Assembly: GCA_963752645.1 (NCBI GenBank) | Contig: CAVVZN010000014.1 | Span: 502,955 to 566,954 of the forward strand | Source: an uncultured Actinomycetota bacterium | GTDB lineage: Bacteria; Actinomycetota; Actinomycetes; Frankiales; Frankiaceae | Length of the DNA: 64,000 nucleotides | Direction: 5' to 3' | In this document: positions 1 through 64,000 of the stretch, piece by piece | How positions within the stretch are numbered: position 1 is the first letter of the stretch | Layout: the number at the start of each line of letters is the position of its first letter | Made by a program: the position numbers and the translations under genes | Notes under the pieces: generated by a model | The model's input: only the letters and a program-made list of their open reading frames with translations | Databases searched by the model: none | Told to the model about the DNA's origin: nothing

Positions 1-2208
1 GTCGAGCCAGGCCTGCAGCTGGACGAGCATCGCCTGGACGTTCGCCGGCTGGGCCGGTTGGGTCCTCAGGTAGTCCAGCAGCGCCGGCAGCACCTGCAGC
101 CCGTCGAGGTCCTGGCTCGCGCCGCCTTCCATCGCCTGGACCAACTGTGCCCGGGTGATCGGCCCCTTGGCCAGCTGGTCCTTGAGCTGGTTCACCAACG
201 TCTGCGACCGGAAGACGGGGCCGTAGCCGTACTGCTCGTCGGCCGCGGAGAAGCCGGGCGCGGGCTTGTTGTTCCAGCTGACGAAGTAGCCCTGCGCCGG
301 GTTCGTCTCCTGCACGTGCTGCGCGTCCGGAAGGAAGCCCTGCCACTCGGCGTTGCCGGTACCTGAGCTCGGCAGGTTCGGGTCGACGTCCGACGGGCGC
401 ACCGGATCCCGCCCGCTGGTGAAGTAGCCGGTGTCCTTGTCGTCGACGTAGAACCAGTTGAAGGTGTACGCGATCTGCGCTGCACCCTGCATCCAGCTCT
501 GCACGTCGTGGGTCAACGCCGGCTGCCCCCAGCGGAGGAAGCCGACCACCGAGTCGACATCGTGCTCGTACGTCGAGCGCTGGTTGACCACTGCCGCCGG
601 CTTCCCGCCGCCGGACGTCGTCCAGCCCTGCACGACGCCGTGCTGCGTGCGGTAGACCTCGTGATTGATGACCGCAGGGGCCCCTTGGCCACCTGGCTTC
701 GGGAAGGCGGTCTCGCTGTAGGTCTCGTGGGTCATGGGCAGGCAGTTGCCGTTGAACAGGTAGTACTTGCCTTGCGGATCGGGAGAGCCGCCGTTCGGGT
801 TGCAGATCTGCTCCAGCCGCTGGTCGATCAGGTCGCTACCGGCGGAGGTGGCGGACCAGGCGAAGTCCGGGCCACGACCCAGCTCGATCAGGCCGGTGCC
901 CGGGAACGAGGCGCCCTCAGCCGAGTAGTTCGGCGAGTGGAGATCGGCGAGCGAAAGGATCTGCGGCGCGAAGTACGACACCTGCGGCCCGAACACCGCG
1001 ATCGGATGGCCGTCCTTGGTGCGATCGGCGTTGACCACCAGGGCGTTGCTCATGTGCGACGGCATGGCCGCCAGGGCAGTCAGGATGTTCATCGCCGACG
1101 GGTTGGGGCTGGTCAGGTCGCACCCCGGCTGCGCGCCGGTGGGGCCGCCCTCCAACGGTTTGCTGGCGTCGTCCGGCAGGGCTGTCGTCTGCGGGTTGAT
1201 CGTGCCCGGGGTCTCGTACGGGAAGGTCCTGTCGACGACGGTCGTCGGGGCCCCCGGGTCGTTCTGCTCCTTGAGCTGGGTGAACGCGTTGCGCCCCGGG
1301 CCCTGTCCGAGCTTGCCCTGCAGGTACTGCAGCAGCCCCGCGTTGGCGACCTCGGTGCCGCCGCCCTTGCCGAAGATCCCGCCGATCAGACCGGCGACGG
1401 CGACGACGTCCTGCGGTGCCCATTCCGTCGGCGGCCCCAGCGCAGCTGCGTAGTCCGCGGGCAGCAGGTTCGGGTTCGTCCGCGTCGCCGCGATGTAGGC
1501 GTTGACGCCCTGGACGTAGTTCTCGATGTCCGACTTCGCCAGCGCGCCCTGATCGCCGTACTGCTGCGGCAAGGCGTCGATCTGCTGCTGGGCACGTGCG
1601 GGCGTGTAGGGCGCGAGCAGCAGCTCGTCGTGGTCCATCTGCTCGAACTGACAGGACGAGCCCAGGAAGCTGGCGAGCGTGCCCGAGCCGTAGTGGCGCA
1701 GCACGTCCATCAGGAACAACCGGTCCTCGGCCTGCGCGTAGCCGGCCCCGAACGACATGTGCTGGTCGCTGTCGCCGTAGACGTGCGGGATGTCCAGCCT
1801 GTCCCGGTAGACGGTGACGCCCGGACCGGGCGTCTCGGTCCGCACGATGTCGCCGGGCTTGACGCCGAACGACTCGTCGTTGAAGTAGGACGACAACCCG
1901 GCGTCGGTCAGCGACGGCGAGCCGTACAGCAGGTTCGCGTACTGGCCCAGCTGGTCGTCGCTGTTCGGCGGACGCTGCTTGGCCGCTTCGAACGCAACGG
2001 CTTGCTGGGCGTTGACCAGCCCGTTCTCGCCCGGCGGCAGGACGCTCATCACCTGACCGTTGCCGTAGTCGCCGACCCGGTAGCCGGGAGCGGTCGGCGT
2101 GGTCCCGGCGGCGTGGGCCGTGGGCGGCGTGGCCAGGACGCCCACCATTGCCACCGCGACGGCCGCGGCCAACCACCGACCGCGCGTGCACGAACCCAGC
2201 ATCCTCAT
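1..2208 (-). CDS. penicillin acylase (penicillin amidase, S45 Ntn-hydrolase) family protein. The N-terminus is at 2208 and the ORF runs off the window start.
   Basis: Reverse-strand translation from ATG 2208..2206 gives MRMLGSCTRGRWLAAAVAVAMVGVLATPPTAHA (signal peptide). Downstream it contains SNALVVNADRTKDGHPI (beta-subunit N-terminal Ser motif) and EQICNPNGGSPDPQGKYYLFNGNCLPMTHETYSE. There is no stop before position 1. It is absent from the ORF track only because it is open-ended. Confidence 0.8.
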   Translation of the reverse strand, partial: MRMLGSCTRGRWLAAAVAVAMVGVLATPPTAHAAGTTPTAPGYRVGDYGNGQVMSVLPPGENGLVNAQQAVAFEAAKQRPPNSDDQLGQYANLLYGSPSLTDAGLSSYFNDESFGVKPGDIVRTETPGPGVTVYRDRLDIPHVYGDSDQHMSFGAGYAQAEDRLFLMDVLRHYGSGTLASFLGSSCQFEQMDHDELLLAPYTPARAQQQIDALPQQYGDQGALAKSDIENYVQGVNAYIAATRTNPNLLPADYAAALGPPTEWAPQDVVAVAGLIGGIFGKGGGTEVANAGLLQYLQGKLGQGPGRNAFTQLKEQNDPGAPTTVVDRTFPYETPGTINPQTTALPDDASKPLEGGPTGAQPGCDLTSPNPSAMNILTALAAMPSHMSNALVVNADRTKDGHPIAVFGPQVSYFAPQILSLADLHSPNYSAEGASFPGTGLIELGRGPDFAWSATSAGSDLIDQRLEQICNPNGGSPDPQGKYYLFNGNCLPMTHETYSETAFPKPGGQGAPAVINHEVYRTQHGVVQGWTTSGGGKPAAVVNQRSTYEHDVDSVVGFLRWGQPALTHDVQSWMQGAAQIAYTFNWFYVDDKDTGYFTSGRDPVRPSDVDPNLPSSGTGNAEWQGFLPDAQHVQETNPAQGYFVSWNNKPAPGFSAADEQYGYGPVFRSQTLVNQLKDQLAKGPITRAQLVQAMEGGASQDLDGLQVLPALLDYLRTQPAQPANVQAMLVQLQAWLD

Positions 2209-2360
2209 GCCCCCGTCTGCGCCCCCGCGCCCCCGCACGCCCGTGTCTCGTCGTCCAGACACGCATGACGCAACCCGCAGGTCACGATAGGCCTGCGGAA
2301 ATCGTCGACCTGCAGTGCCTCTGCCCGGGCTGTCCAGCCAGACGTCGGTCGGCCTCGCGC

Positions 2361-3779
2361 CTAGAGATCGATGACCAGCGCTGCCCCACCGCGACGGCTG
2401 TCGGCGACCGCCTCGACCCGACCGTCCGGGTGCCGTGTGACGGCGTGGGTGCCGCCGAAGTAGAGGTCGCGCTGATCCCACGACCGCGTCGGTCTGTCTG
2501 ACCCCAGCGCCGCGACGACGTCGTCGGGCAACCCCGGTTCCAGCTGCAAAGACGTGCGATCCCAGTGCAGCCGCGGCGCCCCCACGACGCGTGCCAACGG
2601 TTCGCTTCCCTCGAGCACCCCCGTCAGCACGCGCAGCATCGCGCTGGGAATGCGTTCGCTACCGCCGGTCCCGACCGCGGTGACCGAGCCGTCGGCACCG
2701 GTCAGCACGGTCGGCATCATCATCGAGCCGACGCGGATGCCCGGCCGTGCCGTGTCCCGGCCCCTCGGGTGCAGGTCGGATTCGCCCATCATGTTGTTCA
2801 GCTGGATGCCGGTGCCCGGGATGAACGTTCCGGAGCAGCTTCCGTTCGAGGTGGTCATCGCGGCGACGTTGCCGTCGGCGTCCACGACGCTGACGTGCGT
2901 CGTCCCGCGCACCGCGAGCGGACGCACCGCGCCGGCACCGGCGGCGTGCCGGTCCGACATCGCCACCAGCTGCTCGACATATCGCCGGTAGGCCGCCGCG
3001 GACCCGTCCAGCGGCCGCCCGGCCAGCCCTTCGAGCGCTCCGAGCACGAGCCCTGCGCCGAACGACGGCGGAGGGTTGGACCGGACGGTTGCGCCACGGA
3101 CGTCGAGCTGCAGCGGCGGCCGCTCGACAACGGTGTAGGCGTCGAGGTCCTCGTCGGTGACCGAACCACCGCCCGCCTCCATCGCGCGTCGGAGGTCCGG
3201 CGCGACGCCGGAGAGATGCCGGATCCCGCCGTCGGCGAGGCGGGTCAGCAGGTCGGCGAACTCCGGGTTGTATTGGCGCTCACCCGCGGCGAGCATGCGG
3301 CCGTCCGGCGCGAACAGACGCCGGCCGTCGTCGGTGAGCGTGACGATGTCGCGCAGCAGCGTCAGCACCGAGGCCTGCGATGCCTCGAGGACTGCGCCTT
3401 CGCGGGCGAGCCGTCGTGCGGGCTCGACGACGGCGGCGAGCGGAAGCCGTCCGCGGTGCTGGGAGACGTGCAGGTACCCCGCCAGGCAGCCGGGGACCGC
3501 GACCGAACCCCACCCGACCGAGAACGTCTGGTCGGCACCCGGGAAGCGGATCGTGATCGGGGTCAGCACCGGTGCCGGCGCGTCGGCGGGTCGACCCCGA
3601 CCGGGCACGTCCACGAAGAAGTCGATCAGCGCGGCCTCCCCGTCGGCCGGCGCGTCGAGCAGGAATCCGCCTCCCCCGAGGCTGGACAGCGCCGGCTCCG
3701 CGACGGCCGCGGCGAAGCCGGCCGCGAGCACGGCGTCGACCGCGCTGCCCCCGGCTCGGAGGACCTCCACGGCAGCCAT
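2361..3779 (-). CDS. ggt: gamma-glutamyltransferase family protein
   Basis: Contains MAAVEVLRAGGSAVDAVLAAGFAAAVAEPALSSLGGGGFLLDA, which aligns to the GGT N-terminal region. The Thr nucleophile context is TTHVSVVDADGNVAAMTTSNGS. Start taken at ATG 3779, 50 nt after the stop of the upstream gene. The 682-aa open frame upstream of this ATG is Arg/Pro-rich junk. Confidence 0.75.
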   Translation of the reverse strand: MAAVEVLRAGGSAVDAVLAAGFAAAVAEPALSSLGGGGFLLDAPADGEAALIDFFVDVPGRGRPADAPAPVLTPITIRFPGADQTFSVGWGSVAVPGCLAGYLHVSQHRGRLPLAAVVEPARRLAREGAVLEASQASVLTLLRDIVTLTDDGRRLFAPDGRMLAAGERQYNPEFADLLTRLADGGIRHLSGVAPDLRRAMEAGGGSVTDEDLDAYTVVERPPLQLDVRGATVRSNPPPSFGAGLVLGALEGLAGRPLDGSAAAYRRYVEQLVAMSDRHAAGAGAVRPLAVRGTTHVSVVDADGNVAAMTTSNGSCSGTFIPGTGIQLNNMMGESDLHPRGRDTARPGIRVGSMMMPTVLTGADGSVTAVGTGGSERIPSAMLRVLTGVLEGSEPLARVVGAPRLHWDRTSLQLEPGLPDDVVAALGSDRPTRSWDQRDLYFGGTHAVTRHPDGRVEAVADSRRGGAALVIDL

Positions 3780-3829
3780 CGCGGTATCCCGGGCTCCGGC
3801 GGCGACCCCGGCCTGCCGTCGGATGCCGC

Positions 3830-6508
3830 TTACAGCATCCTCCGGGGTCCGTAGTCGAGCCGTGCCACCGGAGCCCCGACGGTGACGGCGGCACCCAGCG
3901 CCTTCAGGCCCGACGCCGTCACGAGCACCGGGTTGAGCTCGACGGTCGCGACCTCCGGGAGGTCGTCCTTCAACCGGGCGACCCGCAGCAGGAGGTCCTG
4001 CAGTGCCCCGAGGTCGACGGGTTCGGCACCGCGGTAGCCGGACAGCAACGGTGCAGCCCGTGGGGCCCGCACCATCTCCTCGACGTCGACGTCGAGGAGC
4101 GGCACCATCCGCCAGACGGTGTCGCCCAACAGTTCGCTCGCGATCCCACCGACCGCGAAGGAGACCATCGGACCGAAGCTCGGGTCCTCGACAGCCCCGA
4201 TGACGACGGGGACGCCCAGCGGTGCCATCGCCTGGACCACGAGGGATCCGCTCGGGTCGCCCCCGTGGCTCGTGGAGTCGGCCAACGTCTCGGTGACGGC
4301 CTGCCACGCGCTGCGGAGCTGGTCGGGGTTGGAGAGGTCGAGCCGGACCGCGCCGAGGTCTGAACGGTGCCGGTAGGCGGGGTCGGTCGTCTTCAGCACG
4401 ACCGGCCAACCGATCTGTTCGGCAGCGGTCACCGCCGCATCCGCACTCGGAGCCGGGTAGGCCGGCACGACGTCGATCCCGTACGCCTCGAGCAGACCGG
4501 CGATGTCGAGCTGGTTCTGCGGCGTGCCGGCGATCGCCCGCGGCGGGGTGATGAGGCCGCCTCCGGCTCCGCCGCTCAACCCGCCGGCCCCGGCGGTCGC
4601 ACCGTCACCGGGCGCGTCGATGGCCGCCTGGACGATGGCCCGCGCGGCGCCCGGGTCCAGCTCGTCGAAGTGGAACTCGATCCCGGGTCGGCGGCTGCGC
4701 CAGCGTGCGTGCTCGCGAACCCGCCCCATCGCTGCCACGGCCGCTTCCGGCGTCGCGTAGGAGGGCACGCTCGCCAGTTCGGGGACGATGCCCTGCTGGC
4801 CCAGGAAGGTCGCCGCGACCGGACGGGCGGACGTGACGGCCAGCTCCGCGACGGCCGCCCCCACCTCGGCCGCACCGATGCCCAGGGGCGGGACGAAGAC
4901 CGCGATGAGCGCGTCGGCCTCCGTCATGGCCCCGTCGAGCGCGGGCCGGTACTGCTCGCCGCCGCTGTCCACCGGGACCACGTGCACCGAGCCGGCCGTG
5001 AGCCCGGCGGCGGGCAGGGTCCGCTCGACGAGGCGGGCCAGTGAGCTGCTGTTGGACACCACCCCGACGACGTCACCCTCGGGAAGCGGCTGCGCGTCCA
5101 GCAGGGCGGCGACGTCGAGCATGTCCGCGACCGTCCCCGCGCGGACGACCCCGGCCTGCGCCAGCAACGCCTCCGCCACCGGCGACACCCCGGTCGTCAC
5201 CGCCACCATCGGCTTCATCCGTCCCAGCCGGCGCGCCAGCCGGCCGAACTTGCGCGGGTTGCCGAACGTCTCCAGGTAGAGCAGGACGACGGCGGTGTCG
5301 GGGTCGTCCTCCCAGTACTGCAGCAGGTCGTTGCCGCTGACGTCGGCGCGTGCCCCGGCGGACACGAACGACGAGATGCCGAGCCCGCGCCGCCCGACCT
5401 CGTCGAGCAGGGCGATGCCGAGGGCGTCGGACTGGGCGAAGAACCCCAGGCGGCCGGGCGCGGCGATGCGCGGCACCAGTGACGCGTTGAGGTGTCCGGC
5501 GGGGCGCAGCACGCCCAGGCCAGCGGGGCCGATCAACCGCATGCCTGCGGCCCGGACGCGCGCGGCGAGATCCCGGTCGGCTTCGGCGCTGCGCATGTCG
5601 GTCAGGACCACCAGGCCGTGCACGCCGGCCGCTGCGCAGTCCTCGACGACGGCAGGCAGCGTCGAGGGCGGGGTGCAGACGACGGCGAGGTCGACGGGGC
5701 GGGGTGCGTCGACGACCCGGCGGTAGGCCGGCAGTCCGGCGATCTCGGTCGCGCTCCGGTGGATCGGCACGACCTGGCCCTCGAAGCCGGCGGCGAGGAG
5801 GTTCGCGAGCACGACGCCGCCGGGCTTCGCGGGGTCGCGCGACGCCCCCACCACGGCGACGCCGGCGGGCCGCAGCAGCCGTCCGATGGACCGGGCTTCG
5901 GCCCGGTGCTCGCGGGAGCGCATCACCTCGCGGCTCTTGTCGGTCGGCGCGATGTCGAACGCGACCTGTACGGTCCCGCTCTCGTACTGGCGGTTGACCG
6001 TGTAGCCGGCGTCGAGGAAGACGCCGAGCATCGCGCGGTTGCCGCTGAGCACGTCGGCCTCGAACCGGCGCAGCCCGCGTTCCTGGCCGGCCGCGGCGAG
6101 GTGTTCGAGCAGCACCGAGCCGATGCCGCGGCCCTGGTGGTCGTCCTGGACGACGAATGCGACCTCGGCGGCGTCGCTGCCGGGACGGCCCTCGTAGCGA
6201 CCGACGGCGACGAGTTTTTCGTCCACGAGCAGTACGAACGCGACCCGCTTGTCGTGGTCGACGTTGGTGAAGTGCGTCAGCTCCTTCGGCTGGATCACCG
6301 GGTACGGCGCGAAGAAGCGCATGTAGATCGTCTGTTCCGACAGGCGGCTGTGCATCTCCTGCAGCGCCTCGGCGTCGTCGGGACGGATCGGCCGCAGATG
6401 GCCTGTACCACCGTCGGAGAGCAGGACGTCGGCTTCCCAGTGCCGCGGGTAGGGCGCCGCGCCGGACTCGTCGGCAGCCGGCCCAGGGGCGCTCACCGGT
6501 CGAGCCAC
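3830..6508 (-). CDS. Pat-type protein lysine acetyltransferase: N-terminal GNAT fused to an NDP-forming acyl-CoA synthetase-like (CoA-binding plus ATP-grasp) domain
   Basis: N-terminus LRPIRPDDAEALQEMHSRLSEQTIYMRFF...QGRGIGSVLLEHL is a GNAT fold. The remainder has CoA-binding and succinyl-CoA-synthetase-like motifs (VAVVGASRDPAKPGG, a GxGxxG region). Total 892 aa. It overlaps the acuC stop by 16 nt. Confidence 0.8.
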   Translation of the reverse strand: MARPVSAPGPAADESGAAPYPRHWEADVLLSDGGTGHLRPIRPDDAEALQEMHSRLSEQTIYMRFFAPYPVIQPKELTHFTNVDHDKRVAFVLLVDEKLVAVGRYEGRPGSDAAEVAFVVQDDHQGRGIGSVLLEHLAAAGQERGLRRFEADVLSGNRAMLGVFLDAGYTVNRQYESGTVQVAFDIAPTDKSREVMRSREHRAEARSIGRLLRPAGVAVVGASRDPAKPGGVVLANLLAAGFEGQVVPIHRSATEIAGLPAYRRVVDAPRPVDLAVVCTPPSTLPAVVEDCAAAGVHGLVVLTDMRSAEADRDLAARVRAAGMRLIGPAGLGVLRPAGHLNASLVPRIAAPGRLGFFAQSDALGIALLDEVGRRGLGISSFVSAGARADVSGNDLLQYWEDDPDTAVVLLYLETFGNPRKFGRLARRLGRMKPMVAVTTGVSPVAEALLAQAGVVRAGTVADMLDVAALLDAQPLPEGDVVGVVSNSSSLARLVERTLPAAGLTAGSVHVVPVDSGGEQYRPALDGAMTEADALIAVFVPPLGIGAAEVGAAVAELAVTSARPVAATFLGQQGIVPELASVPSYATPEAAVAAMGRVREHARWRSRRPGIEFHFDELDPGAARAIVQAAIDAPGDGATAGAGGLSGGAGGGLITPPRAIAGTPQNQLDIAGLLEAYGIDVVPAYPAPSADAAVTAAEQIGWPVVLKTTDPAYRHRSDLGAVRLDLSNPDQLRSAWQAVTETLADSTSHGGDPSGSLVVQAMAPLGVPVVIGAVEDPSFGPMVSFAVGGIASELLGDTVWRMVPLLDVDVEEMVRAPRAAPLLSGYRGAEPVDLGALQDLLLRVARLKDDLPEVATVELNPVLVTASGLKALGAAVTVGAPVARLDYGPRRML

Positions 6509-7767
6509 GGGTCGAGGCCGTGCAACGGCAGGACCTCGCGTCGGGTCTCGGCGACGGCTCGGTCGACCGGGTCGTCGGGGTCGCCGTCACCGGCGTCCCA
6601 CGGGACATACGACGGGATGCCGCGGCCCTTGTCGGCCGAGGGTTGCCCGGTGCTGCGGCCCTCCGGCGCGGGGCTCTCCGCGGAGGGGTCGTCGGCGGCG
6701 GTGCCCGCGACGGTGCCCGAGGTGTCGGTCATGGCGTCGGGGCCGAGGATGCCCAGGCGCGCCCGGACCTGCTGCCGCCATGCCATCGGCGCGGCGGTGT
6801 CGGGTGCGACGGGGTCGCCGGTGATCGCCGCGACGAGGTGCGTCCACGCCCGCGGGACGACGTCGGCGAGCGCGTACCCGCCACCTCCGAAGGCGACCCA
6901 GCGGCCGTCGCACAGTTCGTGAGCGAGGTCGTGCAGCAGCAGGTAGGACGCCCGCTGGCCGTCGACGGAGAGCCGCAGGTCGGTGAGCGGGTCGGCGCGG
7001 TGGGAGTCGCAGCCGCACTGCGTCACCAGGATCTCGGGCTCGAAGGCCCGCAGCATCACCGGCACCACGCCGCTGAAGGCGCGGAGCCAGCCGGCGTCGC
7101 CCGTGAAGCCGGGGAGCGCGACGTTGACCGCCGTGCCCTCCGCGTCTCCGAGGCCGAGCTCGGTCGCGAAGCCGGTACCGGGGAACAGCGAGCGTCCGCT
7201 CTGGTGCAGCGAGATCGTCAGCACGCGCGGGTCGTCGTAGAACGCGTTCTGCACCCCGTCGCCGTGATGGGCGTCGACGTCGACGTAGGCGACCCGTTGC
7301 ACGCCGTCGTCGAGCAGCGACCGGATGGCGATCGCCGGGTCGTTGTAGACGCAGAAGCCGCTCGCGCGGGTGCGCTGTGCGTGGTGCAGGCCGCCGGAGA
7401 TGTTCACCGCGTGCGTGGCGCGGCCGGAGCGGACGGCGTCGGCCGCCGCGACGCTGGCCCCTGCGATCAGAGCGGACGCGTCGTGCATGCCGTTCCACAC
7501 CGGATCGTCCATCGTCCCGAGCCCGTACCGCTCGTCGGGGAGGGCTCGTCGGACGGCCTTCACGTAGTCGGCGTCGTGCACGCGGTGGAGCAACTGCGGC
7601 GAGACCGGCTCGGCCCCGGTCACCGTCACCCCTGCCCGGTCGAGCAAGCCGAGCGCGCGGGCCAGCTGGATGGTCAGGTCCAGCCGCACGGGCCGCATCG
7701 GATGACCTTCGCCCGGGTCGTAGGACAGGAAGTCGTCGTCCCAGACGACCGTGGCGGGCCCGCTCAT
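6493..7767 (-). CDS. acuC: acetoin utilization protein AcuC / histone-deacetylase-family protein deacetylase
   Basis: 424 aa with HDAC motifs: GFCVYNDPAIAIRSLLDDGVQRVAYVDVDAHHGDGVQNAFYDD and the zinc-binding D..H..D pattern. Confidence 0.8.
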   Translation of the reverse strand: MSGPATVVWDDDFLSYDPGEGHPMRPVRLDLTIQLARALGLLDRAGVTVTGAEPVSPQLLHRVHDADYVKAVRRALPDERYGLGTMDDPVWNGMHDASALIAGASVAAADAVRSGRATHAVNISGGLHHAQRTRASGFCVYNDPAIAIRSLLDDGVQRVAYVDVDAHHGDGVQNAFYDDPRVLTISLHQSGRSLFPGTGFATELGLGDAEGTAVNVALPGFTGDAGWLRAFSGVVPVMLRAFEPEILVTQCGCDSHRADPLTDLRLSVDGQRASYLLLHDLAHELCDGRWVAFGGGGYALADVVPRAWTHLVAAITGDPVAPDTAAPMAWRQQVRARLGILGPDAMTDTSGTVAGTAADDPSAESPAPEGRSTGQPSADKGRGIPSYVPWDAGDGDPDDPVDRAVAETRREVLPLHGLDPWLDR

Positions 7768-7829
7768 CTCGCCAGTCTCCCACTAGCGGTCCTCCGGTTT
7801 CTGTCGGTGGGCCGTGCCAGGCTGGGGCC
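7768..7829. promoter_or_regulatory. divergent intergenic region between acuC (minus) and the patatin gene (plus); presumed bidirectional promoter
   Basis: 62-bp spacer between two divergently oriented start codons. Confidence 0.3.
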
Positions 7830-9059
7830 ATGACCTCTCCCGCCTCCTCCCCGACCCGGTCCACCTCGCGCGGCTCCTCCGGCCGCGAGGCGTCCGACAC
7901 CGTCGCCGTCGTCCTCGCGGGTGCCGGCGCGCGTGGCGCCTTCGAAGCTGGTGCCATCGGCCGGCTGCTACCGGCACTCGCCGACCAGCGGCGTACGCCC
8001 ACGATCTTCTGCGGCAGCAGCGCCGGCTCCATCAACTCGGTGCTGCTCGCTTCGGTCGCGCACCTCGCGCCGGACGCCGCCGCCAAGGAGGTCACCGAGC
8101 AGTGGCGGCGGGCCGTCGGCGGCAGCATGATCCGCTCGGTCGGGTTCGCCGTCCCCGCCTCCGGCATCCGCTATCTCGCGGGGCGGCTGCATCTGCCGCT
8201 CCCACCGGTCGAGCTGCTCGACCCCACCGCACTGCGGTCCTTCCTCGGACGGTGGAACGGCTGGGACGACCTGCACCGCAACGTCGAGGAGGGGATCGTC
8301 GACGCGGTTGCCCTCACCGCGACGGACCTGACCTCCGACCGGACCGTCGTGCACGTGGAGACCCGCGCGGACCGCCCGCTCCCCCCGGACGACCTGGACC
8401 GCGGCATCGTCTACCGGCGCACCCGGCTCGGCCTCGAGCACGTCTACGCCTCGTCCTGCATCCCCTTCCTCTTCCCGGCCGTCGAGCTGCCCGACGAGAA
8501 CGGACGGCCGTCCTGGAACGTCGACGGCGGTGTCCGGCTGAACGTGCCGCTGAAGCCGGCCATCGACCTCGGCGCGACCCGGCTCGTCGTCGTGGCGACC
8601 GACACCGCGAGTCGCCCACAGGCGGCGACCAGCGATGGCGTGCCGACGTTGGTCGACCTGGCCGACCAGCTGTTGCACCTGGCGACCGGCGACCGCCTGC
8701 TGGAGGACCTGCGGACGCTCACGCAGATCAATGCGTTGGTGAAGGCGCAGGCGTCCGCCCGGGCATCGGTGCAGACCGAGAGCGGGCGGTACAGGAAGCT
8801 GCCCGTGCTCGTTGCGGCACCCGAGCACCCGATCGACATCGCCCGCCTCGTCCAGGAGGTTCTCGGCACTGCGCCCGGTCGTCCCCTGGCGCCGCTCGCC
8901 CGGGCGGTCTCGCGCGCCATCGGGATCCCGGGCACGGCGACGCCCGACCTGGTCAGCTTCCTGCTGTTCCTGCCCGGGTTCACCCGTCGCGCCGTGGCAC
9001 TCGGCGAGGAGCAGGCCGACAGGTTGCTCGCGGGCGCGGACGACGGCTGGCAGGAGTAG
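7830..9059 (+). CDS. patatin-like phospholipase family protein
   Basis: VAVVLAGAGARGAFEAGAIG (oxyanion GGxR), GSSAGS (GxSxG nucleophile) and the catalytic Asp region NVDGGVRLNVP. ATG at 7830 is in frame with track ORF 7377..9059. Confidence 0.8.
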   Translation: MTSPASSPTRSTSRGSSGREASDTVAVVLAGAGARGAFEAGAIGRLLPALADQRRTPTIFCGSSAGSINSVLLASVAHLAPDAAAKEVTEQWRRAVGGSMIRSVGFAVPASGIRYLAGRLHLPLPPVELLDPTALRSFLGRWNGWDDLHRNVEEGIVDAVALTATDLTSDRTVVHVETRADRPLPPDDLDRGIVYRRTRLGLEHVYASSCIPFLFPAVELPDENGRPSWNVDGGVRLNVPLKPAIDLGATRLVVVATDTASRPQAATSDGVPTLVDLADQLLHLATGDRLLEDLRTLTQINALVKAQASARASVQTESGRYRKLPVLVAAPEHPIDIARLVQEVLGTAPGRPLAPLARAVSRAIGIPGTATPDLVSFLLFLPGFTRRAVALGEEQADRLLAGADDGWQE

Positions 9060-9105
9060 CCCGGGCGGCCGATGAGCCCGAGCGCCGGCACCGGTCTGAG
9101 CAGTC

Positions 9106-10263
9106 ATGACCTTCGAGCAGACCAGGGTGCGGTTGCGCGACGTCGCTCGCCATCACGTCGAGGAGACCGACGTCCCCGGGCTCGTCGCCGTCGTCGCGTG
9201 CGGCGAGGACCTCCACGTCGAGGCACTCGGCACCCTGACCGTCGGCGAGGACCGTCCGGTGCGCCGCGATTCACAGTTCCGGATCTCCTCGGTGACCAAG
9301 CCGATCACGGCCGCGGCCGTGCTGGCGCTCGTCGACGAGGGCCTGCTGACGCTGGACCAGCCGGTCGATGACCTGCTGCCCGAACTCGCCCACCCGAGGG
9401 TCCTGCGCCGCCCGGACGGGCCGCTCGACGAGACGGTCCCGGCCGTGCGGCCGATCACCGTTCGCGACCTGCTGACCTACACCTACGGCTTCGGCATGGT
9501 CTTCGACATGTTCACGACGCCGCAGCCGTGGCCGGTGGTCGAGGCTTCCCACCGCCTGGGGCTCGGCACGATCGGGCCGCCCGATCCGGACCACACCGTG
9601 GCGCCCGAGGCGTGGCTCGCAGGCCTTGGCTCGCTCCCCCTGCTGGCACAGCCGGGCGACCAGTGGTTCTACCAGACCTCCGGAGCAGTCCTCGGGATGC
9701 TCGCGGCTCGGGCGACCGGGCTCCCGTTCCCCGATGTCCTGCGCACCCGCCTGTTCGATCCGCTGGGCATGCGCAGCACGGCGTTCTGGGCCGAGGATCC
9801 CTCGCGCCTCTCCACCGCCTACGGGTCCGGGCCGGACGGGCTGGTGGTGACCGACGAGCCCGACGGGTCGTGGAGCCACCCGCCGGCGTTCCCGGACGGC
9901 GGTGCGGGGCTGGTCTCGACCGCGGACGACCTGCTCGCGTTCTCGCGCATGCTGCTGCGCGGAGGAGCGCCCGTGCTGCGCCCGGAGACGGTGGCCGCGA
10001 TGACCACACCACAGCTGACCCCGGACCAGCAGGCGAGCCCCGCGGTGGGGCAGTTCATCGGGGACGGCAGCTGGGGGCTCGGGCTCGCGGTGCACCCGGA
10101 CGGGTCCTACGGGTGGACGGGCGGTTTCGGGCAGAACTGGCACGTCGACCCTGCGCGGGGTCTCGTCGTCATCACGCTGACGCAGCGCGCCTTCGACGGC
10201 CCGGACGCCCTGCCCGCCGTGCACGCTGACATCCTCGCGCTCGCACGATCCGGACTGAGCTGA
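9106..10263 (+). CDS. serine hydrolase, beta-lactamase/penicillin-binding-protein (class C-like) family
   Basis: SVTKPITAAAV (S-x-x-K), a YxN-like region and HTGGFGQNW near the C-terminus. 385 aa. Confidence 0.8.
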   Translation: MTFEQTRVRLRDVARHHVEETDVPGLVAVVACGEDLHVEALGTLTVGEDRPVRRDSQFRISSVTKPITAAAVLALVDEGLLTLDQPVDDLLPELAHPRVLRRPDGPLDETVPAVRPITVRDLLTYTYGFGMVFDMFTTPQPWPVVEASHRLGLGTIGPPDPDHTVAPEAWLAGLGSLPLLAQPGDQWFYQTSGAVLGMLAARATGLPFPDVLRTRLFDPLGMRSTAFWAEDPSRLSTAYGSGPDGLVVTDEPDGSWSHPPAFPDGGAGLVSTADDLLAFSRMLLRGGAPVLRPETVAAMTTPQLTPDQQASPAVGQFIGDGSWGLGLAVHPDGSYGWTGGFGQNWHVDPARGLVVITLTQRAFDGPDALPAVHADILALARSGLS

Positions 10264-10382
10264 TCTCCCCCCGATCTGTCATCGGCGGCTCGATCCGTGA
10301 AGCCCAGGGCGACGCCCGGGGACCTCGCGAGCACCGCGCCTGACGGCTCCCCCGTGAGCGGTGCCTCGTAGGGTCGCCGACC

Positions 10383-11051
10383 ATGACCTCTGCCACCGGC
10401 CCGCGGGCGGTTGCGGCGGCCTACAACGACGTCGCTGACCTCTATGCGGACCTGGCCCGGACCTACCTGGCCGGCGTACCGCTGGACCGGGCGCTGCTGG
10501 CTGCCTTCGCGGAACTCGTTCGTACCTCGGGTGCCGGCCTGGTTGCCGACGTCGGCTGCGGGCCGGGATACGGCACCGCACACCTCCGGGGCCTCGGGTT
10601 GGATGTCGTCGGCTTCGACGTCTCGACGGAGTTGCTCGAGATCGCGCGGACCGCCCATCCGGAGCTGCGGTTCGAACTCGCGTCCATGGACGCTCTGCCG
10701 CTCGTCGACGGGGCGGTCGTCGGGATCTCGTCGTGGTATTCGATCATCCACACCGCACCGGAGGACGTCTCCGCCTCCCTTCGCGAGTTCGCTCGGGTCC
10801 TCGCCTCGGGCGGTCACCTCGTCGTCGCGTTCTTCGAAGCGGAGGGCGGCCCGGTCTCGGCGTTCGATCACAAGGTGATCTCGGCCTACCGGTGGCCGAT
10901 CGGCGCGCTGGCTGGACTGGCCCACGACGCCGGCTTCGTCGAGGTCGGCCGCATGCTGCGGCCTCCGCTCGCCGGTGAGCGGTTCCGCCGCGGTCATCTG
11001 CTCCTGCGCCGTCTCGACAGCGGGACCACCTGCGACGTCAGCCCGGGCTGA
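10383..11051 (+). CDS. class I SAM-dependent methyltransferase
   Basis: VADVGCGPGYGTAHL (motif I) and LASGGHLVVAF (motif-II-like). 222 aa. Confidence 0.75.
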   Translation: MTSATGPRAVAAAYNDVADLYADLARTYLAGVPLDRALLAAFAELVRTSGAGLVADVGCGPGYGTAHLRGLGLDVVGFDVSTELLEIARTAHPELRFELASMDALPLVDGAVVGISSWYSIIHTAPEDVSASLREFARVLASGGHLVVAFFEAEGGPVSAFDHKVISAYRWPIGALAGLAHDAGFVEVGRMLRPPLAGERFRRGHLLLRRLDSGTTCDVSPG

Positions 11052-11958
11052 TCCCCCAGGCGCCGGTGAGCACCTCGCCCGGCTCGAGGACGACGAGCCC
11101 CTCCCCCGAGCGCAGCGCGTTCGCGGGGCAGGTCATCGGCTCGACCGCGAGCCCGTGACGCCGGCGCTCGTGCTGGGGCACAGTGTCACCGGTGAAGACC
11201 TGCAGGTAGCCGAAGGTCTCGTCGGCCCACAGCGTCGTCCGGCCCGCGGGCCCGTCGAGCACGACGCGAGCGACGGCATCCGTACGCGCGAGGCCGGTGT
11301 AAGGGGTGTCGAGGAGCTGGTCCCCGATGCGGCGGGGTGAGCGGAAGTCGTAGCTGCCGCCGCTTGAAGCCGCCTGGTCGACACCGTGCTCGGCGACCGG
11401 CAGCCCTCGGTCGTCGACCTCGAGCCATCGCGAGGCGGGCACGGTCAGCGTGCACTCGTCGACCGGCCCGGCGGCGGACAGGTAGGGGTGGAAGCCGATG
11501 CCGAGGGGCGCGGGCCCGTCGGTACGGTTCTCGACCCGGACCTCGACGGCGAGTCCGGTGTCGGTCAGCCGGTAGCGCAGCTCGGCGGCGAGGCGGAACG
11601 GGTAGCCCGTCTGCGGGTGCAGCACGTGCCGGGCGACGGCGGTGGCGTCGTCCTCCTGCGTCAGCTGCCAACCACTCCACCGGACGAGGCCGTGGTTGGC
11701 GTTGTTGCGCTTGACCTCGGTGATGCCGAGCTGCTGGTCGTTCCCCTGCCACGGCCAGCGGCCGTCCTCGACCCGGTTCGGCCACGGCAGCAGGACCTGC
11801 CCGCGCCCGGCGGAGGCCATCTCGTCCACGGCGTAGCCGTCGAGGATCTCGCGGTCACCGACGCGGTAGGTCCGCAGACCACCCCCCACTTCGACGACGG
11901 TGACGACCGCGTCACCGAGCCGGAGCTCGACCTGCTCACCTGACGGCTGGAACGGCAT
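11038..11958 (-). CDS. aldose 1-epimerase (galactose mutarotase-like) family protein
   Basis: MPFQPSGEQVELRLGDAVVTVVEVGGGLRTY...GFHPYLS...NAL... The start is in frame with track ORF 11038..12576. Confidence 0.75.
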   Translation of the reverse strand: MPFQPSGEQVELRLGDAVVTVVEVGGGLRTYRVGDREILDGYAVDEMASAGRGQVLLPWPNRVEDGRWPWQGNDQQLGITEVKRNNANHGLVRWSGWQLTQEDDATAVARHVLHPQTGYPFRLAAELRYRLTDTGLAVEVRVENRTDGPAPLGIGFHPYLSAAGPVDECTLTVPASRWLEVDDRGLPVAEHGVDQAASSGGSYDFRSPRRIGDQLLDTPYTGLARTDAVARVVLDGPAGRTTLWADETFGYLQVFTGDTVPQHERRRHGLAVEPMTCPANALRSGEGLVVLEPGEVLTGAWGISPG

Positions 11959-13325
11959 CCGTGACCTCCCGGTACAGCTCGGCGACCCGCTCGGCTGCGG
12001 CACGCCACGAATAGTCGGCGCGGACGAGCCGCAGCCCGTTCGCACCGCGACGGCGCCGCTCGCCGGCGTCCTCCGCGACAGCGGCGAGCGCGTCGACGAG
12101 CGGGTCGGCCTCGTCCGGCGGGACCAGCCAGCCGTTCGCCCGGTCCCCGTCGCCCACCACGAACGACAGCGGACCACCGTCGGCCGCGGCGACGACCGGC
12201 AGACCCGCCGCCATCGCCTCGAGGAACACCTGCCCGAAGGCCTCCCCGACCGACGGCGACACCAACGCGTCGGCGCACGCCAACCCGACCGGCAGCTCGT
12301 CGTGGCCGCGCCACCCGATGAGGAAAACGCCCTCGATCCGCTCGCGCGCCACGACGGTGGCAGGGTGCTCGCCTTCCCACTCACCGGGATGTCCACCCCA
12401 GATGACCAGCGGAGCACGGACGCCTCGCTCGTGGCGGGCCCGCCCGTAGGCCCGCAGCAGCAATGGCAACCGCTTCGGCTCGGTGAAGCGGCCGACGAAC
12501 AGCAGGACCGGCAGCTCGGGGTCGGCCAGCGGCGCGAGGTCGGCGTCGGTGTAGCGGATGCTGCCCGGCTCGGCATCCTGCGCCCAGCCGAGTGGTTCGG
12601 TCACCAGCCATCGCCGGAACCACGACAGCCGCTGCTCGCGGGACAACGTGCCGGGGCGGAACCGCTCGGTGTCGACTCCGTGCGGCACGACGGCGATGTG
12701 CTGCGGGTCGAGGTCGAACAACGACGACGCGCGTTCCCGGTCCCGCGGCGACACGACGAGCAGCCGTTCGGCCGCGCGTGCCCAGCCGGTGAGTCGCCGG
12801 TCCCACGCGTCGGCGTACGGCCAGCCGGCGGGGTTGCCACGACGGATGGCCTCGAGCATGAGCATCTCGGTGCCGTGCAGGTTCGCGACCACCGGCAGCC
12901 TTCGTCCGAGCTGCGCCACGGCGGCGGCCATCGGGGTCAGGTGGTGCAGATGCGCCACGGTCACGGACGGGTTGTCCGCGGTGCGGAACGCCGTCGACCA
13001 CGCCGTCGACCTGCCGGTCGAGCAGTCGGTCGTCGAGCGTGGCGAACACGCGGTCGGGTGCCCCGGCGCGGTCCTCGTAGGACGGATGCAGCGGTACCGG
13101 CTGGTCGAGCGGATCCTCGCCCTGCCCGATGGCGGCGAGTGCCGGGGTGAAGTCGACGGCGGACAGGTCCTGGCCTGCGAAGAAGTCGGACGCGTTCCCC
13201 GCTTCACCGGTGCCGCCCCGTGACCCGGTGACGAGTCGGACGGGCCAGCCCAGGGCACCCAGCGCTGGTGCGAGGTAGCGGACGACCTGTGCGGAGCCGC
13301 CCCGGGGCCAGAACATCAGCCCCAT
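11936..13325 (-). pseudogene. glycosyltransferase family 4 (GT-B, RfaG/MshA-like), disrupted by a +1 frameshift near 12990 in this sequence
   Basis: N-terminal domain in one frame: LMGLMFWPRGGSAQVVRYLAPALGALGWPVRLVTGS...LDDRLLDRQVDG. The rest is in the +1 frame: SVTVAHLHHLTPMAAAVAQLGRRLPVVANLHGTE...EAFGQVFLEAMAAGLPVV. Span 1390 nt, i.e. 3n+1. Confidence 0.5.
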
Positions 13326-13354
13326 GAGCACGCGCGGCTCGACCGGCGGCGCGC

Positions 13355-13549
13355 TCACCCGCCGGACGGGTGCAGCGGTGGCGTGATGAAGGTGCGCTTC
13401 TGGCACGAGCGGCAGACCGCGACCTGCGCGCCCGGCTCCTCCTCGGTGACGCCGAAGCGGCTCAGCAGGATCGTGGCTTCGCACCACGAGCAGTCCACCC
13501 AGGGTCCATCGGGCAACGGTCCGTCGGCGAGGGCGTCGAAACCGCTCAC
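13355..13549 (-). CDS. small zinc-ribbon protein (64 aa, CxxC...CxxC), hypothetical
   Basis: GTG at 13549 overlaps the upstream TGA (GTGA). Sequence VSGFDALADGPLPDGPWVDCSWCEATILLSRFGVTEEEPGAQVAVCRSCQKRTFITPPLHPSGG. Strong GC3 bias. The track shows it only as the tail of a longer Arg-rich ORF. Confidence 0.45.
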   Translation of the reverse strand: MSGFDALADGPLPDGPWVDCSWCEATILLSRFGVTEEEPGAQVAVCRSCQKRTFITPPLHPSGG

Positions 13550-14127
13550 GCCGAGGGCGCAGCGGACGGGTCGCGACCGAGGAAGCCGACCAGCCGATCG
13601 ACCGCAGGAGCGTCGTCGGCGACCGGGACCTCGTCGCCGAAGGACTTGTCCGGGCCACGGTAGGCGGGGGTCAGGAACTGGCGTCCCGCAGCGAGGGCCG
13701 CCTCGGCCTCCCCTTCGACGTAGGGCACCGGCTGCCCGGTCGCCACCGCGAGGTCCCAGCCGTGGCCGACGTACTCCATGAGCATCATGCCGAGCACCAT
13801 CGAGCCCGGGATCGGGGCGCCCATCAGCGTGATCGGCCGGTCCGCGGCCCCGCCGCGGAAGGCAGCGACGGCATGCCGCCCGGCCAGCGCGAACTGCTCG
13901 GCCTCGATCGCGGGCCAACCCTCGCTGCTGTTCGCCGGAGGAGGCGGCGGGTCGCCGTCGAGGCTGGTGGCGAAGGTCGTCAGCCACTGCACGAGGTGGT
14001 TCGTCAGGCCCTCGACGTCGAGCTCGGGGCAGGGGGTCGGTCGGTGAGCGGCCTCAGGCGGCACGTCGGCGAGCAGGGTCGACGTCTTCACCAGCACGGA
14101 GTCGAGGAGATCGACGTTCTCGCTCAC
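13546..14127 (-). CDS. TIGR03086-type metal-binding protein (mycothiol-dependent maleylpyruvate isomerase N-terminal domain / DinB superfamily)
   Basis: 193 aa: MSENVDLLDSVLVKTSTLLADVPPEAAHRPTPCPELDVEGLTNHLV... Confidence 0.65.
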   Translation of the reverse strand: MSENVDLLDSVLVKTSTLLADVPPEAAHRPTPCPELDVEGLTNHLVQWLTTFATSLDGDPPPPPANSSEGWPAIEAEQFALAGRHAVAAFRGGAADRPITLMGAPIPGSMVLGMMLMEYVGHGWDLAVATGQPVPYVEGEAEAALAAGRQFLTPAYRGPDKSFGDEVPVADDAPAVDRLVGFLGRDPSAAPSA

Positions 14128-14214
14128 GGCGACAACCTAACAGCGGTGCGAGGATCGGCACCATGCTCGGACCGGTGTTGCGCGGCCGCACGAAACCGGC
14201 AGAGTAGACCGGCG

Positions 14215-14679
14215 ATGAGCGACACCAGCGACACCCCCCGCATCCCCGTCACCTACGACCACTGCGACCACATCCCGGGTCCGTTCTTCCACGGAACGAA
14301 GTCGGTGCTCGCCGTGGGCGACGAGCTGATCGCCGGCTACGGCTCCAACTTCCAGTCGGGCCGGGTCTCGAACAACATCTACTTCACCGCTCTCGTGCCG
14401 ACGGCCGCCTGGGGAGCGCAGCTCGCCGCCGCGCTCGCGGGCAGCAGCGAGCGCGGCCACATCTACGTCGTCGAGCCGCTCGGTCCGTTCGAGGACGACC
14501 CCAACGTGACCGACAAGAAGTTCCCGGGCAACGTGACGGAGTCCTACCGCACGCGCCACCCGCTCCGGGTCGTCCGCGAGCTCGAGACCTGGGAGCCCCA
14601 CCCGCCGGAGGCCGTGGCCGGGATGCTCGCCGGCCTCGCGCGGTTGCGGGAGCAGGGCCTCGACGTGATCATCGACTGA
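14215..14679 (+). CDS. arr: NAD(+)--rifampin ADP-ribosyltransferase Arr
   Basis: GPFFHGTKSVLAVGDELIAGYGSNFQSGRVSNNIYFTALVPTAAWGAQLAAALAG...GHIYVVEPLGPFEDDPNVTDKKFPGNVTESYRTRHPLRVV closely matches Arr-ms-type enzymes. 154 aa. Confidence 0.85.
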   Translation: MSDTSDTPRIPVTYDHCDHIPGPFFHGTKSVLAVGDELIAGYGSNFQSGRVSNNIYFTALVPTAAWGAQLAAALAGSSERGHIYVVEPLGPFEDDPNVTDKKFPGNVTESYRTRHPLRVVRELETWEPHPPEAVAGMLAGLARLREQGLDVIID

Positions 14680-14688
14680 CGCCTGCGG

Positions 14689-16329
14689 CTAGCGCTGCTC
14701 GACGACCTGTCCTGCGTGGACGTGCAGGTGACGGGTGGTGTGCACGGCCTCCAGCATCCGCCGGTCGTGGGTCACGAGCAGCAGCGTGCCGGGGTAGGAG
14801 TCCAGCGCCGACTCGAGCTGCTCGATCGCCGGGAGGTCCAGGTGGTTGGTCGGCTCGTCGAGCACGAGCAGGTTGACGCCCTTGGCCTGCAGCAGCGCGA
14901 GCGCCGCCCGGGTCCGCTCCCCCGGCGACAACGACGAAGCGGGACGCACGACGTGGTCGGCGCGGAGACCGAACTTGGCGAGCAGCGTGCGGATGTCGGC
15001 GGGCGCGAGGTCGGGGACGTCGTCGCGGAACGTCTCCGCGAACGGCCGCTCGCCGAGGAAGCGGCGCCGGGCCTGGTCGACCTCACCGACGACGACACCC
15101 GGGCCCAGCGACGCGGACCCCTCGTCCAGCGGCAGGCGACCGAGCAGGGCCGCGAGCAGCGTCGACTTGCCGCTGCCGTTCGCGCCGGTGACGGCGACGC
15201 GGTCGGCCCAGTCGATCTGCAGGTCGACCGGCCCGAGCCGGAACGCCCCGCGCTGCACGACGGCCCCACGCAGGGTGGCGACGACGGCGCCGGCGCGCGG
15301 AGCGGCCGCGATCGTCATCTGCAGCTCCCACTCCTTGCGGGGCTCGTCGACGACGTCGAGACGCTCGATCATGCGGTCGGTCTGCGCCGCCTTCGCGGCC
15401 TGCTTCTCGCTGGCCTCGCCGCGGAACTTGGCACCGATCTTGTCGTTGTCCGGTGCCTTGCGCCGCGCGTTGCGGACGCCCTTGGCCATCCACGCGCGCT
15501 GCGTCCGACCGCGCTCCTCCAGCGAGCTCCGGGTGTCGGCGTACTGCTCGTAGGCCTCGCGGGCATGACGCCGGGCGACCTCACGCTCGTCGAGGTAGGA
15601 GGCGTAACTCCCGCCGAAGACGCGGACCTGCTGCTGAGCGAGGTCGATCTCGACAACGCTGTTCACCGTCCGGGTCAGGAACTCCCGGTCGTGGCTCACG
15701 AGGACGACGCCGGCGCGCAGGCCGGTGACGAACTCCTCGAGCCGCCGCAGCCCGTCGAGGTCGAGGTCGTTGGTCGGCTCGTCGAGCAGGAACACGTCGT
15801 AGCGCGAGAGCAGCAGCGAGGCGAGCCCTGCCCGCGCCGCCTGCCCGCCGGACAGGCTCGTCATCGCCGCCTGCAGGTCGATCGTGAGGCCGAGGTCGGC
15901 CGCCACCTGCTCCGCCCGCTCCTCGAGGTCTGCGCCACCGAGGTCGAGCCACCGCTCGAGCGCCGTCGAGTACCGGTCGTCCGCGCCGGCACCACCCTCG
16001 GCGAGCGCCTCGGCGGCGGCGTCCATCTCGGTCTGCGCCGCCCCGACCCCGGTGCGGCGCAGCAGGAAGGCGTGGACGGTCTCGCCGGGCCGTCGCTCCG
16101 GCTCCTGCGGCAGGTAGCCGACGCTGGCGGTCGACGGGCTCAGCGAGATGGCGCCCTGCTCGGGACGATCGAGGCCGGCGAGCATGCGGAGCAGCGTCGA
16201 CTTGCCGGCGCCGTTGGCGCCGACGAGGCCGATGACGTCGCCCGGCGCGACCACGAGGTCGAGGCCGGCGAACAGGCTGCGGGCTCCGTGGCCGGCGGAG
16301 AGGTCCTTCGCGACCAGCGTTGCACTCAC
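14689..16329 (-). CDS. ABC-F family ATPase (tandem ABC domains, no transmembrane domain)
   Basis: Two Walker A/signature sets: GANGAGKST / LSGGQAARAGLASLL...LLDEPTNDLD and GANGSGKST / LSPGERTRAALALLQ...LVLDEPTNHLD. Start set at GTG 16329 (VSATLVAKDL) because the longer ORF to 16482 would overlap prpE by ~100 nt. Confidence 0.75.
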   Translation of the reverse strand: MSATLVAKDLSAGHGARSLFAGLDLVVAPGDVIGLVGANGAGKSTLLRMLAGLDRPEQGAISLSPSTASVGYLPQEPERRPGETVHAFLLRRTGVGAAQTEMDAAAEALAEGGAGADDRYSTALERWLDLGGADLEERAEQVAADLGLTIDLQAAMTSLSGGQAARAGLASLLLSRYDVFLLDEPTNDLDLDGLRRLEEFVTGLRAGVVLVSHDREFLTRTVNSVVEIDLAQQQVRVFGGSYASYLDEREVARRHAREAYEQYADTRSSLEERGRTQRAWMAKGVRNARRKAPDNDKIGAKFRGEASEKQAAKAAQTDRMIERLDVVDEPRKEWELQMTIAAAPRAGAVVATLRGAVVQRGAFRLGPVDLQIDWADRVAVTGANGSGKSTLLAALLGRLPLDEGSASLGPGVVVGEVDQARRRFLGERPFAETFRDDVPDLAPADIRTLLAKFGLRADHVVRPASSLSPGERTRAALALLQAKGVNLLVLDEPTNHLDLPAIEQLESALDSYPGTLLLVTHDRRMLEAVHTTRHLHVHAGQVVEQR

Positions 16330-16384
16330 CCGCTGGACGCTAGTGGATGTCCGGAGCTCGCTCGACCGGGTTCCCCGCTGCCTC

Positions 16385-18283
16385 CTACTGCGGCGGGGCC
16401 GCGCCGATGCCGCCCAGCGCCTCGCGCATCTCGTCGAGCGCAGTTGGGTCCTCGATGGTCGCGGGGGGCTCGAAATCGACACCGTCCACGATGGAGCGCA
16501 TCGGGGCGCGCAGGATCTTGCCGGAACGGGTCTTGGGCAGGCGCTTGACGATGCGCACGTCCTTCGGCGTCGCGATCGCCCCGATCTCGTCGCGGATGCG
16601 CTGCCGCAGCTCGGCGCGCAGCTCGTCGTGGTCGCGGTCGACGCCCCCTGCCAGCACCACCACTGCCAGCGGCATCTGTCCCTTCATCGAGTCGGCGATG
16701 CCGAAGGCCGCGGCCTCGGCGACGTCCGGGTGGTTGGCGAGCACCTCCTCGATCGCGCCGGTGGAGAGACGGTGCCCGGCGACGTTCATGACGTCGTCGG
16801 TGCGGCCCATCACGAACACGTAGCCGTCGGGGTCGATCATCCCGCCGTCGTGGGTCGTGTAGTAGCCCGGGAACGCGCTCATGTAGCTGTCGACGAAGCG
16901 CTCGTCGTCGTGCCACAGCCGCGGGAAGGTGCCGGGTGGCAGCGGCAGTCTGGTCGCCAGGGTGCCGATCGTGCCGTTCGGCACGGGCTGCCCGGTGTCG
17001 TCGAGGACCTGCAGGTCGTAGCCGGGCATCGGGAACGTGGCCGAGCCCGGCTTCGGCGTGACCGGTTCCAGCCCGCGGGGGTTGCCGGCGATGGCCCAGC
17101 CGGTCTCGGTCTGCCACCAGTGGTCGATGACGGGTTTGCCGAGGGTGTCGGTCGCCCACTGGTAGGTGTCCGGGTCCAACCGCTCACCGGCCTGGAACAA
17201 CGTCGCGAACGACGACAGGTCGTGCTGGGCCAGCAGCTCGCCCTTCGGGTCCTGCCCGCGGACGGCGCGGAGCGCGGTGGGGGCGCAGAACAGCGCCTTC
17301 ACGCCGTGCTGGGCGCAGACCCGCCAGAACGCCCCCGCATCCGGGGTGCCGACGGGCTTGCCCTCGTAGAGCACCGTCGTACAGCCCAGAAGCAACGGCC
17401 CGTAGACGATGTAGGAGTGGCCGACGACCCAGCCGATGTCGGACGCGGTGAAGAACGTGTCCTCGGGCGTGAGGTCGTAGTGGTTGGTCATCGTCCAGCG
17501 CAGGGCGACGGCGTGGCCGCCGTTGTCGCGCACGATGCCCTTCGGCCGGCCGGTGGTGCCGGAGGTGTAGAGGATGTAGAGCGGATCCGTCGCCGCGACC
17601 GGTACGCAGTCGGCCGGCTGCGCCGAGGCGACGAGCGACGCCCAGTCGTGGTCCCGGCCGTCGGTGAGGGACGCCTCGGCCTGCGGCCGCTGCAGGATCA
17701 CGCAGGCGTCGACGGTGTGCGACGAGAGCTCGAGCGCCTTGTCCAGCAGCGGCTTGTACTCGAGGACGCGCGTCGCCTCCACGCCGCAGGAGGCCGAGAG
17801 CACGACCTTCGGCTGGGCGTCGTCGATCCGCTTCGCGAGCTGACTCGACGCGAAGCCGCCGAAGACGACCGAGTGGACGGCGCCGAGCCGGGCGCAGGCC
17901 AGCATGCCCATGACGGCCTGCGGGACCATCGGCATGTAGATGACGACGCGGTCGCCCTTCCCGACGCCGAGCGAGACCAGGGCCCCGGCCAGCCGTGACA
18001 CCTCGTCGAGCAGGTCGGCGTAGGTGAAGGTCTGGACGGTCTCGGTGACCGGGCTGTCGTAGACCAGGGCCGCGCGATCGCCGTGGCCCGCGTCGACGTG
18101 CCGGTCGAGGCAGTTGTGGCAGGTGTTGAGCTCGCCCCCGACGAACCAGCGGGTGAACGGCTCCTCGGAATTGTCGAGCACCTGGTCGGCCGGCCGATAC
18201 CAGTCGATCAGCTCGGCCTGCTCCGCCCAGAACCCCTCCGGGTCTTCGAGGCTGCGTCGGTAGGTCGTCTCGTAGGCACCCAT
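16385..18283 (-). CDS. prpE: propionyl-CoA synthetase / acetyl-CoA-synthetase-like AMP-forming acyl-CoA ligase
   Basis: 632 aa. N-terminus ...FWAEQAELIDWYRPADQVLDNSEEPFTRWFVGGELNTCHNCLDRH. AMP-binding motif YTSGTTGRPKG. Confidence 0.7.
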   Translation of the reverse strand: MGAYETTYRRSLEDPEGFWAEQAELIDWYRPADQVLDNSEEPFTRWFVGGELNTCHNCLDRHVDAGHGDRAALVYDSPVTETVQTFTYADLLDEVSRLAGALVSLGVGKGDRVVIYMPMVPQAVMGMLACARLGAVHSVVFGGFASSQLAKRIDDAQPKVVLSASCGVEATRVLEYKPLLDKALELSSHTVDACVILQRPQAEASLTDGRDHDWASLVASAQPADCVPVAATDPLYILYTSGTTGRPKGIVRDNGGHAVALRWTMTNHYDLTPEDTFFTASDIGWVVGHSYIVYGPLLLGCTTVLYEGKPVGTPDAGAFWRVCAQHGVKALFCAPTALRAVRGQDPKGELLAQHDLSSFATLFQAGERLDPDTYQWATDTLGKPVIDHWWQTETGWAIAGNPRGLEPVTPKPGSATFPMPGYDLQVLDDTGQPVPNGTIGTLATRLPLPPGTFPRLWHDDERFVDSYMSAFPGYYTTHDGGMIDPDGYVFVMGRTDDVMNVAGHRLSTGAIEEVLANHPDVAEAAAFGIADSMKGQMPLAVVVLAGGVDRDHDELRAELRQRIRDEIGAIATPKDVRIVKRLPKTRSGKILRAPMRSIVDGVDFEPPATIEDPTALDEMREALGGIGAAPPQ

Positions 18284-18336
18284 GGCCGCAGTCTCGCACC
18301 GGGTGCACGGCTGGCGTCCAGGGGTAGGCGGAGGAC

Positions 18337-19197
18337 ATGCAGCTGCGGAAGATCCAGGACGTCGAGGTCAGTGCGATCGGGCTGGGTGAGATGCCGCTCT
18401 CGGTACAGAACCGCCCCGAGGAGGCCGAGGCCCACCGCGTCGTGCACGCCGCGCTCGACGCCGGCATCACCCTGATCGATACCGCGGACGCCTACTCCCA
18501 GGGGGCCGAGGACTTCGGCCACGGCGAGCGGCTGGTCGGCGCGGCGCTGCGCTCCTACGGCGGCGACACCTCGGACGTCCTCGTCGCGACGAAGGGCGGC
18601 CACACCCGCACCGCCGACGGCAGCTGGGAACTCGACGGCCGCCCCGAGTACCTGAAGGACGCGTGCCGGAAGTCGCTGGCCGCGCTGGGCGTCGAGCAGA
18701 TCGGGCTCTACCAGTTCCACCGCCCGGACCCGGCGACGCCGTGGGCGGACTCGATCGGCGCCCTGGCCGACCTGCTCGACGAAGGCCTCATCCGCCTCGC
18801 CGGCGTCAGCAACGCGACGATCGCGCAGATCGACGAAGCGAACCAGATCCTCGGCGGCAGGCTCGCCGCCGTACAGAACCAGTTCTCGCCCGCCTACCGC
18901 TCCAGCCTCGGCGAACTCCGCCACTGCGGGGAGAAGGGCATCGCCTTCCTCCCGTGGAGCCCGCTCGGCGGGATGTCGTCGGCGGCCGACCTCGGCGGCC
19001 ACCACGCCGCCTTCGGCGAGGTCGCCGACGCACACGACGCCACCGCGCAGCAGGTCGCGTTGGCGTGGCACCTCGCACAGGGGCCGCACGTGCTGCCGAT
19101 CCCCGGCTCGAGCCGGGCACAGACCGTCCGGGCGTCCGCCGCCGCCGTCGACCTGCAGCTGACCGACGACGAACTCCGTCGTCTCGACGCCGCCTGA
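18337..19197 (+). CDS. aldo/keto reductase
   Basis: MQLRKIQDVEVSAIGLGEMPLS...ALDAGITLIDTADAYSQG. 286 aa. Confidence 0.8.
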   Translation: MQLRKIQDVEVSAIGLGEMPLSVQNRPEEAEAHRVVHAALDAGITLIDTADAYSQGAEDFGHGERLVGAALRSYGGDTSDVLVATKGGHTRTADGSWELDGRPEYLKDACRKSLAALGVEQIGLYQFHRPDPATPWADSIGALADLLDEGLIRLAGVSNATIAQIDEANQILGGRLAAVQNQFSPAYRSSLGELRHCGEKGIAFLPWSPLGGMSSAADLGGHHAAFGEVADAHDATAQQVALAWHLAQGPHVLPIPGSSRAQTVRASAAAVDLQLTDDELRRLDAA

Positions 19198-19242
19198 TCC
19201 GGGCGGCCTGACCGGGCGCCGGCGCGGATCTAAGCTGAGCCC

Positions 19243-20022
19243 ATGGACCGGCGCCTGCCCGCGACGCGCGCCGGTGCCGCGCGCCCGCCCGGTCTCACCG
19301 CCGACGAACTCGCCGCAGTCGTTCGTCGCGCGAGCCAGCTGGACGCGGTCGGGCCGGACATCCACCCCGACCTCGACGTGGACGACGCCCGCGAGGTGCT
19401 GCGGGAGGCGGGGGTGTCTCCCGCGTCAGCCGAGCAGGCACTGGCCGAGTGGCGGGCGGGCCAGCTGGGTGTCGTCGCGCCGCCGCCGATCACAGCGCCC
19501 GCGCGGCTGTCTCCCGTCGTCGTCGTCGAGCGCACCGTTCCGTTGGAGCCGGCCGAGCTGCGGCAGACGCTCGACCGCATGCTCCGCCGGCAGTGGTTCA
19601 CCGGTGGGCGCTCGTTCGGGCCCGCCACGGCCGAGTGGCTGCCGCGCTCCGGCATGTTCGCCGACATGCGCCGTCGCTTCGACGTGCGCGGAACGTTGCT
19701 GCTCCACGAGGTCGGCCGGCTGCGGCTCGATGTGCAGCCCGGGAGGTCGGGAACCAGCCTGGTCCGTCTCACAGCGGACCTCGGCAATTTGCGCTCCCGC
19801 CTCGTCGGCAGCATGGTCGGGCTGCCGGCGGCGGCCGGGGCGACGGTCAGCCTCGTCGGGATCCCGACCTCGGCGCCGGAGCTGATCGCGAGCGGGCTGC
19901 CGATCGGCCTGGTCGTCGCGGGCGGCGGCTACCTCGGTGCTTCGCGCACGTTGGAGAGACGCCGCGCAGCTATCGAGGAGAACCTGCACATCCTGCTCGA
20001 CCGGGCAGCGCCGCTGCGCTGA
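19243..20022 (+). CDS. hypothetical protein
   Basis: 259-aa ORF with consistent GC3-rich codon usage and no recognisable motif. Confidence 0.5.
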   Translation: MDRRLPATRAGAARPPGLTADELAAVVRRASQLDAVGPDIHPDLDVDDAREVLREAGVSPASAEQALAEWRAGQLGVVAPPPITAPARLSPVVVVERTVPLEPAELRQTLDRMLRRQWFTGGRSFGPATAEWLPRSGMFADMRRRFDVRGTLLLHEVGRLRLDVQPGRSGTSLVRLTADLGNLRSRLVGSMVGLPAAAGATVSLVGIPTSAPELIASGLPIGLVVAGGGYLGASRTLERRRAAIEENLHILLDRAAPLR

Positions 20023-20025
20023 GGG

Positions 20026-20715
20026 TCAGCCGTCGGCGGCGCGCCGCATCCTCGCCACGAGGATGCCGGGGACCTCGGTGATGCTGTCGGCGACGTGCGC
20101 CGCGGACGCGAGCGCGTCATCGGCGGGCGGGTACTCGCGGTTGGGGACGGCGATGACGGTCAGGCCGGCTGCGGCGGCGGAGCGGATCCCGTTCGACGAG
20201 TCCTCGACGGCCGCTGCCGACGCGGGCTCGACCCCGAGCCGTCGGCAGGCCTCGAGGTAGACGTCGGGTGCGGGCTTGCCGCGCGGAACCGCCTCACTGG
20301 AGACCTCGGCGGCGAACAGCTCCCGGATCCGCGCTGCGTCGAGCACGGCCGCGATGAGCCGCGGGGGGCTGCTGCTGGCCACGGCGATCGGCCAGCGGCC
20401 GGCAACGGCCCGGACGACGTCGACGGCGCCGTCGATCAGCGGCGGCTCGTCACCCAGGGCCTCCGCCACCCGGTCGATGACCTCGTCGGCCACCTGCTCC
20501 GCCGGTCCCGGTACGCCGAGCGAGTCGACGAGGTAGGCCGACCACTCCGGGGTGCTCATCCCCATCTGGTCGGTGCTCGCCGTCGGGGACCAGGTGCCGC
20601 CCTTCTCCTCGACGTAGGCCTGCCGCACCTCGTCCCAGACCTGCTCGGACTCGACGATCACGCCGTCCATGTCGAAGACGATGGCCAGCAGGTCGGGCTC
20701 CTGGCCCCGGCTCAC
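20026..20715 (-). CDS. HAD family hydrolase (beta-phosphoglucomutase-like)
   Basis: VSRGQEPDLLAIVFDMDGVIVESE carries HAD motif I (DxDGV). GTG start overlaps the TetR stop as GTGA. Confidence 0.7.
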   Translation of the reverse strand: MSRGQEPDLLAIVFDMDGVIVESEQVWDEVRQAYVEEKGGTWSPTASTDQMGMSTPEWSAYLVDSLGVPGPAEQVADEVIDRVAEALGDEPPLIDGAVDVVRAVAGRWPIAVASSSPPRLIAAVLDAARIRELFAAEVSSEAVPRGKPAPDVYLEACRRLGVEPASAAAVEDSSNGIRSAAAAGLTVIAVPNREYPPADDALASAAHVADSITEVPGILVARMRRAADG

Positions 20716-21416
20716 CGCGACTGCTGCGGCAGGGTCGTCGCCACGGCCGGGAGCAGGAGTTCGCGGACGAACGCCAGCAGCTCGGCGCAGGCCTGGTCTC
20801 CGGCACAGATCCTCGGCAGCAGGATCGCCCAGTTCATGTGCTGCAGTTCGAACTGCGCGTCGGGACGGTTCGCCGCCGCCAGCCCGGTGCCGGCCATCTG
20901 CGTGACGAGGTATCCGGCGAGCCGTTCGATGCCTCGAACATCGCCGGACGCGCCTTCCGACAGCTGCAGGAAGGCCAGGTCGCCGAGCTGCCCCGCGTGC
21001 TCCGCCTCGCGCAGGTAGCCCAGGATGACGTCGCGCCACCAGGGCGCGGTGCGCGGCAACTCACGGTCGATGAGGCCACGGTCCAACAGGAGACGGCTGG
21101 CGGCCCGGATCGTCGCGTCGTCGCGGAAGGCGAAGGCGGTAGCGCAGATCAGGGAGACGAGGCGTCGCAGGGGGTCCTGCTCCTGGGCCTCCACCTGCTG
21201 CCGCAGCTGGTCCCACCGCGCGGCCTGCTCCTCGGCGATCGCAACCGCGAGGGCGTCCTTGGACTCGAAGTGGAAGTAGAACGCCCCGCGGGTGAGACCG
21301 GTGCTCTCCACGAGCCGATTGAGGGTCGCGCCCGCGTAGCCCTGCTTGTCGAAGACCTGGGCCGTCGATTCCAGGATGCGTTGGCGCGTCCGTAGGCCAC
21401 GGGCTGTTACTGACAT
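20712..21416 (-). CDS. TetR/AcrR family transcriptional regulator
   Basis: MSVTARGLRTRQRILESTAQVFDKQGYAGATLNRLVESTGLTRGAFYFHFESKDALA (HTH). Confidence 0.8.
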   Translation of the reverse strand: MSVTARGLRTRQRILESTAQVFDKQGYAGATLNRLVESTGLTRGAFYFHFESKDALAVAIAEEQAARWDQLRQQVEAQEQDPLRRLVSLICATAFAFRDDATIRAASRLLLDRGLIDRELPRTAPWWRDVILGYLREAEHAGQLGDLAFLQLSEGASGDVRGIERLAGYLVTQMAGTGLAAANRPDAQFELQHMNWAILLPRICAGDQACAELLAFVRELLLPAVATTLPQQSR

Positions 21417-21552
21417 GACCTTGACAGTAGCCAGGCGAGATGTGAGCGCATGCCGTTCGCGGAGGAACCAGCAACTCCGCATGACGAAGTGCACAGCCTG
21501 AAAGAATCGGGCGGTCTTCGGCGTTGTAGCCGCCGACTACCGAGGGAGTTGC
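21417..21552. promoter_or_regulatory. divergent TetR/MFS intergenic region with a weak inverted repeat (tcggcg-N7-cgccga, 21518..21536); candidate operator
   Basis: Classic TetR-efflux divergent architecture. SD gagggag lies 6 nt upstream of the MFS GTG. Confidence 0.3.
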
Positions 21553-22857
21553 GTGACTGAGCAGTCGCCGGAGGCACCCGGCCGGGTGCCGGAGGCAGTG
21601 CCGGAGGCAGCGCCGAAGACCGGGCTCCGCCGCCTCGTCCTCGATACCACCCCGCTGCAGATCCGGCCCTACCGGCGGTTGTGGTCGTCCACGGTCGTCA
21701 CGGCCATCGGCAGCCAGTTGACCGCCGTCGCGGTGCCGAAGCAGCTCTACGACATCACGGGTTCCTCGGCCTGGGTCGGCCTCTCCGGCGCCGTGGCCCT
21801 GGTGCCGTTGGTCGTCTTCGCCCTGTGGGGCGGCGCGATCGCCGACGTGGTCGACCGGCGCAAGCTGATGATGGCGACCAACTCCGGCCTCGCCGTGACC
21901 TCCGGGCTGCTGTGGCTCCAGGCCGCGACGGGCATGCGCAACGTCTGGGTGGTCCTCGGCCTGCTCGCTCTGCAGCAGGCCTGCTTCGGGATGAACAGCC
22001 CTGCCCGCAGTGCGTCGGTGCCGCGCCTGGTGCCGGCGTCGATGCTGCCCGCGGCCAACGCGCTGAACGCGACGGTGATGATGATCGGCTCGATCAGCGG
22101 GCCGCTGCTCGCCGGCGCGCTGATCCCGGTGCTCGGCCTGTCGACGCTCTACCTGATCGACACCATCGCGCTGGCCGTCGCCGTCGCCACCGTCTTCCGG
22201 CTCCCCGCGCTGCCGCCGCTCGGCGAGAGTGGCCGTCGGGCCGGTCTGTCGTCCATCGCCGACGGCTTCCGCTACATGGCGTTGCAGCCGGTGCTGCTGG
22301 TCTCCTTCCTCGCCGACATCATCGCCATGGTGTTCGGCATGCCGCGGGCGCTGTTCCCGCAGCTGGCGGCACAGACCTTCGGCGGCCCGGCCGGTGCCGG
22401 CCTCGCCCTCGGGGTCCTCTACGCAGCGATCCCGGCCGGCTCCCTCGTCGGCGGCCTGCTCTCGGGCACCTTCACCCGCATGCGACGCCACGGGACCGCC
22501 GTGGTGCTCTCCGTGGCGGCCTGGGGGGCCGCCGTCGCCGGGTTCGGCCTGTCCGGTTCCCTCGTGCTCGCGGCAGTCTTCCTGGCCATCGCCGGCGCCG
22601 CCGACCTGGCGAGCATGGTCTTCCGCAGCTCGATCCTGCAGGAGGCGGCCACCGACGAGATGCGCGGCCGCATGCAGGGCGTGTTCACGGTCGTCGTCGC
22701 CGGCGGACCTCGCTTGGCCGACCTCGTGCACGGCACGTTGGGGGCGGCGATCGGCGTCGGGCCGACCATCGTCGGCGGCGGCGTGCTCGTCGTCGCCGGG
22801 ACAGCCGTTCTGACCCTCGTCTTCCCGTCCTTCTGGCGGTACCGCTCGGCGAGCTGA
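21553..22857 (+). CDS. MFS transporter
   Basis: 434 aa with about 12 TM segments and a DVVDRRK motif. GTG start. Confidence 0.8.
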   Translation: MTEQSPEAPGRVPEAVPEAAPKTGLRRLVLDTTPLQIRPYRRLWSSTVVTAIGSQLTAVAVPKQLYDITGSSAWVGLSGAVALVPLVVFALWGGAIADVVDRRKLMMATNSGLAVTSGLLWLQAATGMRNVWVVLGLLALQQACFGMNSPARSASVPRLVPASMLPAANALNATVMMIGSISGPLLAGALIPVLGLSTLYLIDTIALAVAVATVFRLPALPPLGESGRRAGLSSIADGFRYMALQPVLLVSFLADIIAMVFGMPRALFPQLAAQTFGGPAGAGLALGVLYAAIPAGSLVGGLLSGTFTRMRRHGTAVVLSVAAWGAAVAGFGLSGSLVLAAVFLAIAGAADLASMVFRSSILQEAATDEMRGRMQGVFTVVVAGGPRLADLVHGTLGAAIGVGPTIVGGGVLVVAGTAVLTLVFPSFWRYRSAS

Positions 22858-22860
22858 TTC

Positions 22861-23655
22861 CTACGGGATCGCTCGGACGACTCCCCCGTCGACGCGGAGC
22901 GCCGCACCGGTGGTCGCCGAGGCCTGCGGCGAGCAGACGTAGACGACCATGTTCGCCACCTCTTCGGGCGTCGTCAGCCGCTGCAGCAGGGACGTCGGGC
23001 GGTTCTCGGCGATGAAGCTCCGCTCGACGTCCTCCTGCGACTTGCCCTGCTTCTCCGCCATCGCGGCGAGCATCCCGCCGACGCCTTCGGAGCGGGTGGG
23101 ACCCGGCAGGACCGAGTTCACGGTGACGCCGCTGGCGGGGTAGGTCTCGGCGAGGCCGCGGGCGACCGCGAGCTGGGCCGTCTTGGTCATCCCGTACTGG
23201 ATCATCTCCGCCGGGATGTGCAGGGCGGACTCGCTGCTGATGAACACGATGCGCCCCCAGCCGGCGTCGGCCATCCGCGGGGCGTAGTGACGCGACAGGC
23301 GGACACCGCTCATGACGTTGACGTCGAAGTGCTTCTGCCAGTTCTCGTCGGAGATCCTGGCGAACGGCTTCGGCTCGAACACCCCGGCGTTGTTCACGAG
23401 GATGTCGACGTCGGGCACCTGGTCCACGACGGAGGCGACCCCCTCGGCGGACCCCACGTCTCCCGGCGCCTCGACGATCTCGCTACCGGGCACGGCCTGC
23501 CGCAACCGGCCCGCCGCGTCGGCGACCCGCTCCGCGGTCCGGCCGTTCACGACGACGGTGGCACCCGCCTCGGCGAGGCCCTGCGCGATCGCGTAGCCGA
23601 TTCCTGCGGTTGAACCGGTGACCAGGGCCCGACGCCCGGAGAGGTCGATGCGCAT
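22861..23655 (-). CDS. SDR family oxidoreductase
   Basis: MRIDLSGRRALVTGSTAGIGYAIAQ (TGxxxGIG), NNAG and YxxxK. Confidence 0.75.
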   Translation of the reverse strand: MRIDLSGRRALVTGSTAGIGYAIAQGLAEAGATVVVNGRTAERVADAAGRLRQAVPGSEIVEAPGDVGSAEGVASVVDQVPDVDILVNNAGVFEPKPFARISDENWQKHFDVNVMSGVRLSRHYAPRMADAGWGRIVFISSESALHIPAEMIQYGMTKTAQLAVARGLAETYPASGVTVNSVLPGPTRSEGVGGMLAAMAEKQGKSQEDVERSFIAENRPTSLLQRLTTPEEVANMVVYVCSPQASATTGAALRVDGGVVRAIP

Positions 23656-23864
23656 CAGCCGCGGTCCTTCACGGTCCACCGGGGACCGGCGTCGTCGACG
23701 AACTCGGCAACCAGGTTCTGATGTGACAGGTCGGACAACGCAGCCCGGGTGTCGTCGACGCTCCGGCCGGCCTCGGCGGCGACCTGCTCGACGCGGACGT
23801 CCGCGCCCCGTGCCTCGACAGCTGCGACGGCGGCGAAGACCTGCTCGTTCGTTTCTTGGTCCAT
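23655..23864 (-). CDS. small hypothetical protein (69 aa) translationally coupled to the SDR gene
   Basis: SD GGGAGGG upstream. Its stop TGA overlaps the SDR ATG (TGATG). Sequence MDQETNEQVFAAVAAVEARGADVRVEQVAAEAGRSVDDTRAALSDLSHQNLVAEFVDDAGPRWTVKDRG. Confidence 0.45.
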   Translation of the reverse strand: MDQETNEQVFAAVAAVEARGADVRVEQVAAEAGRSVDDTRAALSDLSHQNLVAEFVDDAGPRWTVKDRG

Positions 23865-24060
23865 GGTCCCGCCCTCCCCGGCGACGTGCGGCTCTAACGT
23901 TCATCCGGTGTAGCGATCAGCGCCCTCGGGCAGGGGTGATCGTGCGCAGGCTCACCCTCCGATGTGGCGCTGCCGGCATGTCGCGGGATCAGCCTCCAAC
24001 GTCCCGTCGTTAGCATCGAGCAAGCACCCAGCAAGCACTATCAGCAGACCTCCGGAGCCC

Positions 24061-24903
24061 ATGACTTCCGATACCCGAGACCTCCGCTTTCCGCGGGATC
24101 ACATGCCACCCGACGCTCCTCGTGACCGCGTCCAGCTCAGTGCTGTCCAGGTCGCCGCGAGCGCCCTCGCCTCCGTCTCCGCCGCCGTCATCGCATCCCT
24201 GTTCGGGGTGGCCGGCACGGTGGTCGGCGCCGGCCTCGTCGCCATCATCTCGACCACGGGCAGCGCCCTGTACAGCTCCTCGATGAAGCACACGTCGAGC
24301 CAGCTGCGTCGCGCCCGCGAGAACCTCCTGACCGCCCGGGCAGGCGAGGCCGGGAGCACGACCCGCGCCGGCCGGACGGCCTCGTCCACCGCCGTCCTCG
24401 ACCGTCCCGAACCGCGTCACCCTCGTTCCGGCCCGACCGCCGAGGCGGCGCCGAGCCGCTGGCGCCGCGGATGGCTCACGGTCGGAGGCCGCCGAGGCCT
24501 GAAGTGGCCGGCCCTCGTCGGCGCAGCCGTCCTCGTCTTCGTTCTCGCCATCGCCGCGATCACCGGCTTCGAGGCTCTGACGAACAAGTCGATCTCGTCG
24601 TTGACCGGCCACGGCAGCTCGTCCTCGACGATCGGCGGCATCACCGGGACCACGTCCTCGAGCAAGCCGACGCCGAAGCCGACCTCGACCGGCAGCGGCT
24701 CGGACGCAGCGACCACGACTCCGTCGCCGACCGCGACCAGGTCGGCAAAGCCGTCCGCGGTCGTGCCGACGCCGTCGGCGAGCCTGAGCGTGCCGACACC
24801 GTCGGCCGCGCCCAGCAGTGCCGTCCCGAAGCAGAGCGGCAGCACCAGCGGGACCGGGACCGGGACCGGGACCGGCGGCGAGGTCACCGTCCCCGCCCCG
24901 TGA
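24061..24903 (+). CDS. membrane protein with two TM helices and a Ser/Thr/Pro-rich C-terminal tail
   Basis: TM segments ASALASVSAAVIASLFGVAGTVVGAGLVAIIS and ALVGAAVLVFVLAIAAITGF. Tail ...TSSSKPTPKPTSTGSGS...GTGTGTGTGGEVT. ATG at 24061 within track ORF 23962..24903. Confidence 0.5.
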   Translation: MTSDTRDLRFPRDHMPPDAPRDRVQLSAVQVAASALASVSAAVIASLFGVAGTVVGAGLVAIISTTGSALYSSSMKHTSSQLRRARENLLTARAGEAGSTTRAGRTASSTAVLDRPEPRHPRSGPTAEAAPSRWRRGWLTVGGRRGLKWPALVGAAVLVFVLAIAAITGFEALTNKSISSLTGHGSSSSTIGGITGTTSSSKPTPKPTSTGSGSDAATTTPSPTATRSAKPSAVVPTPSASLSVPTPSAAPSSAVPKQSGSTSGTGTGTGTGGEVTVPAP

Positions 24904-24915
24904 TTGCCTGAGTAC

Positions 24916-25539
24916 GTGCGCATCGAACAGCTCGTGACCTCAGGCCAGTTCCACCTCGACGGCGGCGCCTGGGACGTCGACAACAACGTCTGGATCGTCG
25001 GTGACGCCGACGAGGTGATCGTCATCGACGCCCCGCACGACGCGGACGCCATCGAGGCGGCGGTCGGGGGCCGGAGGGTCGTGGCGATCGCCTGCACCCA
25101 TGCGCACGACGACCATGTCAACGTCGCTCCCGAGCTCGGTCGCCGATTCGGCGCGCCGGTGCTGCTTCACCCCGCCGACGACGTGCTCTGGCGGATGGCG
25201 CACCCCGACGCCCGGCCCGACGGCGAGCTCGTCGACGGACAGCGGCTCGCGGTCGCCGGCACCCGCATCGACGTGCTGGCGACACCGGGCCACGCACCGG
25301 GCGCAGTGTGCTTCCACCTGCCGGAACTCGGCGCGGTGTTCAGCGGCGACACGCTGTTCAGCGGTGGGCCCGGGGCGACCGGCCGCAGCTACAGCGACTT
25401 CCCGACCATCCTGACCTCGATCGAGCAGCGGCTGTTCGCGCTGCCGGGCGACACGATCGTCCACACCGGGCACGGCGACGACACCAGCATCGGCGCGGAG
25501 TCGCCGCACCTCGACGAATGGCGCGCCCGCGGCCACTGA
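24916..25539 (+). CDS. MBL-fold metallo-hydrolase (glyoxalase-II-like)
   Basis: IACTHAHDDHV (HxHxDH) and TPGHAPGAVC. Alternative TTG start at 24904. Confidence 0.7.
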   Translation: MRIEQLVTSGQFHLDGGAWDVDNNVWIVGDADEVIVIDAPHDADAIEAAVGGRRVVAIACTHAHDDHVNVAPELGRRFGAPVLLHPADDVLWRMAHPDARPDGELVDGQRLAVAGTRIDVLATPGHAPGAVCFHLPELGAVFSGDTLFSGGPGATGRSYSDFPTILTSIEQRLFALPGDTIVHTGHGDDTSIGAESPHLDEWRARGH

Positions 25540-25562
25540 CGGCCCCGAACGGTGATGTCCTC

Positions 25563-26531
25563 GTGCGCAACGGGCAGGACCGGGAGGTGACCCGAGAGAT
25601 CCGCGCCGTCCGCCTCACCTCCCACGACCGTCCGGTGTCCGTCGAGCCGGTGCAGCTCGGTCCGGTCGACGGCGCGAGCGTGGTCGAGATGCTCTACGCC
25701 GGCATCAACCCGGTCGACACCTATGCGGCGAAGGGGCTGGTCGCGCCCGACGCACCCCTTCCGCGCACGCTCGGTGGTGAAGGGGTCGGCACCCTGGACG
25801 GCCGGAACGTGCTGGTTGCCGGCGGCGGGCTGGGAACGACCCGCGACGGGGTATGGGCAGCGGCCGTCGCCGCCCCGGATGTGGCGGTCGTCGAGCTGCC
25901 CGACGGCGTCGACCTGCAGCAGGCCGCCGCGATGGGGGTCGCAGGACTGACCGCCTTCCACGTCGTCGAGACGGTCGGCCGCATCGGCCCGGACGACCGT
26001 GTCCTCGTGCTCGGCGCGAGCGGCGGCGTCGGCGGACCGATCTGCAGCTTCGCCGCCTCCACCGGCGCGACCGTCGTCGGGCAGACCGGCAGTGCCGAGA
26101 AGGCCGCCGCGATCCGGGAGCACGGCGCCTCCGACGTCCTCGTGTGCGAGGCGGACGGCCTTGCCGAGGCCGCCCGGGACCTCCGTCCGACCGTCGTCGT
26201 CGATCCGCTCGGCGGCGCCTTCACCCCGGCTGCCCTCTCCGTCATGCAGCGGCGTGGACGCCTCGTCGTCTACGGCACCAGTGCCGGCGCGGACGTGTCG
26301 CTGAACCTGCAGCAGGTGTACCGCAACCAGCTGAGCATCCTCAGCTACGCCGGGCTCATCCTGTCCCCTGAACAGCGACGGGACGGGCTCGAGAAGGCGT
26401 TGCGCGTCCTGGCCGACGGCCGGATGCAGATCCGCATCGACCGCGTCCTCCCGCTCGAGCAGGTGACCGAAGCGTTCGACCTCATCGCGAACCGCGGCCT
26501 CTCCGGCAAGGTGCTGCTCGACTGCCGCTGA
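25563..26531 (+). CDS. zinc-binding alcohol dehydrogenase / quinone oxidoreductase (MDR) family protein
   Basis: ...EMLYAGINPVDTYAAKG... and VLVLGASGGVGG (NAD(P)-binding). GTG start chosen downstream of the MBL stop. Confidence 0.7.
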   Translation: MRNGQDREVTREIRAVRLTSHDRPVSVEPVQLGPVDGASVVEMLYAGINPVDTYAAKGLVAPDAPLPRTLGGEGVGTLDGRNVLVAGGGLGTTRDGVWAAAVAAPDVAVVELPDGVDLQQAAAMGVAGLTAFHVVETVGRIGPDDRVLVLGASGGVGGPICSFAASTGATVVGQTGSAEKAAAIREHGASDVLVCEADGLAEAARDLRPTVVVDPLGGAFTPAALSVMQRRGRLVVYGTSAGADVSLNLQQVYRNQLSILSYAGLILSPEQRRDGLEKALRVLADGRMQIRIDRVLPLEQVTEAFDLIANRGLSGKVLLDCR

Positions 26532-26564
26532 CCACAGCCCACGTTCCCGCGAAGGAGACAGCAG

Positions 26565-27587
26565 ATGCAGTACCGCACGCTCGGTCGGACCGGAGTCCAG
26601 GTCAGCGAGTTGTGTCTCGGCGCCATGATGTTCGGCGCCTGGGGCAACCCCGATCACGACGACTCGATCCGCATCATCCACCGGGCCCTCGACGCCGGCG
26701 TCAACTTCGTCGACACCGCCGACGTCTACTCCGCCGGCGAGTCCGAGGAGATCGTGGGCAAGGCGCTCATCGGCAGGCGCGACGACATCGTTCTCGCCAC
26801 CAAGGCGCACATGCCCATGGGCAAGAGCCCCACGATGCGAGGCAACTCGCGGCGCTGGCTGGTGCGCGAGGTGGAGAACAGCCTCCGCCGGCTGCAGACG
26901 GACTGGATCGACCTTTACCAGATCCATCGTCCCGAGCCGACGACGGACATCGACGAGACCCTCGGCGCCTTGACCGACCTGGTCCGTGCCGGGAAGATCC
27001 GCTACTTCGGCAGCTCGACGTTCCCGGCCTCTCAGATCGTCGAGGCGCAGTGGACCGCCGAGACGCGGCACCGCGAGCGGTTCGTGACCGAGCAGCCGCC
27101 GTACTCGATCCTGGTACGCGGCATCGAGGCGGAGATCCTCCCGACCGCGCAGAAGTACCGCATGGGGGTCATCCCCTGGAGCCCGCTGGCGGGCGGTTGG
27201 CTCACCGGCAAGTGGCGTCTCGGGCAGGAAGCGCCGTCCTCGACACGCGCCGACCGCATCCCCGGCCGCTACGACCTCGGCCTCGAGGAGAACCAGCGCA
27301 AGCTCGCCGCCGCGGACGCACTCGCGGTGCTCGCCGAGGACATGGGCGCCACGCTGATCGAGATGGCGATCGCCTTCGTCCTGCAGCATCCAGCCGTGAC
27401 GTCACCGATCATCGGGCCGCGCACGATGGAGCAACTCGAGTCGCAGCTCGGGGCCGTCGACGTGACCCTCACGCCCGACGTCCTGGACCGCATCGACGAG
27501 ATCGTCCCGCCGGGGACGACGTTCACGGCCGCCGATGCCGGTTACGTCCCGCCGGCGATCACCGACGCTCAGCTCCGGCGCCGCTGA
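26565..27587 (+). CDS. aldo/keto reductase
   Basis: MQYRTLGRTGVQVSELCLGAMMFG...DTADVYSAGESEE. SD aaggaga. Confidence 0.8.
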   Translation: MQYRTLGRTGVQVSELCLGAMMFGAWGNPDHDDSIRIIHRALDAGVNFVDTADVYSAGESEEIVGKALIGRRDDIVLATKAHMPMGKSPTMRGNSRRWLVREVENSLRRLQTDWIDLYQIHRPEPTTDIDETLGALTDLVRAGKIRYFGSSTFPASQIVEAQWTAETRHRERFVTEQPPYSILVRGIEAEILPTAQKYRMGVIPWSPLAGGWLTGKWRLGQEAPSSTRADRIPGRYDLGLEENQRKLAAADALAVLAEDMGATLIEMAIAFVLQHPAVTSPIIGPRTMEQLESQLGAVDVTLTPDVLDRIDEIVPPGTTFTAADAGYVPPAITDAQLRRR

Positions 27588-27793
27588 GTCCGCCCGGCGA
27601 TCAGGTAGAGCCGGAACCGCATCCGCTTGGTCCAGGACGGCCGGACGGGGCGGTCGGGCTGTTGCCACGGCGGTCGGGCCTGCACCTGCCGGCCGTGGGC
27701 GGAGAGCTCGTGGTTCGACGCCTGCTGGATCCAGTGCCAGTCGAACTCGGCGGGTTCGGCGGCCGCGTCCTCGCGCCGCGGGTTCTCGGTCAC
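27569..27793 (-). CDS. small hypothetical ORF (74 aa), antisense-overlapping the 3' end of the AKR gene
   Basis: Strong GC3 bias in this frame. VTENPRREDAAAEPAEFDWHWIQQASNHELSAHGRQVQARPPWQQPDRPVRPSWTKRMRFRLYLIAGRTQRRRS. Confidence 0.3.
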   Translation of the reverse strand: MTENPRREDAAAEPAEFDWHWIQQASNHELSAHGRQVQARPPWQQPDRPVRPSWTKRMRFRLYLIAGRTQRRRS

Positions 27794-27864
27794 GGCAGCA
27801 GAACGATCGACCCGCTGGGTGCGTGCCCGCCGGCGGCCCGTTCCGCGCGCTCTACTGTTCCCGC

Positions 27865-29037
27865 ATGGCCACAGCAGGTGCGGCGGTGCGACGGATGGTG
27901 CCCCGGCGGGTCGACGAGCAGCACCGCGTCTCGACGCCGCTCGAGCTGCTGTTCGACCTGACTTTCGTGGTCGCGGTGTCACTGCTCGCCCGCGAGCTCG
28001 GGCACGGCGTCGCCGAGGACCACCCGGGCCATGCGGTGTCGGCGTTCCTGATGGTCTTCTTCGCCATCTGGTGGGCGTGGATGAACTTCACCTGGTTCGC
28101 CTCCGCCTACGACACCGACGACGTGCCCTACCGACTGCTGACGCTGCTGCAGATGGGCGGCGTGCTCGTCCTGGCCGCGGGGGTCGCGCCCGCCTTCGAG
28201 AACAAGGGCTACACGGCGGTGACGATCGGCTACGTGGTGATGCGCGTGGCCATGCTCGCCCAGTGGGGGCGGGCAGCGCGCTCCGATCCCGGGCGCCGGA
28301 CGACGGCGCTGCGCTACGTCATCGGTACCGCCGCGGTACAGGCCGCCTGGCTGGTCCGGCTCGCGCTCCCGGCCAGCGCGGCCGTGGCGTCCTTCCTGGT
28401 CCTGGTCGTCGCCGAACTCGCCGTGCCCTGGTGGGCCGAGCGGGGCTCGGAGCAGTCGACCTGGCACCCGCACCACATCGCCGAGCGCTACGGCCTCTTC
28501 GTGATCATCGTGCTCGGCGAGTGCGTACTCGCAGCGACGACGGCGGTGCAGGTGGCGGTGGCGGATGGTGGCGTCAGCGCGAAGCTGCTGGTCGTCGCCG
28601 CGGGCGGGCTCATTCTGCTGTTCGGGCTCTGGTGGGTGTACTTCCTGCGCCCGGCCGGAGAAGGTCTGGAACGTCGACGCGAGGTGGCGTTCTGGTGGGG
28701 TTACGGCCACTACGGCGTCTTCGCCGGGCTCGCGGCGATCGGCGCGGGCCTCGAGGTGACGACCGAAGCCGTCACCCATCACATCGCGGCCCCGGACACA
28801 CTCGTGGCGGCTGCCGTCGGCGTCCCGGTCGCGGTGGTCCTGCTGCTGGTCTGGTTCCTGCACCGCCCGTTGGGGACCGTCACGCGGGGAGACGGGGTCG
28901 TCTTCGTCGCGGCAGCGCTGGTCACGCTCGTCCTCGTGGCGGCGGCCGGCGCGCTGGGCCTCCCCGCCGTCACACTGCTCATGGCGGTGCCGGTGGCCGC
29001 CGTCGTCACCGTCGGCATCCGCCATCGCAGCAGCTGA
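27865..29037 (+). CDS. low temperature requirement protein A (LtrA) family membrane protein
   Basis: STPLELLFDLTFVVAVS (LtrA signature) plus multiple TM segments. Alternative ATG at 27894. Confidence 0.7.
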   Translation: MATAGAAVRRMVPRRVDEQHRVSTPLELLFDLTFVVAVSLLARELGHGVAEDHPGHAVSAFLMVFFAIWWAWMNFTWFASAYDTDDVPYRLLTLLQMGGVLVLAAGVAPAFENKGYTAVTIGYVVMRVAMLAQWGRAARSDPGRRTTALRYVIGTAAVQAAWLVRLALPASAAVASFLVLVVAELAVPWWAERGSEQSTWHPHHIAERYGLFVIIVLGECVLAATTAVQVAVADGGVSAKLLVVAAGGLILLFGLWWVYFLRPAGEGLERRREVAFWWGYGHYGVFAGLAAIGAGLEVTTEAVTHHIAAPDTLVAAAVGVPVAVVLLLVWFLHRPLGTVTRGDGVVFVAAALVTLVLVAAAGALGLPAVTLLMAVPVAAVVTVGIRHRSS

Positions 29038-29041
29038 GGCG

Positions 29042-29533
29042 TCAGTCCGTCGAGGGCGTCAGTCCGTCGGCTGCGGCGAGCTGCGACTCGAGCCGGTCGA
29101 GGAACGGCAGCTGCGAGGGACTGATCTTGACCCGCGCCGTCGCCAGGTCGAACCAGTCCGCGCGGTCGACCTCCTCGACCTGCCGGATGCGCCCGCTCCG
29201 CGGCGGCCACTCCATCGGAAAGGTGTTGCTACGAACGCCTGCGACGTCGAACTCGCCCTCGATCGCCCAGATCAGGTTGACCTTCCCGCTGCGCTGCCGC
29301 GCCTCACCGAGCGGTCGGGGCTCGCCAGCCGGCGGCGGGCTGCCCATCTCCTCGGTGAACTCGCGGACCGCGGCGGTCAACGGCTCCTCGTCGCCCTCGA
29401 GCTCGCCCTTCGGGATGGACCAGACCCCGTCGTCCTTCTTGACGTAGTACGGACCCCCGGGGTGGGCGAGCAGCACCTCGAGGCCACCCTCACCCGAGCG
29501 GTGGACCAGGACACCGGCGCTACGACGAGGCAT
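29042..29533 (-). CDS. NUDIX hydrolase
   Basis: MPRRSAGVLVHRSGEGGLEVLLAHPGG...GELEGDEEPLTAAVREFTEEMG (Nudix box GX5EX7REUXEEXGU). Confidence 0.75.
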   Translation of the reverse strand: MPRRSAGVLVHRSGEGGLEVLLAHPGGPYYVKKDDGVWSIPKGELEGDEEPLTAAVREFTEEMGSPPPAGEPRPLGEARQRSGKVNLIWAIEGEFDVAGVRSNTFPMEWPPRSGRIRQVEEVDRADWFDLATARVKISPSQLPFLDRLESQLAAADGLTPSTD

Positions 29534-29550
29534 GGGTCGATTGTCCCGCG

Positions 29551-30492
29551 TCAGTCCGCGACCGTGGTGACGAGCGGCGCCGGCGCGAGCACCTCGACCG
29601 GCTCGAGATGGGCGCGGCGGCGGCCCTCGCGGGAGGGGCGCGAACCGTAGCTGACCCCGCCCAACACGATCCCGGCCCCGATGAGCTGCACCCAGGTGGG
29701 CTGCTCCCCCAGGACGACCGCGGCGAGCGCGAGGGCACACAGCGGTTGCAACAGCAGGACGAGCGCGGTGACCGCGGCCGGCAGGTGCGGCAACGATCGC
29801 GAGATCAGCAGCCAGCCGATGACCTGGGACAGCATCGCCAGCAGCGCGAGCCAGCCGACGCTCGCCCAACCCGGGGTCAGGTCGATGCCGTCGGTGACGG
29901 CGCCGAGCCCGATGCTCAGCACGCCGGCGGTGAGGCTGGCGTCGAGAAGCGGTGCGGCCGTGCTCCGGGTGCCGGACGACGACGCCCGCAGCAGGAGGAT
30001 GAAGCCGGCGTAGGCGATGGAGGTCCCGAGCCCGTAGACCGTGCCCCGGATCGGGTGACCTCCGTAGGCGGCGGGACCCACGATGCCGGACACGAGCAGG
30101 ACGCCGGCGACGACCACGGGGAGGCCGGTGAGGAGCCGGTTGCTGGGCCGCTCACCGAGCACGAGCCAGCCGACCGCCGCGACCACGATGACCTGGAGGT
30201 TCCCGAGCACTGTCGCCACCCCGGCCCCGGCGTCCCCGATGCAGTGGTGCCACAGGTCCAGGTCGAAGGTGAAGAACGCGCCGGCTCCGACGCCGAGCAT
30301 CCGGGAGCGGAGCGGTCGAGGCGCCTCGCCCTTCACCTGCCAGGCCGCGAGGAAGGCCAGCACCGGCACCGAGAGCAGGCAGCGGAAGGCGGCGGCCGTC
30401 GCCGGGGTGGTGCGCGCCAGCTCCACGAGCATCGACGACGAGGCGATACAGCCGGCACCGGCCGCGGCGACGAGCACCCGGGACTCGACCAT
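29551..30492 (-). CDS. DMT superfamily (EamA-like) transporter
   Basis: 313 aa, about 10 TM, two EamA-like repeats. Confidence 0.7.
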   Translation of the reverse strand: MVESRVLVAAAGAGCIASSSMLVELARTTPATAAAFRCLLSVPVLAFLAAWQVKGEAPRPLRSRMLGVGAGAFFTFDLDLWHHCIGDAGAGVATVLGNLQVIVVAAVGWLVLGERPSNRLLTGLPVVVAGVLLVSGIVGPAAYGGHPIRGTVYGLGTSIAYAGFILLLRASSSGTRSTAAPLLDASLTAGVLSIGLGAVTDGIDLTPGWASVGWLALLAMLSQVIGWLLISRSLPHLPAAVTALVLLLQPLCALALAAVVLGEQPTWVQLIGAGIVLGGVSYGSRPSREGRRRAHLEPVEVLAPAPLVTTVAD

Positions 30493-30578
30493 GCGTTCGC
30501 CACCCCATCAACGTTCAGCGTCAGGACCGTCCCGGCGCTACGCTCGTGACGGTATGGACGACGGCGTCAGGAGTCAAC

Positions 30579-31106
30579 ATGCTTTTCGGTCATGACACCG
30601 AGCACGCGCTGACCGTCTCCGTCGCCCTCGCGAACGGTCCCCCGGCGACGCCCGAGGAGCTGCAGGCCTTCATCGACGAGCACGACATCAGCGGTGTCGA
30701 CACGGTCGACGCCGACGACGTCCGCGCGATGCTGGGCCTGGCGGAGACAGTCCGCTCGGTCTTCGAGAGCGACGACGTCGCCGGCTCGGCCGACACGGTC
30801 AACACCCTGCTCGAGGCCTCCGCCGCCACCCCCCGGCTCACGACGCACGACGGATACCCGCTGCACCTGCACCACTTCGCACCGGGGGCCGCGGTCGCTT
30901 CCCACCTCGGCGCCGACGTCGGGATGGCGCTCGCCGTCGTCCTCGCGGCCGGCGAAGGGTCGCGACTGCGGCTGTGCGAGGCGGGGTGCGGCCGCGTGCT
31001 CGTCGACCTCTCCCGCAACCGCAACCGGCGCTACTGCGACGACAAGTCCTGCGGGAACCGGCTGCACGTCGCCGCCTATCGGGCCCGCCGACGCACATCC
31101 GGGTGA
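30579..31106 (+). CDS. CGNR zinc-finger domain protein (ABATE plus CGNR)
   Basis: C-terminal CEAGCGRVLVDLSRNRNRRYCDDKSCGNRLHVAAYRARRR. SD aggag lies 7 nt upstream. Confidence 0.75.
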   Translation: MLFGHDTEHALTVSVALANGPPATPEELQAFIDEHDISGVDTVDADDVRAMLGLAETVRSVFESDDVAGSADTVNTLLEASAATPRLTTHDGYPLHLHHFAPGAAVASHLGADVGMALAVVLAAGEGSRLRLCEAGCGRVLVDLSRNRNRRYCDDKSCGNRLHVAAYRARRRTSG

Positions 31107-31151
31107 AATAGCCGGAGGGACGAAAACACACGGGAAAGCGCAGTACCGTTT

Positions 31152-31379
31152 TTGACGGGTCGACGGGAGATCTGGGTGACCGACGAAGTCGGAAAGACAG
31201 GGCACGTCGTCACACGCATACGCGGTGGCGAGAAGCCCGGAGAAGTCACCATCCCCATCCGCGGCGGAGTAGAGGTCTACCTCGCCTACAGCGATGAGCC
31301 CATCGAGCGCTCGACCCCGGTCCTCGTCGTCGGCAGCCGGGGCAGTCGTTGCCTCGACGTCGTGCCGTGGGCCGGTTGA
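31152..31379 (+). CDS. NfeD-like OB-fold small protein (partner of the flotillin gene)
   Basis: GEVTIPIRGGVEVYLAYSDEPIERSTPVLVVGSRG. Sits immediately upstream of the SPFH gene. Alternative GTG start at 31176 with a GGGAG SD. Confidence 0.55.
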   Translation: MTGRREIWVTDEVGKTGHVVTRIRGGEKPGEVTIPIRGGVEVYLAYSDEPIERSTPVLVVGSRGSRCLDVVPWAG

Positions 31380-31406
31380 GTCAACAGACACGCTCAAGGG
31401 GAGTTC

Positions 31407-32594
31407 ATGTTCGGATATCGGGTGCCGGCGCCCAACCAGGCGATGCTCATCAGTGGTGGCCGTCAGCGTGGTCGCGGGGACGGCGGGACGCAGTTCCGGA
31501 TCGTCACGGGGCACGGGGCCTTCGTGCTGCCCATCTTCCGCAAGGTCAGCTTCCTGACCCTGGCGATGCAGGAGGCGGAGGTCGTCGAGGACACCTTCAC
31601 CCAGCAGGGGCTGACGCTGAACGTCCGCGCGATCATCGCGTTCAAGGTCGGTGACGACCTGGCCAGCATCTCGGCCGCCTCGCGGCGCTTCCTCGCCGAC
31701 CAACGGCAGATGTCGGCGCTGGTCGGCCGGATCTTCTCCGGGCACCTGCGGTCGATCGTCGGATCGATGACGGTGGAGAGCATCATCCGCGACCAGCAGC
31801 GCCTCGGTGAAGCGATCCTCGACGCCTCCAAGGGTGAGATGGCGCGGATCGGGCTGCTGGTCGACTCGTTGCAGATCAGCGAGATCAACGACAAGGGCAG
31901 CGGCTACATCGCGGCGCTCGCCTCGCCGTACCAGGCTGCGGTGAACCGGGAGGCGCAGATCGCGCAGGCGCGGGCGATGCAGGCCTCGGCCGAGGCGCAG
32001 CAGGAGAGCGAGCGCGCCCAGGCCGAGTTCCGCCGGCAGACCGCCATCGCGCGAGCGGACTACCAGGCGCAGATCGACACCGCCGAAGCCCGCTCCCAAC
32101 AGGCCGGTCCGCTCTCGGCTGCGCAGGCGCAGCAGGACGTGCTCATCGAGCAGGCGAAGGTCGCCGAGCGCAACGCCGAGCTGCGTCAGGCGCAGCTGAT
32201 GGCGGAGGTGGTCAAACCGGCCGAGGCGGAGGCGGAGCGCATCCGTACCCTCGCGCAGGCCGAGGCCGACCGCACCAGGATGTCCGCGGAGGCCGCGGCA
32301 TCCGCAGACCGCATCGCGTTGGACCAGCGCATCATCGAACAGCTGCCGCAGATGATCGCGGCCGCCGCGTCCGGGCTGCAGAACGCCAACGTCACCGTCC
32401 TCAACGGCGCGGAGGGGCTCAACGGCACCGTCGCCTCGATGGCCGCGCAGGGGCTGACGATCCTCGACACCCTGACGGCCGGGCTGCGGGACCGGGAGGG
32501 CCGTGCCAGCGGCACGCGCGGCGACGAGGCCCGAGCCATCGACCGCGGCCCGGCGTCGTCCGGCAGCGCGAACGGGAGCAACGCCGGCGGCTGA
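31407..32594 (+). CDS. flotillin-like SPFH/band-7 domain protein
   Basis: SPFH N-terminal domain followed by a long Ala/Glu/Gln-rich coiled coil (AQAEFRRQTAIARADYQAQIDTAEARSQQ...). Confidence 0.8.
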   Translation: MFGYRVPAPNQAMLISGGRQRGRGDGGTQFRIVTGHGAFVLPIFRKVSFLTLAMQEAEVVEDTFTQQGLTLNVRAIIAFKVGDDLASISAASRRFLADQRQMSALVGRIFSGHLRSIVGSMTVESIIRDQQRLGEAILDASKGEMARIGLLVDSLQISEINDKGSGYIAALASPYQAAVNREAQIAQARAMQASAEAQQESERAQAEFRRQTAIARADYQAQIDTAEARSQQAGPLSAAQAQQDVLIEQAKVAERNAELRQAQLMAEVVKPAEAEAERIRTLAQAEADRTRMSAEAAASADRIALDQRIIEQLPQMIAAAASGLQNANVTVLNGAEGLNGTVASMAAQGLTILDTLTAGLRDREGRASGTRGDEARAIDRGPASSGSANGSNAGG

Positions 32595-32650
32595 TCGGCT
32601 GATCGGCTGCTACCGCGCCTGCCCGACGTGGCTGGTTGTCGCGCGGTCGA

Positions 32651-33274
32651 TCAGCCCGCCGATGCCTCTGTTCCGGCGTGCACCGGACGGATGCTCGGCT
32701 GGCACACCGGCACCGTGGCCGGCAGCACGACGTCCGCCCGTTCGCCGGGCGGGAAGACGCGGACGAAGGCCGACGTCGTCGAGCCGGAGTCGCAGGCAGC
32801 CGGGGTCACGCTGAACGTGGCGGTGGCGACGTCTCCCGCCGACAGCCGGACGGTGGGGGCCGAAGCGCTGACCCGGCTCGCGGGACGACCGATCTGGGTC
32901 CGTCGGGCGTCGAGCAGTGAAACCCCGGGGTAGCCCTGCAGCGTGCATGCCGTGTCGCTGCGGTTCCGGAATCGGACCGCGCTGAACTGCGTCCCGGCCG
33001 CCCCCTGCCCAGGTTCGAAGGTGACGGTCACCTGCGCCGTCGTGCAGCTGGTGCCGGCCGCCGCCGATCGGCTGGGCGACGGAGCGGGCGACACCGTCGG
33101 GGACGGTGTCGGGGACGGCGTCGGTGCCGCGGTTGTGGTGCCCGTGCCTGCCTGGGCACCGGCCGTCGGTGGCGCTGCTGCTGGTCCTGCCTTCGTCGAC
33201 GACGAACCGGAGCAGCCCGCGGCGCCGAGGGCGACCACGAGCAGGGGCAGGGCGACAGCGTGACGACGCTTCAC
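32651..33274 (-). CDS. DUF4232-family lipoprotein
   Basis: Signal peptide with lipobox LGAAGCSG, Pro/Thr/Ser linker and the conserved CTLQGYPGVSLLD motif. Confidence 0.6.
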   Translation of the reverse strand: MKRRHAVALPLLVVALGAAGCSGSSSTKAGPAAAPPTAGAQAGTGTTTAAPTPSPTPSPTVSPAPSPSRSAAAGTSCTTAQVTVTFEPGQGAAGTQFSAVRFRNRSDTACTLQGYPGVSLLDARRTQIGRPASRVSASAPTVRLSAGDVATATFSVTPAACDSGSTTSAFVRVFPPGERADVVLPATVPVCQPSIRPVHAGTEASAG

Positions 33275-33447
33275 AAGATCACCCTAGGGCGTCATTCCTG
33301 TGAATCGTCCCGGGACGCTGGCTTGTGGTGGCCGTAGTCAACACGTTGACGTCGAGAGCAGGTCCACCGCCATCAGCATCGTCGGGACCTGGACTCCCTG
33401 ACCGCGCCGACGTGACGCGGCTCTCAGCTCTGTTGCAGGATGCGGAC

Positions 33448-35187
33448 ATGACCGCGCCCGCGACAGACCCCGCCCCGGCCGACCCCAGCCCGGCCACCCG
33501 GACCTATCGGGCCGCTCGCGACCACCTGGTCGACCTGCGCAGCGACTACGACCGCGCGGTCGCGGAGTTCCGCTGGCCGACGTTCACGAGCACGTTCAAC
33601 TGGGCGATCGACTGGTTCGACGCCGTCGGACGGGGTTCCGACCAGCTGGCGCTGTGGGTGGTCGCCGCCGACGGCAGCGAACAGAAGGTCACCTTCGACG
33701 AGATGTCGCGCCGCTCCGACCAGGTGGCGACGTGGCTCGCCTCGCTCGGCGTCGGCAAGGGCGACCACGTGCTGCTGATGCTCGGCAACCAGGTCGAGCT
33801 GTGGGAGTCGATGCTCGCGATCATGAAGCTCGGTGCGGTGATCATGCCGACCACCACCGCGACCGGGGGCGCCGACCTGGCCGACCGCATCGTCCGTGGT
33901 GCGGCGACGGTGGTGCTGGCCAACGTCGCCGACACCGGGAAGTTCGCCGACGCACCCGCGAGTCTCACCCGCGTCGTCGTCGGCGGGACGACGGACGGCT
34001 GGCACCCCTACGCCGACAGCGGCACGGTCCAGGGTCACCCGTTCGCGTCGACGACGATGCCGGAGGACCCGCTGCTGCTCTACTTCACCTCGGGCACCAC
34101 CAGCCGCCCGAAGCTCGTCGAGCACACGCAGGTCAGCTACCCCGTCGGGCACCTCGCGACCATGTACTGGCAGGGCCTCGAGCCCGGCGACGTGCACCTG
34201 AACATCAGCTCGCCGGGGTGGGCGAAGCACGCCTGGAGCTGCTTCTTCGCCCCGTGGATCGCCCAGGCGACGATCTTCGTCTACAACTACACCCGCTTCG
34301 AGCCCGCCGACCTGCTGGCGCAGATCGCGCGGTGTGGCGTCACGACGTTCTGCGCCCCACCCACGGTCTGGCGGATGCTCATCAAGGCCGACCTCTCCGG
34401 TGGCGCGGGTCAGCTGCGCGAGCTGCTGTCGGCGGGTGAACCGCTGAACCCCGAGGTGATCGAGCAGGTCCGCACGAAGTGGGGGCTCACGATCCGCGAC
34501 GCCTTCGGGCAGACGGAGACCTCCGCACAGATCGGCAACCCGCCCGGCTCGCCGGTCAAGCCGGGCTCGATGGGTCGGCCGCTGCCCGGGATCCCCGTCG
34601 TCCTCGTCGACCCGCTGACCGGAGAACCGTCGCCGACCGAGGGCGAGATCTGTCTGGACCTCGCCGACCGGCCGGTGTGCCTGATGACCGGCTACCAGGG
34701 CGACCAGGCCCGCAACGCCGATGCGATGGCCGGCGGTTTCTACCACACCGGCGACGTCGCCAGCCAGGACGCCGACGGCTACATCACCTACATCGGGCGC
34801 ACCGACGACGTCTTCAAGGCCTCCGATTACAAGATCTCCCCGTTCGAGTTGGAGAGCGTGCTCGTCGAGCATCCGGCCGTCGTCGAGGCGGCCGTCGTGC
34901 CCGCGCCGGACGAGGTACGGATGGCCGTGCCGAAGGCCTACATCGCCCTCGCCGACGGGTGGGAACCGAACCGCGACACCGCGCTCGCGGTGCTCAAGCA
35001 TGCGCGCGAGAACCTGGCGCCGTACCTGCGGGTGCGCCGCGTCGAGTTCTTCGAGCTGCCGAAGACCATCAGCGGCAAGATCCGCCGTGTCGAGCTGCGG
35101 ACCCGCGAGGAGCAGGCTGCGGCGCAGGGACAGTCGCTGGGTGAGGAGTTCAGGGACTCGGACTTCCCGGAGCTGCGGAGCAGCTGA
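33448..35187 (+). CDS. AMP-dependent synthetase/ligase (acyl-CoA synthetase)
   Basis: YFTSGTTSRPK (AMP-binding P-loop), ...GEICLDL...GYQGD... and ISGKIRR. Confidence 0.8.
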   Translation: MTAPATDPAPADPSPATRTYRAARDHLVDLRSDYDRAVAEFRWPTFTSTFNWAIDWFDAVGRGSDQLALWVVAADGSEQKVTFDEMSRRSDQVATWLASLGVGKGDHVLLMLGNQVELWESMLAIMKLGAVIMPTTTATGGADLADRIVRGAATVVLANVADTGKFADAPASLTRVVVGGTTDGWHPYADSGTVQGHPFASTTMPEDPLLLYFTSGTTSRPKLVEHTQVSYPVGHLATMYWQGLEPGDVHLNISSPGWAKHAWSCFFAPWIAQATIFVYNYTRFEPADLLAQIARCGVTTFCAPPTVWRMLIKADLSGGAGQLRELLSAGEPLNPEVIEQVRTKWGLTIRDAFGQTETSAQIGNPPGSPVKPGSMGRPLPGIPVVLVDPLTGEPSPTEGEICLDLADRPVCLMTGYQGDQARNADAMAGGFYHTGDVASQDADGYITYIGRTDDVFKASDYKISPFELESVLVEHPAVVEAAVVPAPDEVRMAVPKAYIALADGWEPNRDTALAVLKHARENLAPYLRVRRVEFFELPKTISGKIRRVELRTREEQAAAQGQSLGEEFRDSDFPELRSS

Positions 35188-35289
35188 CGTTAGTTACAGT
35201 AAGTTCTGTCAGCTGTAGCAGGCCCCTAGATGAGCCCGAGGGTGATGGCTCCGCGCTCACGCTCGTCCCCGGCGGCGCGATAGTGCTGG

Positions 35290-36486
35290 GTGGACCGACC
35301 AGCGCACCGGACGACCGGGACCCGCCTGGCATCGGCGTGGCGCTGGCCCCTGCTGCTCGTGTGGGCCGCGGTGTGGTTCGTCGCCCGTCGGCACGTGCTC
35401 GGTGACTGGCACTACTTCCACGATGCAGCCCGGCTGCTGGGCGGCCCTCGGCCGCTCTCGACGTACGCCGACTCACCCGACCTGCAGATCGGGCCGCTGG
35501 CCCTGATCGTCGGCCTGCCGATCGCCCGGGCTGGACCGCTCGTCGTGCAGCCCGTTCTCTACGGACTCGGACTGATTGCCATGGCGGTCTCCGAGCGATG
35601 CTGGCCCCGGGCGGAACCGGTCCGGCTGCTGCTCGCGGGCACGCTGGCGATTCCCGTCTGGTCGTTCGTCGCGACCTCGGGCCACCTGGACGACGCGCTC
35701 GTGGTGCTGACGACGACCATCGCGGCGCTCGCCGTGAAGCGGAACCAGAACCTCGTCGCCGGGCTCTGCGTCGGCGCGGCGATCGCCAGCAAGCCATGGG
35801 CGGTGGTGGTCATCCCCCTCCTGTTGGGTCTGCAGTCGCGGCGGGTTCGCGCCCTCGGTGCCGCCGTCACGCTCTCCGTCCTGGCGTGGCTCCCCTTCGT
35901 GCTCGGTGACCCCGGGACGACCAGCGCCCTCGCCGGCTTCCGCCTCCACGTCGTGTCGACCTCCGGCCTGCAACTGCTGGGCGTGCACGGCCTGGCACCG
36001 GGCTGGGTGCGCCCGGCTCAGGCCCTGCTGGGACTGGCGCTCGGGCTGCTCGCCGTCCGACGCGGCCGCTGGTGGGCGGTGCCAGCAGTCGGTCTGGCCG
36101 CCAGGGTCGCTCTCGATCCGCAGGCGATGGGCTACTACGCCGCAGGACTGGTGGTCGTCGTGCTGCTTGCTGACGGCTGGTCCCGCGTTCGACTACCAGT
36201 TGGTTCCTTGGTCGCCTTCGCGGGCCTGTTCTACCCGGCATTCCTGACCTACCGCGCAGCACTTGCCGGCGACGTCCTGTTCCGGGAGGGTCCCGCGGCA
36301 GGCGTCGTCGCCGCCGTGAGGCTGCTCGCCTGTGCGGGAATCGTCACCCTGGCCCTCCTGGGCCGCACCGTCAGCGCGGCAACCGCCGCCACACCGCCCG
36401 CGGCAGCATCCGCATCCCGGCGAACACCCAGCGCAACGACGCCGGCACCCACACCTCACCCCGACCGCGGCGCAGCGCGTCGATGA
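35290..36486 (+). CDS. polytopic integral membrane protein, possibly a DUF2029/GT87-like glycosyltransferase
   Basis: About 10 hydrophobic segments. The C-terminal ~40 aa are low-complexity and overlap the convergent SDR gene, so the true end is uncertain. Confidence 0.45.
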   Translation: MDRPAHRTTGTRLASAWRWPLLLVWAAVWFVARRHVLGDWHYFHDAARLLGGPRPLSTYADSPDLQIGPLALIVGLPIARAGPLVVQPVLYGLGLIAMAVSERCWPRAEPVRLLLAGTLAIPVWSFVATSGHLDDALVVLTTTIAALAVKRNQNLVAGLCVGAAIASKPWAVVVIPLLLGLQSRRVRALGAAVTLSVLAWLPFVLGDPGTTSALAGFRLHVVSTSGLQLLGVHGLAPGWVRPAQALLGLALGLLAVRRGRWWAVPAVGLAARVALDPQAMGYYAAGLVVVVLLADGWSRVRLPVGSLVAFAGLFYPAFLTYRAALAGDVLFREGPAAGVVAAVRLLACAGIVTLALLGRTVSAATAATPPAAASASRRTPSATTPAPTPHPDRGAARR

Positions 36487-37135
36487 CGGCATCGGCCACC
36501 TGCGGCACCGTGCTGCTGAGCGGCGCGGGATCCATGCCCTCGGTCATGCGCCCGACGACGAAGCCCGGCCGCACCAGCAGCAGCGACGCGCCGCTGCCGT
36601 GCAACGCATCGGCGAGACCGCTCGCGAAGCCGTCGAGCGCAGCCTTGGTCGAGCCGTAGACGTAGTTCGCCCGCCGTACCCGCACACCGGCGACCGAGGA
36701 GAACACGACCACACGGCCGCTCCGCTGCACCCGCAGCCGCTCGGCGACCAGCGTCAGCATCTGCACGTGCGCGACGTAGTTGGTGTGCAGGACAGCGACG
36801 GCATGACCGGGGTCGTGCTCTGCCCGCGTCTGATCGCCGAGCACACCGAAGGCGACGACGACGAGCTCCAGCGGCCCGTGCCGTTCGGTCACCCTGGCGA
36901 GCAGCGGGGCGTGCGACGCGAGGTCGTCGGCGTCGAACTCGACCCGCTCGACCGCCGCCGCGCCCGCCGCATGCAGCGTCGCCTCCTCGGCATCGAGGGC
37001 CGCCGCCCGACGCGCGGCCAGCACCACCGTCCGCGTCCCCGAGCGCACGAGTCGCTCGGCGACCGCCAACCCGATCTCGCTCCGGCCACCGAGAACGAGC
37101 ACCCAGGATGGCGGCACCACCGGGTCGCGGCTCAC
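36371..37135 (-). CDS. SDR family oxidoreductase
   Basis: VLVLGGRSEIGLAVAERL (GxxxGxG). GTG start overlaps the patatin stop as GTGA. Confidence 0.65.
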   Translation of the reverse strand: MSRDPVVPPSWVLVLGGRSEIGLAVAERLVRSGTRTVVLAARRAAALDAEEATLHAAGAAAVERVEFDADDLASHAPLLARVTERHGPLELVVVAFGVLGDQTRAEHDPGHAVAVLHTNYVAHVQMLTLVAERLRVQRSGRVVVFSSVAGVRVRRANYVYGSTKAALDGFASGLADALHGSGASLLLVRPGFVVGRMTEGMDPAPLSSTVPQVADAVIDALRRGRGEVWVPASLRWVFAGMRMLPRAVWRRLPR

Positions 37136-37983
37136 GACGACCAGAACCGGCGCACCGTCTCGGCGACGGCCGCGGCCTGTTCGCGTCCCGCGCGCGCCGA
37201 CGGGGCCCGCGTCGCGGGGTCCAGCGGATTCGTACCGAAGGCGGCGGTCGACGACTCGTCCGCCGCGACGACGACCACCTGCACCCCGGTGGCACGGAGC
37301 GCGTCGACCTCCTCGTCGAGGGTCGCGCCGAGCGGGTTGTGCTCCATCCCCGTCATCGGCGCCAGCACGAGTACCCGCTCGGCGTCGCCGGCGAGGTCGG
37401 CGTTGCAGATCGAGCCGATCCCGCCGTCCATGTAGCGGGTCGCGCCGATCGTGACGGGCGGCCACACTCCCGGCACCGCGCAACTCGAGGCCACCGCCGT
37501 CACGAGCCCGACACCGGAGTCACGGGTGAACACGACCCGCTCCCCCGTCGCGGTGTCGATGGCCGCGAGGGCGAGGGCCCGGCTCGGCCAGTCCGAGAAC
37601 GGCAAGCGGCTCGCGATGATCTGCAGGCGCTCGGCCTCCGGCACGGTCGCGCTGTCCACCGCCATCTGCCCGACCCGGGCCCGGCGCTCCTGCACGTCGC
37701 GGGCGCCGGTGATGGCCGACGCGAAGCCGGCCATGAGCTGCTCGAGATCGACGTCGACGGACCGCTCCGTCGTCGGCGTGTCCGCGGTCTGCGTCGCGAA
37801 CACGTCCTCGAGGTCGACGTCGCCCGCCACCAGGGTCCCGACGACCGATCCCGCGGAGGTGCCGACCACCAACTCGGCGTCGGTGACCACGACGCCGGCG
37901 TCCCGCAGCCCGGTCAGCACGCCGACCTCCCAGGCGATGCCGGCGAGCCCACCGCCGCCGAGCACCAGCGCGTTCCGTGGCAT
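37132..37983 (-). CDS. patatin-like phospholipase family protein
   Basis: ALVLGGGGLAGIAWEVG (oxyanion Gly-rich), GTSAGS (GxSxG) and MDGGIGS (catalytic Asp). Confidence 0.75.
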   Translation of the reverse strand: MPRNALVLGGGGLAGIAWEVGVLTGLRDAGVVVTDAELVVGTSAGSVVGTLVAGDVDLEDVFATQTADTPTTERSVDVDLEQLMAGFASAITGARDVQERRARVGQMAVDSATVPEAERLQIIASRLPFSDWPSRALALAAIDTATGERVVFTRDSGVGLVTAVASSCAVPGVWPPVTIGATRYMDGGIGSICNADLAGDAERVLVLAPMTGMEHNPLGATLDEEVDALRATGVQVVVVAADESSTAAFGTNPLDPATRAPSARAGREQAAAVAETVRRFWSS

Positions 37984-38072
37984 CCAGACCTCCCGTGGTT
38001 TTCCTGCCTAGCTGGGTAGCAGCGAATCATGTGCTGTCCGCGGCGGACCCGGCCGACGAGCATGATGTGCCG

Positions 38073-39365
38073 ATGAACCGGAACCAGCTCGCCGGGGGCG
38101 CCTACCTCGCCGGCGGCGCGCTCGCCGCGTTGAACGCCGTGAACGGCTACCGACCCCTCGCCTGGCGCGGGCAGGGATCGGTCGTCGCCTTCGCCGCGGG
38201 TCTCGGCGCGACGGAGATCCCGCTGGTCGGGGTCGGGCTGTCGGTCGCCGAGACGATGGCAGCCGTTGCCGGCGGCGCTCACCGCACCACGACGGGACGC
38301 CTCGGTCTGGCCCTCAGCACCGCGGCTGCCGCCGGGCTCATCGGGCTGCAGGTACGGTCGCGTCCAGCCGCGTCGATCGTCGACGCCGCACTCCGCGAGG
38401 CTCTCGGGCCGGACTTCCCCGACGCCGTCGAGCATCCTGCCTGGCCCGGCCCGGACGCCGAGCTCGGCCCGCAGCTGGGGGCGCTCCGGATGCTCCGCGC
38501 CCACACCCGCTACGCCCACGACTCCGACATCAGCTACGGGCCGGCCGGCGCCCGCAACCACCTCGACGTCTGGCGCCGCCCCGACCTCCCCACCGACGGC
38601 AAGGCGCCGGTGCTGGTCCAGATCCACGGCGGCGCCTGGGTCACCGGCAGCAAGCTCGGACAGGCCTACCCCCTGCTGTCCCATCTCGTGGAGCGCGGCT
38701 GGGTCTGCGTCTCGCTGAACTACCGGTTGAGTCCGCGTGCGACCTGGCCGGACCAGATCCTCGACGTCAAGCGCGCCGTGGCATGGGTGAAGCAGAACAT
38801 CCACTCCTACGGCGGCGACCCCGACTTCGTCGCCATCACCGGCGGCTCCGCCGGAGGACACCTGACGGCACTGCACGCCCTGACCGCCCAGGACCGCATG
38901 TGGCAGCCCGGCTTCGAGGACGTCGACACCACCGTCGCCGCAGCTGTGCCCTACTACGGCGTCTACGACTGGACGAACCGCGACGGCCATGCCGATGACG
39001 ACGTCGTCGACGTGCTGCAGAAGCACGTCGTCAAGCAGCCTTTCGAGCAGGCCCGTGCGGTCTACGACGAGGCCTCGCCGATGAGCCACGTGCGCGCCGA
39101 CGCACCGCCGTTCTTCTGCCTCGCCGGCACCAACGACACGCTCGTCCCGGTCGGCCAGGCCCGGTCGTTCGTGCGCCGGCTCCGGGCCGTGTCCGGCGCG
39201 CCGGTCGTGTATGCCGAGTTCCCCGGCGCACAGCACGCGTTCGACGTCTTCAGCTCGAACCGGGCGAACGCCAGCGCGGCCGCGGTCGAGCAGTTCCTCG
39301 GCGTCGTCTACGGCGAACACCAGCGCGGTCGACGGCTGGGCGCCCGCGACCCGATCTCCGCCTGA
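38073..39365 (+). CDS. alpha/beta hydrolase (esterase/lipase, HGG-motif carboxylesterase family)
   Basis: VLVQIHGGAW, GGSAGGHL (GxSxG) and an N-terminal hydrophobic region. Confidence 0.75.
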   Translation: MNRNQLAGGAYLAGGALAALNAVNGYRPLAWRGQGSVVAFAAGLGATEIPLVGVGLSVAETMAAVAGGAHRTTTGRLGLALSTAAAAGLIGLQVRSRPAASIVDAALREALGPDFPDAVEHPAWPGPDAELGPQLGALRMLRAHTRYAHDSDISYGPAGARNHLDVWRRPDLPTDGKAPVLVQIHGGAWVTGSKLGQAYPLLSHLVERGWVCVSLNYRLSPRATWPDQILDVKRAVAWVKQNIHSYGGDPDFVAITGGSAGGHLTALHALTAQDRMWQPGFEDVDTTVAAAVPYYGVYDWTNRDGHADDDVVDVLQKHVVKQPFEQARAVYDEASPMSHVRADAPPFFCLAGTNDTLVPVGQARSFVRRLRAVSGAPVVYAEFPGAQHAFDVFSSNRANASAAAVEQFLGVVYGEHQRGRRLGARDPISA

Positions 39366-39451
39366 TCGACGATTCGGGCCTCATGCGCCCGGAACGTGTG
39401 CCAGGGTGCTGGACGGCAGAATGACCTGCCGACCTGGGACCGGAGGGTCGC

Positions 39452-39664
39452 GTGGACCTGCCGAGCACCGTCCTCGCGGAGATCGCGCGCGCTCGACGGG
39501 AGGCGGGTCTCGTCGGGGTGACCGAGGTGCAGGCGGCCTGGCTCCTGCGCGACCTCGCCGAGATCCGCGCGCTCCCCGAGGCCGAGAGCGCTGCCGTCGT
39601 GCCGTCGCCGCGTCGGCCGCTGACGAGGATTCGGATCCGCGTGCTGTGGTGGACCTCCCGCTGA
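39452..39664 (+). CDS. small hypothetical protein (70 aa)
   Basis: GTG start preceded by GGAGGG at a 4-nt spacer. Good GC3 bias. VDLPSTVLAEIARARREAGLVGVTEVQAAWLLRDLAEIRALPEAE... Confidence 0.35.
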   Translation: MDLPSTVLAEIARARREAGLVGVTEVQAAWLLRDLAEIRALPEAESAAVVPSPRRPLTRIRIRVLWWTSR

Positions 39665-39710
39665 CGGGGTAGACAAGCTCTCAACAATCATTTGTCGAGA
39701 GGAGCTATCC

Positions 39711-40283
39711 ATGAGCGTCGGACGTCTCGTCGAGCGCGGTCTGATCGGTGGCCTGTTCATCGGCCACGGCACACAGAAGCTGTTCGGCTGGTTCGGAGGG
39801 CCGGGCCGCGAAGGCACCGAGGGCATGATGAACGCCCTGCAGATGCACCCGGCCAAGGCGAATGCGCTGGCCGCCGGCTTGACGGAGACCGCAGGCGGCG
39901 CCGCCGTCGTACTGGGTCTGGGGACGCCACTCGCCGCCGCCAGCCTCACCGGTGTCATGACGACCGCGATCCGCAAGGTGCACCTCGCCAACGGGCCGTG
40001 GGCCTCCAACGGCGGGTGGGAGTACAACGCCGTGCTCATCGCCGCGGTGGCTGCACTCGCGGAGACCGGCCCCGGCGACCTCTCGCTCGACCACGCCCTC
40101 GGCCTCGACGACCTGCGCGGCCCCGCCTGGGCGCTCGGCGCGGTCGCCTTCGGCGTCGCCACCGCGTTCCTGACGATGGAGCTCGGGCGCCGCAATGCAC
40201 CGGCGCCGGCTCCCTCGTCCGGCGACGCGGGCACGGCCCTCGAGCAGGACCGCGCCGGCGATCCCGCGACCGCGGGCAGCTGA
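39711..40283 (+). CDS. DoxX family membrane protein
   Basis: LIGGLFIGHGTQKLFGWFGG (DoxX signature). SD aggag. Confidence 0.7.
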   Translation: MSVGRLVERGLIGGLFIGHGTQKLFGWFGGPGREGTEGMMNALQMHPAKANALAAGLTETAGGAAVVLGLGTPLAAASLTGVMTTAIRKVHLANGPWASNGGWEYNAVLIAAVAALAETGPGDLSLDHALGLDDLRGPAWALGAVAFGVATAFLTMELGRRNAPAPAPSSGDAGTALEQDRAGDPATAGS

Positions 40284-40400
40284 GCGCCACCCGTCGACAC
40301 ATCGACTCAGGCGGTCACCGGCAGCCGCCGTGCAGGTTCCCGGTCCGGCACGGCGAATTCGACGGCGTAGAACAGCACGAGTGCGCCGGGGCGAGGGTCC

Positions 40401-41768
40401 TCAGCTCGTCGCGTAGATCAGCAGGGCGACCAGCAACGCGACGCCGAGCACCAGGCCGGCGACGATCAGCCCGAGGATGACCAACGGCTTACGGAACGGG
40501 TGGCTGTACGCCGGCCGCACGGGCTCGGGATGCTGCTGCCTCGATGTCTTCGGGCGGCGCGCAGCCGGCCCGGGCGCGGCCGCGCCGCGCGACGCGCTCG
40601 AGGCCCGGTAGGCGCGCGAGAACTCGCTCGCGGTCTCCCGGACCCCGGTCGCTGCGGCGCGACGTCGGGAACCGTGGCTGCCATCGGAACCCGATTCGTG
40701 CCAGGCGGACAGGCCGGCGACCGCCGCCTTCGCGGCGCCCTTGGCGAACGAACGGCCTGCCAGCCCCGCCAACCGCGCGATCTCGTCGCGGTCGATCCGG
40801 TGGACCCGGTCCGGACCCGTGTCGGTCACGGCACGGTCTGCGTCGGAAGCCGGCTGCGGCGGAGGTGTTGGAGCGGCAGGTGCTGGCGGCGGCATGAACG
40901 GCACCTGCGGCTGAACCGGCCCGGTCTGCGCGACGGCGGCCTGCAGCGCCTCCCGTGCCTGCCAGCCCGACATCCGCTCCTGGGGCTCCTTCGCCAGCAG
41001 GCCGAGCAGGACGGGCGTCAGCGTTCCGGCGCGCTGCGGCGGCGTCGGTGGCTCCACCGTCACCGCCAGCAACGTCGCCATCGGCTCGCCGCGGTCGAAC
41101 GGACCCTTGCCCTCGACGGCCGCGTAGAGGGTGGCACCCAGTGACCAGAGGTCGGCGAAGGGACCTGCCTGTTCTCCGCGCGCCCGCTCCGGAGCCATGA
41201 AGGACGGCGACCCGAGCAGCACGCCCTGGTCGGAGAGGGTCTCGTCCCCCACGGAGGTCGCGATGCCGAAGTCGGTGAGCCAGGCCCGGCCGCTGCCGTC
41301 GAGCAGCACGTTGCCCGGCTTCACGTCGCGGTGGACGACGTCGACGGTGTGGGCCGCCTCCAGGGCGTCGAGCAGGTCCAGGCCGATGCGTGCGACGTCG
41401 GCGGGCGGCAACGGGCCGTGTTCGCTGACCAGCTGGCCGAGGGTGCGCGACTCGACGTACTCCATGACGATCCACGGGCGGCCCGCCTCTTCGACGACGT
41501 CGTGCACCGTCGTCGTCCGCGGGGAGCTGAGCCGGGCGGCCGACCGCGCCTCGCGCATCGTCCGCTGCTCGAGGAGCTGACGCTCCGCTTCGCTGACGGC
41601 CTCGGGGTAGGAGACCTCCTTGATGGCCACCGGTCGGTCGAGCTTGCTGTCGTGGGCGAGCCACACCGTTCCCATCCCGCCACGGCCAACAGGCCGTTCG
41701 AGAACGTAACGGCCGGCGACGGTCCGCTGCTCGGCGGCGGACTGCGGTCGTTCCGGATGTGCGCTCAC
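40401..41768 (-). CDS. serine/threonine protein kinase with a C-terminal TM anchor
   Basis: GRGGMGTVW...AIK, HRDVKPGNVLL, DFGIA and APE. C-terminal TM LVILGLIVAGLVLGVALLVALLIY. Confidence 0.8.
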   Translation of the reverse strand: MSAHPERPQSAAEQRTVAGRYVLERPVGRGGMGTVWLAHDSKLDRPVAIKEVSYPEAVSEAERQLLEQRTMREARSAARLSSPRTTTVHDVVEEAGRPWIVMEYVESRTLGQLVSEHGPLPPADVARIGLDLLDALEAAHTVDVVHRDVKPGNVLLDGSGRAWLTDFGIATSVGDETLSDQGVLLGSPSFMAPERARGEQAGPFADLWSLGATLYAAVEGKGPFDRGEPMATLLAVTVEPPTPPQRAGTLTPVLLGLLAKEPQERMSGWQAREALQAAVAQTGPVQPQVPFMPPPAPAAPTPPPQPASDADRAVTDTGPDRVHRIDRDEIARLAGLAGRSFAKGAAKAAVAGLSAWHESGSDGSHGSRRRAAATGVRETASEFSRAYRASSASRGAAAPGPAARRPKTSRQQHPEPVRPAYSHPFRKPLVILGLIVAGLVLGVALLVALLIYATS

Positions 41769-41826
41769 GACCGGTCTCTACCCCGATCGCTCCGGAAGGT
41801 GCCGTGCCCGTGCTCTCAGCGGGGCT

Positions 41827-42270
41827 TCACCGATGACCCAGCAGCTGCATCGCAACGGCGGCCACCCCGGCGACGGTCCACGCCAGCGTCCGCAGGGCGT
41901 GGGTTCGTTCGAGACGACGGTGCAGGGCGTGATCGAAGCCGTCGCCGAGCCTCGTGTGCAGGGGTACCGCCCCCAGCGCCGTGACCAGCACCGTCATCGC
42001 GCCGGCGGCAGCGGCCAGCAGGATCCACCCGAAGGGCACGCCAGCCGGTCGCTCGAGCAGCAGCCCGGCGACGGTCAGGCCCTCCACCGCCCACGCCGGA
42101 GCGACGGCCAGGGTGATCCGCCGCGAATGGGCGGCATGGAAGGCGGTCCAGGCACCACCGGCAGCGGCCTGGACGAAGCCCGGATAGACGACCAGGGCGA
42201 CCGTCCAGGACAACCCGACGAGGAACAGCACCGCGACGAGGTGCGCGGTGAGCAACAGCTCGGGGAACAC
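41827..42270 (-). CDS. small hypothetical membrane protein (4 TM, 147 aa)
   Basis: GTG start with an AGGAG SD at 6 nt spacing. Divergent from the AKR gene at 42325. Hydrophobic segments LLLTAHLVAVLFLVGL and ILLAAAAGAMTVLVTALG. Confidence 0.5.
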   Translation of the reverse strand: MFPELLLTAHLVAVLFLVGLSWTVALVVYPGFVQAAAGGAWTAFHAAHSRRITLAVAPAWAVEGLTVAGLLLERPAGVPFGWILLAAAAGAMTVLVTALGAVPLHTRLGDGFDHALHRRLERTHALRTLAWTVAGVAAVAMQLLGHR

Positions 42271-42324
42271 GCCGTGCTCCTGCCCGGGAGGTTTCCGGGC
42301 AGCCGTCGAACGCAGACTGAAAGC

Positions 42325-43293
42325 ATGAAGTTCCTCGACGTCCCCGGTCTCGCTCCCGTCAGCCGCATCGGGCTGGGTACCTGGCAGTTCGGCTCCCGCG
42401 AGTGGGGTTACGGCGACGAGTACGCCTCGGGCACCGCCCGGACCATCGTCCAGCGGGCCCTCGAACTCGGGGTGACGCTGTTCGACACCGCGGAGATCTA
42501 CGGCTTCGGCAAGAGCGAGCGCATCCTCGGTGAAGCCCTCGGCGACCAGCGCAGCAAGGTCGTCGTCGCCAGCAAGATCTTCCCGGTCGCGCCCATCCCG
42601 GCCGTCGTGAAGCAGCGGGAGCACGCGAGCGCGCAGCGGCTCAAGCTGACCTCGATCCCGCTCTACCAGGTCCACCAGCCCAACCCCGTGGTGCCCGACT
42701 CGGTGATCATGCCGGGGATGAAGACGCTGCTCGACAACGGGTCGATCGGTGCCGCCGGCGTCTCCAACTACTCGCTGGACCGCTGGCGCAAGGCCGACGC
42801 CGCGCTCGGCCGGCCCGTGGTCAGCAACCAGGTGCACTTCTCGCTCGCGCACATCGACCCGCTCGACGACCTCGTCCCGTTCGCGCAGCGCGAGAACCGC
42901 ATGGTGATGGCCTACAGCCCGCTGGCGCAGGGCCTGCTGTCCGGCAAGTACTCGACGGCCAACCGCCCCGGCGGGGTGCGCGGCGTGAACCCGCTGTTCA
43001 GCCCGGAGAACCTGCGCCGCGCCGAGCCGTTGCTGACGCTGCTGCGCGAAGTCGCGGCCGGGCACAAGGCAGAACCGGCGCAGGTCGCGCTGGCCTGGTT
43101 GCTGGCGCAGCCGCAGGTCGTCGCGATCCCCGGCGCGTCGAGCGTCGAACAGCTCGAGTTCAACGTCGCCGCCGCCGACCTCGACCTCGAGCCCGGGGCC
43201 GTCACCGCGCTGACGACAGCCGCCCGCGCCTTCGTGCCGGAGTCGGCCGCCCAGACCATCGTCGGGACGGTGCGCGGCCGGCTCGGCCTCTGA
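42325..43293 (+). CDS. aldo/keto reductase
   Basis: MKFLDVPGLAPVSRIGLGTWQFG...FDTAEIYGFGKSE. 322 aa. Confidence 0.8.
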   Translation: MKFLDVPGLAPVSRIGLGTWQFGSREWGYGDEYASGTARTIVQRALELGVTLFDTAEIYGFGKSERILGEALGDQRSKVVVASKIFPVAPIPAVVKQREHASAQRLKLTSIPLYQVHQPNPVVPDSVIMPGMKTLLDNGSIGAAGVSNYSLDRWRKADAALGRPVVSNQVHFSLAHIDPLDDLVPFAQRENRMVMAYSPLAQGLLSGKYSTANRPGGVRGVNPLFSPENLRRAEPLLTLLREVAAGHKAEPAQVALAWLLAQPQVVAIPGASSVEQLEFNVAAADLDLEPGAVTALTTAARAFVPESAAQTIVGTVRGRLGL

Positions 43294-43355
43294 TTTCCCC
43301 GGCAGCCCTGGTCGCCAGGCGATAACCTGCGTGCCCATCGAGCAGGTAGGTACCG

Positions 43356-43979
43356 ATGACAGGTAGCCCTTGGCCCACCATCCACGCGGAGCGTGACGCG
43401 CTCGCGGCCGACCTCGGCGACGTGCCGGACGATCGCTGGTCCACGCCGTCGCTCTGCTCGGGGTGGACCGTCCTCGAGACCCTGGGCCACATGACGGCGA
43501 CCGCCAAGATGACTCCCCCGCGGTTCCTCGGGAAGATGGCGGCGTCGGGCTTCCGGTTCTCGGCCATGGCGGAGAAGGCCCTCGCGCAGGAGAGCGCCGG
43601 CGGCCCCGCCCAGACGCTCGCCGAGTTCCGGCGCGTCGCGCCGGCGGAGACCTCGCCGCCGGGGCCGGTCGACAGCTGGCTCGGCGAGACGATCGTGCAC
43701 GCCGAGGACATCCGTCGTCCCCTCGGGATCACGCACACCTACCCCGCCGAGGCGCTGGTGCGGGTGGCGGATTTCTACAAGGGCTCGAACATGCTCATCG
43801 GGGCCAAGAAGCGCATCGCCGGAGTGACCCTGCGCGCGTCGGACGTCGACTGGTCAACCGGTGACGGGCCGGAGGTCACCGGGCCGATGCTCTCGCTGCT
43901 GCTCGTGATGACCGGCCGCGTCGCGGCGCTGGAGGACCTCTCCGGCCCCGGGGTCGCCATGCTCCGCGACCGGCTCTGA
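43356..43979 (+). CDS. maleylpyruvate isomerase family mycothiol-dependent enzyme (TIGR03083 / DinB_2-like)
   Basis: WSTPSLCSGWTVLETLGHMT is a typical MDMPI N-terminal domain. Confidence 0.65.
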   Translation: MTGSPWPTIHAERDALAADLGDVPDDRWSTPSLCSGWTVLETLGHMTATAKMTPPRFLGKMAASGFRFSAMAEKALAQESAGGPAQTLAEFRRVAPAETSPPGPVDSWLGETIVHAEDIRRPLGITHTYPAEALVRVADFYKGSNMLIGAKKRIAGVTLRASDVDWSTGDGPEVTGPMLSLLLVMTGRVAALEDLSGPGVAMLRDRL

Positions 43980-44738
43980 TCAGGTTCCCCCGCTCCGTGG
44001 GTGCTGCCCCAGCACGCCTGCCAGCACCGACGGGTAGTCGCTGACCAGCCCGTCGACCCCGAGATCGAGCAGACGCGTCATCTCGTCCGCCTCGTTGACC
44101 GTCCAGACGTGCACGTCCACGCCTCGACGGTGTGCGGCGTCGACGAAGCGCCGGTCCACGATGCGCAACCGTCCCTGCGCGACCGGGACCTGCGCCACCG
44201 CTCCCCGCACCAGTGCGGGACCGCCCGGTAGGTACGAGCCGGCTCGTAGTGCCGCGACCTCCCACGGCCCGAGAGACGTGCAGATCCGTCCGTGCGTCAG
44301 CCGCCGGAACCGGGTCAGCCGCGCCTGCGAGAACGAGCCGACGCACACGCGGTCACGGGCACCGGTCCGGTTCAGCACCTCGACGAGGGGGCCGATCGCC
44401 GCTGGGGCCTTGATGTCGATGTTGACGCGCACGTCCGGCCAGGTGCCGAGCAACTCTTCCAGAAGCGGCACCGGCTCGCCGCCGACCCGGGCCTTCGCGA
44501 CCTCGGCGTAGGGCAGTTCGGCGACCAGGCCGGGCCGGTCGGCGACCCTGTCGAGGCGGTCGTCGTGGAACGCCAGGAGAACTCCGTCCGCCGTCGCGTG
44601 CACGTCGGTCTCGAGGTAGCGGAACCCGCGGGCGATCGCGCCGGCGAACGCGCGCATGGTGTTCTCCGGCCCGTCTTCGAGCCCGCCACGATGAGCCAGT
44701 GCGATCGGACCGTCGGAATCGAGATACGCCCACCCCAT
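43980..44738 (-). CDS. glycerophosphodiester phosphodiesterase (GDPD) family protein
   Basis: IALAHRGGLEDGPENTMRAF...ETDVHATADGVLLAFHDDRLDR... Confidence 0.8.
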   Translation of the reverse strand: MGWAYLDSDGPIALAHRGGLEDGPENTMRAFAGAIARGFRYLETDVHATADGVLLAFHDDRLDRVADRPGLVAELPYAEVAKARVGGEPVPLLEELLGTWPDVRVNIDIKAPAAIGPLVEVLNRTGARDRVCVGSFSQARLTRFRRLTHGRICTSLGPWEVAALRAGSYLPGGPALVRGAVAQVPVAQGRLRIVDRRFVDAAHRRGVDVHVWTVNEADEMTRLLDLGVDGLVSDYPSVLAGVLGQHPRSGGT

Positions 44739-44792
44739 GGCTGGGCAGCTTAGGGACCACCGGACGACCGTCACCGCGAAACAGGAGCACCG

Positions 44793-45113
44793 ATGAGCGA
44801 CGCACCCCGCACCCTGGACGAGCAGCAGGTCGCCGAGGCGGTGCGGGACCTGCCGGGCTGGTCCGGTGACGTGCACCTGCTGCAGCGGACCCTGGCCCTC
44901 GACCCCGCGAAGGTCGACGGCGTGATGGACGAAGTCCACGACATCGAAGCCGGGATGAACCACCACGCCCAGATCGAGAGCGTGCTGAGCGACGACGCGG
45001 AGACGCTGCTGACGCTGAAGGTGTGGACCCACACCGTCGGCGGCGTGACCGAGCTCGACCTCGACCTGGCCCGCCGCATCAACGCCGTCCTCGACGGAGA
45101 GTCGAGCGGCTGA
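44793..45113 (+). CDS. 4a-hydroxytetrahydrobiopterin dehydratase (pterin-4a-carbinolamine dehydratase) family protein
   Basis: LPGWSGDVHLLQRTLALD...EAGMNHHAQIESVLSDDAETLLTLKVWTH. SD aggag. Confidence 0.7.
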   Translation: MSDAPRTLDEQQVAEAVRDLPGWSGDVHLLQRTLALDPAKVDGVMDEVHDIEAGMNHHAQIESVLSDDAETLLTLKVWTHTVGGVTELDLDLARRINAVLDGESSG

Positions 45114-45204
45114 CCACGGCGTCTTGATCCGCCGAACGGGTGAACTTGTCCCGGACACGCATCGATATCGAGCCCGGGCCGCGTCCGGCGGGTAGACCTG
45201 CGTC

Positions 45205-45708
45205 ATGCGTAACAGGCGGAACATTGTGACGATGACGGCGGCCGCGGCCGGAGTCGTCGCGTTCGCCGGCGGCTGCGGCTGGCCGGCGGTCCCCACCACC
45301 GTCAAGGCGATCACCGCGAAGTCGGCAGCCGGCACCGCGACGTGCGCGCCGACAGTGCTGACCCCAGAGGTACGCGACGACCAGGGCACGGCCGGCACCC
45401 AGCGCTTCACCGTGGTGCTCACCAACCGGGGGTCGGCGACGTGCTCCATCGTCGGCTATCCGGTCCTGGTGCTCCGGGACTCCGACGGCCGGGTCCTGCC
45501 GCCCGCCAACCCGACCGGGGTGTCGCAGCCCGTGCGGCTGCCCGCCGGTCGCTCGGCGACCGCGAGCATGACGGTCACCCCCGCAGCCTGCGACACGGTC
45601 CCGCTGGCCTCGAGCGCCGCGGTCAGCCCGCCCGGGAGCAGCCACGCGACGACCCTGCCGGTCAGCATCCCGGTCTGTCAGCCGACGATCAGCCCCGTCG
45701 TCGGCTGA
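45205..45708 (+). CDS. DUF4232-family lipoprotein (paralog of 32651..33274)
   Basis: Lipobox FAGGCG. ATCSIVGYPVLVLRD is the same motif as in the other copy. Confidence 0.6.
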   Translation: MRNRRNIVTMTAAAAGVVAFAGGCGWPAVPTTVKAITAKSAAGTATCAPTVLTPEVRDDQGTAGTQRFTVVLTNRGSATCSIVGYPVLVLRDSDGRVLPPANPTGVSQPVRLPAGRSATASMTVTPAACDTVPLASSAAVSPPGSSHATTLPVSIPVCQPTISPVVG

Positions 45709-45750
45709 CCCCGAGCGGTCCGCCGCGGTACGGCCTGTCAGGCTGACGCC

Positions 45751-46104
45751 ATGGAACGTGTGCTCGGCGTCGGAGGCATCTTCGTGCGGTCCGCGGACCC
45801 GACGGCGCTGAGCGCCTGGTACCGCGACTGCCTCGGCCTGCAGGCCGACGAGGAGGGGCTGTGGGAGCAGGCGCCAGGACCGACCGCGGTCGCCGCCTTC
45901 GACTCCGACACCGACTACTTCGGCTCCCGCACACAGCAGGTCATGCTCAACTTCCGCGTCCGCGACCTCGAGGCGATGCTCGCCCAGCTCCGGGAGCGGG
46001 GCGCCGACGTGGTCGACGAGACCCAGGACATGGAAGGGGTCGGCCGCTTCGGCTGGGTCACCGATCCCGAAGGGAACCGCATCGAGCTCTGGCAACCCGC
46101 CTGA
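45751..46104 (+). CDS. VOC family (glyoxalase/bleomycin-resistance fold) protein
   Basis: ...DPEGNRIELWQPA C-terminus; 117 aa. Confidence 0.7.
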   Translation: MERVLGVGGIFVRSADPTALSAWYRDCLGLQADEEGLWEQAPGPTAVAAFDSDTDYFGSRTQQVMLNFRVRDLEAMLAQLRERGADVVDETQDMEGVGRFGWVTDPEGNRIELWQPA

Positions 46105-46123
46105 GGCGTCCCGGTGTGGGCCG

Positions 46124-46645
46124 TCAGTCCCCGGTCACGCCGTCGATGCGCTCGCGTAGCAGATCGGCGTGGCCGTTGTGCCGGGCGTACTCCTCGATCA
46201 TGTGCAGGTACACCCAGCGCAGCGTGAGACGAGTCCCCGTTCGGGGGTGGACGAAGGAGTCGTCGAGCCCGTGCCGCGCGGCCGCGTCACGCGCCGCCTC
46301 GACCTCCGCGGCAAGGACGTCGAAGGCGGTGGCCGGATCAGCGTGGTCGACGTCGTGCAGGTCGGCGTCCGGGTCCTCGTCCACGACGAACAGATCCGGG
46401 ACGTCCTGGGCGTCCAGCCGCTGGCGGAACCACGTCCGCTCCACGTCGGCGAGGTGACGGACGAGCCCGAGCAGGGACAGCGTCGACGGCGGGACCGCCC
46501 GCTGGCGCAGTTGCAGGGCATCGAGGCCCGCGCACTTGCGCAGCAACGTGCGTCGATGGAAGTCGAGCCACGCCTCCAGCGACGTCCGCTCGTCGGCCGG
46601 CGGCGGGGCTTCCGGCCGGGTGGTCTGCGGCACGATCCAGCTCAT
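46124..46645 (-). CDS. DinB-family / DUF664 (mycothiol transferase-like) protein
   Basis: ...WVYLHMIEEYARHNGHADLLRERIDG is characteristic of DinB_2/DUF664. Confidence 0.65.
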   Translation of the reverse strand: MSWIVPQTTRPEAPPPADERTSLEAWLDFHRRTLLRKCAGLDALQLRQRAVPPSTLSLLGLVRHLADVERTWFRQRLDAQDVPDLFVVDEDPDADLHDVDHADPATAFDVLAAEVEAARDAAARHGLDDSFVHPRTGTRLTLRWVYLHMIEEYARHNGHADLLRERIDGVTGD

Positions 46646-46698
46646 CGGTCCAGCATGGAGGAATCGCTCCGGAGCGCATCAGGTTTGATGGAGTGCCG

Positions 46699-56409: not shown

Positions 56410-56615
56410 TTGCGAGCAAGAGTCGACGGCGCCTCACCGCCCGTGACGGAGTCACGCCGACCAGCTTCGCCGAGTTCGGGCGGCCTGAAAGCGTCGGTTC
56501 CTGCCCAACGAAGCATCCGAGAGCGGCACTTTCGAGTGCGTCTCGCCCCCGTCTGGGTGACGCTGTGAGCTGAGCGTTGGATGCTCCCGCCCGGCCGGTC
56601 GCCGACCAGTGCAGG

Positions 56616-56951
56616 TCACCGAGCGGATTGTCGCGCGGCCAGCAGCAGAGCAGATGAGGCCAGCACGAAGCCGGCACCGGGTGCGAGCGGTCCGACGGCG
56701 TACTTGAACCCGAGGAACCTCCAGAGGATCAGTCCTATGACCAGAGCGGCTACCCCAATGATGAGGTTGATTCGTGCGCCGCGACGCGAGGCAGCCAGTC
56801 GCTCGGGATGGTTGAGAGGCAACTGCCGCAGTCTCGCTGACTCGGCCAAGCTCTGCCTCCCGATCACTCGCTCATCGAGCCGTCGCAGGAATGACATCAC
56901 CGTCGGCTGATGCCCTTCACGTCGACCGCCGACACAATCAAGATCGCGCAT
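56616..56951 (-). CDS. small hypothetical membrane-anchored protein (111 aa)
   Basis: ATG at 56951 preceded by a strong SD GAGGGGAG (reverse complement of the 17-nt motif). Soluble N-terminal region then two TM segments (INLIIGVAALVIGLILW and GFVLASSALLLAA). Confidence 0.4.
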   Translation of the reverse strand: MRDLDCVGGRREGHQPTVMSFLRRLDERVIGRQSLAESARLRQLPLNHPERLAASRRGARINLIIGVAALVIGLILWRFLGFKYAVGPLAPGAGFVLASSALLLAARQSAR

Positions 56952-56968
56952 AGCGGCTCCCCTCTGTG

Positions 56969-58137
56969 TCAAGCGGCGGGTGCGGGGGCCGGGTTAACCT
57001 GTCGCTCGGCGGGTCCGGGAAGTGACTTGTCCGAAGAGTTGGCCGTCGGGGTTGGGTCAGCCGCGCTGGACTTTGTAGCCGCCCCCGAGTGTCCTCCCGG
57101 GCCCGTCCCGACTGCCCGGTCGACGTCGGCGCGGAGTTGTCGGTAGACGACGTCAGAGAGCCGTCGTTTCAGGCAGCGCAGCGCCTCGAGCCGGCTCTTG
57201 CCGGCGGCGATCTTGCGCCGGTAGTAGTCCTGACCGGGGCCGGGGTGCCGGATCTGACTGACGGCAATGATGTGCAGGGCGTGGTTGAGCCGGCGGTTGC
57301 CACCGCGGTTGAGCCGGTGGTGCACGGCGTCGCCGCTGGACGCGTCGATCGGCGCGGTGCCGGTGTAGCTGGCGAAGTGGTGCCGGCTCGGAAACCGGCG
57401 CACGTCACCGACCTCGCCCAGGATGGTCCCGGCGACAACCGGGCCGACGCCGTAGATCTCGGGCAGGCTGGTGCCGTGTTCGTCGAGGACCTCGGCGATC
57501 CGCTTCTTCATCTCCTTGATCCGGGCATCCAGCGCCACCAGGTCGGCGAGGTGCTCGAGCGCGAGCTGCTTGCGAGCCTTGCCAACTGCGTCCCGCGGCC
57601 GCACCGAGGAGAGCAGCTCCTTCGCTTTACGTGCTGGTCAGGCGGGCGGCGGCACCGCCAGGAGTGAGCTCGACGAGCAGCCGGTGCAGCCGGTTCACGG
57701 TCGCAATGCGCTGCTCGACCAGTTCGGTTCGCCGGTCGCAGAGCAGCCGAAGCACGGTGATTGTGTCGTCCTGGCGCACCTCGGCCAGCCGGGTCCCGCG
57801 CAGCCCGGCGACGGCGATCGCATAGGCGTCAGTGTCGTCGGTCTTGCGAGCCGCTGCCGCCACCGAGCGCGCGGACCCGGGCCGAGAGCTTGGCGGGCAC
57901 GTTCAGCACCCGTTCGCCGTCGGCGACCAGCCGCTGCGCCAGGCTCAACCCAACCCCGGCGGCACCCTCGACGGCCCAGACCCGATCCCGATGGGCGGCG
58001 CCGAACCGACGCAGCTCCCGGTAGCCGTCCCGGTCGTTGTCGAACCGCTGCTTGCCCAGCACCCGCTCGCGGTCGTCGAGCACCAGCGCGGTGTTGCTGC
58101 GCTTGTGCGGATCGACCCCGATCACTACCTGGCCCAC
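56969..58137 (-). pseudogene. IS110 family transposase with two frameshifts
   Basis: MGQVVIGVDPHKRSNTALVLD... / ...RKTDDTDAYAIAVAGLRGTRL...VNRLHRLLVELTPGG / ...VRPRDAVGKARKQLALEHL...NRRLNHALHIIAVSQIRHPG...RRLSDVVYRQL. Confidence 0.6.
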
Positions 58138-58495
58138 GAACCCTCCCGTTGTCGTCGTTGGACGGCAGGGAGGGCAGTGCTACTTCGAGCGCAGCAGACC
58201 CCTCTTGAGCCACTCCCGGCCTGACGGTGCCCGGCGGGTCAGCACTCCGTTAGTGGGCCACACGAAGCCGTGGGCAGCCGGATAGCGAGCCTCACCGCCG
58301 AGCACCTCACCCGCAGCCTGGCCGGGCCGCGAGCTGCCCCCAGTGAACAAGTAGCCGGATACCGCGCGCCTCGCGACCCCCTGCTGGCGTCCGAGGGAGT
58401 AACCGACCACGCCGCAGGTCTGTGATGCCACAGCCGGGGCCAACGACCGCGCGCGCTCGGCACTTATGCCGGTGATCCGTCAAGGCGGGGTCGGG
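58138..58495 (-). ncRNA. candidate bridge-RNA-encoding left end (5' leader) of IS110 copy C (speculative)
   Basis: Homologous to the copy-B leader and long enough (~350 bp) for an IS621-type bridge RNA. Confidence 0.2.
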
Positions 58496-58523
58496 TTATG
58501 CGGGTGATGGGTCATGCGGTGGC

Positions 58524-58574
58524 GGCACTCGGCCGCGACCGCGGCATGGTCACTCGGGTCGCGACAGCGGCATG
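58524..58574. repeat. two tandem ~25-bp direct repeat units (cactcggccgcgaccgcggcatggt / cactcgggtcgcgacagcggcatggt)
   Basis: Read directly; the units are about 85% identical. Confidence 0.4.
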
Positions 58575-58768
58575 GTCGGGACGCAAAGTCCAGTGGGGAC
58601 TGCGGCTGCTATCGCCGTGCCTCCTGGCGCGGGCGTCAAGAGAGCGGGGGCGCCGCGGGTGAGCAGCTCAGACCGGATCGGTCGTCGTGATCCGAAGATG
58701 GGCCGCACCGTGTATCGGAGCAACGATCCGCATGCGGAACGCCGCGTGATCACTCCCGCGCCGAGCGG

Positions 58769-60250
58769 TCACCTCCGGGGTGACCGCTCGGTGTCCGGAT
58801 GACTAGGCCGGGGGTTGGGCGTGCCGGTGGCGGGCGGTGCAGGGCGGATGTTGGCGTTGTGGTGGAAGGTGTTCTGCGGGTCGTACCTCGCCTTGAGCTC
58901 GGCCAGCCGGTCGTACTTGCGACCGTAGATCGCGCGCATCCGGGCGTCGTCGTAGTCGGCAACGCCGTTGACATAGCTCGACTCCTCCTCGGGCGCATCG
59001 GGCTGCAGCGTGTCCCACAGGGCCCGGACCCACGGGCGGTCCGCCTGCTCCAGCTCAGCGGTGGGCGCGACGTCGATGATGAAAGCGCCGAGCTTGGGTG
59101 TCCTGGTGCCCCCGAAGGACGTCGCGTCGTCTGCGGTCGCGCAGAAGCCACCGTCGAGCGGCATGAGGATGACGTGGCTCAGCGGGGAGTTCTTCCTCGG
59201 CAAGTGCTCGGCGATCGCCTCGATTGCGGTATCGCTGAGCGATGTGAGGTACGTGCCCTTCTCGTAGGCGTGCATACCCCAGGCGTTCGGCTCGTCGATA
59301 AGCTGCTGCAGCGCGACGTACGGCATCGGCGTCTCCATGGCGGCCAGCGGCGCAGCCAGCCCCGCCCGAAGCCGTCCGGTGAGCTCGGTGAGCAGTTCCG
59401 GTCCGGCGAAGCTCACGGCCAGGACCGCCAGCCCTGGGCTGAAGTGGAGCTCCGGCGGGACAAACGGCGCCGGCGGGGCATTGAGCCCGACGACGAATAC
59501 CGTGGTTTCGGGGTGCAAGCCCGCGTACAGCTCACGCGCGCGGCGCAGCACATCGCGGCGCTCGTCAAGGGCGAAAAAGTAGAACCCGAAATGCACGACC
59601 GGGTCGAGCTCGTGCAGCCGGAACACGAACTCGGTGACAACGCCGAAGTTCGTCCCGGCGCCGCGCACCGCCCAGAACAGGTCGGGCTCCTGCTCGGTCG
59701 AGCAGCGCACGACCCGGCCGTCGGCCAGGACGATCTCGACCGACTCGAGGTTGTCCAGTGCTAGGCCGAACTTGCGGGTCAGCCACCCCATGCCGCCGCC
59801 GAGCGTCAGCCCGGCCACGCCGGTGTGGCTAACGGTGCCAGCGGGCGTGGCCAGGCCGTGCGCGGCGGCGGCCGCGTCCAGCTGTCCGAGCAGCGCCCCG
59901 CCACCGACGCGCGCCCGCTTGGCCTGCGGGTCGACGGTGACCTCGTTCATGCGCGACAGGTCCACTACCAGGCCGCCGTCGTTGATGCTCGTGCCAGCCG
60001 GGTTGTGCCCGCCACCACGGACGGCGATGTCCAAACCGCGTTCCTGCGCGAAGGCCAGCGCCGCGACCACGTCGGCGGTGCTCGTGCAGCAGGCGATGAC
60101 GGCCGGGCGACGGTCGATGCCGGCGTTCCAGCGCCGGCGGGCGTCATCGTAGTCCGGATCGTCAGGGGCGACGACGGCGCCACCAAGCGCGTCGCGCAGT
60201 GGCGCCAGTACGTACGGGGGCAGAGTGACAGCGGTCATGGCCGACAGCAT
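58769..60250 (-). CDS. FAD-binding oxidoreductase (PCMH-type FAD-linked oxidase, berberine-bridge-enzyme-like)
   Basis: ...IACCTSTADVVAALAFAQERGLDIAVRGGGHN... (FAD-binding PCMH) and C-terminal ...ELKARYDPQNTFHHNANIRP (BBE-like). ATG at 60250 with a GAAGGG SD. Confidence 0.75.
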   Translation of the reverse strand: MLSAMTAVTLPPYVLAPLRDALGGAVVAPDDPDYDDARRRWNAGIDRRPAVIACCTSTADVVAALAFAQERGLDIAVRGGGHNPAGTSINDGGLVVDLSRMNEVTVDPQAKRARVGGGALLGQLDAAAAAHGLATPAGTVSHTGVAGLTLGGGMGWLTRKFGLALDNLESVEIVLADGRVVRCSTEQEPDLFWAVRGAGTNFGVVTEFVFRLHELDPVVHFGFYFFALDERRDVLRRARELYAGLHPETTVFVVGLNAPPAPFVPPELHFSPGLAVLAVSFAGPELLTELTGRLRAGLAAPLAAMETPMPYVALQQLIDEPNAWGMHAYEKGTYLTSLSDTAIEAIAEHLPRKNSPLSHVILMPLDGGFCATADDATSFGGTRTPKLGAFIIDVAPTAELEQADRPWVRALWDTLQPDAPEEESSYVNGVADYDDARMRAIYGRKYDRLAELKARYDPQNTFHHNANIRPAPPATGTPNPRPSHPDTERSPRR

Positions 60251-60572
60251 GACCCTTCGCCGGGTCAGCGGAAGCGGGATATCCGAAACTGACCGCGGGA
60301 TCGTCCGGAGTGTTCGCCCCACGGGATCGGCCGGGGCCGCCGGGTCAGGCCTCGCCGCGCCGGGCCGCACAGCTTGGCCAGCGCTGAACGCTATAGGCCG
60401 CGCAGATCGCCGGATACCGAGCGCTCTGACGCCTGCACGGAGTGCCCGACCACGCCGCTGGTCTCGCTCATGCCGAGGTCGCTTGAGAGGCGAGCGCTCA
60501 TCGCGGCATGAGCGGACCTCGAAGGACGGCCGGAGAATGCCCTCGGCCTATGCCTTCACCCGCCCGCCGCAC

Positions 60573-61691
60573 TCAAGTCGTCGAGCCGCCAAGGGCGCGG
60601 CCGAGCAGACGCGTCTGCGCGATCGCATGACGAGCGTCCTGCCCGCTGACGATCACCCGCTGTCCGATCTGTAGCGGCGAGTCCGGAACGGCCCGGAGGT
60701 AGCGGTCGTCCACGACGCCGCCATTGTGGACGTGTACGTGTCGGGCGGCCCACAGCCGCTTCAGGTCATTCCACCGGAGGCCGTCCGTCGTTCGGAGATC
60801 GATGGCTAGGTGCGCAGCAAACAGGTCGGCCAGATCATCCAACCGCTGGAAAACGTTGCCCTTGCCGCGAAGGAGGGCGCTTGCGTTAGCGACCCGAGCG
60901 GTGAAGGCCTCCTTCGCCAGGGTCTCGATCATCCCGATGACGCTGCCGAGTGTGTCGACGTAGATCCGGTCGAAGACTCCCTGCTCACGGAGCGCCGGTA
61001 CCGCATCGGCCGATATCGAGCCGAGGGCGTCGAGCTTGGCGGTCTCGGCAGCCAGAGCATCTGCCGCCACGTCGGCTGCGCTGAGCTGCCCACTGAACGG
61101 ACAGAAGCGATGGTCGCCGAAGACGGCGTAACGGACCTGGCACGTCGGGCAGGTGCGCTCGCGGATCAAGGTCTCTTCGTCGATGCCCGGGAGGGGTCTC
61201 GGATAGAACGGCTTCGACCGGTACTCGACGCGAATGAAGTGGTTGTTCCGCGTGCTGTGCGCCATGTCGCGGAAGGCCCGGCCGATAGTGTTGTCGATCA
61301 GCTGCAGTCCTGCGTCCGACGCGACCTGCATGAGCCGGTCCTTCTGCTGCTGCGTGATGAACTCGCTGTGCGATGCCTGGTGCCCGCAGTAGGTGCACCA
61401 CAGGACGAGTCCTTCCGGCGCCGCCTCGTAGTCCTGGTGATTGACGCGAAAGATCTGCTGGCATGACGGGCATTGCCGGCCGAGGTAGCCGTGCTCGTCG
61501 AGCGGAATCGACACCTTGAAGACGTCGTGACCGTGCTCGTCCTTGCCTTCGTAGCTCGCGCCCTCGTCCGTCCGGAAGTTCATGGCTCCATAGTGCTGCG
61601 GGTCTCCGACGATTGGGCCGGTCTGCGATGTCTCGAGCAGCTCGGTCTTCATCGCGTGGAGCCGCGCTTCCCGTGAGGACGGGATCATCAA
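60573..61691 (-). CDS. hypothetical protein with two treble-clef-like zinc-ribbon motifs and a C-terminal HEPN-like Rx4-6H motif; function unknown
   Basis: 372 aa. Motifs CPSCQQ-x19-CTYCGH, CPTCQ-x13-HRFC and C-terminal NDLKRLWAARHVHVHNGGVVDDRYL. GC about 62%, against about 72% background. Codons include many A/T-ending Lys/Asn/Phe/Tyr codons. Confidence 0.6.
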   Translation of the reverse strand: MMIPSSREARLHAMKTELLETSQTGPIVGDPQHYGAMNFRTDEGASYEGKDEHGHDVFKVSIPLDEHGYLGRQCPSCQQIFRVNHQDYEAAPEGLVLWCTYCGHQASHSEFITQQQKDRLMQVASDAGLQLIDNTIGRAFRDMAHSTRNNHFIRVEYRSKPFYPRPLPGIDEETLIRERTCPTCQVRYAVFGDHRFCPFSGQLSAADVAADALAAETAKLDALGSISADAVPALREQGVFDRIYVDTLGSVIGMIETLAKEAFTARVANASALLRGKGNVFQRLDDLADLFAAHLAIDLRTTDGLRWNDLKRLWAARHVHVHNGGVVDDRYLRAVPDSPLQIGQRVIVSGQDARHAIAQTRLLGRALGGSTT

Positions 61692-61781
61692 GTCCTGTTG
61701 GCCGACGCCCTCGAATCCGTGCCGCCCTCCGGGTGTACGCGCGGATAGCGGGAAGCGCGTGCTCCTGCTCAGCGGTGATGG

Positions 61782-62115
61782 TCAGGCGACCGGAGAGCCG
61801 AAGCGAATCACGTTGCCGTCGAGATCCACGAGCGCACCTTCACGCTTGCCCCACCCCGTGTCTTCTGGCGCAGAGACCGCTCCCTCCCCCACCCCCGATT
61901 CCCACTCGGCAGCAAGACTGGTCAGCATCTTCGACGAGCAAAAAGGCCGCGCTGGTTCCCTCCTGACCTTCTTGGGCCAACCCCAGGTGGGTCTCGATCT
62001 TGCCGCGGGTGGCGAAACCGTAGTCGGCTGCCTGGTAACGGCGAACCGCAGTGCCCAGTCGTTTTGCTAGAAGTCGATGGCCGCTGTTACGTCCCGCACG
62101 CGAAGATGGGGGCAA
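61782..62115 (-). pseudogene. VOC/glyoxalase-family gene remnant (N-terminally truncated and frameshifted)
   Basis: Frame 1: ...YQAADYGFATRGKIETHLGLAQEGQEGTSAAFLLVEDADQ. Frame 2: ...EDTGWGKREGALVDLDGNVIRFGSPVA* (typical VOC C-terminus). The two frames join around 61840-61880. Confidence 0.4.
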
Positions 62116-62327
62116 TCCGTTCCATCGTCAGAGCGTTGCAGAGATCGACGCGGGGCCCAAACAGCCATACCCATCGCCGATCGGCATGCCATTGACGTCG
62201 TTCTCGGCACTCGAAGAGAGCCGGCCGACCAACCGAATCTCGGCAGAAGCGGGGAATGACCCACCACGCCGCTAGTAGGCGACTTGGACGTTGCAGCCGG
62301 GAGTAGCCGGTCGGACCCTCGCCCGTC

Positions 62328-63233
62328 ATGGCCACCACCGAGCTGCTTCCTAGCAGCACCACTGATCCGGTCCGTCTCGCCGTCGCGGCCTATCTGGCCC
62401 GGTACAAGGGCTGGTCCCGGCTGCATAACGAGAGCGACCTGCGCTGCTACCTGAACTGGTGCGCCCAGCATCGGCTGCCGCCATTGCAGGTCCAGCGAGC
62501 GCACGTCGAACTGTTCCTGCGCTGGCTGCAGGAGGTCCGCCGGCTTCAGCCGTCCACTGTTGCCCGTCGGCTGGCCGTCGTCGCCGGCTTCTACCGCACC
62601 TGTGTCATCGACGGCACCCTCACCCACTCCCCGGCCGACTACGTTCGCCGGCCGCACGTCTCGACCGACTCACCCACCCTCGGGCTGACCCACCTGCAGT
62701 TCGAAGCCCTGCTTTCCGCCGCCCGCACCTCCACGAACCCCAGTGACTTCCCGCTGGTCTGCCTGCTCGGCCTCCTCGGCCTGCGAGTGTTCGAAGCCAC
62801 CGGCGCCAGCATCGGCGACGTCGGGGAGGAACACGGCCACCGCGTACTCCGGGTCCACGGCAAGGGCGACAAGACCGTGCTCGTGCCCCTGCCACCCGCC
62901 GTCGGCCGTGCTGTGGACCAAGCCATCGGCAGCCGGCAAGGCGGCGCCCTGCTGCTCAACACCCGCGGTGCACCGATGGACCGGCAAGCCGCCACCCGCC
63001 GGCTCCGGGCCCTGGCCCGCGCAGCCGGTCTCCGCACCGTGCGCGTGCATCCGCACATGCTGCGCCACACCTACGTGACCACCATGCTCGACGCCGGCGT
63101 TGACCTCCGTGACGTCCAGATCGCCGCCCGCCACGCCGACCCCCGCACGACCATGCGCTACGACCGGGCCCGCAACAACCTCGACCGGCACCCCAACTAC
63201 ATCCTTGCCGCCTACATGTCCTCCGGCACCTAA
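62328..63233 (+). CDS. tyrosine-type site-specific recombinase/integrase (XerC/D-like, 301 aa)
   Basis: C-terminal catalytic box RVHPHMLRHTYVTTMLDAGVDLRDVQIAARHADPRTTMRYD (R..H-x-x-R...Y). N-terminal SAM-like domain. Confidence 0.8.
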   Translation: MATTELLPSSTTDPVRLAVAAYLARYKGWSRLHNESDLRCYLNWCAQHRLPPLQVQRAHVELFLRWLQEVRRLQPSTVARRLAVVAGFYRTCVIDGTLTHSPADYVRRPHVSTDSPTLGLTHLQFEALLSAARTSTNPSDFPLVCLLGLLGLRVFEATGASIGDVGEEHGHRVLRVHGKGDKTVLVPLPPAVGRAVDQAIGSRQGGALLLNTRGAPMDRQAATRRLRALARAAGLRTVRVHPHMLRHTYVTTMLDAGVDLRDVQIAARHADPRTTMRYDRARNNLDRHPNYILAAYMSSGT

Positions 63234-63750
63234 AACCGACGGCATCTGCCGATGGTCGCCCGCCCGGGGGCGATCAGCACTTCTGCGCGTAGGCGGGGTG
63301 GAGGGCGCCTCGCGGCAACACAGCCGCTGTCGGCGATGAAGCTGCGCGCGGAGTGGCTGGGTCGGTCCCCCGAGAGCTCTAGCTCGTTCACGACTGTCGC
63401 GTGATGGCTGTGCATCCGCGGCCCGGCCACGTCCCCAAATTCGGCAGGGGCCGGGGCATCTCCGGCGGTCCGCCACGGCGAGATCGGACAGTGGATCGGC
63501 GCCGACCACATCGAAGCGCACACGGACGTGCCGTTCGAGAACGACGCTTCACCCCGGACAGCTCAGGCGACCAGGTGGGCGCTCGTCAGCAGGAACCCGG
63601 CGGCGGCTAGCACGACGCCGCTGCTTGCGCCGGCAGGCAGGGCACCTGCGCACGGCCTCAAGGCACGCTCCGGCAACCCCCACTCGGCGACGCCGTTGAC
63701 GATCCGGAAGTACGCATCCGAGCGGATACTGGGGCAGGACCGGGTCGGAG

Positions 63751-63807
63751 AGCACGACTCCAGGACGTTCTCGTGCCGTACACGGGAACGTCCTGGAGTC
63801 GTCCTCC
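63751..63807. repeat. long imperfect inverted repeat / hairpin (26-bp stem with 2 mismatches, 5-nt loop ccgta)
   Basis: Left arm gagcacgactccaggacgttctcgtg; right arm cacgggaacgtcctggagtcgtcctc. It produces the mirrored plus and minus ORFs 63528..63812 and 63549..63833 in the track. Confidence 0.5.
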
Positions 63808-63849
63808 CGTAGCCGTTTCCCGGAAGCCTTCAAGGGCTAGAGGTCGGGC

Positions 63850-64000
63850 ATGGACGTCGAGGAGTTCACTCCCTCCGCCGAGCAGTACGCCTACACCTTC
63901 GGTGGGGTAGCGCCCGTCCGACGGGTTCGCCCCGGCGCGACACTTCGGCTCTGGTCCGACGACGCCTTCGGCGGTGCGCTGCGCAGCGTCTCCGACCTCT
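63850..64000 (+). CDS. acetamidase/formamidase (FmdA/AmiF) family protein, N-terminal fragment continuing beyond window end (tentative)
   Basis: MDVEEFTPSAEQYAYTFGGVAPVRRVRPGATLRLWSDDAFGG resembles the FmdA_AmiF N-terminus (...YTFGP..PV..V.PGD.V...T.D). Confidence 0.4.
   Translation, partial: MDVEEFTPSAEQYAYTFGGVAPVRRVRPGATLRLWSDDAFGGALRSVSDL

What the first reader, a model, noticed from the sequence alone, without database searches (positions are those of the whole stretch)
14215..16329. Rifampin ADP-ribosyltransferase (arr) convergent with an ABC-F ATPase: candidate intrinsic-resistance corner
The 154-aa product matches Arr closely across its whole length. ABC-F proteins of the ARE class protect ribosomes from antibiotics.

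The two genes end 10 bp apart in convergent orientation. The organism therefore probably carries intrinsic rifamycin inactivation and possibly ribosome-protection resistance.
Basis: established knowledge. Interest (0 to 1): 0.55.

Follow-up and report, generated by a model that had tools for sequence, protein, structure and literature searches.

The report
Rifamycin resistance gene beside ribosomal ATPase
A genuine rifampicin-inactivating gene (arr) lies tail-to-tail with a ribosome-binding ABC-F ATPase of the little-studied actinobacterial AAF1 group, but they are neighbours by accident, so this is two ordinary, already-known kinds of gene and not a resistance locus.

Summary
The window has a 154-aa arr gene (14215-14679, +) and a 546-aa ABC-F gene (14689-16329, -), convergent, with 9 bp between the stop codons.

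Arr passes NCBI's equivalog cut-off. It is 54-55% identical to the solved Arr-2 and Arr-ms and keeps the catalytic H-Y-D motif (H26, Y56, D95).

The ABC-F is not EttA, Uup or YbiT. It belongs to the actinobacterial AAF1 subfamily: 77% identity to S. coelicolor AAF1 and 100% bootstrap. The only studied AAF1 member, Ard1, protects ribosomes from nucleoside antibiotics. Its interdomain linker is about 30 residues longer than in EttA, as in resistance ABC-Fs. But it scores just under NCBI's ribosomal-protection cut-off, is about 80% identical across actinobacterial genera, and has no room for an antibiotic-sensing leader. Its role is therefore untested.

The "corner" reading fails. None of 80 related arr loci has an ABC-F within 5 kb, and none of 8 other AAF1 contexts has arr. 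In three syntenic relatives a small unrelated ORF occupies exactly the arr slot. arr also lacks the rifamycin-associated element.

Verdict: new members of known kinds, adjacent by chance. Low interest.

The parts
14215..14679 (+). arr: NAD+--rifamycin ADP-ribosyltransferase, 154 aa
   Evidence: NCBIfam NF033144 equivalog scores 169.8 bits against a cut-off of 130. Pfam PF12120 matches at 3e-40. PDB Arr-2 (9iba) matches at 2.9e-52 and Arr-ms (2hw2) at 6e-43. H26, Y56 and D95 form the H-Y-D motif.
14689..16329 (-). ABC-F ATPase of the actinobacterial subfamily AAF1, 546 aa, GTG start
   Evidence: It has two ABC_tran domains and no membrane domain. It is 77% identical to S. coelicolor AAF1 NP_630815.1 and at most 36% to any other labelled subfamily. 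It sits in the AAF1 clade with 100% bootstrap. Walker A, Walker B-Glu and H-loop are intact in both halves.
14680..14688 (.). 9-bp spacer between the two convergent stop codons
   Evidence: Read directly from the sequence. No terminator-like hairpin was found in 13400-16600.
14150..14690 (.). Lineage-specific segment: arr plus 65 bp upstream and 9 bp downstream. It is the only break in synteny with three relatives.
   Evidence: blastn collinearity with L081, L082 and L083 stops at about 14691-14719 and resumes at about 14144-14149. In the relatives the slot holds a conserved 65-69 aa ORF with no similarity to Arr.
14128..14214 (.). 87-bp divergent intergenic region upstream of arr. It contains an imperfect 28-bp palindrome (14172-14199) and no rifamycin-associated element.
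   Evidence: The palindrome is pair I8. The best RAE match in the 300 bp upstream has 8 of 19 mismatches, which equals background. The window has no match at 3 or fewer mismatches. The RNA fold is no more stable than shuffled sequence (z -0.74).
16330..16384 (.). 55-bp gap between the acs-like gene and the ABC-F start; too short for a uORF/attenuator leader
   Evidence: Sequence. The fold z-score is -0.34. There is no Rfam match and no promoter- or terminator-like site. The equivalent gaps in relatives are 11, 16 and 126 bp.
16385..18283 (-). Acetyl/propionyl-CoA synthetase (AMP-forming); co-directional upstream neighbour of the ABC-F, conserved in the close relatives
   Evidence: Pfam ACAS_N, AMP-binding and AMP-binding_C match. 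NCBIfam acetate--CoA ligase NF001208 scores 661.3 against a cut-off of 657. The same gene order is seen in L081-L083.
13546..14127 (-). TIGR03086/MDMPI_N (DinB-like) protein; conserved flank on the other side of the arr slot
   Evidence: NCBIfam TIGR03086 scores 124 bits against a cut-off of 83. The gene is syntenic in L081-L083.

Best explanation
Two unrelated genes happen to abut.

(1) arr encodes a working-type Arr enzyme. By homology, it transfers ADP-ribose from NAD+ to the 23-hydroxyl of the rifamycin ansa bridge, so the drug no longer binds the RNA polymerase beta subunit. The organism is therefore probably intrinsically rifamycin-tolerant (inferred). arr lies in a small variable slot of an otherwise conserved chromosomal block. 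In this lineage it has most likely replaced a small conserved ORF. It lacks the RAE control element, so it is probably not induced by rifamycin in the usual actinobacterial way (inferred).

(2) The ABC-F is a vertically inherited AAF1-subfamily protein, probably co-transcribed with the upstream acyl-CoA synthetase. Like other ABC-Fs it should bind the ribosomal E site in its ATP form and push its long helical-hairpin linker towards the peptidyl-transferase centre. Whether that displaces an antibiotic, as the AAF1 member Ard1 does for A201A and hygromycin A, or tunes translation, is not known for this conserved orthologue group.

There is no functional or regulatory link between the two genes.
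For: Arr identity:
- NF033144 equivalog scores above its cut-off.
- 55% identity to Arr-2/Arr-3 and 54% to Arr-ms.
- H26, Y56 and D95 align with H19, Y49 and D84 of Arr-ms. The H-Y-D motif and the 23-OH chemistry are described in bioRxiv 10.1101/2025.02.20.639278.

ABC-F = AAF1:
- BLAST against Murina et al. labelled sequences gives 77% and 72% identity to AAF1 and at most 36% to anything else.
- The NJ tree places it in the AAF1 clade with 100% bootstrap.
- Ard1 is classed as AAF1 and confers nucleoside-antibiotic resistance (PMC10201436).

Linker:
- The H-loop1 to Walker-A2 distance is 171 residues, against 142 in EttA, 140 in Uup and 175-180 in ARE5.
- AlphaFold predicts a hairpin of helices 242-290 and 297-326.
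- The linker is as conserved as the ATPase domains across 117 orthologues.

No linkage:
- 0 of 80 arr loci have an ABC-F within 5 kb.
- 0 of 8 other AAF1 contexts have arr.
- The synteny break is exactly 14150-14690, and a different small ORF fills it in the relatives.

No RAE. The RAE core is verified at -74 to -56 of M. smegmatis arr through PMC7882622.
Against: - No activity was measured for either protein.
- arr has host-like composition (GC 0.70, GC3 0.96). The direction of the replacement (arr gained here versus lost in the relatives) therefore rests on parsimony over only three relatives.
- Co-transcription of the ABC-F with acs is inferred from spacing alone.
- I could not obtain the Ard1 sequence, so how close Ard1 is to this orthologue group is unknown.
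- Deep nodes of my tree are unsupported (5-17%). 'Related to ARE4/ARE5' therefore rests on the published trees.
Confidence: 0.82

Rival explanations
1. One reading: a functional intrinsic-resistance corner, in which rifamycin inactivation and ribosome protection are kept together by selection or shared control.
For: Both gene families have resistance members. The genes are only 9 bp apart.
Against: The pairing is absent from 80 of 80 related arr loci and from 8 of 8 other AAF1 loci. Close relatives keep the ABC-F and all flanks but have another gene in the arr slot. The convergent orientation excludes an operon. No shared motif, RAE or RNA element was found. Surrounding genes are ordinary metabolism.
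Confidence: 0.04
2. The AAF1 protein is a constitutive intrinsic ribosome-protection factor. It dislodges a class of antibiotics that act at the peptidyl-transferase centre, so the organism really does carry two resistance functions side by side, though independently.
For: - It is in the same subfamily as Ard1.
- Its best NCBIfam hit is the ribosomal-protection-like ABC-F model, ahead of EttA (361.5 versus 255.5 bits).
- Its linker is about 30 aa longer than in EttA or Uup and similar to ARE5.
- AAF1 is patchy among actinobacteria: present in M. smegmatis, S. coelicolor and Frankia alni, absent from M. leprae, M. kansasii and S. clavuligerus. Murina et al. predicted AAF1-5 to be resistance factors.
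- Precedent: the conserved mycobacterial ABC-F OcrA/Rv1473 was recently reported to protect against linezolid (PMC13041422).
Against: - The score is below NCBI's curated cut-off of 380.
- Identity of 78-80% across Streptomyces, Micromonospora, Amycolatopsis, Actinomadura and others, with an equally conserved linker tip, is unlike the variable linkers of drug-specific factors.
- Upstream gaps of 11-145 bp leave no room for the uORF/attenuator leaders typical of inducible resistance ABC-Fs (general rule in PMC10201436).
- Koberska et al. counted only ARE5 and AAF4 as putative resistance ABC-Fs in S. lincolnensis.
Confidence: 0.33
3. The AAF1 protein is a housekeeping translation factor with no resistance role, so only arr is a resistance gene.
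For: - Sequence conservation is very high and inheritance is syntenic and vertical in the close relatives.
- It is probably in an operon with a central-metabolism gene, with no inducible leader.
- The top solved-structure matches by sequence and by fold are EttA.
Against: It is not universal in actinobacteria, unlike EttA, Uup and AAF6. It has an extended linker. The subfamily contains Ard1. The fold search does not separate translation factors from resistance factors; TM scores are 0.34-0.42 for both.
Confidence: 0.45
4. arr here serves mainly a non-resistance role, such as stress physiology, or is poorly expressed, so the organism is not notably rifamycin-resistant.
For: There is no RAE and no recognisable promoter or ribosome-binding site upstream. 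Arr has been linked to stress responses and fitness without rifamycin (bioRxiv 10.1101/2025.02.20.639278).
Against: The catalytic motif is intact and the equivalog-level match spans the full length. Chromosomal actinobacterial arr alleles tested so far conferred resistance (PMC8492726). Most of the 80 closest homologues also lack an RAE, so its absence is normal for this clade.
Confidence: 0.15

Closest known systems
Arr-2/Arr-3 (integron cassettes on enterobacterial and Pseudomonas plasmids; PDB 9iba) and Arr-ms of Mycolicibacterium smegmatis (PDB 2hw2, 9iaf)
   Same: The protein has the same fold family and length class, and the match is end to end. Identity is 55% to Arr-2/Arr-3 and 54% to Arr-ms. 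H-Y-D, HGTK and EDDPN are conserved. The expected chemistry is the same: ADP-ribosylation of the rifamycin 23-OH.
   Different: The gene is chromosomal, sits in a high-GC actinobacterium with host-like codon usage, and is not in an integron or on a plasmid. It has a 9-18 residue N-terminal extension. Unlike M. smegmatis and M. abscessus arr, it has no RAE palindrome upstream.
AAF1 subfamily of ABC-F proteins (Murina et al. 2019), e.g. S. coelicolor NP_630815.1; characterised member Ard1 of Streptomyces capreolus
   Same: Identity to S. coelicolor AAF1 is 77%. The length (545-546 aa), long linker and motifs are the same.
   Different: Ard1 sits in the A201A biosynthetic cluster as a self-resistance gene. 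This gene sits among metabolic genes in a non-producer context. The Ard1 sequence could not be compared here.
ARE4 (OleB, TlrC, CarA, SrmB) and ARE5 (LmrC, VarM, TiaA, Are5sc) ribosomal-protection ABC-Fs of actinomycetes
   Same: They are the next-best matches after AAF1, at 33-36% identity, and ARE5 has a comparable linker length.
   Different: The protein scores far below the family-specific cut-offs (ABCF_producer 268.5 versus 800). It has no antibiotic-responsive leader and is not in a biosynthetic cluster.
EttA/Uup/YbiT/YheS translation-factor ABC-Fs
   Same: The overall ABC-F architecture is shared. EttA is the best solved-structure match by sequence (205 bits) and by Foldseek.
   Different: Identity is only 25-32%. 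The NCBIfam scores are far below their cut-offs (EttA 255.5 versus 599; Uup 241.6 versus 900). The linker is about 30 residues longer.

Membership tests
Arr (NAD+--rifampin ADP-ribosyltransferase) | Full-length match to the curated family model, above its cut-off | tested here: met
   NF033144 equivalog scores 169.8 bits against a cut-off of 130, covering model positions 3-130 of 131. Pfam PF12120 scores 136.8 bits against 25.
Arr (NAD+--rifampin ADP-ribosyltransferase) | Catalytic H-Y-D motif (Arr-ms H19, Y49, D84) | tested here: met
   H26 (FFHGTKS), Y56 (NNIYFTA) and D95 (FEDDPNV) align with the Arr-ms residues. The motif is named in bioRxiv 10.1101/2025.02.20.639278.
Arr (NAD+--rifampin ADP-ribosyltransferase) | Close similarity to enzymes with solved structure and proven activity | tested here: met
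   Arr-2 (9iba) matches at E 2.9e-52 with 55% identity. Arr-ms (2hw2) matches at E 6e-43 with 54% identity.
Arr (NAD+--rifampin ADP-ribosyltransferase) | ADP-ribosylates rifamycins and raises the MIC | not testable with these tools
   This needs an enzyme assay or MIC measurement.
RAE-controlled rifamycin resistance genes of Actinobacteria | 19-bp palindrome (core GGGGCTTGCGGCAAGCCCC) upstream of the gene | tested here: not met
   The window has no match at 3 or fewer mismatches. The best match in the 300 bp upstream has 8 of 19 mismatches, equal to background. The consensus was recalled from memory. It was then checked against M. smegmatis arr at -74 to -56 (PMC7882622) and against loci L001 and L062.
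ABC-F family | Two ABC ATPase domains joined by a helical linker, with no membrane domain | tested here: met
   There are two ABC_tran stretches. Walker A is at 37 and 382, Walker B-Glu at 179 and 487, and the H-loops at 212 and 520. A helical hairpin is predicted at 242-326. All top fold matches are ABC-Fs.
AAF1 subfamily (Murina et al. 2019) | Groups with labelled AAF1 sequences to the exclusion of other subfamilies | tested here: met
   Identity is 77%, 72% and 72% to three labelled AAF1 sequences and at most 36% to all others. NJ bootstrap support is 100%.
Antibiotic-resistance (ARE) ABC-F / ribosomal protection | Score above NCBI's curated cut-off for ribosomal-protection-like ABC-F | tested here: not met
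   NF000355 scores 361.5 bits against a cut-off of 380. All named ARE models score far below their cut-offs.
Antibiotic-resistance (ARE) ABC-F / ribosomal protection | Extended interdomain linker (ARD) relative to EttA | tested here: met
   The H-loop1 to Walker-A2 distance is 171 residues, against 142 in EttA, 140 in Uup and 175-180 in ARE5.
Antibiotic-resistance (ARE) ABC-F / ribosomal protection | Antibiotic-inducible leader with uORF or attenuator. This is typical of the family but not universal. | tested here: not met
   The upstream gap is 55 bp here and 11-145 bp in 8 orthologue contexts. There is no Rfam hit, no terminator, and no fold more stable than shuffled sequence.
Antibiotic-resistance (ARE) ABC-F / ribosomal protection | Confers resistance to a ribosome-targeting drug in an ATPase-dependent way | not testable with these tools
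   This has been shown only for the AAF1 member Ard1 (PMC10201436).
EttA/Uup/YbiT housekeeping ABC-Fs | Score above the curated family cut-off, or grouping with these clades | tested here: not met
   EttA scores 255.5 against 599, Uup 241.6 against 900, and PRK15064 215.4 against 762. Identity is 25-32%. The protein lies on the other side of the NJ tree from these clades.
Resistance gene cluster or island | Recurrent co-location of the component genes in other genomes | tested here: not met
   0 of 80 arr loci have an ABC-F within 5 kb. 0 of 8 other AAF1 contexts have arr. The relatives show a synteny break at the arr slot.

The most novel reading that the evidence does not exclude
The highly conserved 'core' AAF1 orthologue group, to which this gene belongs, could be a so-far uncharacterised, constitutively expressed intrinsic ribosome-protection factor of many actinobacteria. 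Its invariant linker tip (W-M-x-K-G-V-x-N-A-R-R-K-A...N-D-K) would then be tuned to one ancient class of drugs that act at the peptidyl-transferase centre, for example nucleoside antibiotics as for Ard1. In that case the small slot beside it, which holds arr here and other ORFs in relatives, would sit next to a real resistance determinant.
Probability: 0.3. Interest if true: 0.35.

Novelty: new member of a known kind. Interest (0 to 1): 0.15.

Why it matters
It matters little beyond annotation. It predicts that this uncultured or poorly named high-GC actinobacterium (relatives are Frankiaceae-like) inactivates rifamycins. It also adds one more arr of the actinobacterial clade that is about 55% identical to the clinically spread Arr-2/Arr-3.

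The more useful by-product is a pointer. AAF1 ABC-Fs are about 80% identical across actinobacterial genera, have an ARE-length linker, and remain functionally untested apart from Ard1. Any tractable AAF1 carrier, such as S. coelicolor or M. smegmatis, would answer whether they protect ribosomes. The adjacency to arr carries no information about that question.

Tried and rejected
- Looked up the window's own ABC-F in the contig index to name the organism. It was not on record. The cluster look-up gave no names.
- Tried to get the Ard1 sequence from the supplements of Obana et al. It is not there.
- Tried to read Spanogiannopoulos 2014 for the RAE logo. The paper is not held. I used a recalled consensus and verified it indirectly.
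- Searched for SCO6742, my inferred locus tag for S. coelicolor AAF1. There were no papers.
- Rfam, promoter/terminator scans and RNA folding of both upstream regions found nothing above background.
- A repeat search around arr for cassette or transposon signatures found only chance-level repeats.
- An AlphaFold model plus Foldseek against the PDB confirmed the ABC-F fold. It did not separate translation factors from resistance factors, because low TM scores are dominated by the arrangement of the domains.
- Considered that arr might start at the upstream in-frame GTG at 14146. Rejected, because the extra 23 residues are Cys/Arg-rich junk and L009 shares the ATG start.
- Considered that the small ORF in the relatives might be a decayed arr. 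Rejected, because there is no similarity.
Full report
**Observation.** The window is high-GC DNA, about 0.71-0.72. On the plus strand an ORF from ATG 14215 to TGA 14679 encodes 154 aa. On the minus strand an ORF ending at 14689 encodes an ABC-F protein. The mechanical ORF runs back to 16482. The GTG at 16329 gives VSATLVAKDL, which matches the start MTATLVAKNL of S. coelicolor AAF1, and leaves a 55-bp gap to the stop of the upstream gene at 16385. The two stop codons are separated by 9 bp (14680-14688).

**arr.**
- The product matches Pfam Arr-ms over the whole model (3e-40).
- It passes NCBI's equivalog model NF033144 (169.8 bits, cut-off 130).
- Against solved structures it matches Arr-2 (9iba, 2.9e-52) and Arr-ms (2hw2/9iaf, 6e-43) end to end. 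Identity is 55% and 54%.
- It is 55% identical to the Arr-2/Arr-3 genes found on 1,735 plasmid records.
- The catalytic H-Y-D motif of Arr-ms (H19, Y49, D84) corresponds to H26, Y56 and D95. The motif and the 23-hydroxyl chemistry are described in bioRxiv 10.1101/2025.02.20.639278.
- Arr occurs in about 17% of actinobacterial genomes, and the chromosomal alleles tested so far conferred resistance (PMC8492726).

This is an ordinary new member of a well-known family. Activity is inferred, not shown.

**Control of arr.** Actinobacterial rifamycin-resistance genes, including M. smegmatis and M. abscessus arr, carry a 19-bp palindrome called the RAE upstream.
- I recalled its core as GGGGCTTGCGGCAAGCCCC. 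M. smegmatis arr has TGGGGCTTGCGGCAAGGCC at -74 to -56 (PMC7882622), and such palindromes precede arr in loci L001 and L062, which supports the recalled core.
- The window has no match at 3 or fewer mismatches.
- The best match in the 300 bp upstream of arr has 8 of 19 mismatches, which equals background.
- Only 2-3 of the 80 closest arr homologues have an RAE-like site.
- An imperfect 28-bp palindrome lies at 14172-14199. The region folds no better than shuffled sequence.

**The ABC-F.**
- It has two ABC domains and no membrane domain. Walker A, Walker B-Glu and H-loops are intact in both halves.
- Its best NCBIfam hit is the ribosomal-protection-like ABC-F model NF000355, but at 361.5 bits it is just under the 380 cut-off. 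EttA (255.5 against 599) and Uup (241.6 against 900) are far below theirs.
- I took labelled sequences from the supplements of Murina et al. 2019. The protein is 77% identical to S. coelicolor AAF1 (NP_630815.1) and 72% to two other AAF1 sequences. It is at most 36% identical to ARE4, ARE5, AAF3, AAF4 and AAF5, and 25-33% to EttA, Uup, AAF6, AAF2, YbiT and YheS.
- A neighbour-joining tree puts it in AAF1 with 100% bootstrap. Deeper nodes are unresolved.
- AAF1 is actinobacteria-specific, with 313 sequences in that survey. Murina et al. predicted it, along with AAF2-5, to be a resistance group.
- Its one studied member, Ard1 of S. capreolus, confers ATPase-dependent resistance to A201A and hygromycin A (PMC10201436).

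**For and against a resistance role for this AAF1.**

In favour:
- The distance from the first H-loop to the second Walker A is 171 residues. It is 142 in EttA, 140 in Uup, 149 in AAF2 and 175-180 in ARE5.
- The AlphaFold model (mean pLDDT 79) shows a helical hairpin at 242-290 and 297-326.
- AAF1 is patchy in actinobacteria, unlike EttA, Uup and AAF6.
- The conserved mycobacterial ABC-F OcrA/Rv1473 has recently been reported as a linezolid protection factor. I infer it is AAF6, from its MITATDL start and the mycobacterial ABC-F inventory. Conservation therefore does not exclude resistance.

Against:
- Orthologues are 78-80% identical across Streptomyces, Micromonospora, Amycolatopsis, Sphaerisporangium and Actinomadura.
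- The linker, including its tip, is as conserved as the ATPase domains (mean column conservation 0.88-0.90, 117 sequences).
- The upstream gap is 55 bp here and 11-145 bp in eight other contexts. There is no Rfam hit, terminator or unusually stable fold, so the uORF/attenuator leaders typical of inducible resistance ABC-Fs are missing.

The fold search returns translation factors and resistance factors alike. The role is open.

**Is it a 'corner'?** No.
- Among the 80 closest arr loci from species-representative genomes, each with up to 5 kb on either side, none has an ABC-F. None shares the window's flanking genes.
- Eight distinct AAF1 contexts, from three Frankiaceae-like relatives plus Streptomyces, Micromonospora, Amycolatopsis, Sphaerisporangium and Actinomadura, lack arr. 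Beyond the close relatives they share no neighbours.
- The three relatives (ABC-F 82-86% identical) are collinear with the window from about 19488 to 14691 and again from about 14149 to 11038. The order is aldo-keto reductase, acyl-CoA synthetase, ABC-F, [slot], TIGR03086 protein, glycosyltransferase, aldose epimerase.
- The only break is 14150-14690, which is arr with its 65-bp upstream and 9-bp downstream sequence.
- In the relatives the slot (239-245 bp, or 1,237 bp in L081) holds a conserved 65-69 aa ORF of unknown function in the same orientation. L081 also has an extra 267-aa ORF. The small ORF has no Arr similarity and no Pfam match.
- arr has host-like GC and GC3 and no flanking repeats of note.

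The simplest reading is a gene replacement in a variable slot. Its direction is inferred by parsimony only.

**Surroundings.** Twenty-four ORFs scanned across the window are ordinary chromosomal genes. No HelD/HelR, Rox, Rph or Rgt was seen among them. The scan did not cover every ORF.

**Verdict.** The ABC-F is AAF1: not a housekeeping clade and not a proven resistance gene. The juxtaposition is accidental. Both are new members of known kinds, and interest is low.

Noticed in passing
L082:6638-6835(-), L083:6667-6867(-), L081:7613-7822(-); equivalent to window 14150-14690: Three syntenic relatives carry a conserved 65-69 aa ORF exactly where arr sits in the window. The copies are 57-65% identical to each other, with invariant LQRW..GA.WRV and C.GGEEVDR motifs and no Pfam family. 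L081 adds a 267-aa ORF with no Pfam match. The slot between the ABC-F and the TIGR03086 gene looks like a small variable cargo site.
   Followed up: partly
L001-L080, 300 bp upstream of each arr homologue: Only L001, L062 and weakly L040 have an RAE-like palindrome. The other 77 or so arr homologues, mostly uncultured Actinomycetota, Acidimicrobiia and Geodermatophilaceae, do not. Many instead share a loosely conserved leader ending ...GCGGCGGTCCGTGATGAACGAGGAG-N8-ATGGGCGAG. This clade of arr may be controlled differently from the mycobacterial and streptomycete genes.
   Followed up: partly
window 14172-14199: An imperfect 28-bp palindrome, CCGGTGTTGCGCGGCCGCACGAAACCGG, lies 16-43 bp upstream of the arr start, in the divergent intergenic region. 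It is not RAE-like and is not statistically unusual in this GC-rich sequence.
   Followed up: partly
window 14689-16329 (protein residues 467-471 and 280-297): The second ABC signature motif is LSPGE rather than LSGGQ/E. The linker tip W-M-x-K-G-V-x-N-A-R-R-K-A...N-D-K is invariant or nearly so across 25-117 AAF1 orthologues from different genera.
   Followed up: partly
window 3830-7767: A GNAT acetyltransferase fused to an ADP-forming acyl-CoA synthetase-like module (892 aa) overlaps the start of a histone-deacetylase-family gene (424 aa). This protein acetylation/deacetylation pair lies about 10 kb from the AMP-forming acyl-CoA synthetase at 16385-18283.
   Followed up: no
window 52891-53988 and 62328-63233: An IS110-family transposase and a phage-type integrase lie in the last 12 kb of the window, where GC falls to 0.67-0.69 from about 0.72. 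This may be a mobile-element region, and it is far from the finding.
   Followed up: no
window 9106-10263, 20712-22857, 24904-25539, 43356-43979, 46693-50616: Other genes seen are a serine beta-lactamase-family protein (PF00144), a divergent TetR + MFS_3 transporter pair (also syntenic in relatives), a metallo-beta-lactamase-fold protein, a second MDMPI_N/DinB-like protein, and an HrpA-type DEAH helicase with DUF3418. None is a recognised rifamycin or ribosome-drug resistance gene.
   Followed up: no
literature (PMC13041422; Murina Table S1): OcrA/Rv1473 and MAB_2736c, now described as linezolid/phenicol ribosome-protection factors, appear from their N-terminus and the mycobacterial ABC-F inventory to belong to AAF6. 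Murina et al. did not predict that subfamily to be resistance-related. This is my inference and was not checked by alignment.
   Followed up: no

Follow-up and report, generated by a model that had tools for sequence, protein, structure and literature searches.

A 64,000-nucleotide stretch of DNA (hereafter the window) carries on its reverse strand a member of a large bacterial gene family, as yet uncharacterised, that occurs in Actinomycetota and on alphaproteobacterial plasmids. Its product joins an N-terminal domain with two zinc sites to an all-helical C-terminal domain, which is predicted to be a divergent HEPN-like domain. With moderate confidence, we read the gene as a self-contained abortive-infection RNase, sensor and effector in a single gene, of a phage or mobile-element conflict system. 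Four rival explanations, discussed below, are each less consistent with the data.

The maximal open reading frame in the ORF list (60573..61691, minus strand) encodes 372 aa from a TTG start at 61691, and its translation contains the motifs CPSCQQ...CTYCGH, CPTCQ...HRFC and RHVHVHNGG that the initial annotation had read from it. The homologs, about 336 aa in length, start at the equivalent of M37, and the 36 codons upstream are unconserved; for these reasons the true start of the gene is probably M37, giving a protein of 336 aa. Residues are numbered here in the 372-aa frame. The gene has a GC content of 65.1% against 71.3% for the window, so that the deficit, put at about 10 points in the initial annotation, amounts to about 6. 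Its codon usage, described there as foreign, is only mildly atypical and still actinomycete-like, with a GC3 of 0.83 that lies within the range of the other genes measured (0.82-0.94). Against its four closest homologs the gene shows a dN/dS of 0.16-0.21 (reported range overall, 0.12-0.21); it is under purifying selection and therefore a maintained gene. The features of the gene and its surroundings are collected in Table 1.

Table 1. Positions of the gene, its domains and motifs, and neighbouring features in the window.
Feature	Position	Strand	Basis or remark
IS110-family transposase cluster	52891..58137	(-)	Pfam DEDD_Tnp_IS110, Transposase_20; direct repeat families D1-D10
IS110, full copies	52891-53988 and 54019-55326	(-)	
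IS110, split and decayed copy	56969-57604 and 57829-58137	(-)	
FAD-binding/BBE oxidase	58769..60370	(-)	Pfam FAD_binding_4 + BBE; downstream of the target gene, same strand
20-26 nt repeat GGAGTnnCCGACCACGCCGCnGGT, middle copy	60439..60464	(+)	Other copies at 58396-58421 and 62253-62278
Most likely coding sequence of the target gene	60573..61583	(-)	336 aa from ATG at 61583 (M37); stop at 60575-60573
N-terminal double-zinc domain, residues 37-202	61086..61583	(-)	Beta-rich core, long helix 114-139, disordered linker, second zinc knuckle
Zinc site 1, C74-P-S-C77 ... C99-T-Y-C102	61386..61472	(-)	Translation; conservation
Linker, residues 139-165	61197..61277	(-)	Disordered, basic, hypervariable; pLDDT <50
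Zinc site 2, C181-P-T-C184 ... H194-R-F-C197-P-F-S200	61092..61151	(-)	Translation; conservation
C-terminal HEPN-like domain (predicted), residues 203-372	60576..61085	(-)	All-helical
Helix 1, 205-224; helix 2, 239-266; insert, 267-306; helix 3, 307-323; structured loop, 324-349; helix 4, 350-368			AlphaFold2 model of the C-terminal domain
E256, acidic, in helix 2 (239-266)	60924..60926	(-)	Invariant in 33 homologs
Q282, in GKGNVFQRLDD block of the helix 2/3 insert	60846..60848	(-)	Invariant in 33 homologs and 45 distant representatives
Predicted catalytic motif R317-H318-V-H-V-H322 (R-x4-H, polar residue after R)	60726..60743	(-)	Translation; invariance; end of helix 3
D328, in the helix 3 to helix 4 loop	60708..60710	(-)	Invariant in 33 homologs and 45 distant representatives
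Tyrosine recombinase/integrase	62328..63233	(+)	Pfam Phage_integrase, E=4e-26; divergent from the target gene

The gene, first described as an orphan, turned out to have many relatives. A word-indexed search returned at least 323 proteins with E ≤ 1e-3; among the 120 best, coverage of the ORF is about 67-95%, and the named sources are Streptomyces, Micromonospora, Amycolatopsis, Lentzea, Glycomyces, and Leucobacter. When 1.84 billion cluster representatives (50% clustering) were searched exhaustively with HMMER, 2001 passed E ≤ 1e-3, 828 passed 1e-10, and 232 passed 1e-30, and most of the best 150 of these 2001 are full-length two-domain proteins of 320-340 aa that match from end to end. Extensions found in family members of 400-530 aa are without a Pfam domain. 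A pattern-limited scan of 185,579 species-representative genomes located 53 loci, all of them in Actinomycetota and spanning Acidimicrobiia, Solirubrobacterales, and Actinomycetes; alignment A1 served as the query, the distant alignment A4 being too divergent. A tblastn search of plasmids showed that Sinorhizobium meliloti and Phaeobacter inhibens carry full-length members on conjugative plasmids, and these members retain all the motifs, e.g. QQRHLLAHQQGIVDADY. No relative was detected among 50,697 phage genome records.

Conservation was examined in a close alignment of 33 homologs (49-86% identity) and in a distant set of 45 cluster representatives with identities down to about 22%. In the distant set, the invariant columns are C74, C99, C102, C181, Q282, R317, H318, H322, and D328. 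All four cysteines of zinc site 1 (C74, C77, C99, C102) are unchanged across the 33 homologs, and the site gives weak matches to Zn_ribbon_4 and MJ0042 CXXC. At zinc site 2, C181, C184, H194, and C197 are likewise unchanged among the close homologs. Position 200 is Ser in about half of the close homologs, as it is in the window copy, and Cys in at least 90% of the distant representatives; because this fourth Cys is Ser (S200) in the window copy, H194 may act as the fourth zinc ligand of site 2, a prediction in which it substitutes for Cys at 200. The two halves of the protein are similarly conserved, and hypervariability is confined to the linker between residues 139 and 165, which has the lowest pairwise identity of all segments in the deep alignment (0.18).

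In the C-terminal half, the 33 homologs share the invariant block W314-A-x-R317-H318-x3-H322-x2-G325-x2-D328. The initial annotation had recognised two Rx4-6H motifs here, of which R317-x4-H322 proved to be conserved; R311, the arginine of the other (RLWAARH), is variable. D328 is a possible additional active-site residue. The zinc and R-x4-H motifs that had been quoted are thus well beyond chance matches.

An AlphaFold2 monomer model computed from the 33-sequence alignment has a mean pLDDT of 80.5, with residues 180-370 above 90, and its C-terminal domain is all-helical, with the R-x4-H motif at the end of helix 3. In the superfamily-wide survey of HEPN domains (Anantharaman et al. 2013, PMC3710099), the R-x4-6-H motif is placed at the end of helix 3 or at the start of the loop between helices 3 and 4, and further features are a polar residue after the Arg, a conserved acidic residue in helix 2 near the motif, and inserts between helices 2 and 3. 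All four are seen here: R317-H318-x3-H322 occupies the last two turns of the helix formed by residues 307-323, H318 follows the Arg, E256 lies in helix 2, and residues 267-306 form an insert. The assignment is nevertheless one of structure and motif and not of sequence homology, and we regard the domain as a predicted, divergent member of the HEPN superfamily. Neither the window protein nor the 33 close and 45 distant members (78 family members) matched a HEPN Pfam family in this domain, and NCBIfam and PHROGs gave no assignment for it. PADLOC likewise had no match in the C-terminal domain, its one hit, PDC-M14A, being restricted to the N-terminal domain. Searches of the PDB by phmmer and with two profiles returned no HEPN chain and no RAZR chain, Foldseek against the PDB gave nothing significant (every E > 1), and hhalign of the domain against a single Ymh HEPN protein (locus L005) gave a probability of 0.5%.

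When residues 37-202 were modelled alone, the mean pLDDT was 72; the model consists of a pair of zinc knuckles rich in beta structure, a single long helix, and a linker that is disordered. This double-zinc domain has no structural match. The initial annotation could place the protein in no described family. Its N-terminal domain, however, has a specific match, and only one, to the PADLOC model PDC-M14A (E=1.6e-20, residues 58-202, 144 of 152 model positions), which also matches all 33 close homologs, in the N-terminal domain only. This makes the zinc domain a homolog of a protein that had previously been singled out as embedded in defence loci. The 145 PDC candidates of Payne et al. (bioRxiv 10.1101/2024.01.29.577857) were predicted from their embedding in BREX, DISARM, or type I R-M loci; the name PDC-M14 is absent from the searchable literature. 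Whereas PDC-M14 is defined as a multi-gene candidate, the window family is a fusion to a HEPN-like domain with no conserved partner. Neighbours of family members scanned against PADLOC matched no PDC-M14 model; those of the window gene were scanned against Pfam only.

The zinc domain also exists alone. On plasmids of Natrinema and Halorientalis, a stand-alone protein of 149 aa aligns to the whole domain (hhalign probability 99.4%), and we conclude that the domain is a separable module. Its gene lies 6 bp downstream of a gene for a 334-aa protein, which is unrelated to the HEPN-like domain (hhalign 0.3%) and has no relative in the PDB. By eye, this partner has an HKD-like motif at its C-terminus. 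The PDC-M14A model may have been built from this arrangement of a 149-aa and a 334-aa protein. A split-gene arrangement was considered and rejected: P0147, the one representative with only the N-terminal domain that was inspected, is truncated by an IS110 insertion, and the haloarchaeal partner has no relationship to the HEPN-like domain.

The combination of zinc binding and HEPN in one gene, for which the initial annotation knew no described family, is in fact known, and two proteins of this design, RAZR and HEC-08, have been validated by experiment as defence proteins. RAZR/PD-T7-4, the ring-activated zinc-finger RNase (Zhang et al., Nature 2026, PMC13017515), consists of a DUF4145 HEPN domain with an N-terminal Cys4 zinc finger, HEC-08 (bioRxiv 10.1101/2024.01.29.577857) pairs HEPN with zinc-finger/zinc-ribbon modules, and zinc-ribbon fusions had been catalogued for several HEPN families by 2013 (PMC3710099). 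In RAZR, the zinc finger binds ring-shaped phage proteins, the activated protein cleaves ssRNA nonspecifically, and the substitutions R146A and H154A each abolish defence (PMC13017515). The window family resembles RAZR in carrying both elements in one protein, but differs from it in several respects. The zinc-finger domain of RAZR comprises about 65 aa followed by a linker (66-79), whereas the N-terminal domain here, of about 165 aa, contains a long helix and a disordered linker besides its two zinc sites; the motif spacing is R146...H154 in RAZR and R-x4-H here; the zinc domain is hypervariable in RAZR and not in the window family; and the hosts of the latter are Actinomycetota and Alphaproteobacteria. 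DUF4145 (PF13643) is not among the Pfam matches reported for the window protein at E ≤ 10, nor among the 25 most frequent families listed for the 78 members at E ≤ 1 or ≤ 0.1, and the family matched neither the PADLOC PD-T7-4 model nor the RAZR chains 9Y9C and 9Y6U in the PDB. HEC-08, in which a mutant of H128, the His of Rx4-6H, loses defence (bioRxiv 10.1101/2024.01.29.577857), has the reversed order, with HEPN N-terminal, and belongs to another HEPN family (DUF3644/EC042_2821); the PADLOC search gave no hit to HEC-08 models.

From RAZR/PD-T7-4, HEC-08, and other HEPN RNases we infer four properties for the window protein: RNase activity, activation by dimerisation or oligomerisation, sensing of a trigger by the zinc domain, and an abortive-infection outcome. 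The N-terminal module, with one Cys4 site and one Cys3-His or Cys4 site, would recognise the trigger, drive oligomerisation, or both, and the trigger would be a protein or nucleic acid of the invader. R317, H318, and H322 would form a metal-independent RNase site, possibly aided by E256, Q282, and D328, with two subunits completing the active site as in other HEPN enzymes. Such an enzyme would stay inactive until triggered and would then cleave RNA, stop translation, and so abort the infection.

As the initial annotation had indicated, IS110 elements and fragments and a tyrosine recombinase flank the gene, and Pfam identifies both. HrpA, at 46693-50616, marks ordinary chromosome. The repeat GGAGTnnCCGACCACGCCGCnGGT occurs three times, on the outer sides of the oxidase gene and the target gene and between them; 0.16 copies would be expected, and three were reached in 0 of 100 shuffles. 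An integron-like cassette was rejected as an explanation of these repeats, with a significant hairpin at only one of the three sites and the motif absent from 69 other loci. The FAD/BBE oxidase has no counterpart beside homologs at the 52 loci compared and is probably unrelated cargo. In the window, a Pfam scan of the neighbours recognised no defence gene beside the target gene.

We looked for partner genes of the relatives by clustering, all against all, the ORFs in the 4-5 kb on each side of 52 loci, once with a GC3 filter and once without it. Every neighbourhood is different, and no partner gene is conserved across the loci; no cluster exceeds three loci other than that of a tyrosine integrase, which is present at 9 of the 52, at variable distance and on either strand. 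In this descriptive, uncontrolled sampling of neighbourhoods, known defence genes were seen next to many homologs. Avs2 lies 121 bp upstream of one homolog on the same strand, and a Tmn/YobI ATPase adjoins homologs in two actinomycete loci, in one of which it comes after an operon for type I R-M that includes a Ymh HEPN gene. Further neighbours are UzuA (Uzume), an OLD-family nuclease, a DrmA-like helicase, an HKD+Snf2 helicase, and a RecD-like PDC-S68 protein. Several other loci (L007, L009, L068) contain no recognisable defence gene. Tmn was rejected as a partner, since it is adjacent in just the two actinomycete loci and the resemblance of a P-loop NTPase in Sinorhizobium to it is confined to the Walker A region.

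These neighbourhoods bear on the possibility that the protein is the toxin of a toxin-antitoxin or addiction module, which would stabilise the mobile island and serve the maintenance of the element and not the sensing of phage, with a small neighbour such as a DUF5677 protein as antitoxin. In two lineages of the closest subclade, a DUF5677 gene does overlap the stop codon of the homolog. It is reduced to a 47-aa stub in a third lineage, absent next to P0001, and without trace in the window, and was rejected as a partner because it is coupled to two close homologs and decayed or absent elsewhere. Since the window gene is intact and under purifying selection where DUF5677 is missing, the latter is not an obligatory antitoxin, which could not be lost in this way. 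A toxin-antitoxin role is also at odds with the lack of any partner conserved across the 52 loci, and we consider it unlikely.

Minimal HEPN toxins (HepT/SO_3166, PDB 5yep, 8xdj, and 7ae2; HI0074, 1jog) are about 130 aa long and are encoded beside an MNT antitoxin that AMPylates them. The HEPN-like domain of the window family, by comparison, has about 165 aa with the conserved GKGNVFQRLDD insert and is fused to the zinc module; its sequence similarity to these toxins is undetectable. No MNT antitoxin is annotated among the neighbours in the loci with Pfam-annotated called genes.

The integrases that often adjoin family loci could instead fit a protein whose HEPN-like domain is a non-catalytic binding or scaffold domain, so that the whole would be a zinc-finger nucleic-acid-binding regulator of a mobile element, for instance a transcriptional or recombination accessory factor. 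Many HEPN families are indeed non-catalytic binding domains (PMC3710099), and the zinc ribbons resemble 6htj, annotated as 'Nucleic-acid-binding protein containing a Zn-ribbon' (E=0.009). Yet inactive HEPN domains characteristically lose R-x4-6-H (PMC3710099), whereas R317, H318, H322, and D328 are invariant here at about 22% identity. The gene is, moreover, tied to no single integrase or element type, all its neighbourhoods being different. A regulatory role of this kind thus appears improbable.

Two other readings concern the helical domain and the place of the gene in its host. H318-x3-H322...D328 on a four-helix bundle might bind a metal, which would make the protein a DinB-like metal-dependent hydrolase or transferase and not a HEPN RNase; we think this quite unlikely. 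That the gene encodes a housekeeping RNA-processing enzyme of actinomycetes, lying in a variable region by chance, is very hard to reconcile with only 53 loci in the pattern-limited genome scan, a patchy taxonomy, a different neighbourhood at every locus, plasmid-borne members, and a GC content below that of the host.

Within the sensor-effector RNase that we favour, the double-zinc module of about 165 aa offers itself, more tentatively, as a portable and hitherto unrecognised trigger-sensing or assembly domain of prokaryotic immunity that can be coupled to different effectors, fused in cis to a new and highly divergent clade of HEPN RNases in Actinomycetota and Alphaproteobacteria and standing alone in haloarchaea. 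We hold this to be possible though doubtful. If true, the family would represent a new system of abortive infection, contained in a single gene and activated by a logic of its own, and would not be a relative of RAZR; the PDC-M14 candidate would also gain a mechanistic reading.

HEPN RNases fused to sensors recur in immunity, as in Cas13, Csm6, RNase L, RAZR, and HEC-08. What is new here would be a HEPN clade that is large, very divergent, and so far unstudied, together with its new zinc module; it extends a known design and introduces no new principle, because fusions of zinc ribbons with HEPN domains were already in the 2013 catalogue (PMC3710099). Specialists would find the architecture itself unsurprising; of value to them would be how large the family is, that its zinc domain is unmatched and is reused with another partner in archaea, and that only half of the protein is labelled at present. 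Sets of HMMs for defence finders should include the family, of which present models label the N-terminal domain only, under the ill-fitting name of a multi-gene candidate.

The family comprises about 2000 clusters at 50% identity and is missed by current HEPN profiles, and none of its proteins seems to have been the subject of a study. It occurs chiefly in the Actinomycetota, the phylum of the antibiotic producers, in which defence against phages has been little mapped. The zinc domain, which is without a structural relative and is seen with at least two different partners, could reveal a new mode of infection sensing.

The Zn-HEPN gene and the neighboring BBE oxidase gene are flanked by copies of a 20-26 nt motif, GGAGTnnCCGACCACGCCGCnGGT, of which the window contains three, against 0.16 expected, with no further copy elsewhere in it. 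Since these copies bracket both genes and the divergent integrase gene has the third one about 50 nt upstream of it, the arrangement looks cassette-like. Copies 1 and 2 have in common the sequence GCCGGATACCG(C/A)GCGC, located about 35 nt upstream of each, and a significant hairpin was detected at copy 1 only (z = -3.3). The motif was not found in the 69 other loci that were examined. The Zn-HEPN gene is separated from the integrase gene by a 744-bp spacer (61584-62327) with a low GC content of 64.7%, in which a consensus scan revealed neither a sigma-70-like promoter nor a terminator. The start of the integrase gene falls within an unannotated 196-aa reading frame on the minus strand, and a Pfam search with the product of this frame returned no match.

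At 52891-58357 there is a local hotspot for IS110 insertion, with three IS110-family elements in tandem orientation inside 5.5 kb. The transposase gene is intact in two of them; in the third, which is 72-84% identical to the second across several segments, it is broken into two reading frames (56969-57604 and 57829-58137).

Features in the window and at loci carrying relatives of the Zn-HEPN gene (L handles)
Feature	Locus	Position	Strand	Remark
GGAGTnnCCGACCACGCCGCnGGT, copy 1	window	58396-58421	+	
GGAGTnnCCGACCACGCCGCnGGT, copy 2	window	60439-60464	+	
GGAGTnnCCGACCACGCCGCnGGT, copy 3	window	62253-62278	+	
196-aa reading frame	window	62067-62657	-	unannotated
DUF5677 gene	L010	9164-9982		overlaps Zn-HEPN stop codon
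DUF5677 gene	L071	7017-7805		overlaps Zn-HEPN stop codon
DUF5677 remnant	L070	3485-3637		47-aa N-terminal part; nothing more survives
Two-gene pair	L067	3988-5447		Natrinema salinisoli plasmid
Two-gene pair	L069	2988-4447		Halorientalis marina plasmid

At two loci of the closest subclade (L010 and L071), a DUF5677 gene and the Zn-HEPN gene overlap by 4 bp at the latter's stop codon; these two full copies of the DUF5677 gene are 76% identical to each other, and the gene is absent from the window and from locus L073. On plasmid pSmeSM11a of Sinorhizobium meliloti (L065, 1122-5939), an alphaproteobacterial family member, of 329 aa, is the final gene of a same-strand trio, preceded by genes for a 499-aa hypothetical protein and, across a 27-bp gap, a 743-aa "P-loop NTPase fold protein". 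This NTPase has only the Walker A region in common with the Tmn proteins adjoining the actinomycete homologs.

Zinc-ribbon matches aside, the sole sequence match for the C-domain was a borderline one (E = 0.018) between positions 197-300 of the family profile and residues 238-341 of PDB entry 7dxi_A (FI02838p). The alignment takes in the family's F-x-x-RHVL-x-H-x-G-x-x-D stretch, and the match is probably due to chance.

The double-zinc domain also occurs alone. On two haloarchaeal plasmids, a gene for a 334-aa hypothetical protein, whose C-terminal end (...FHDRYIIRD...) appears HKD/PLD-like by eye only, is followed after 6 bp by one for a 149-aa stand-alone homolog of this domain; the PADLOC candidate system PDC-M14 may be based on a pair of this kind. 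At a metagenomic locus (L064, 418-1649), the 173-aa family member P0147 is cut off after its zinc domain by an IS110 insertion; thus, there are disrupted genes among the "single-domain" database entries.
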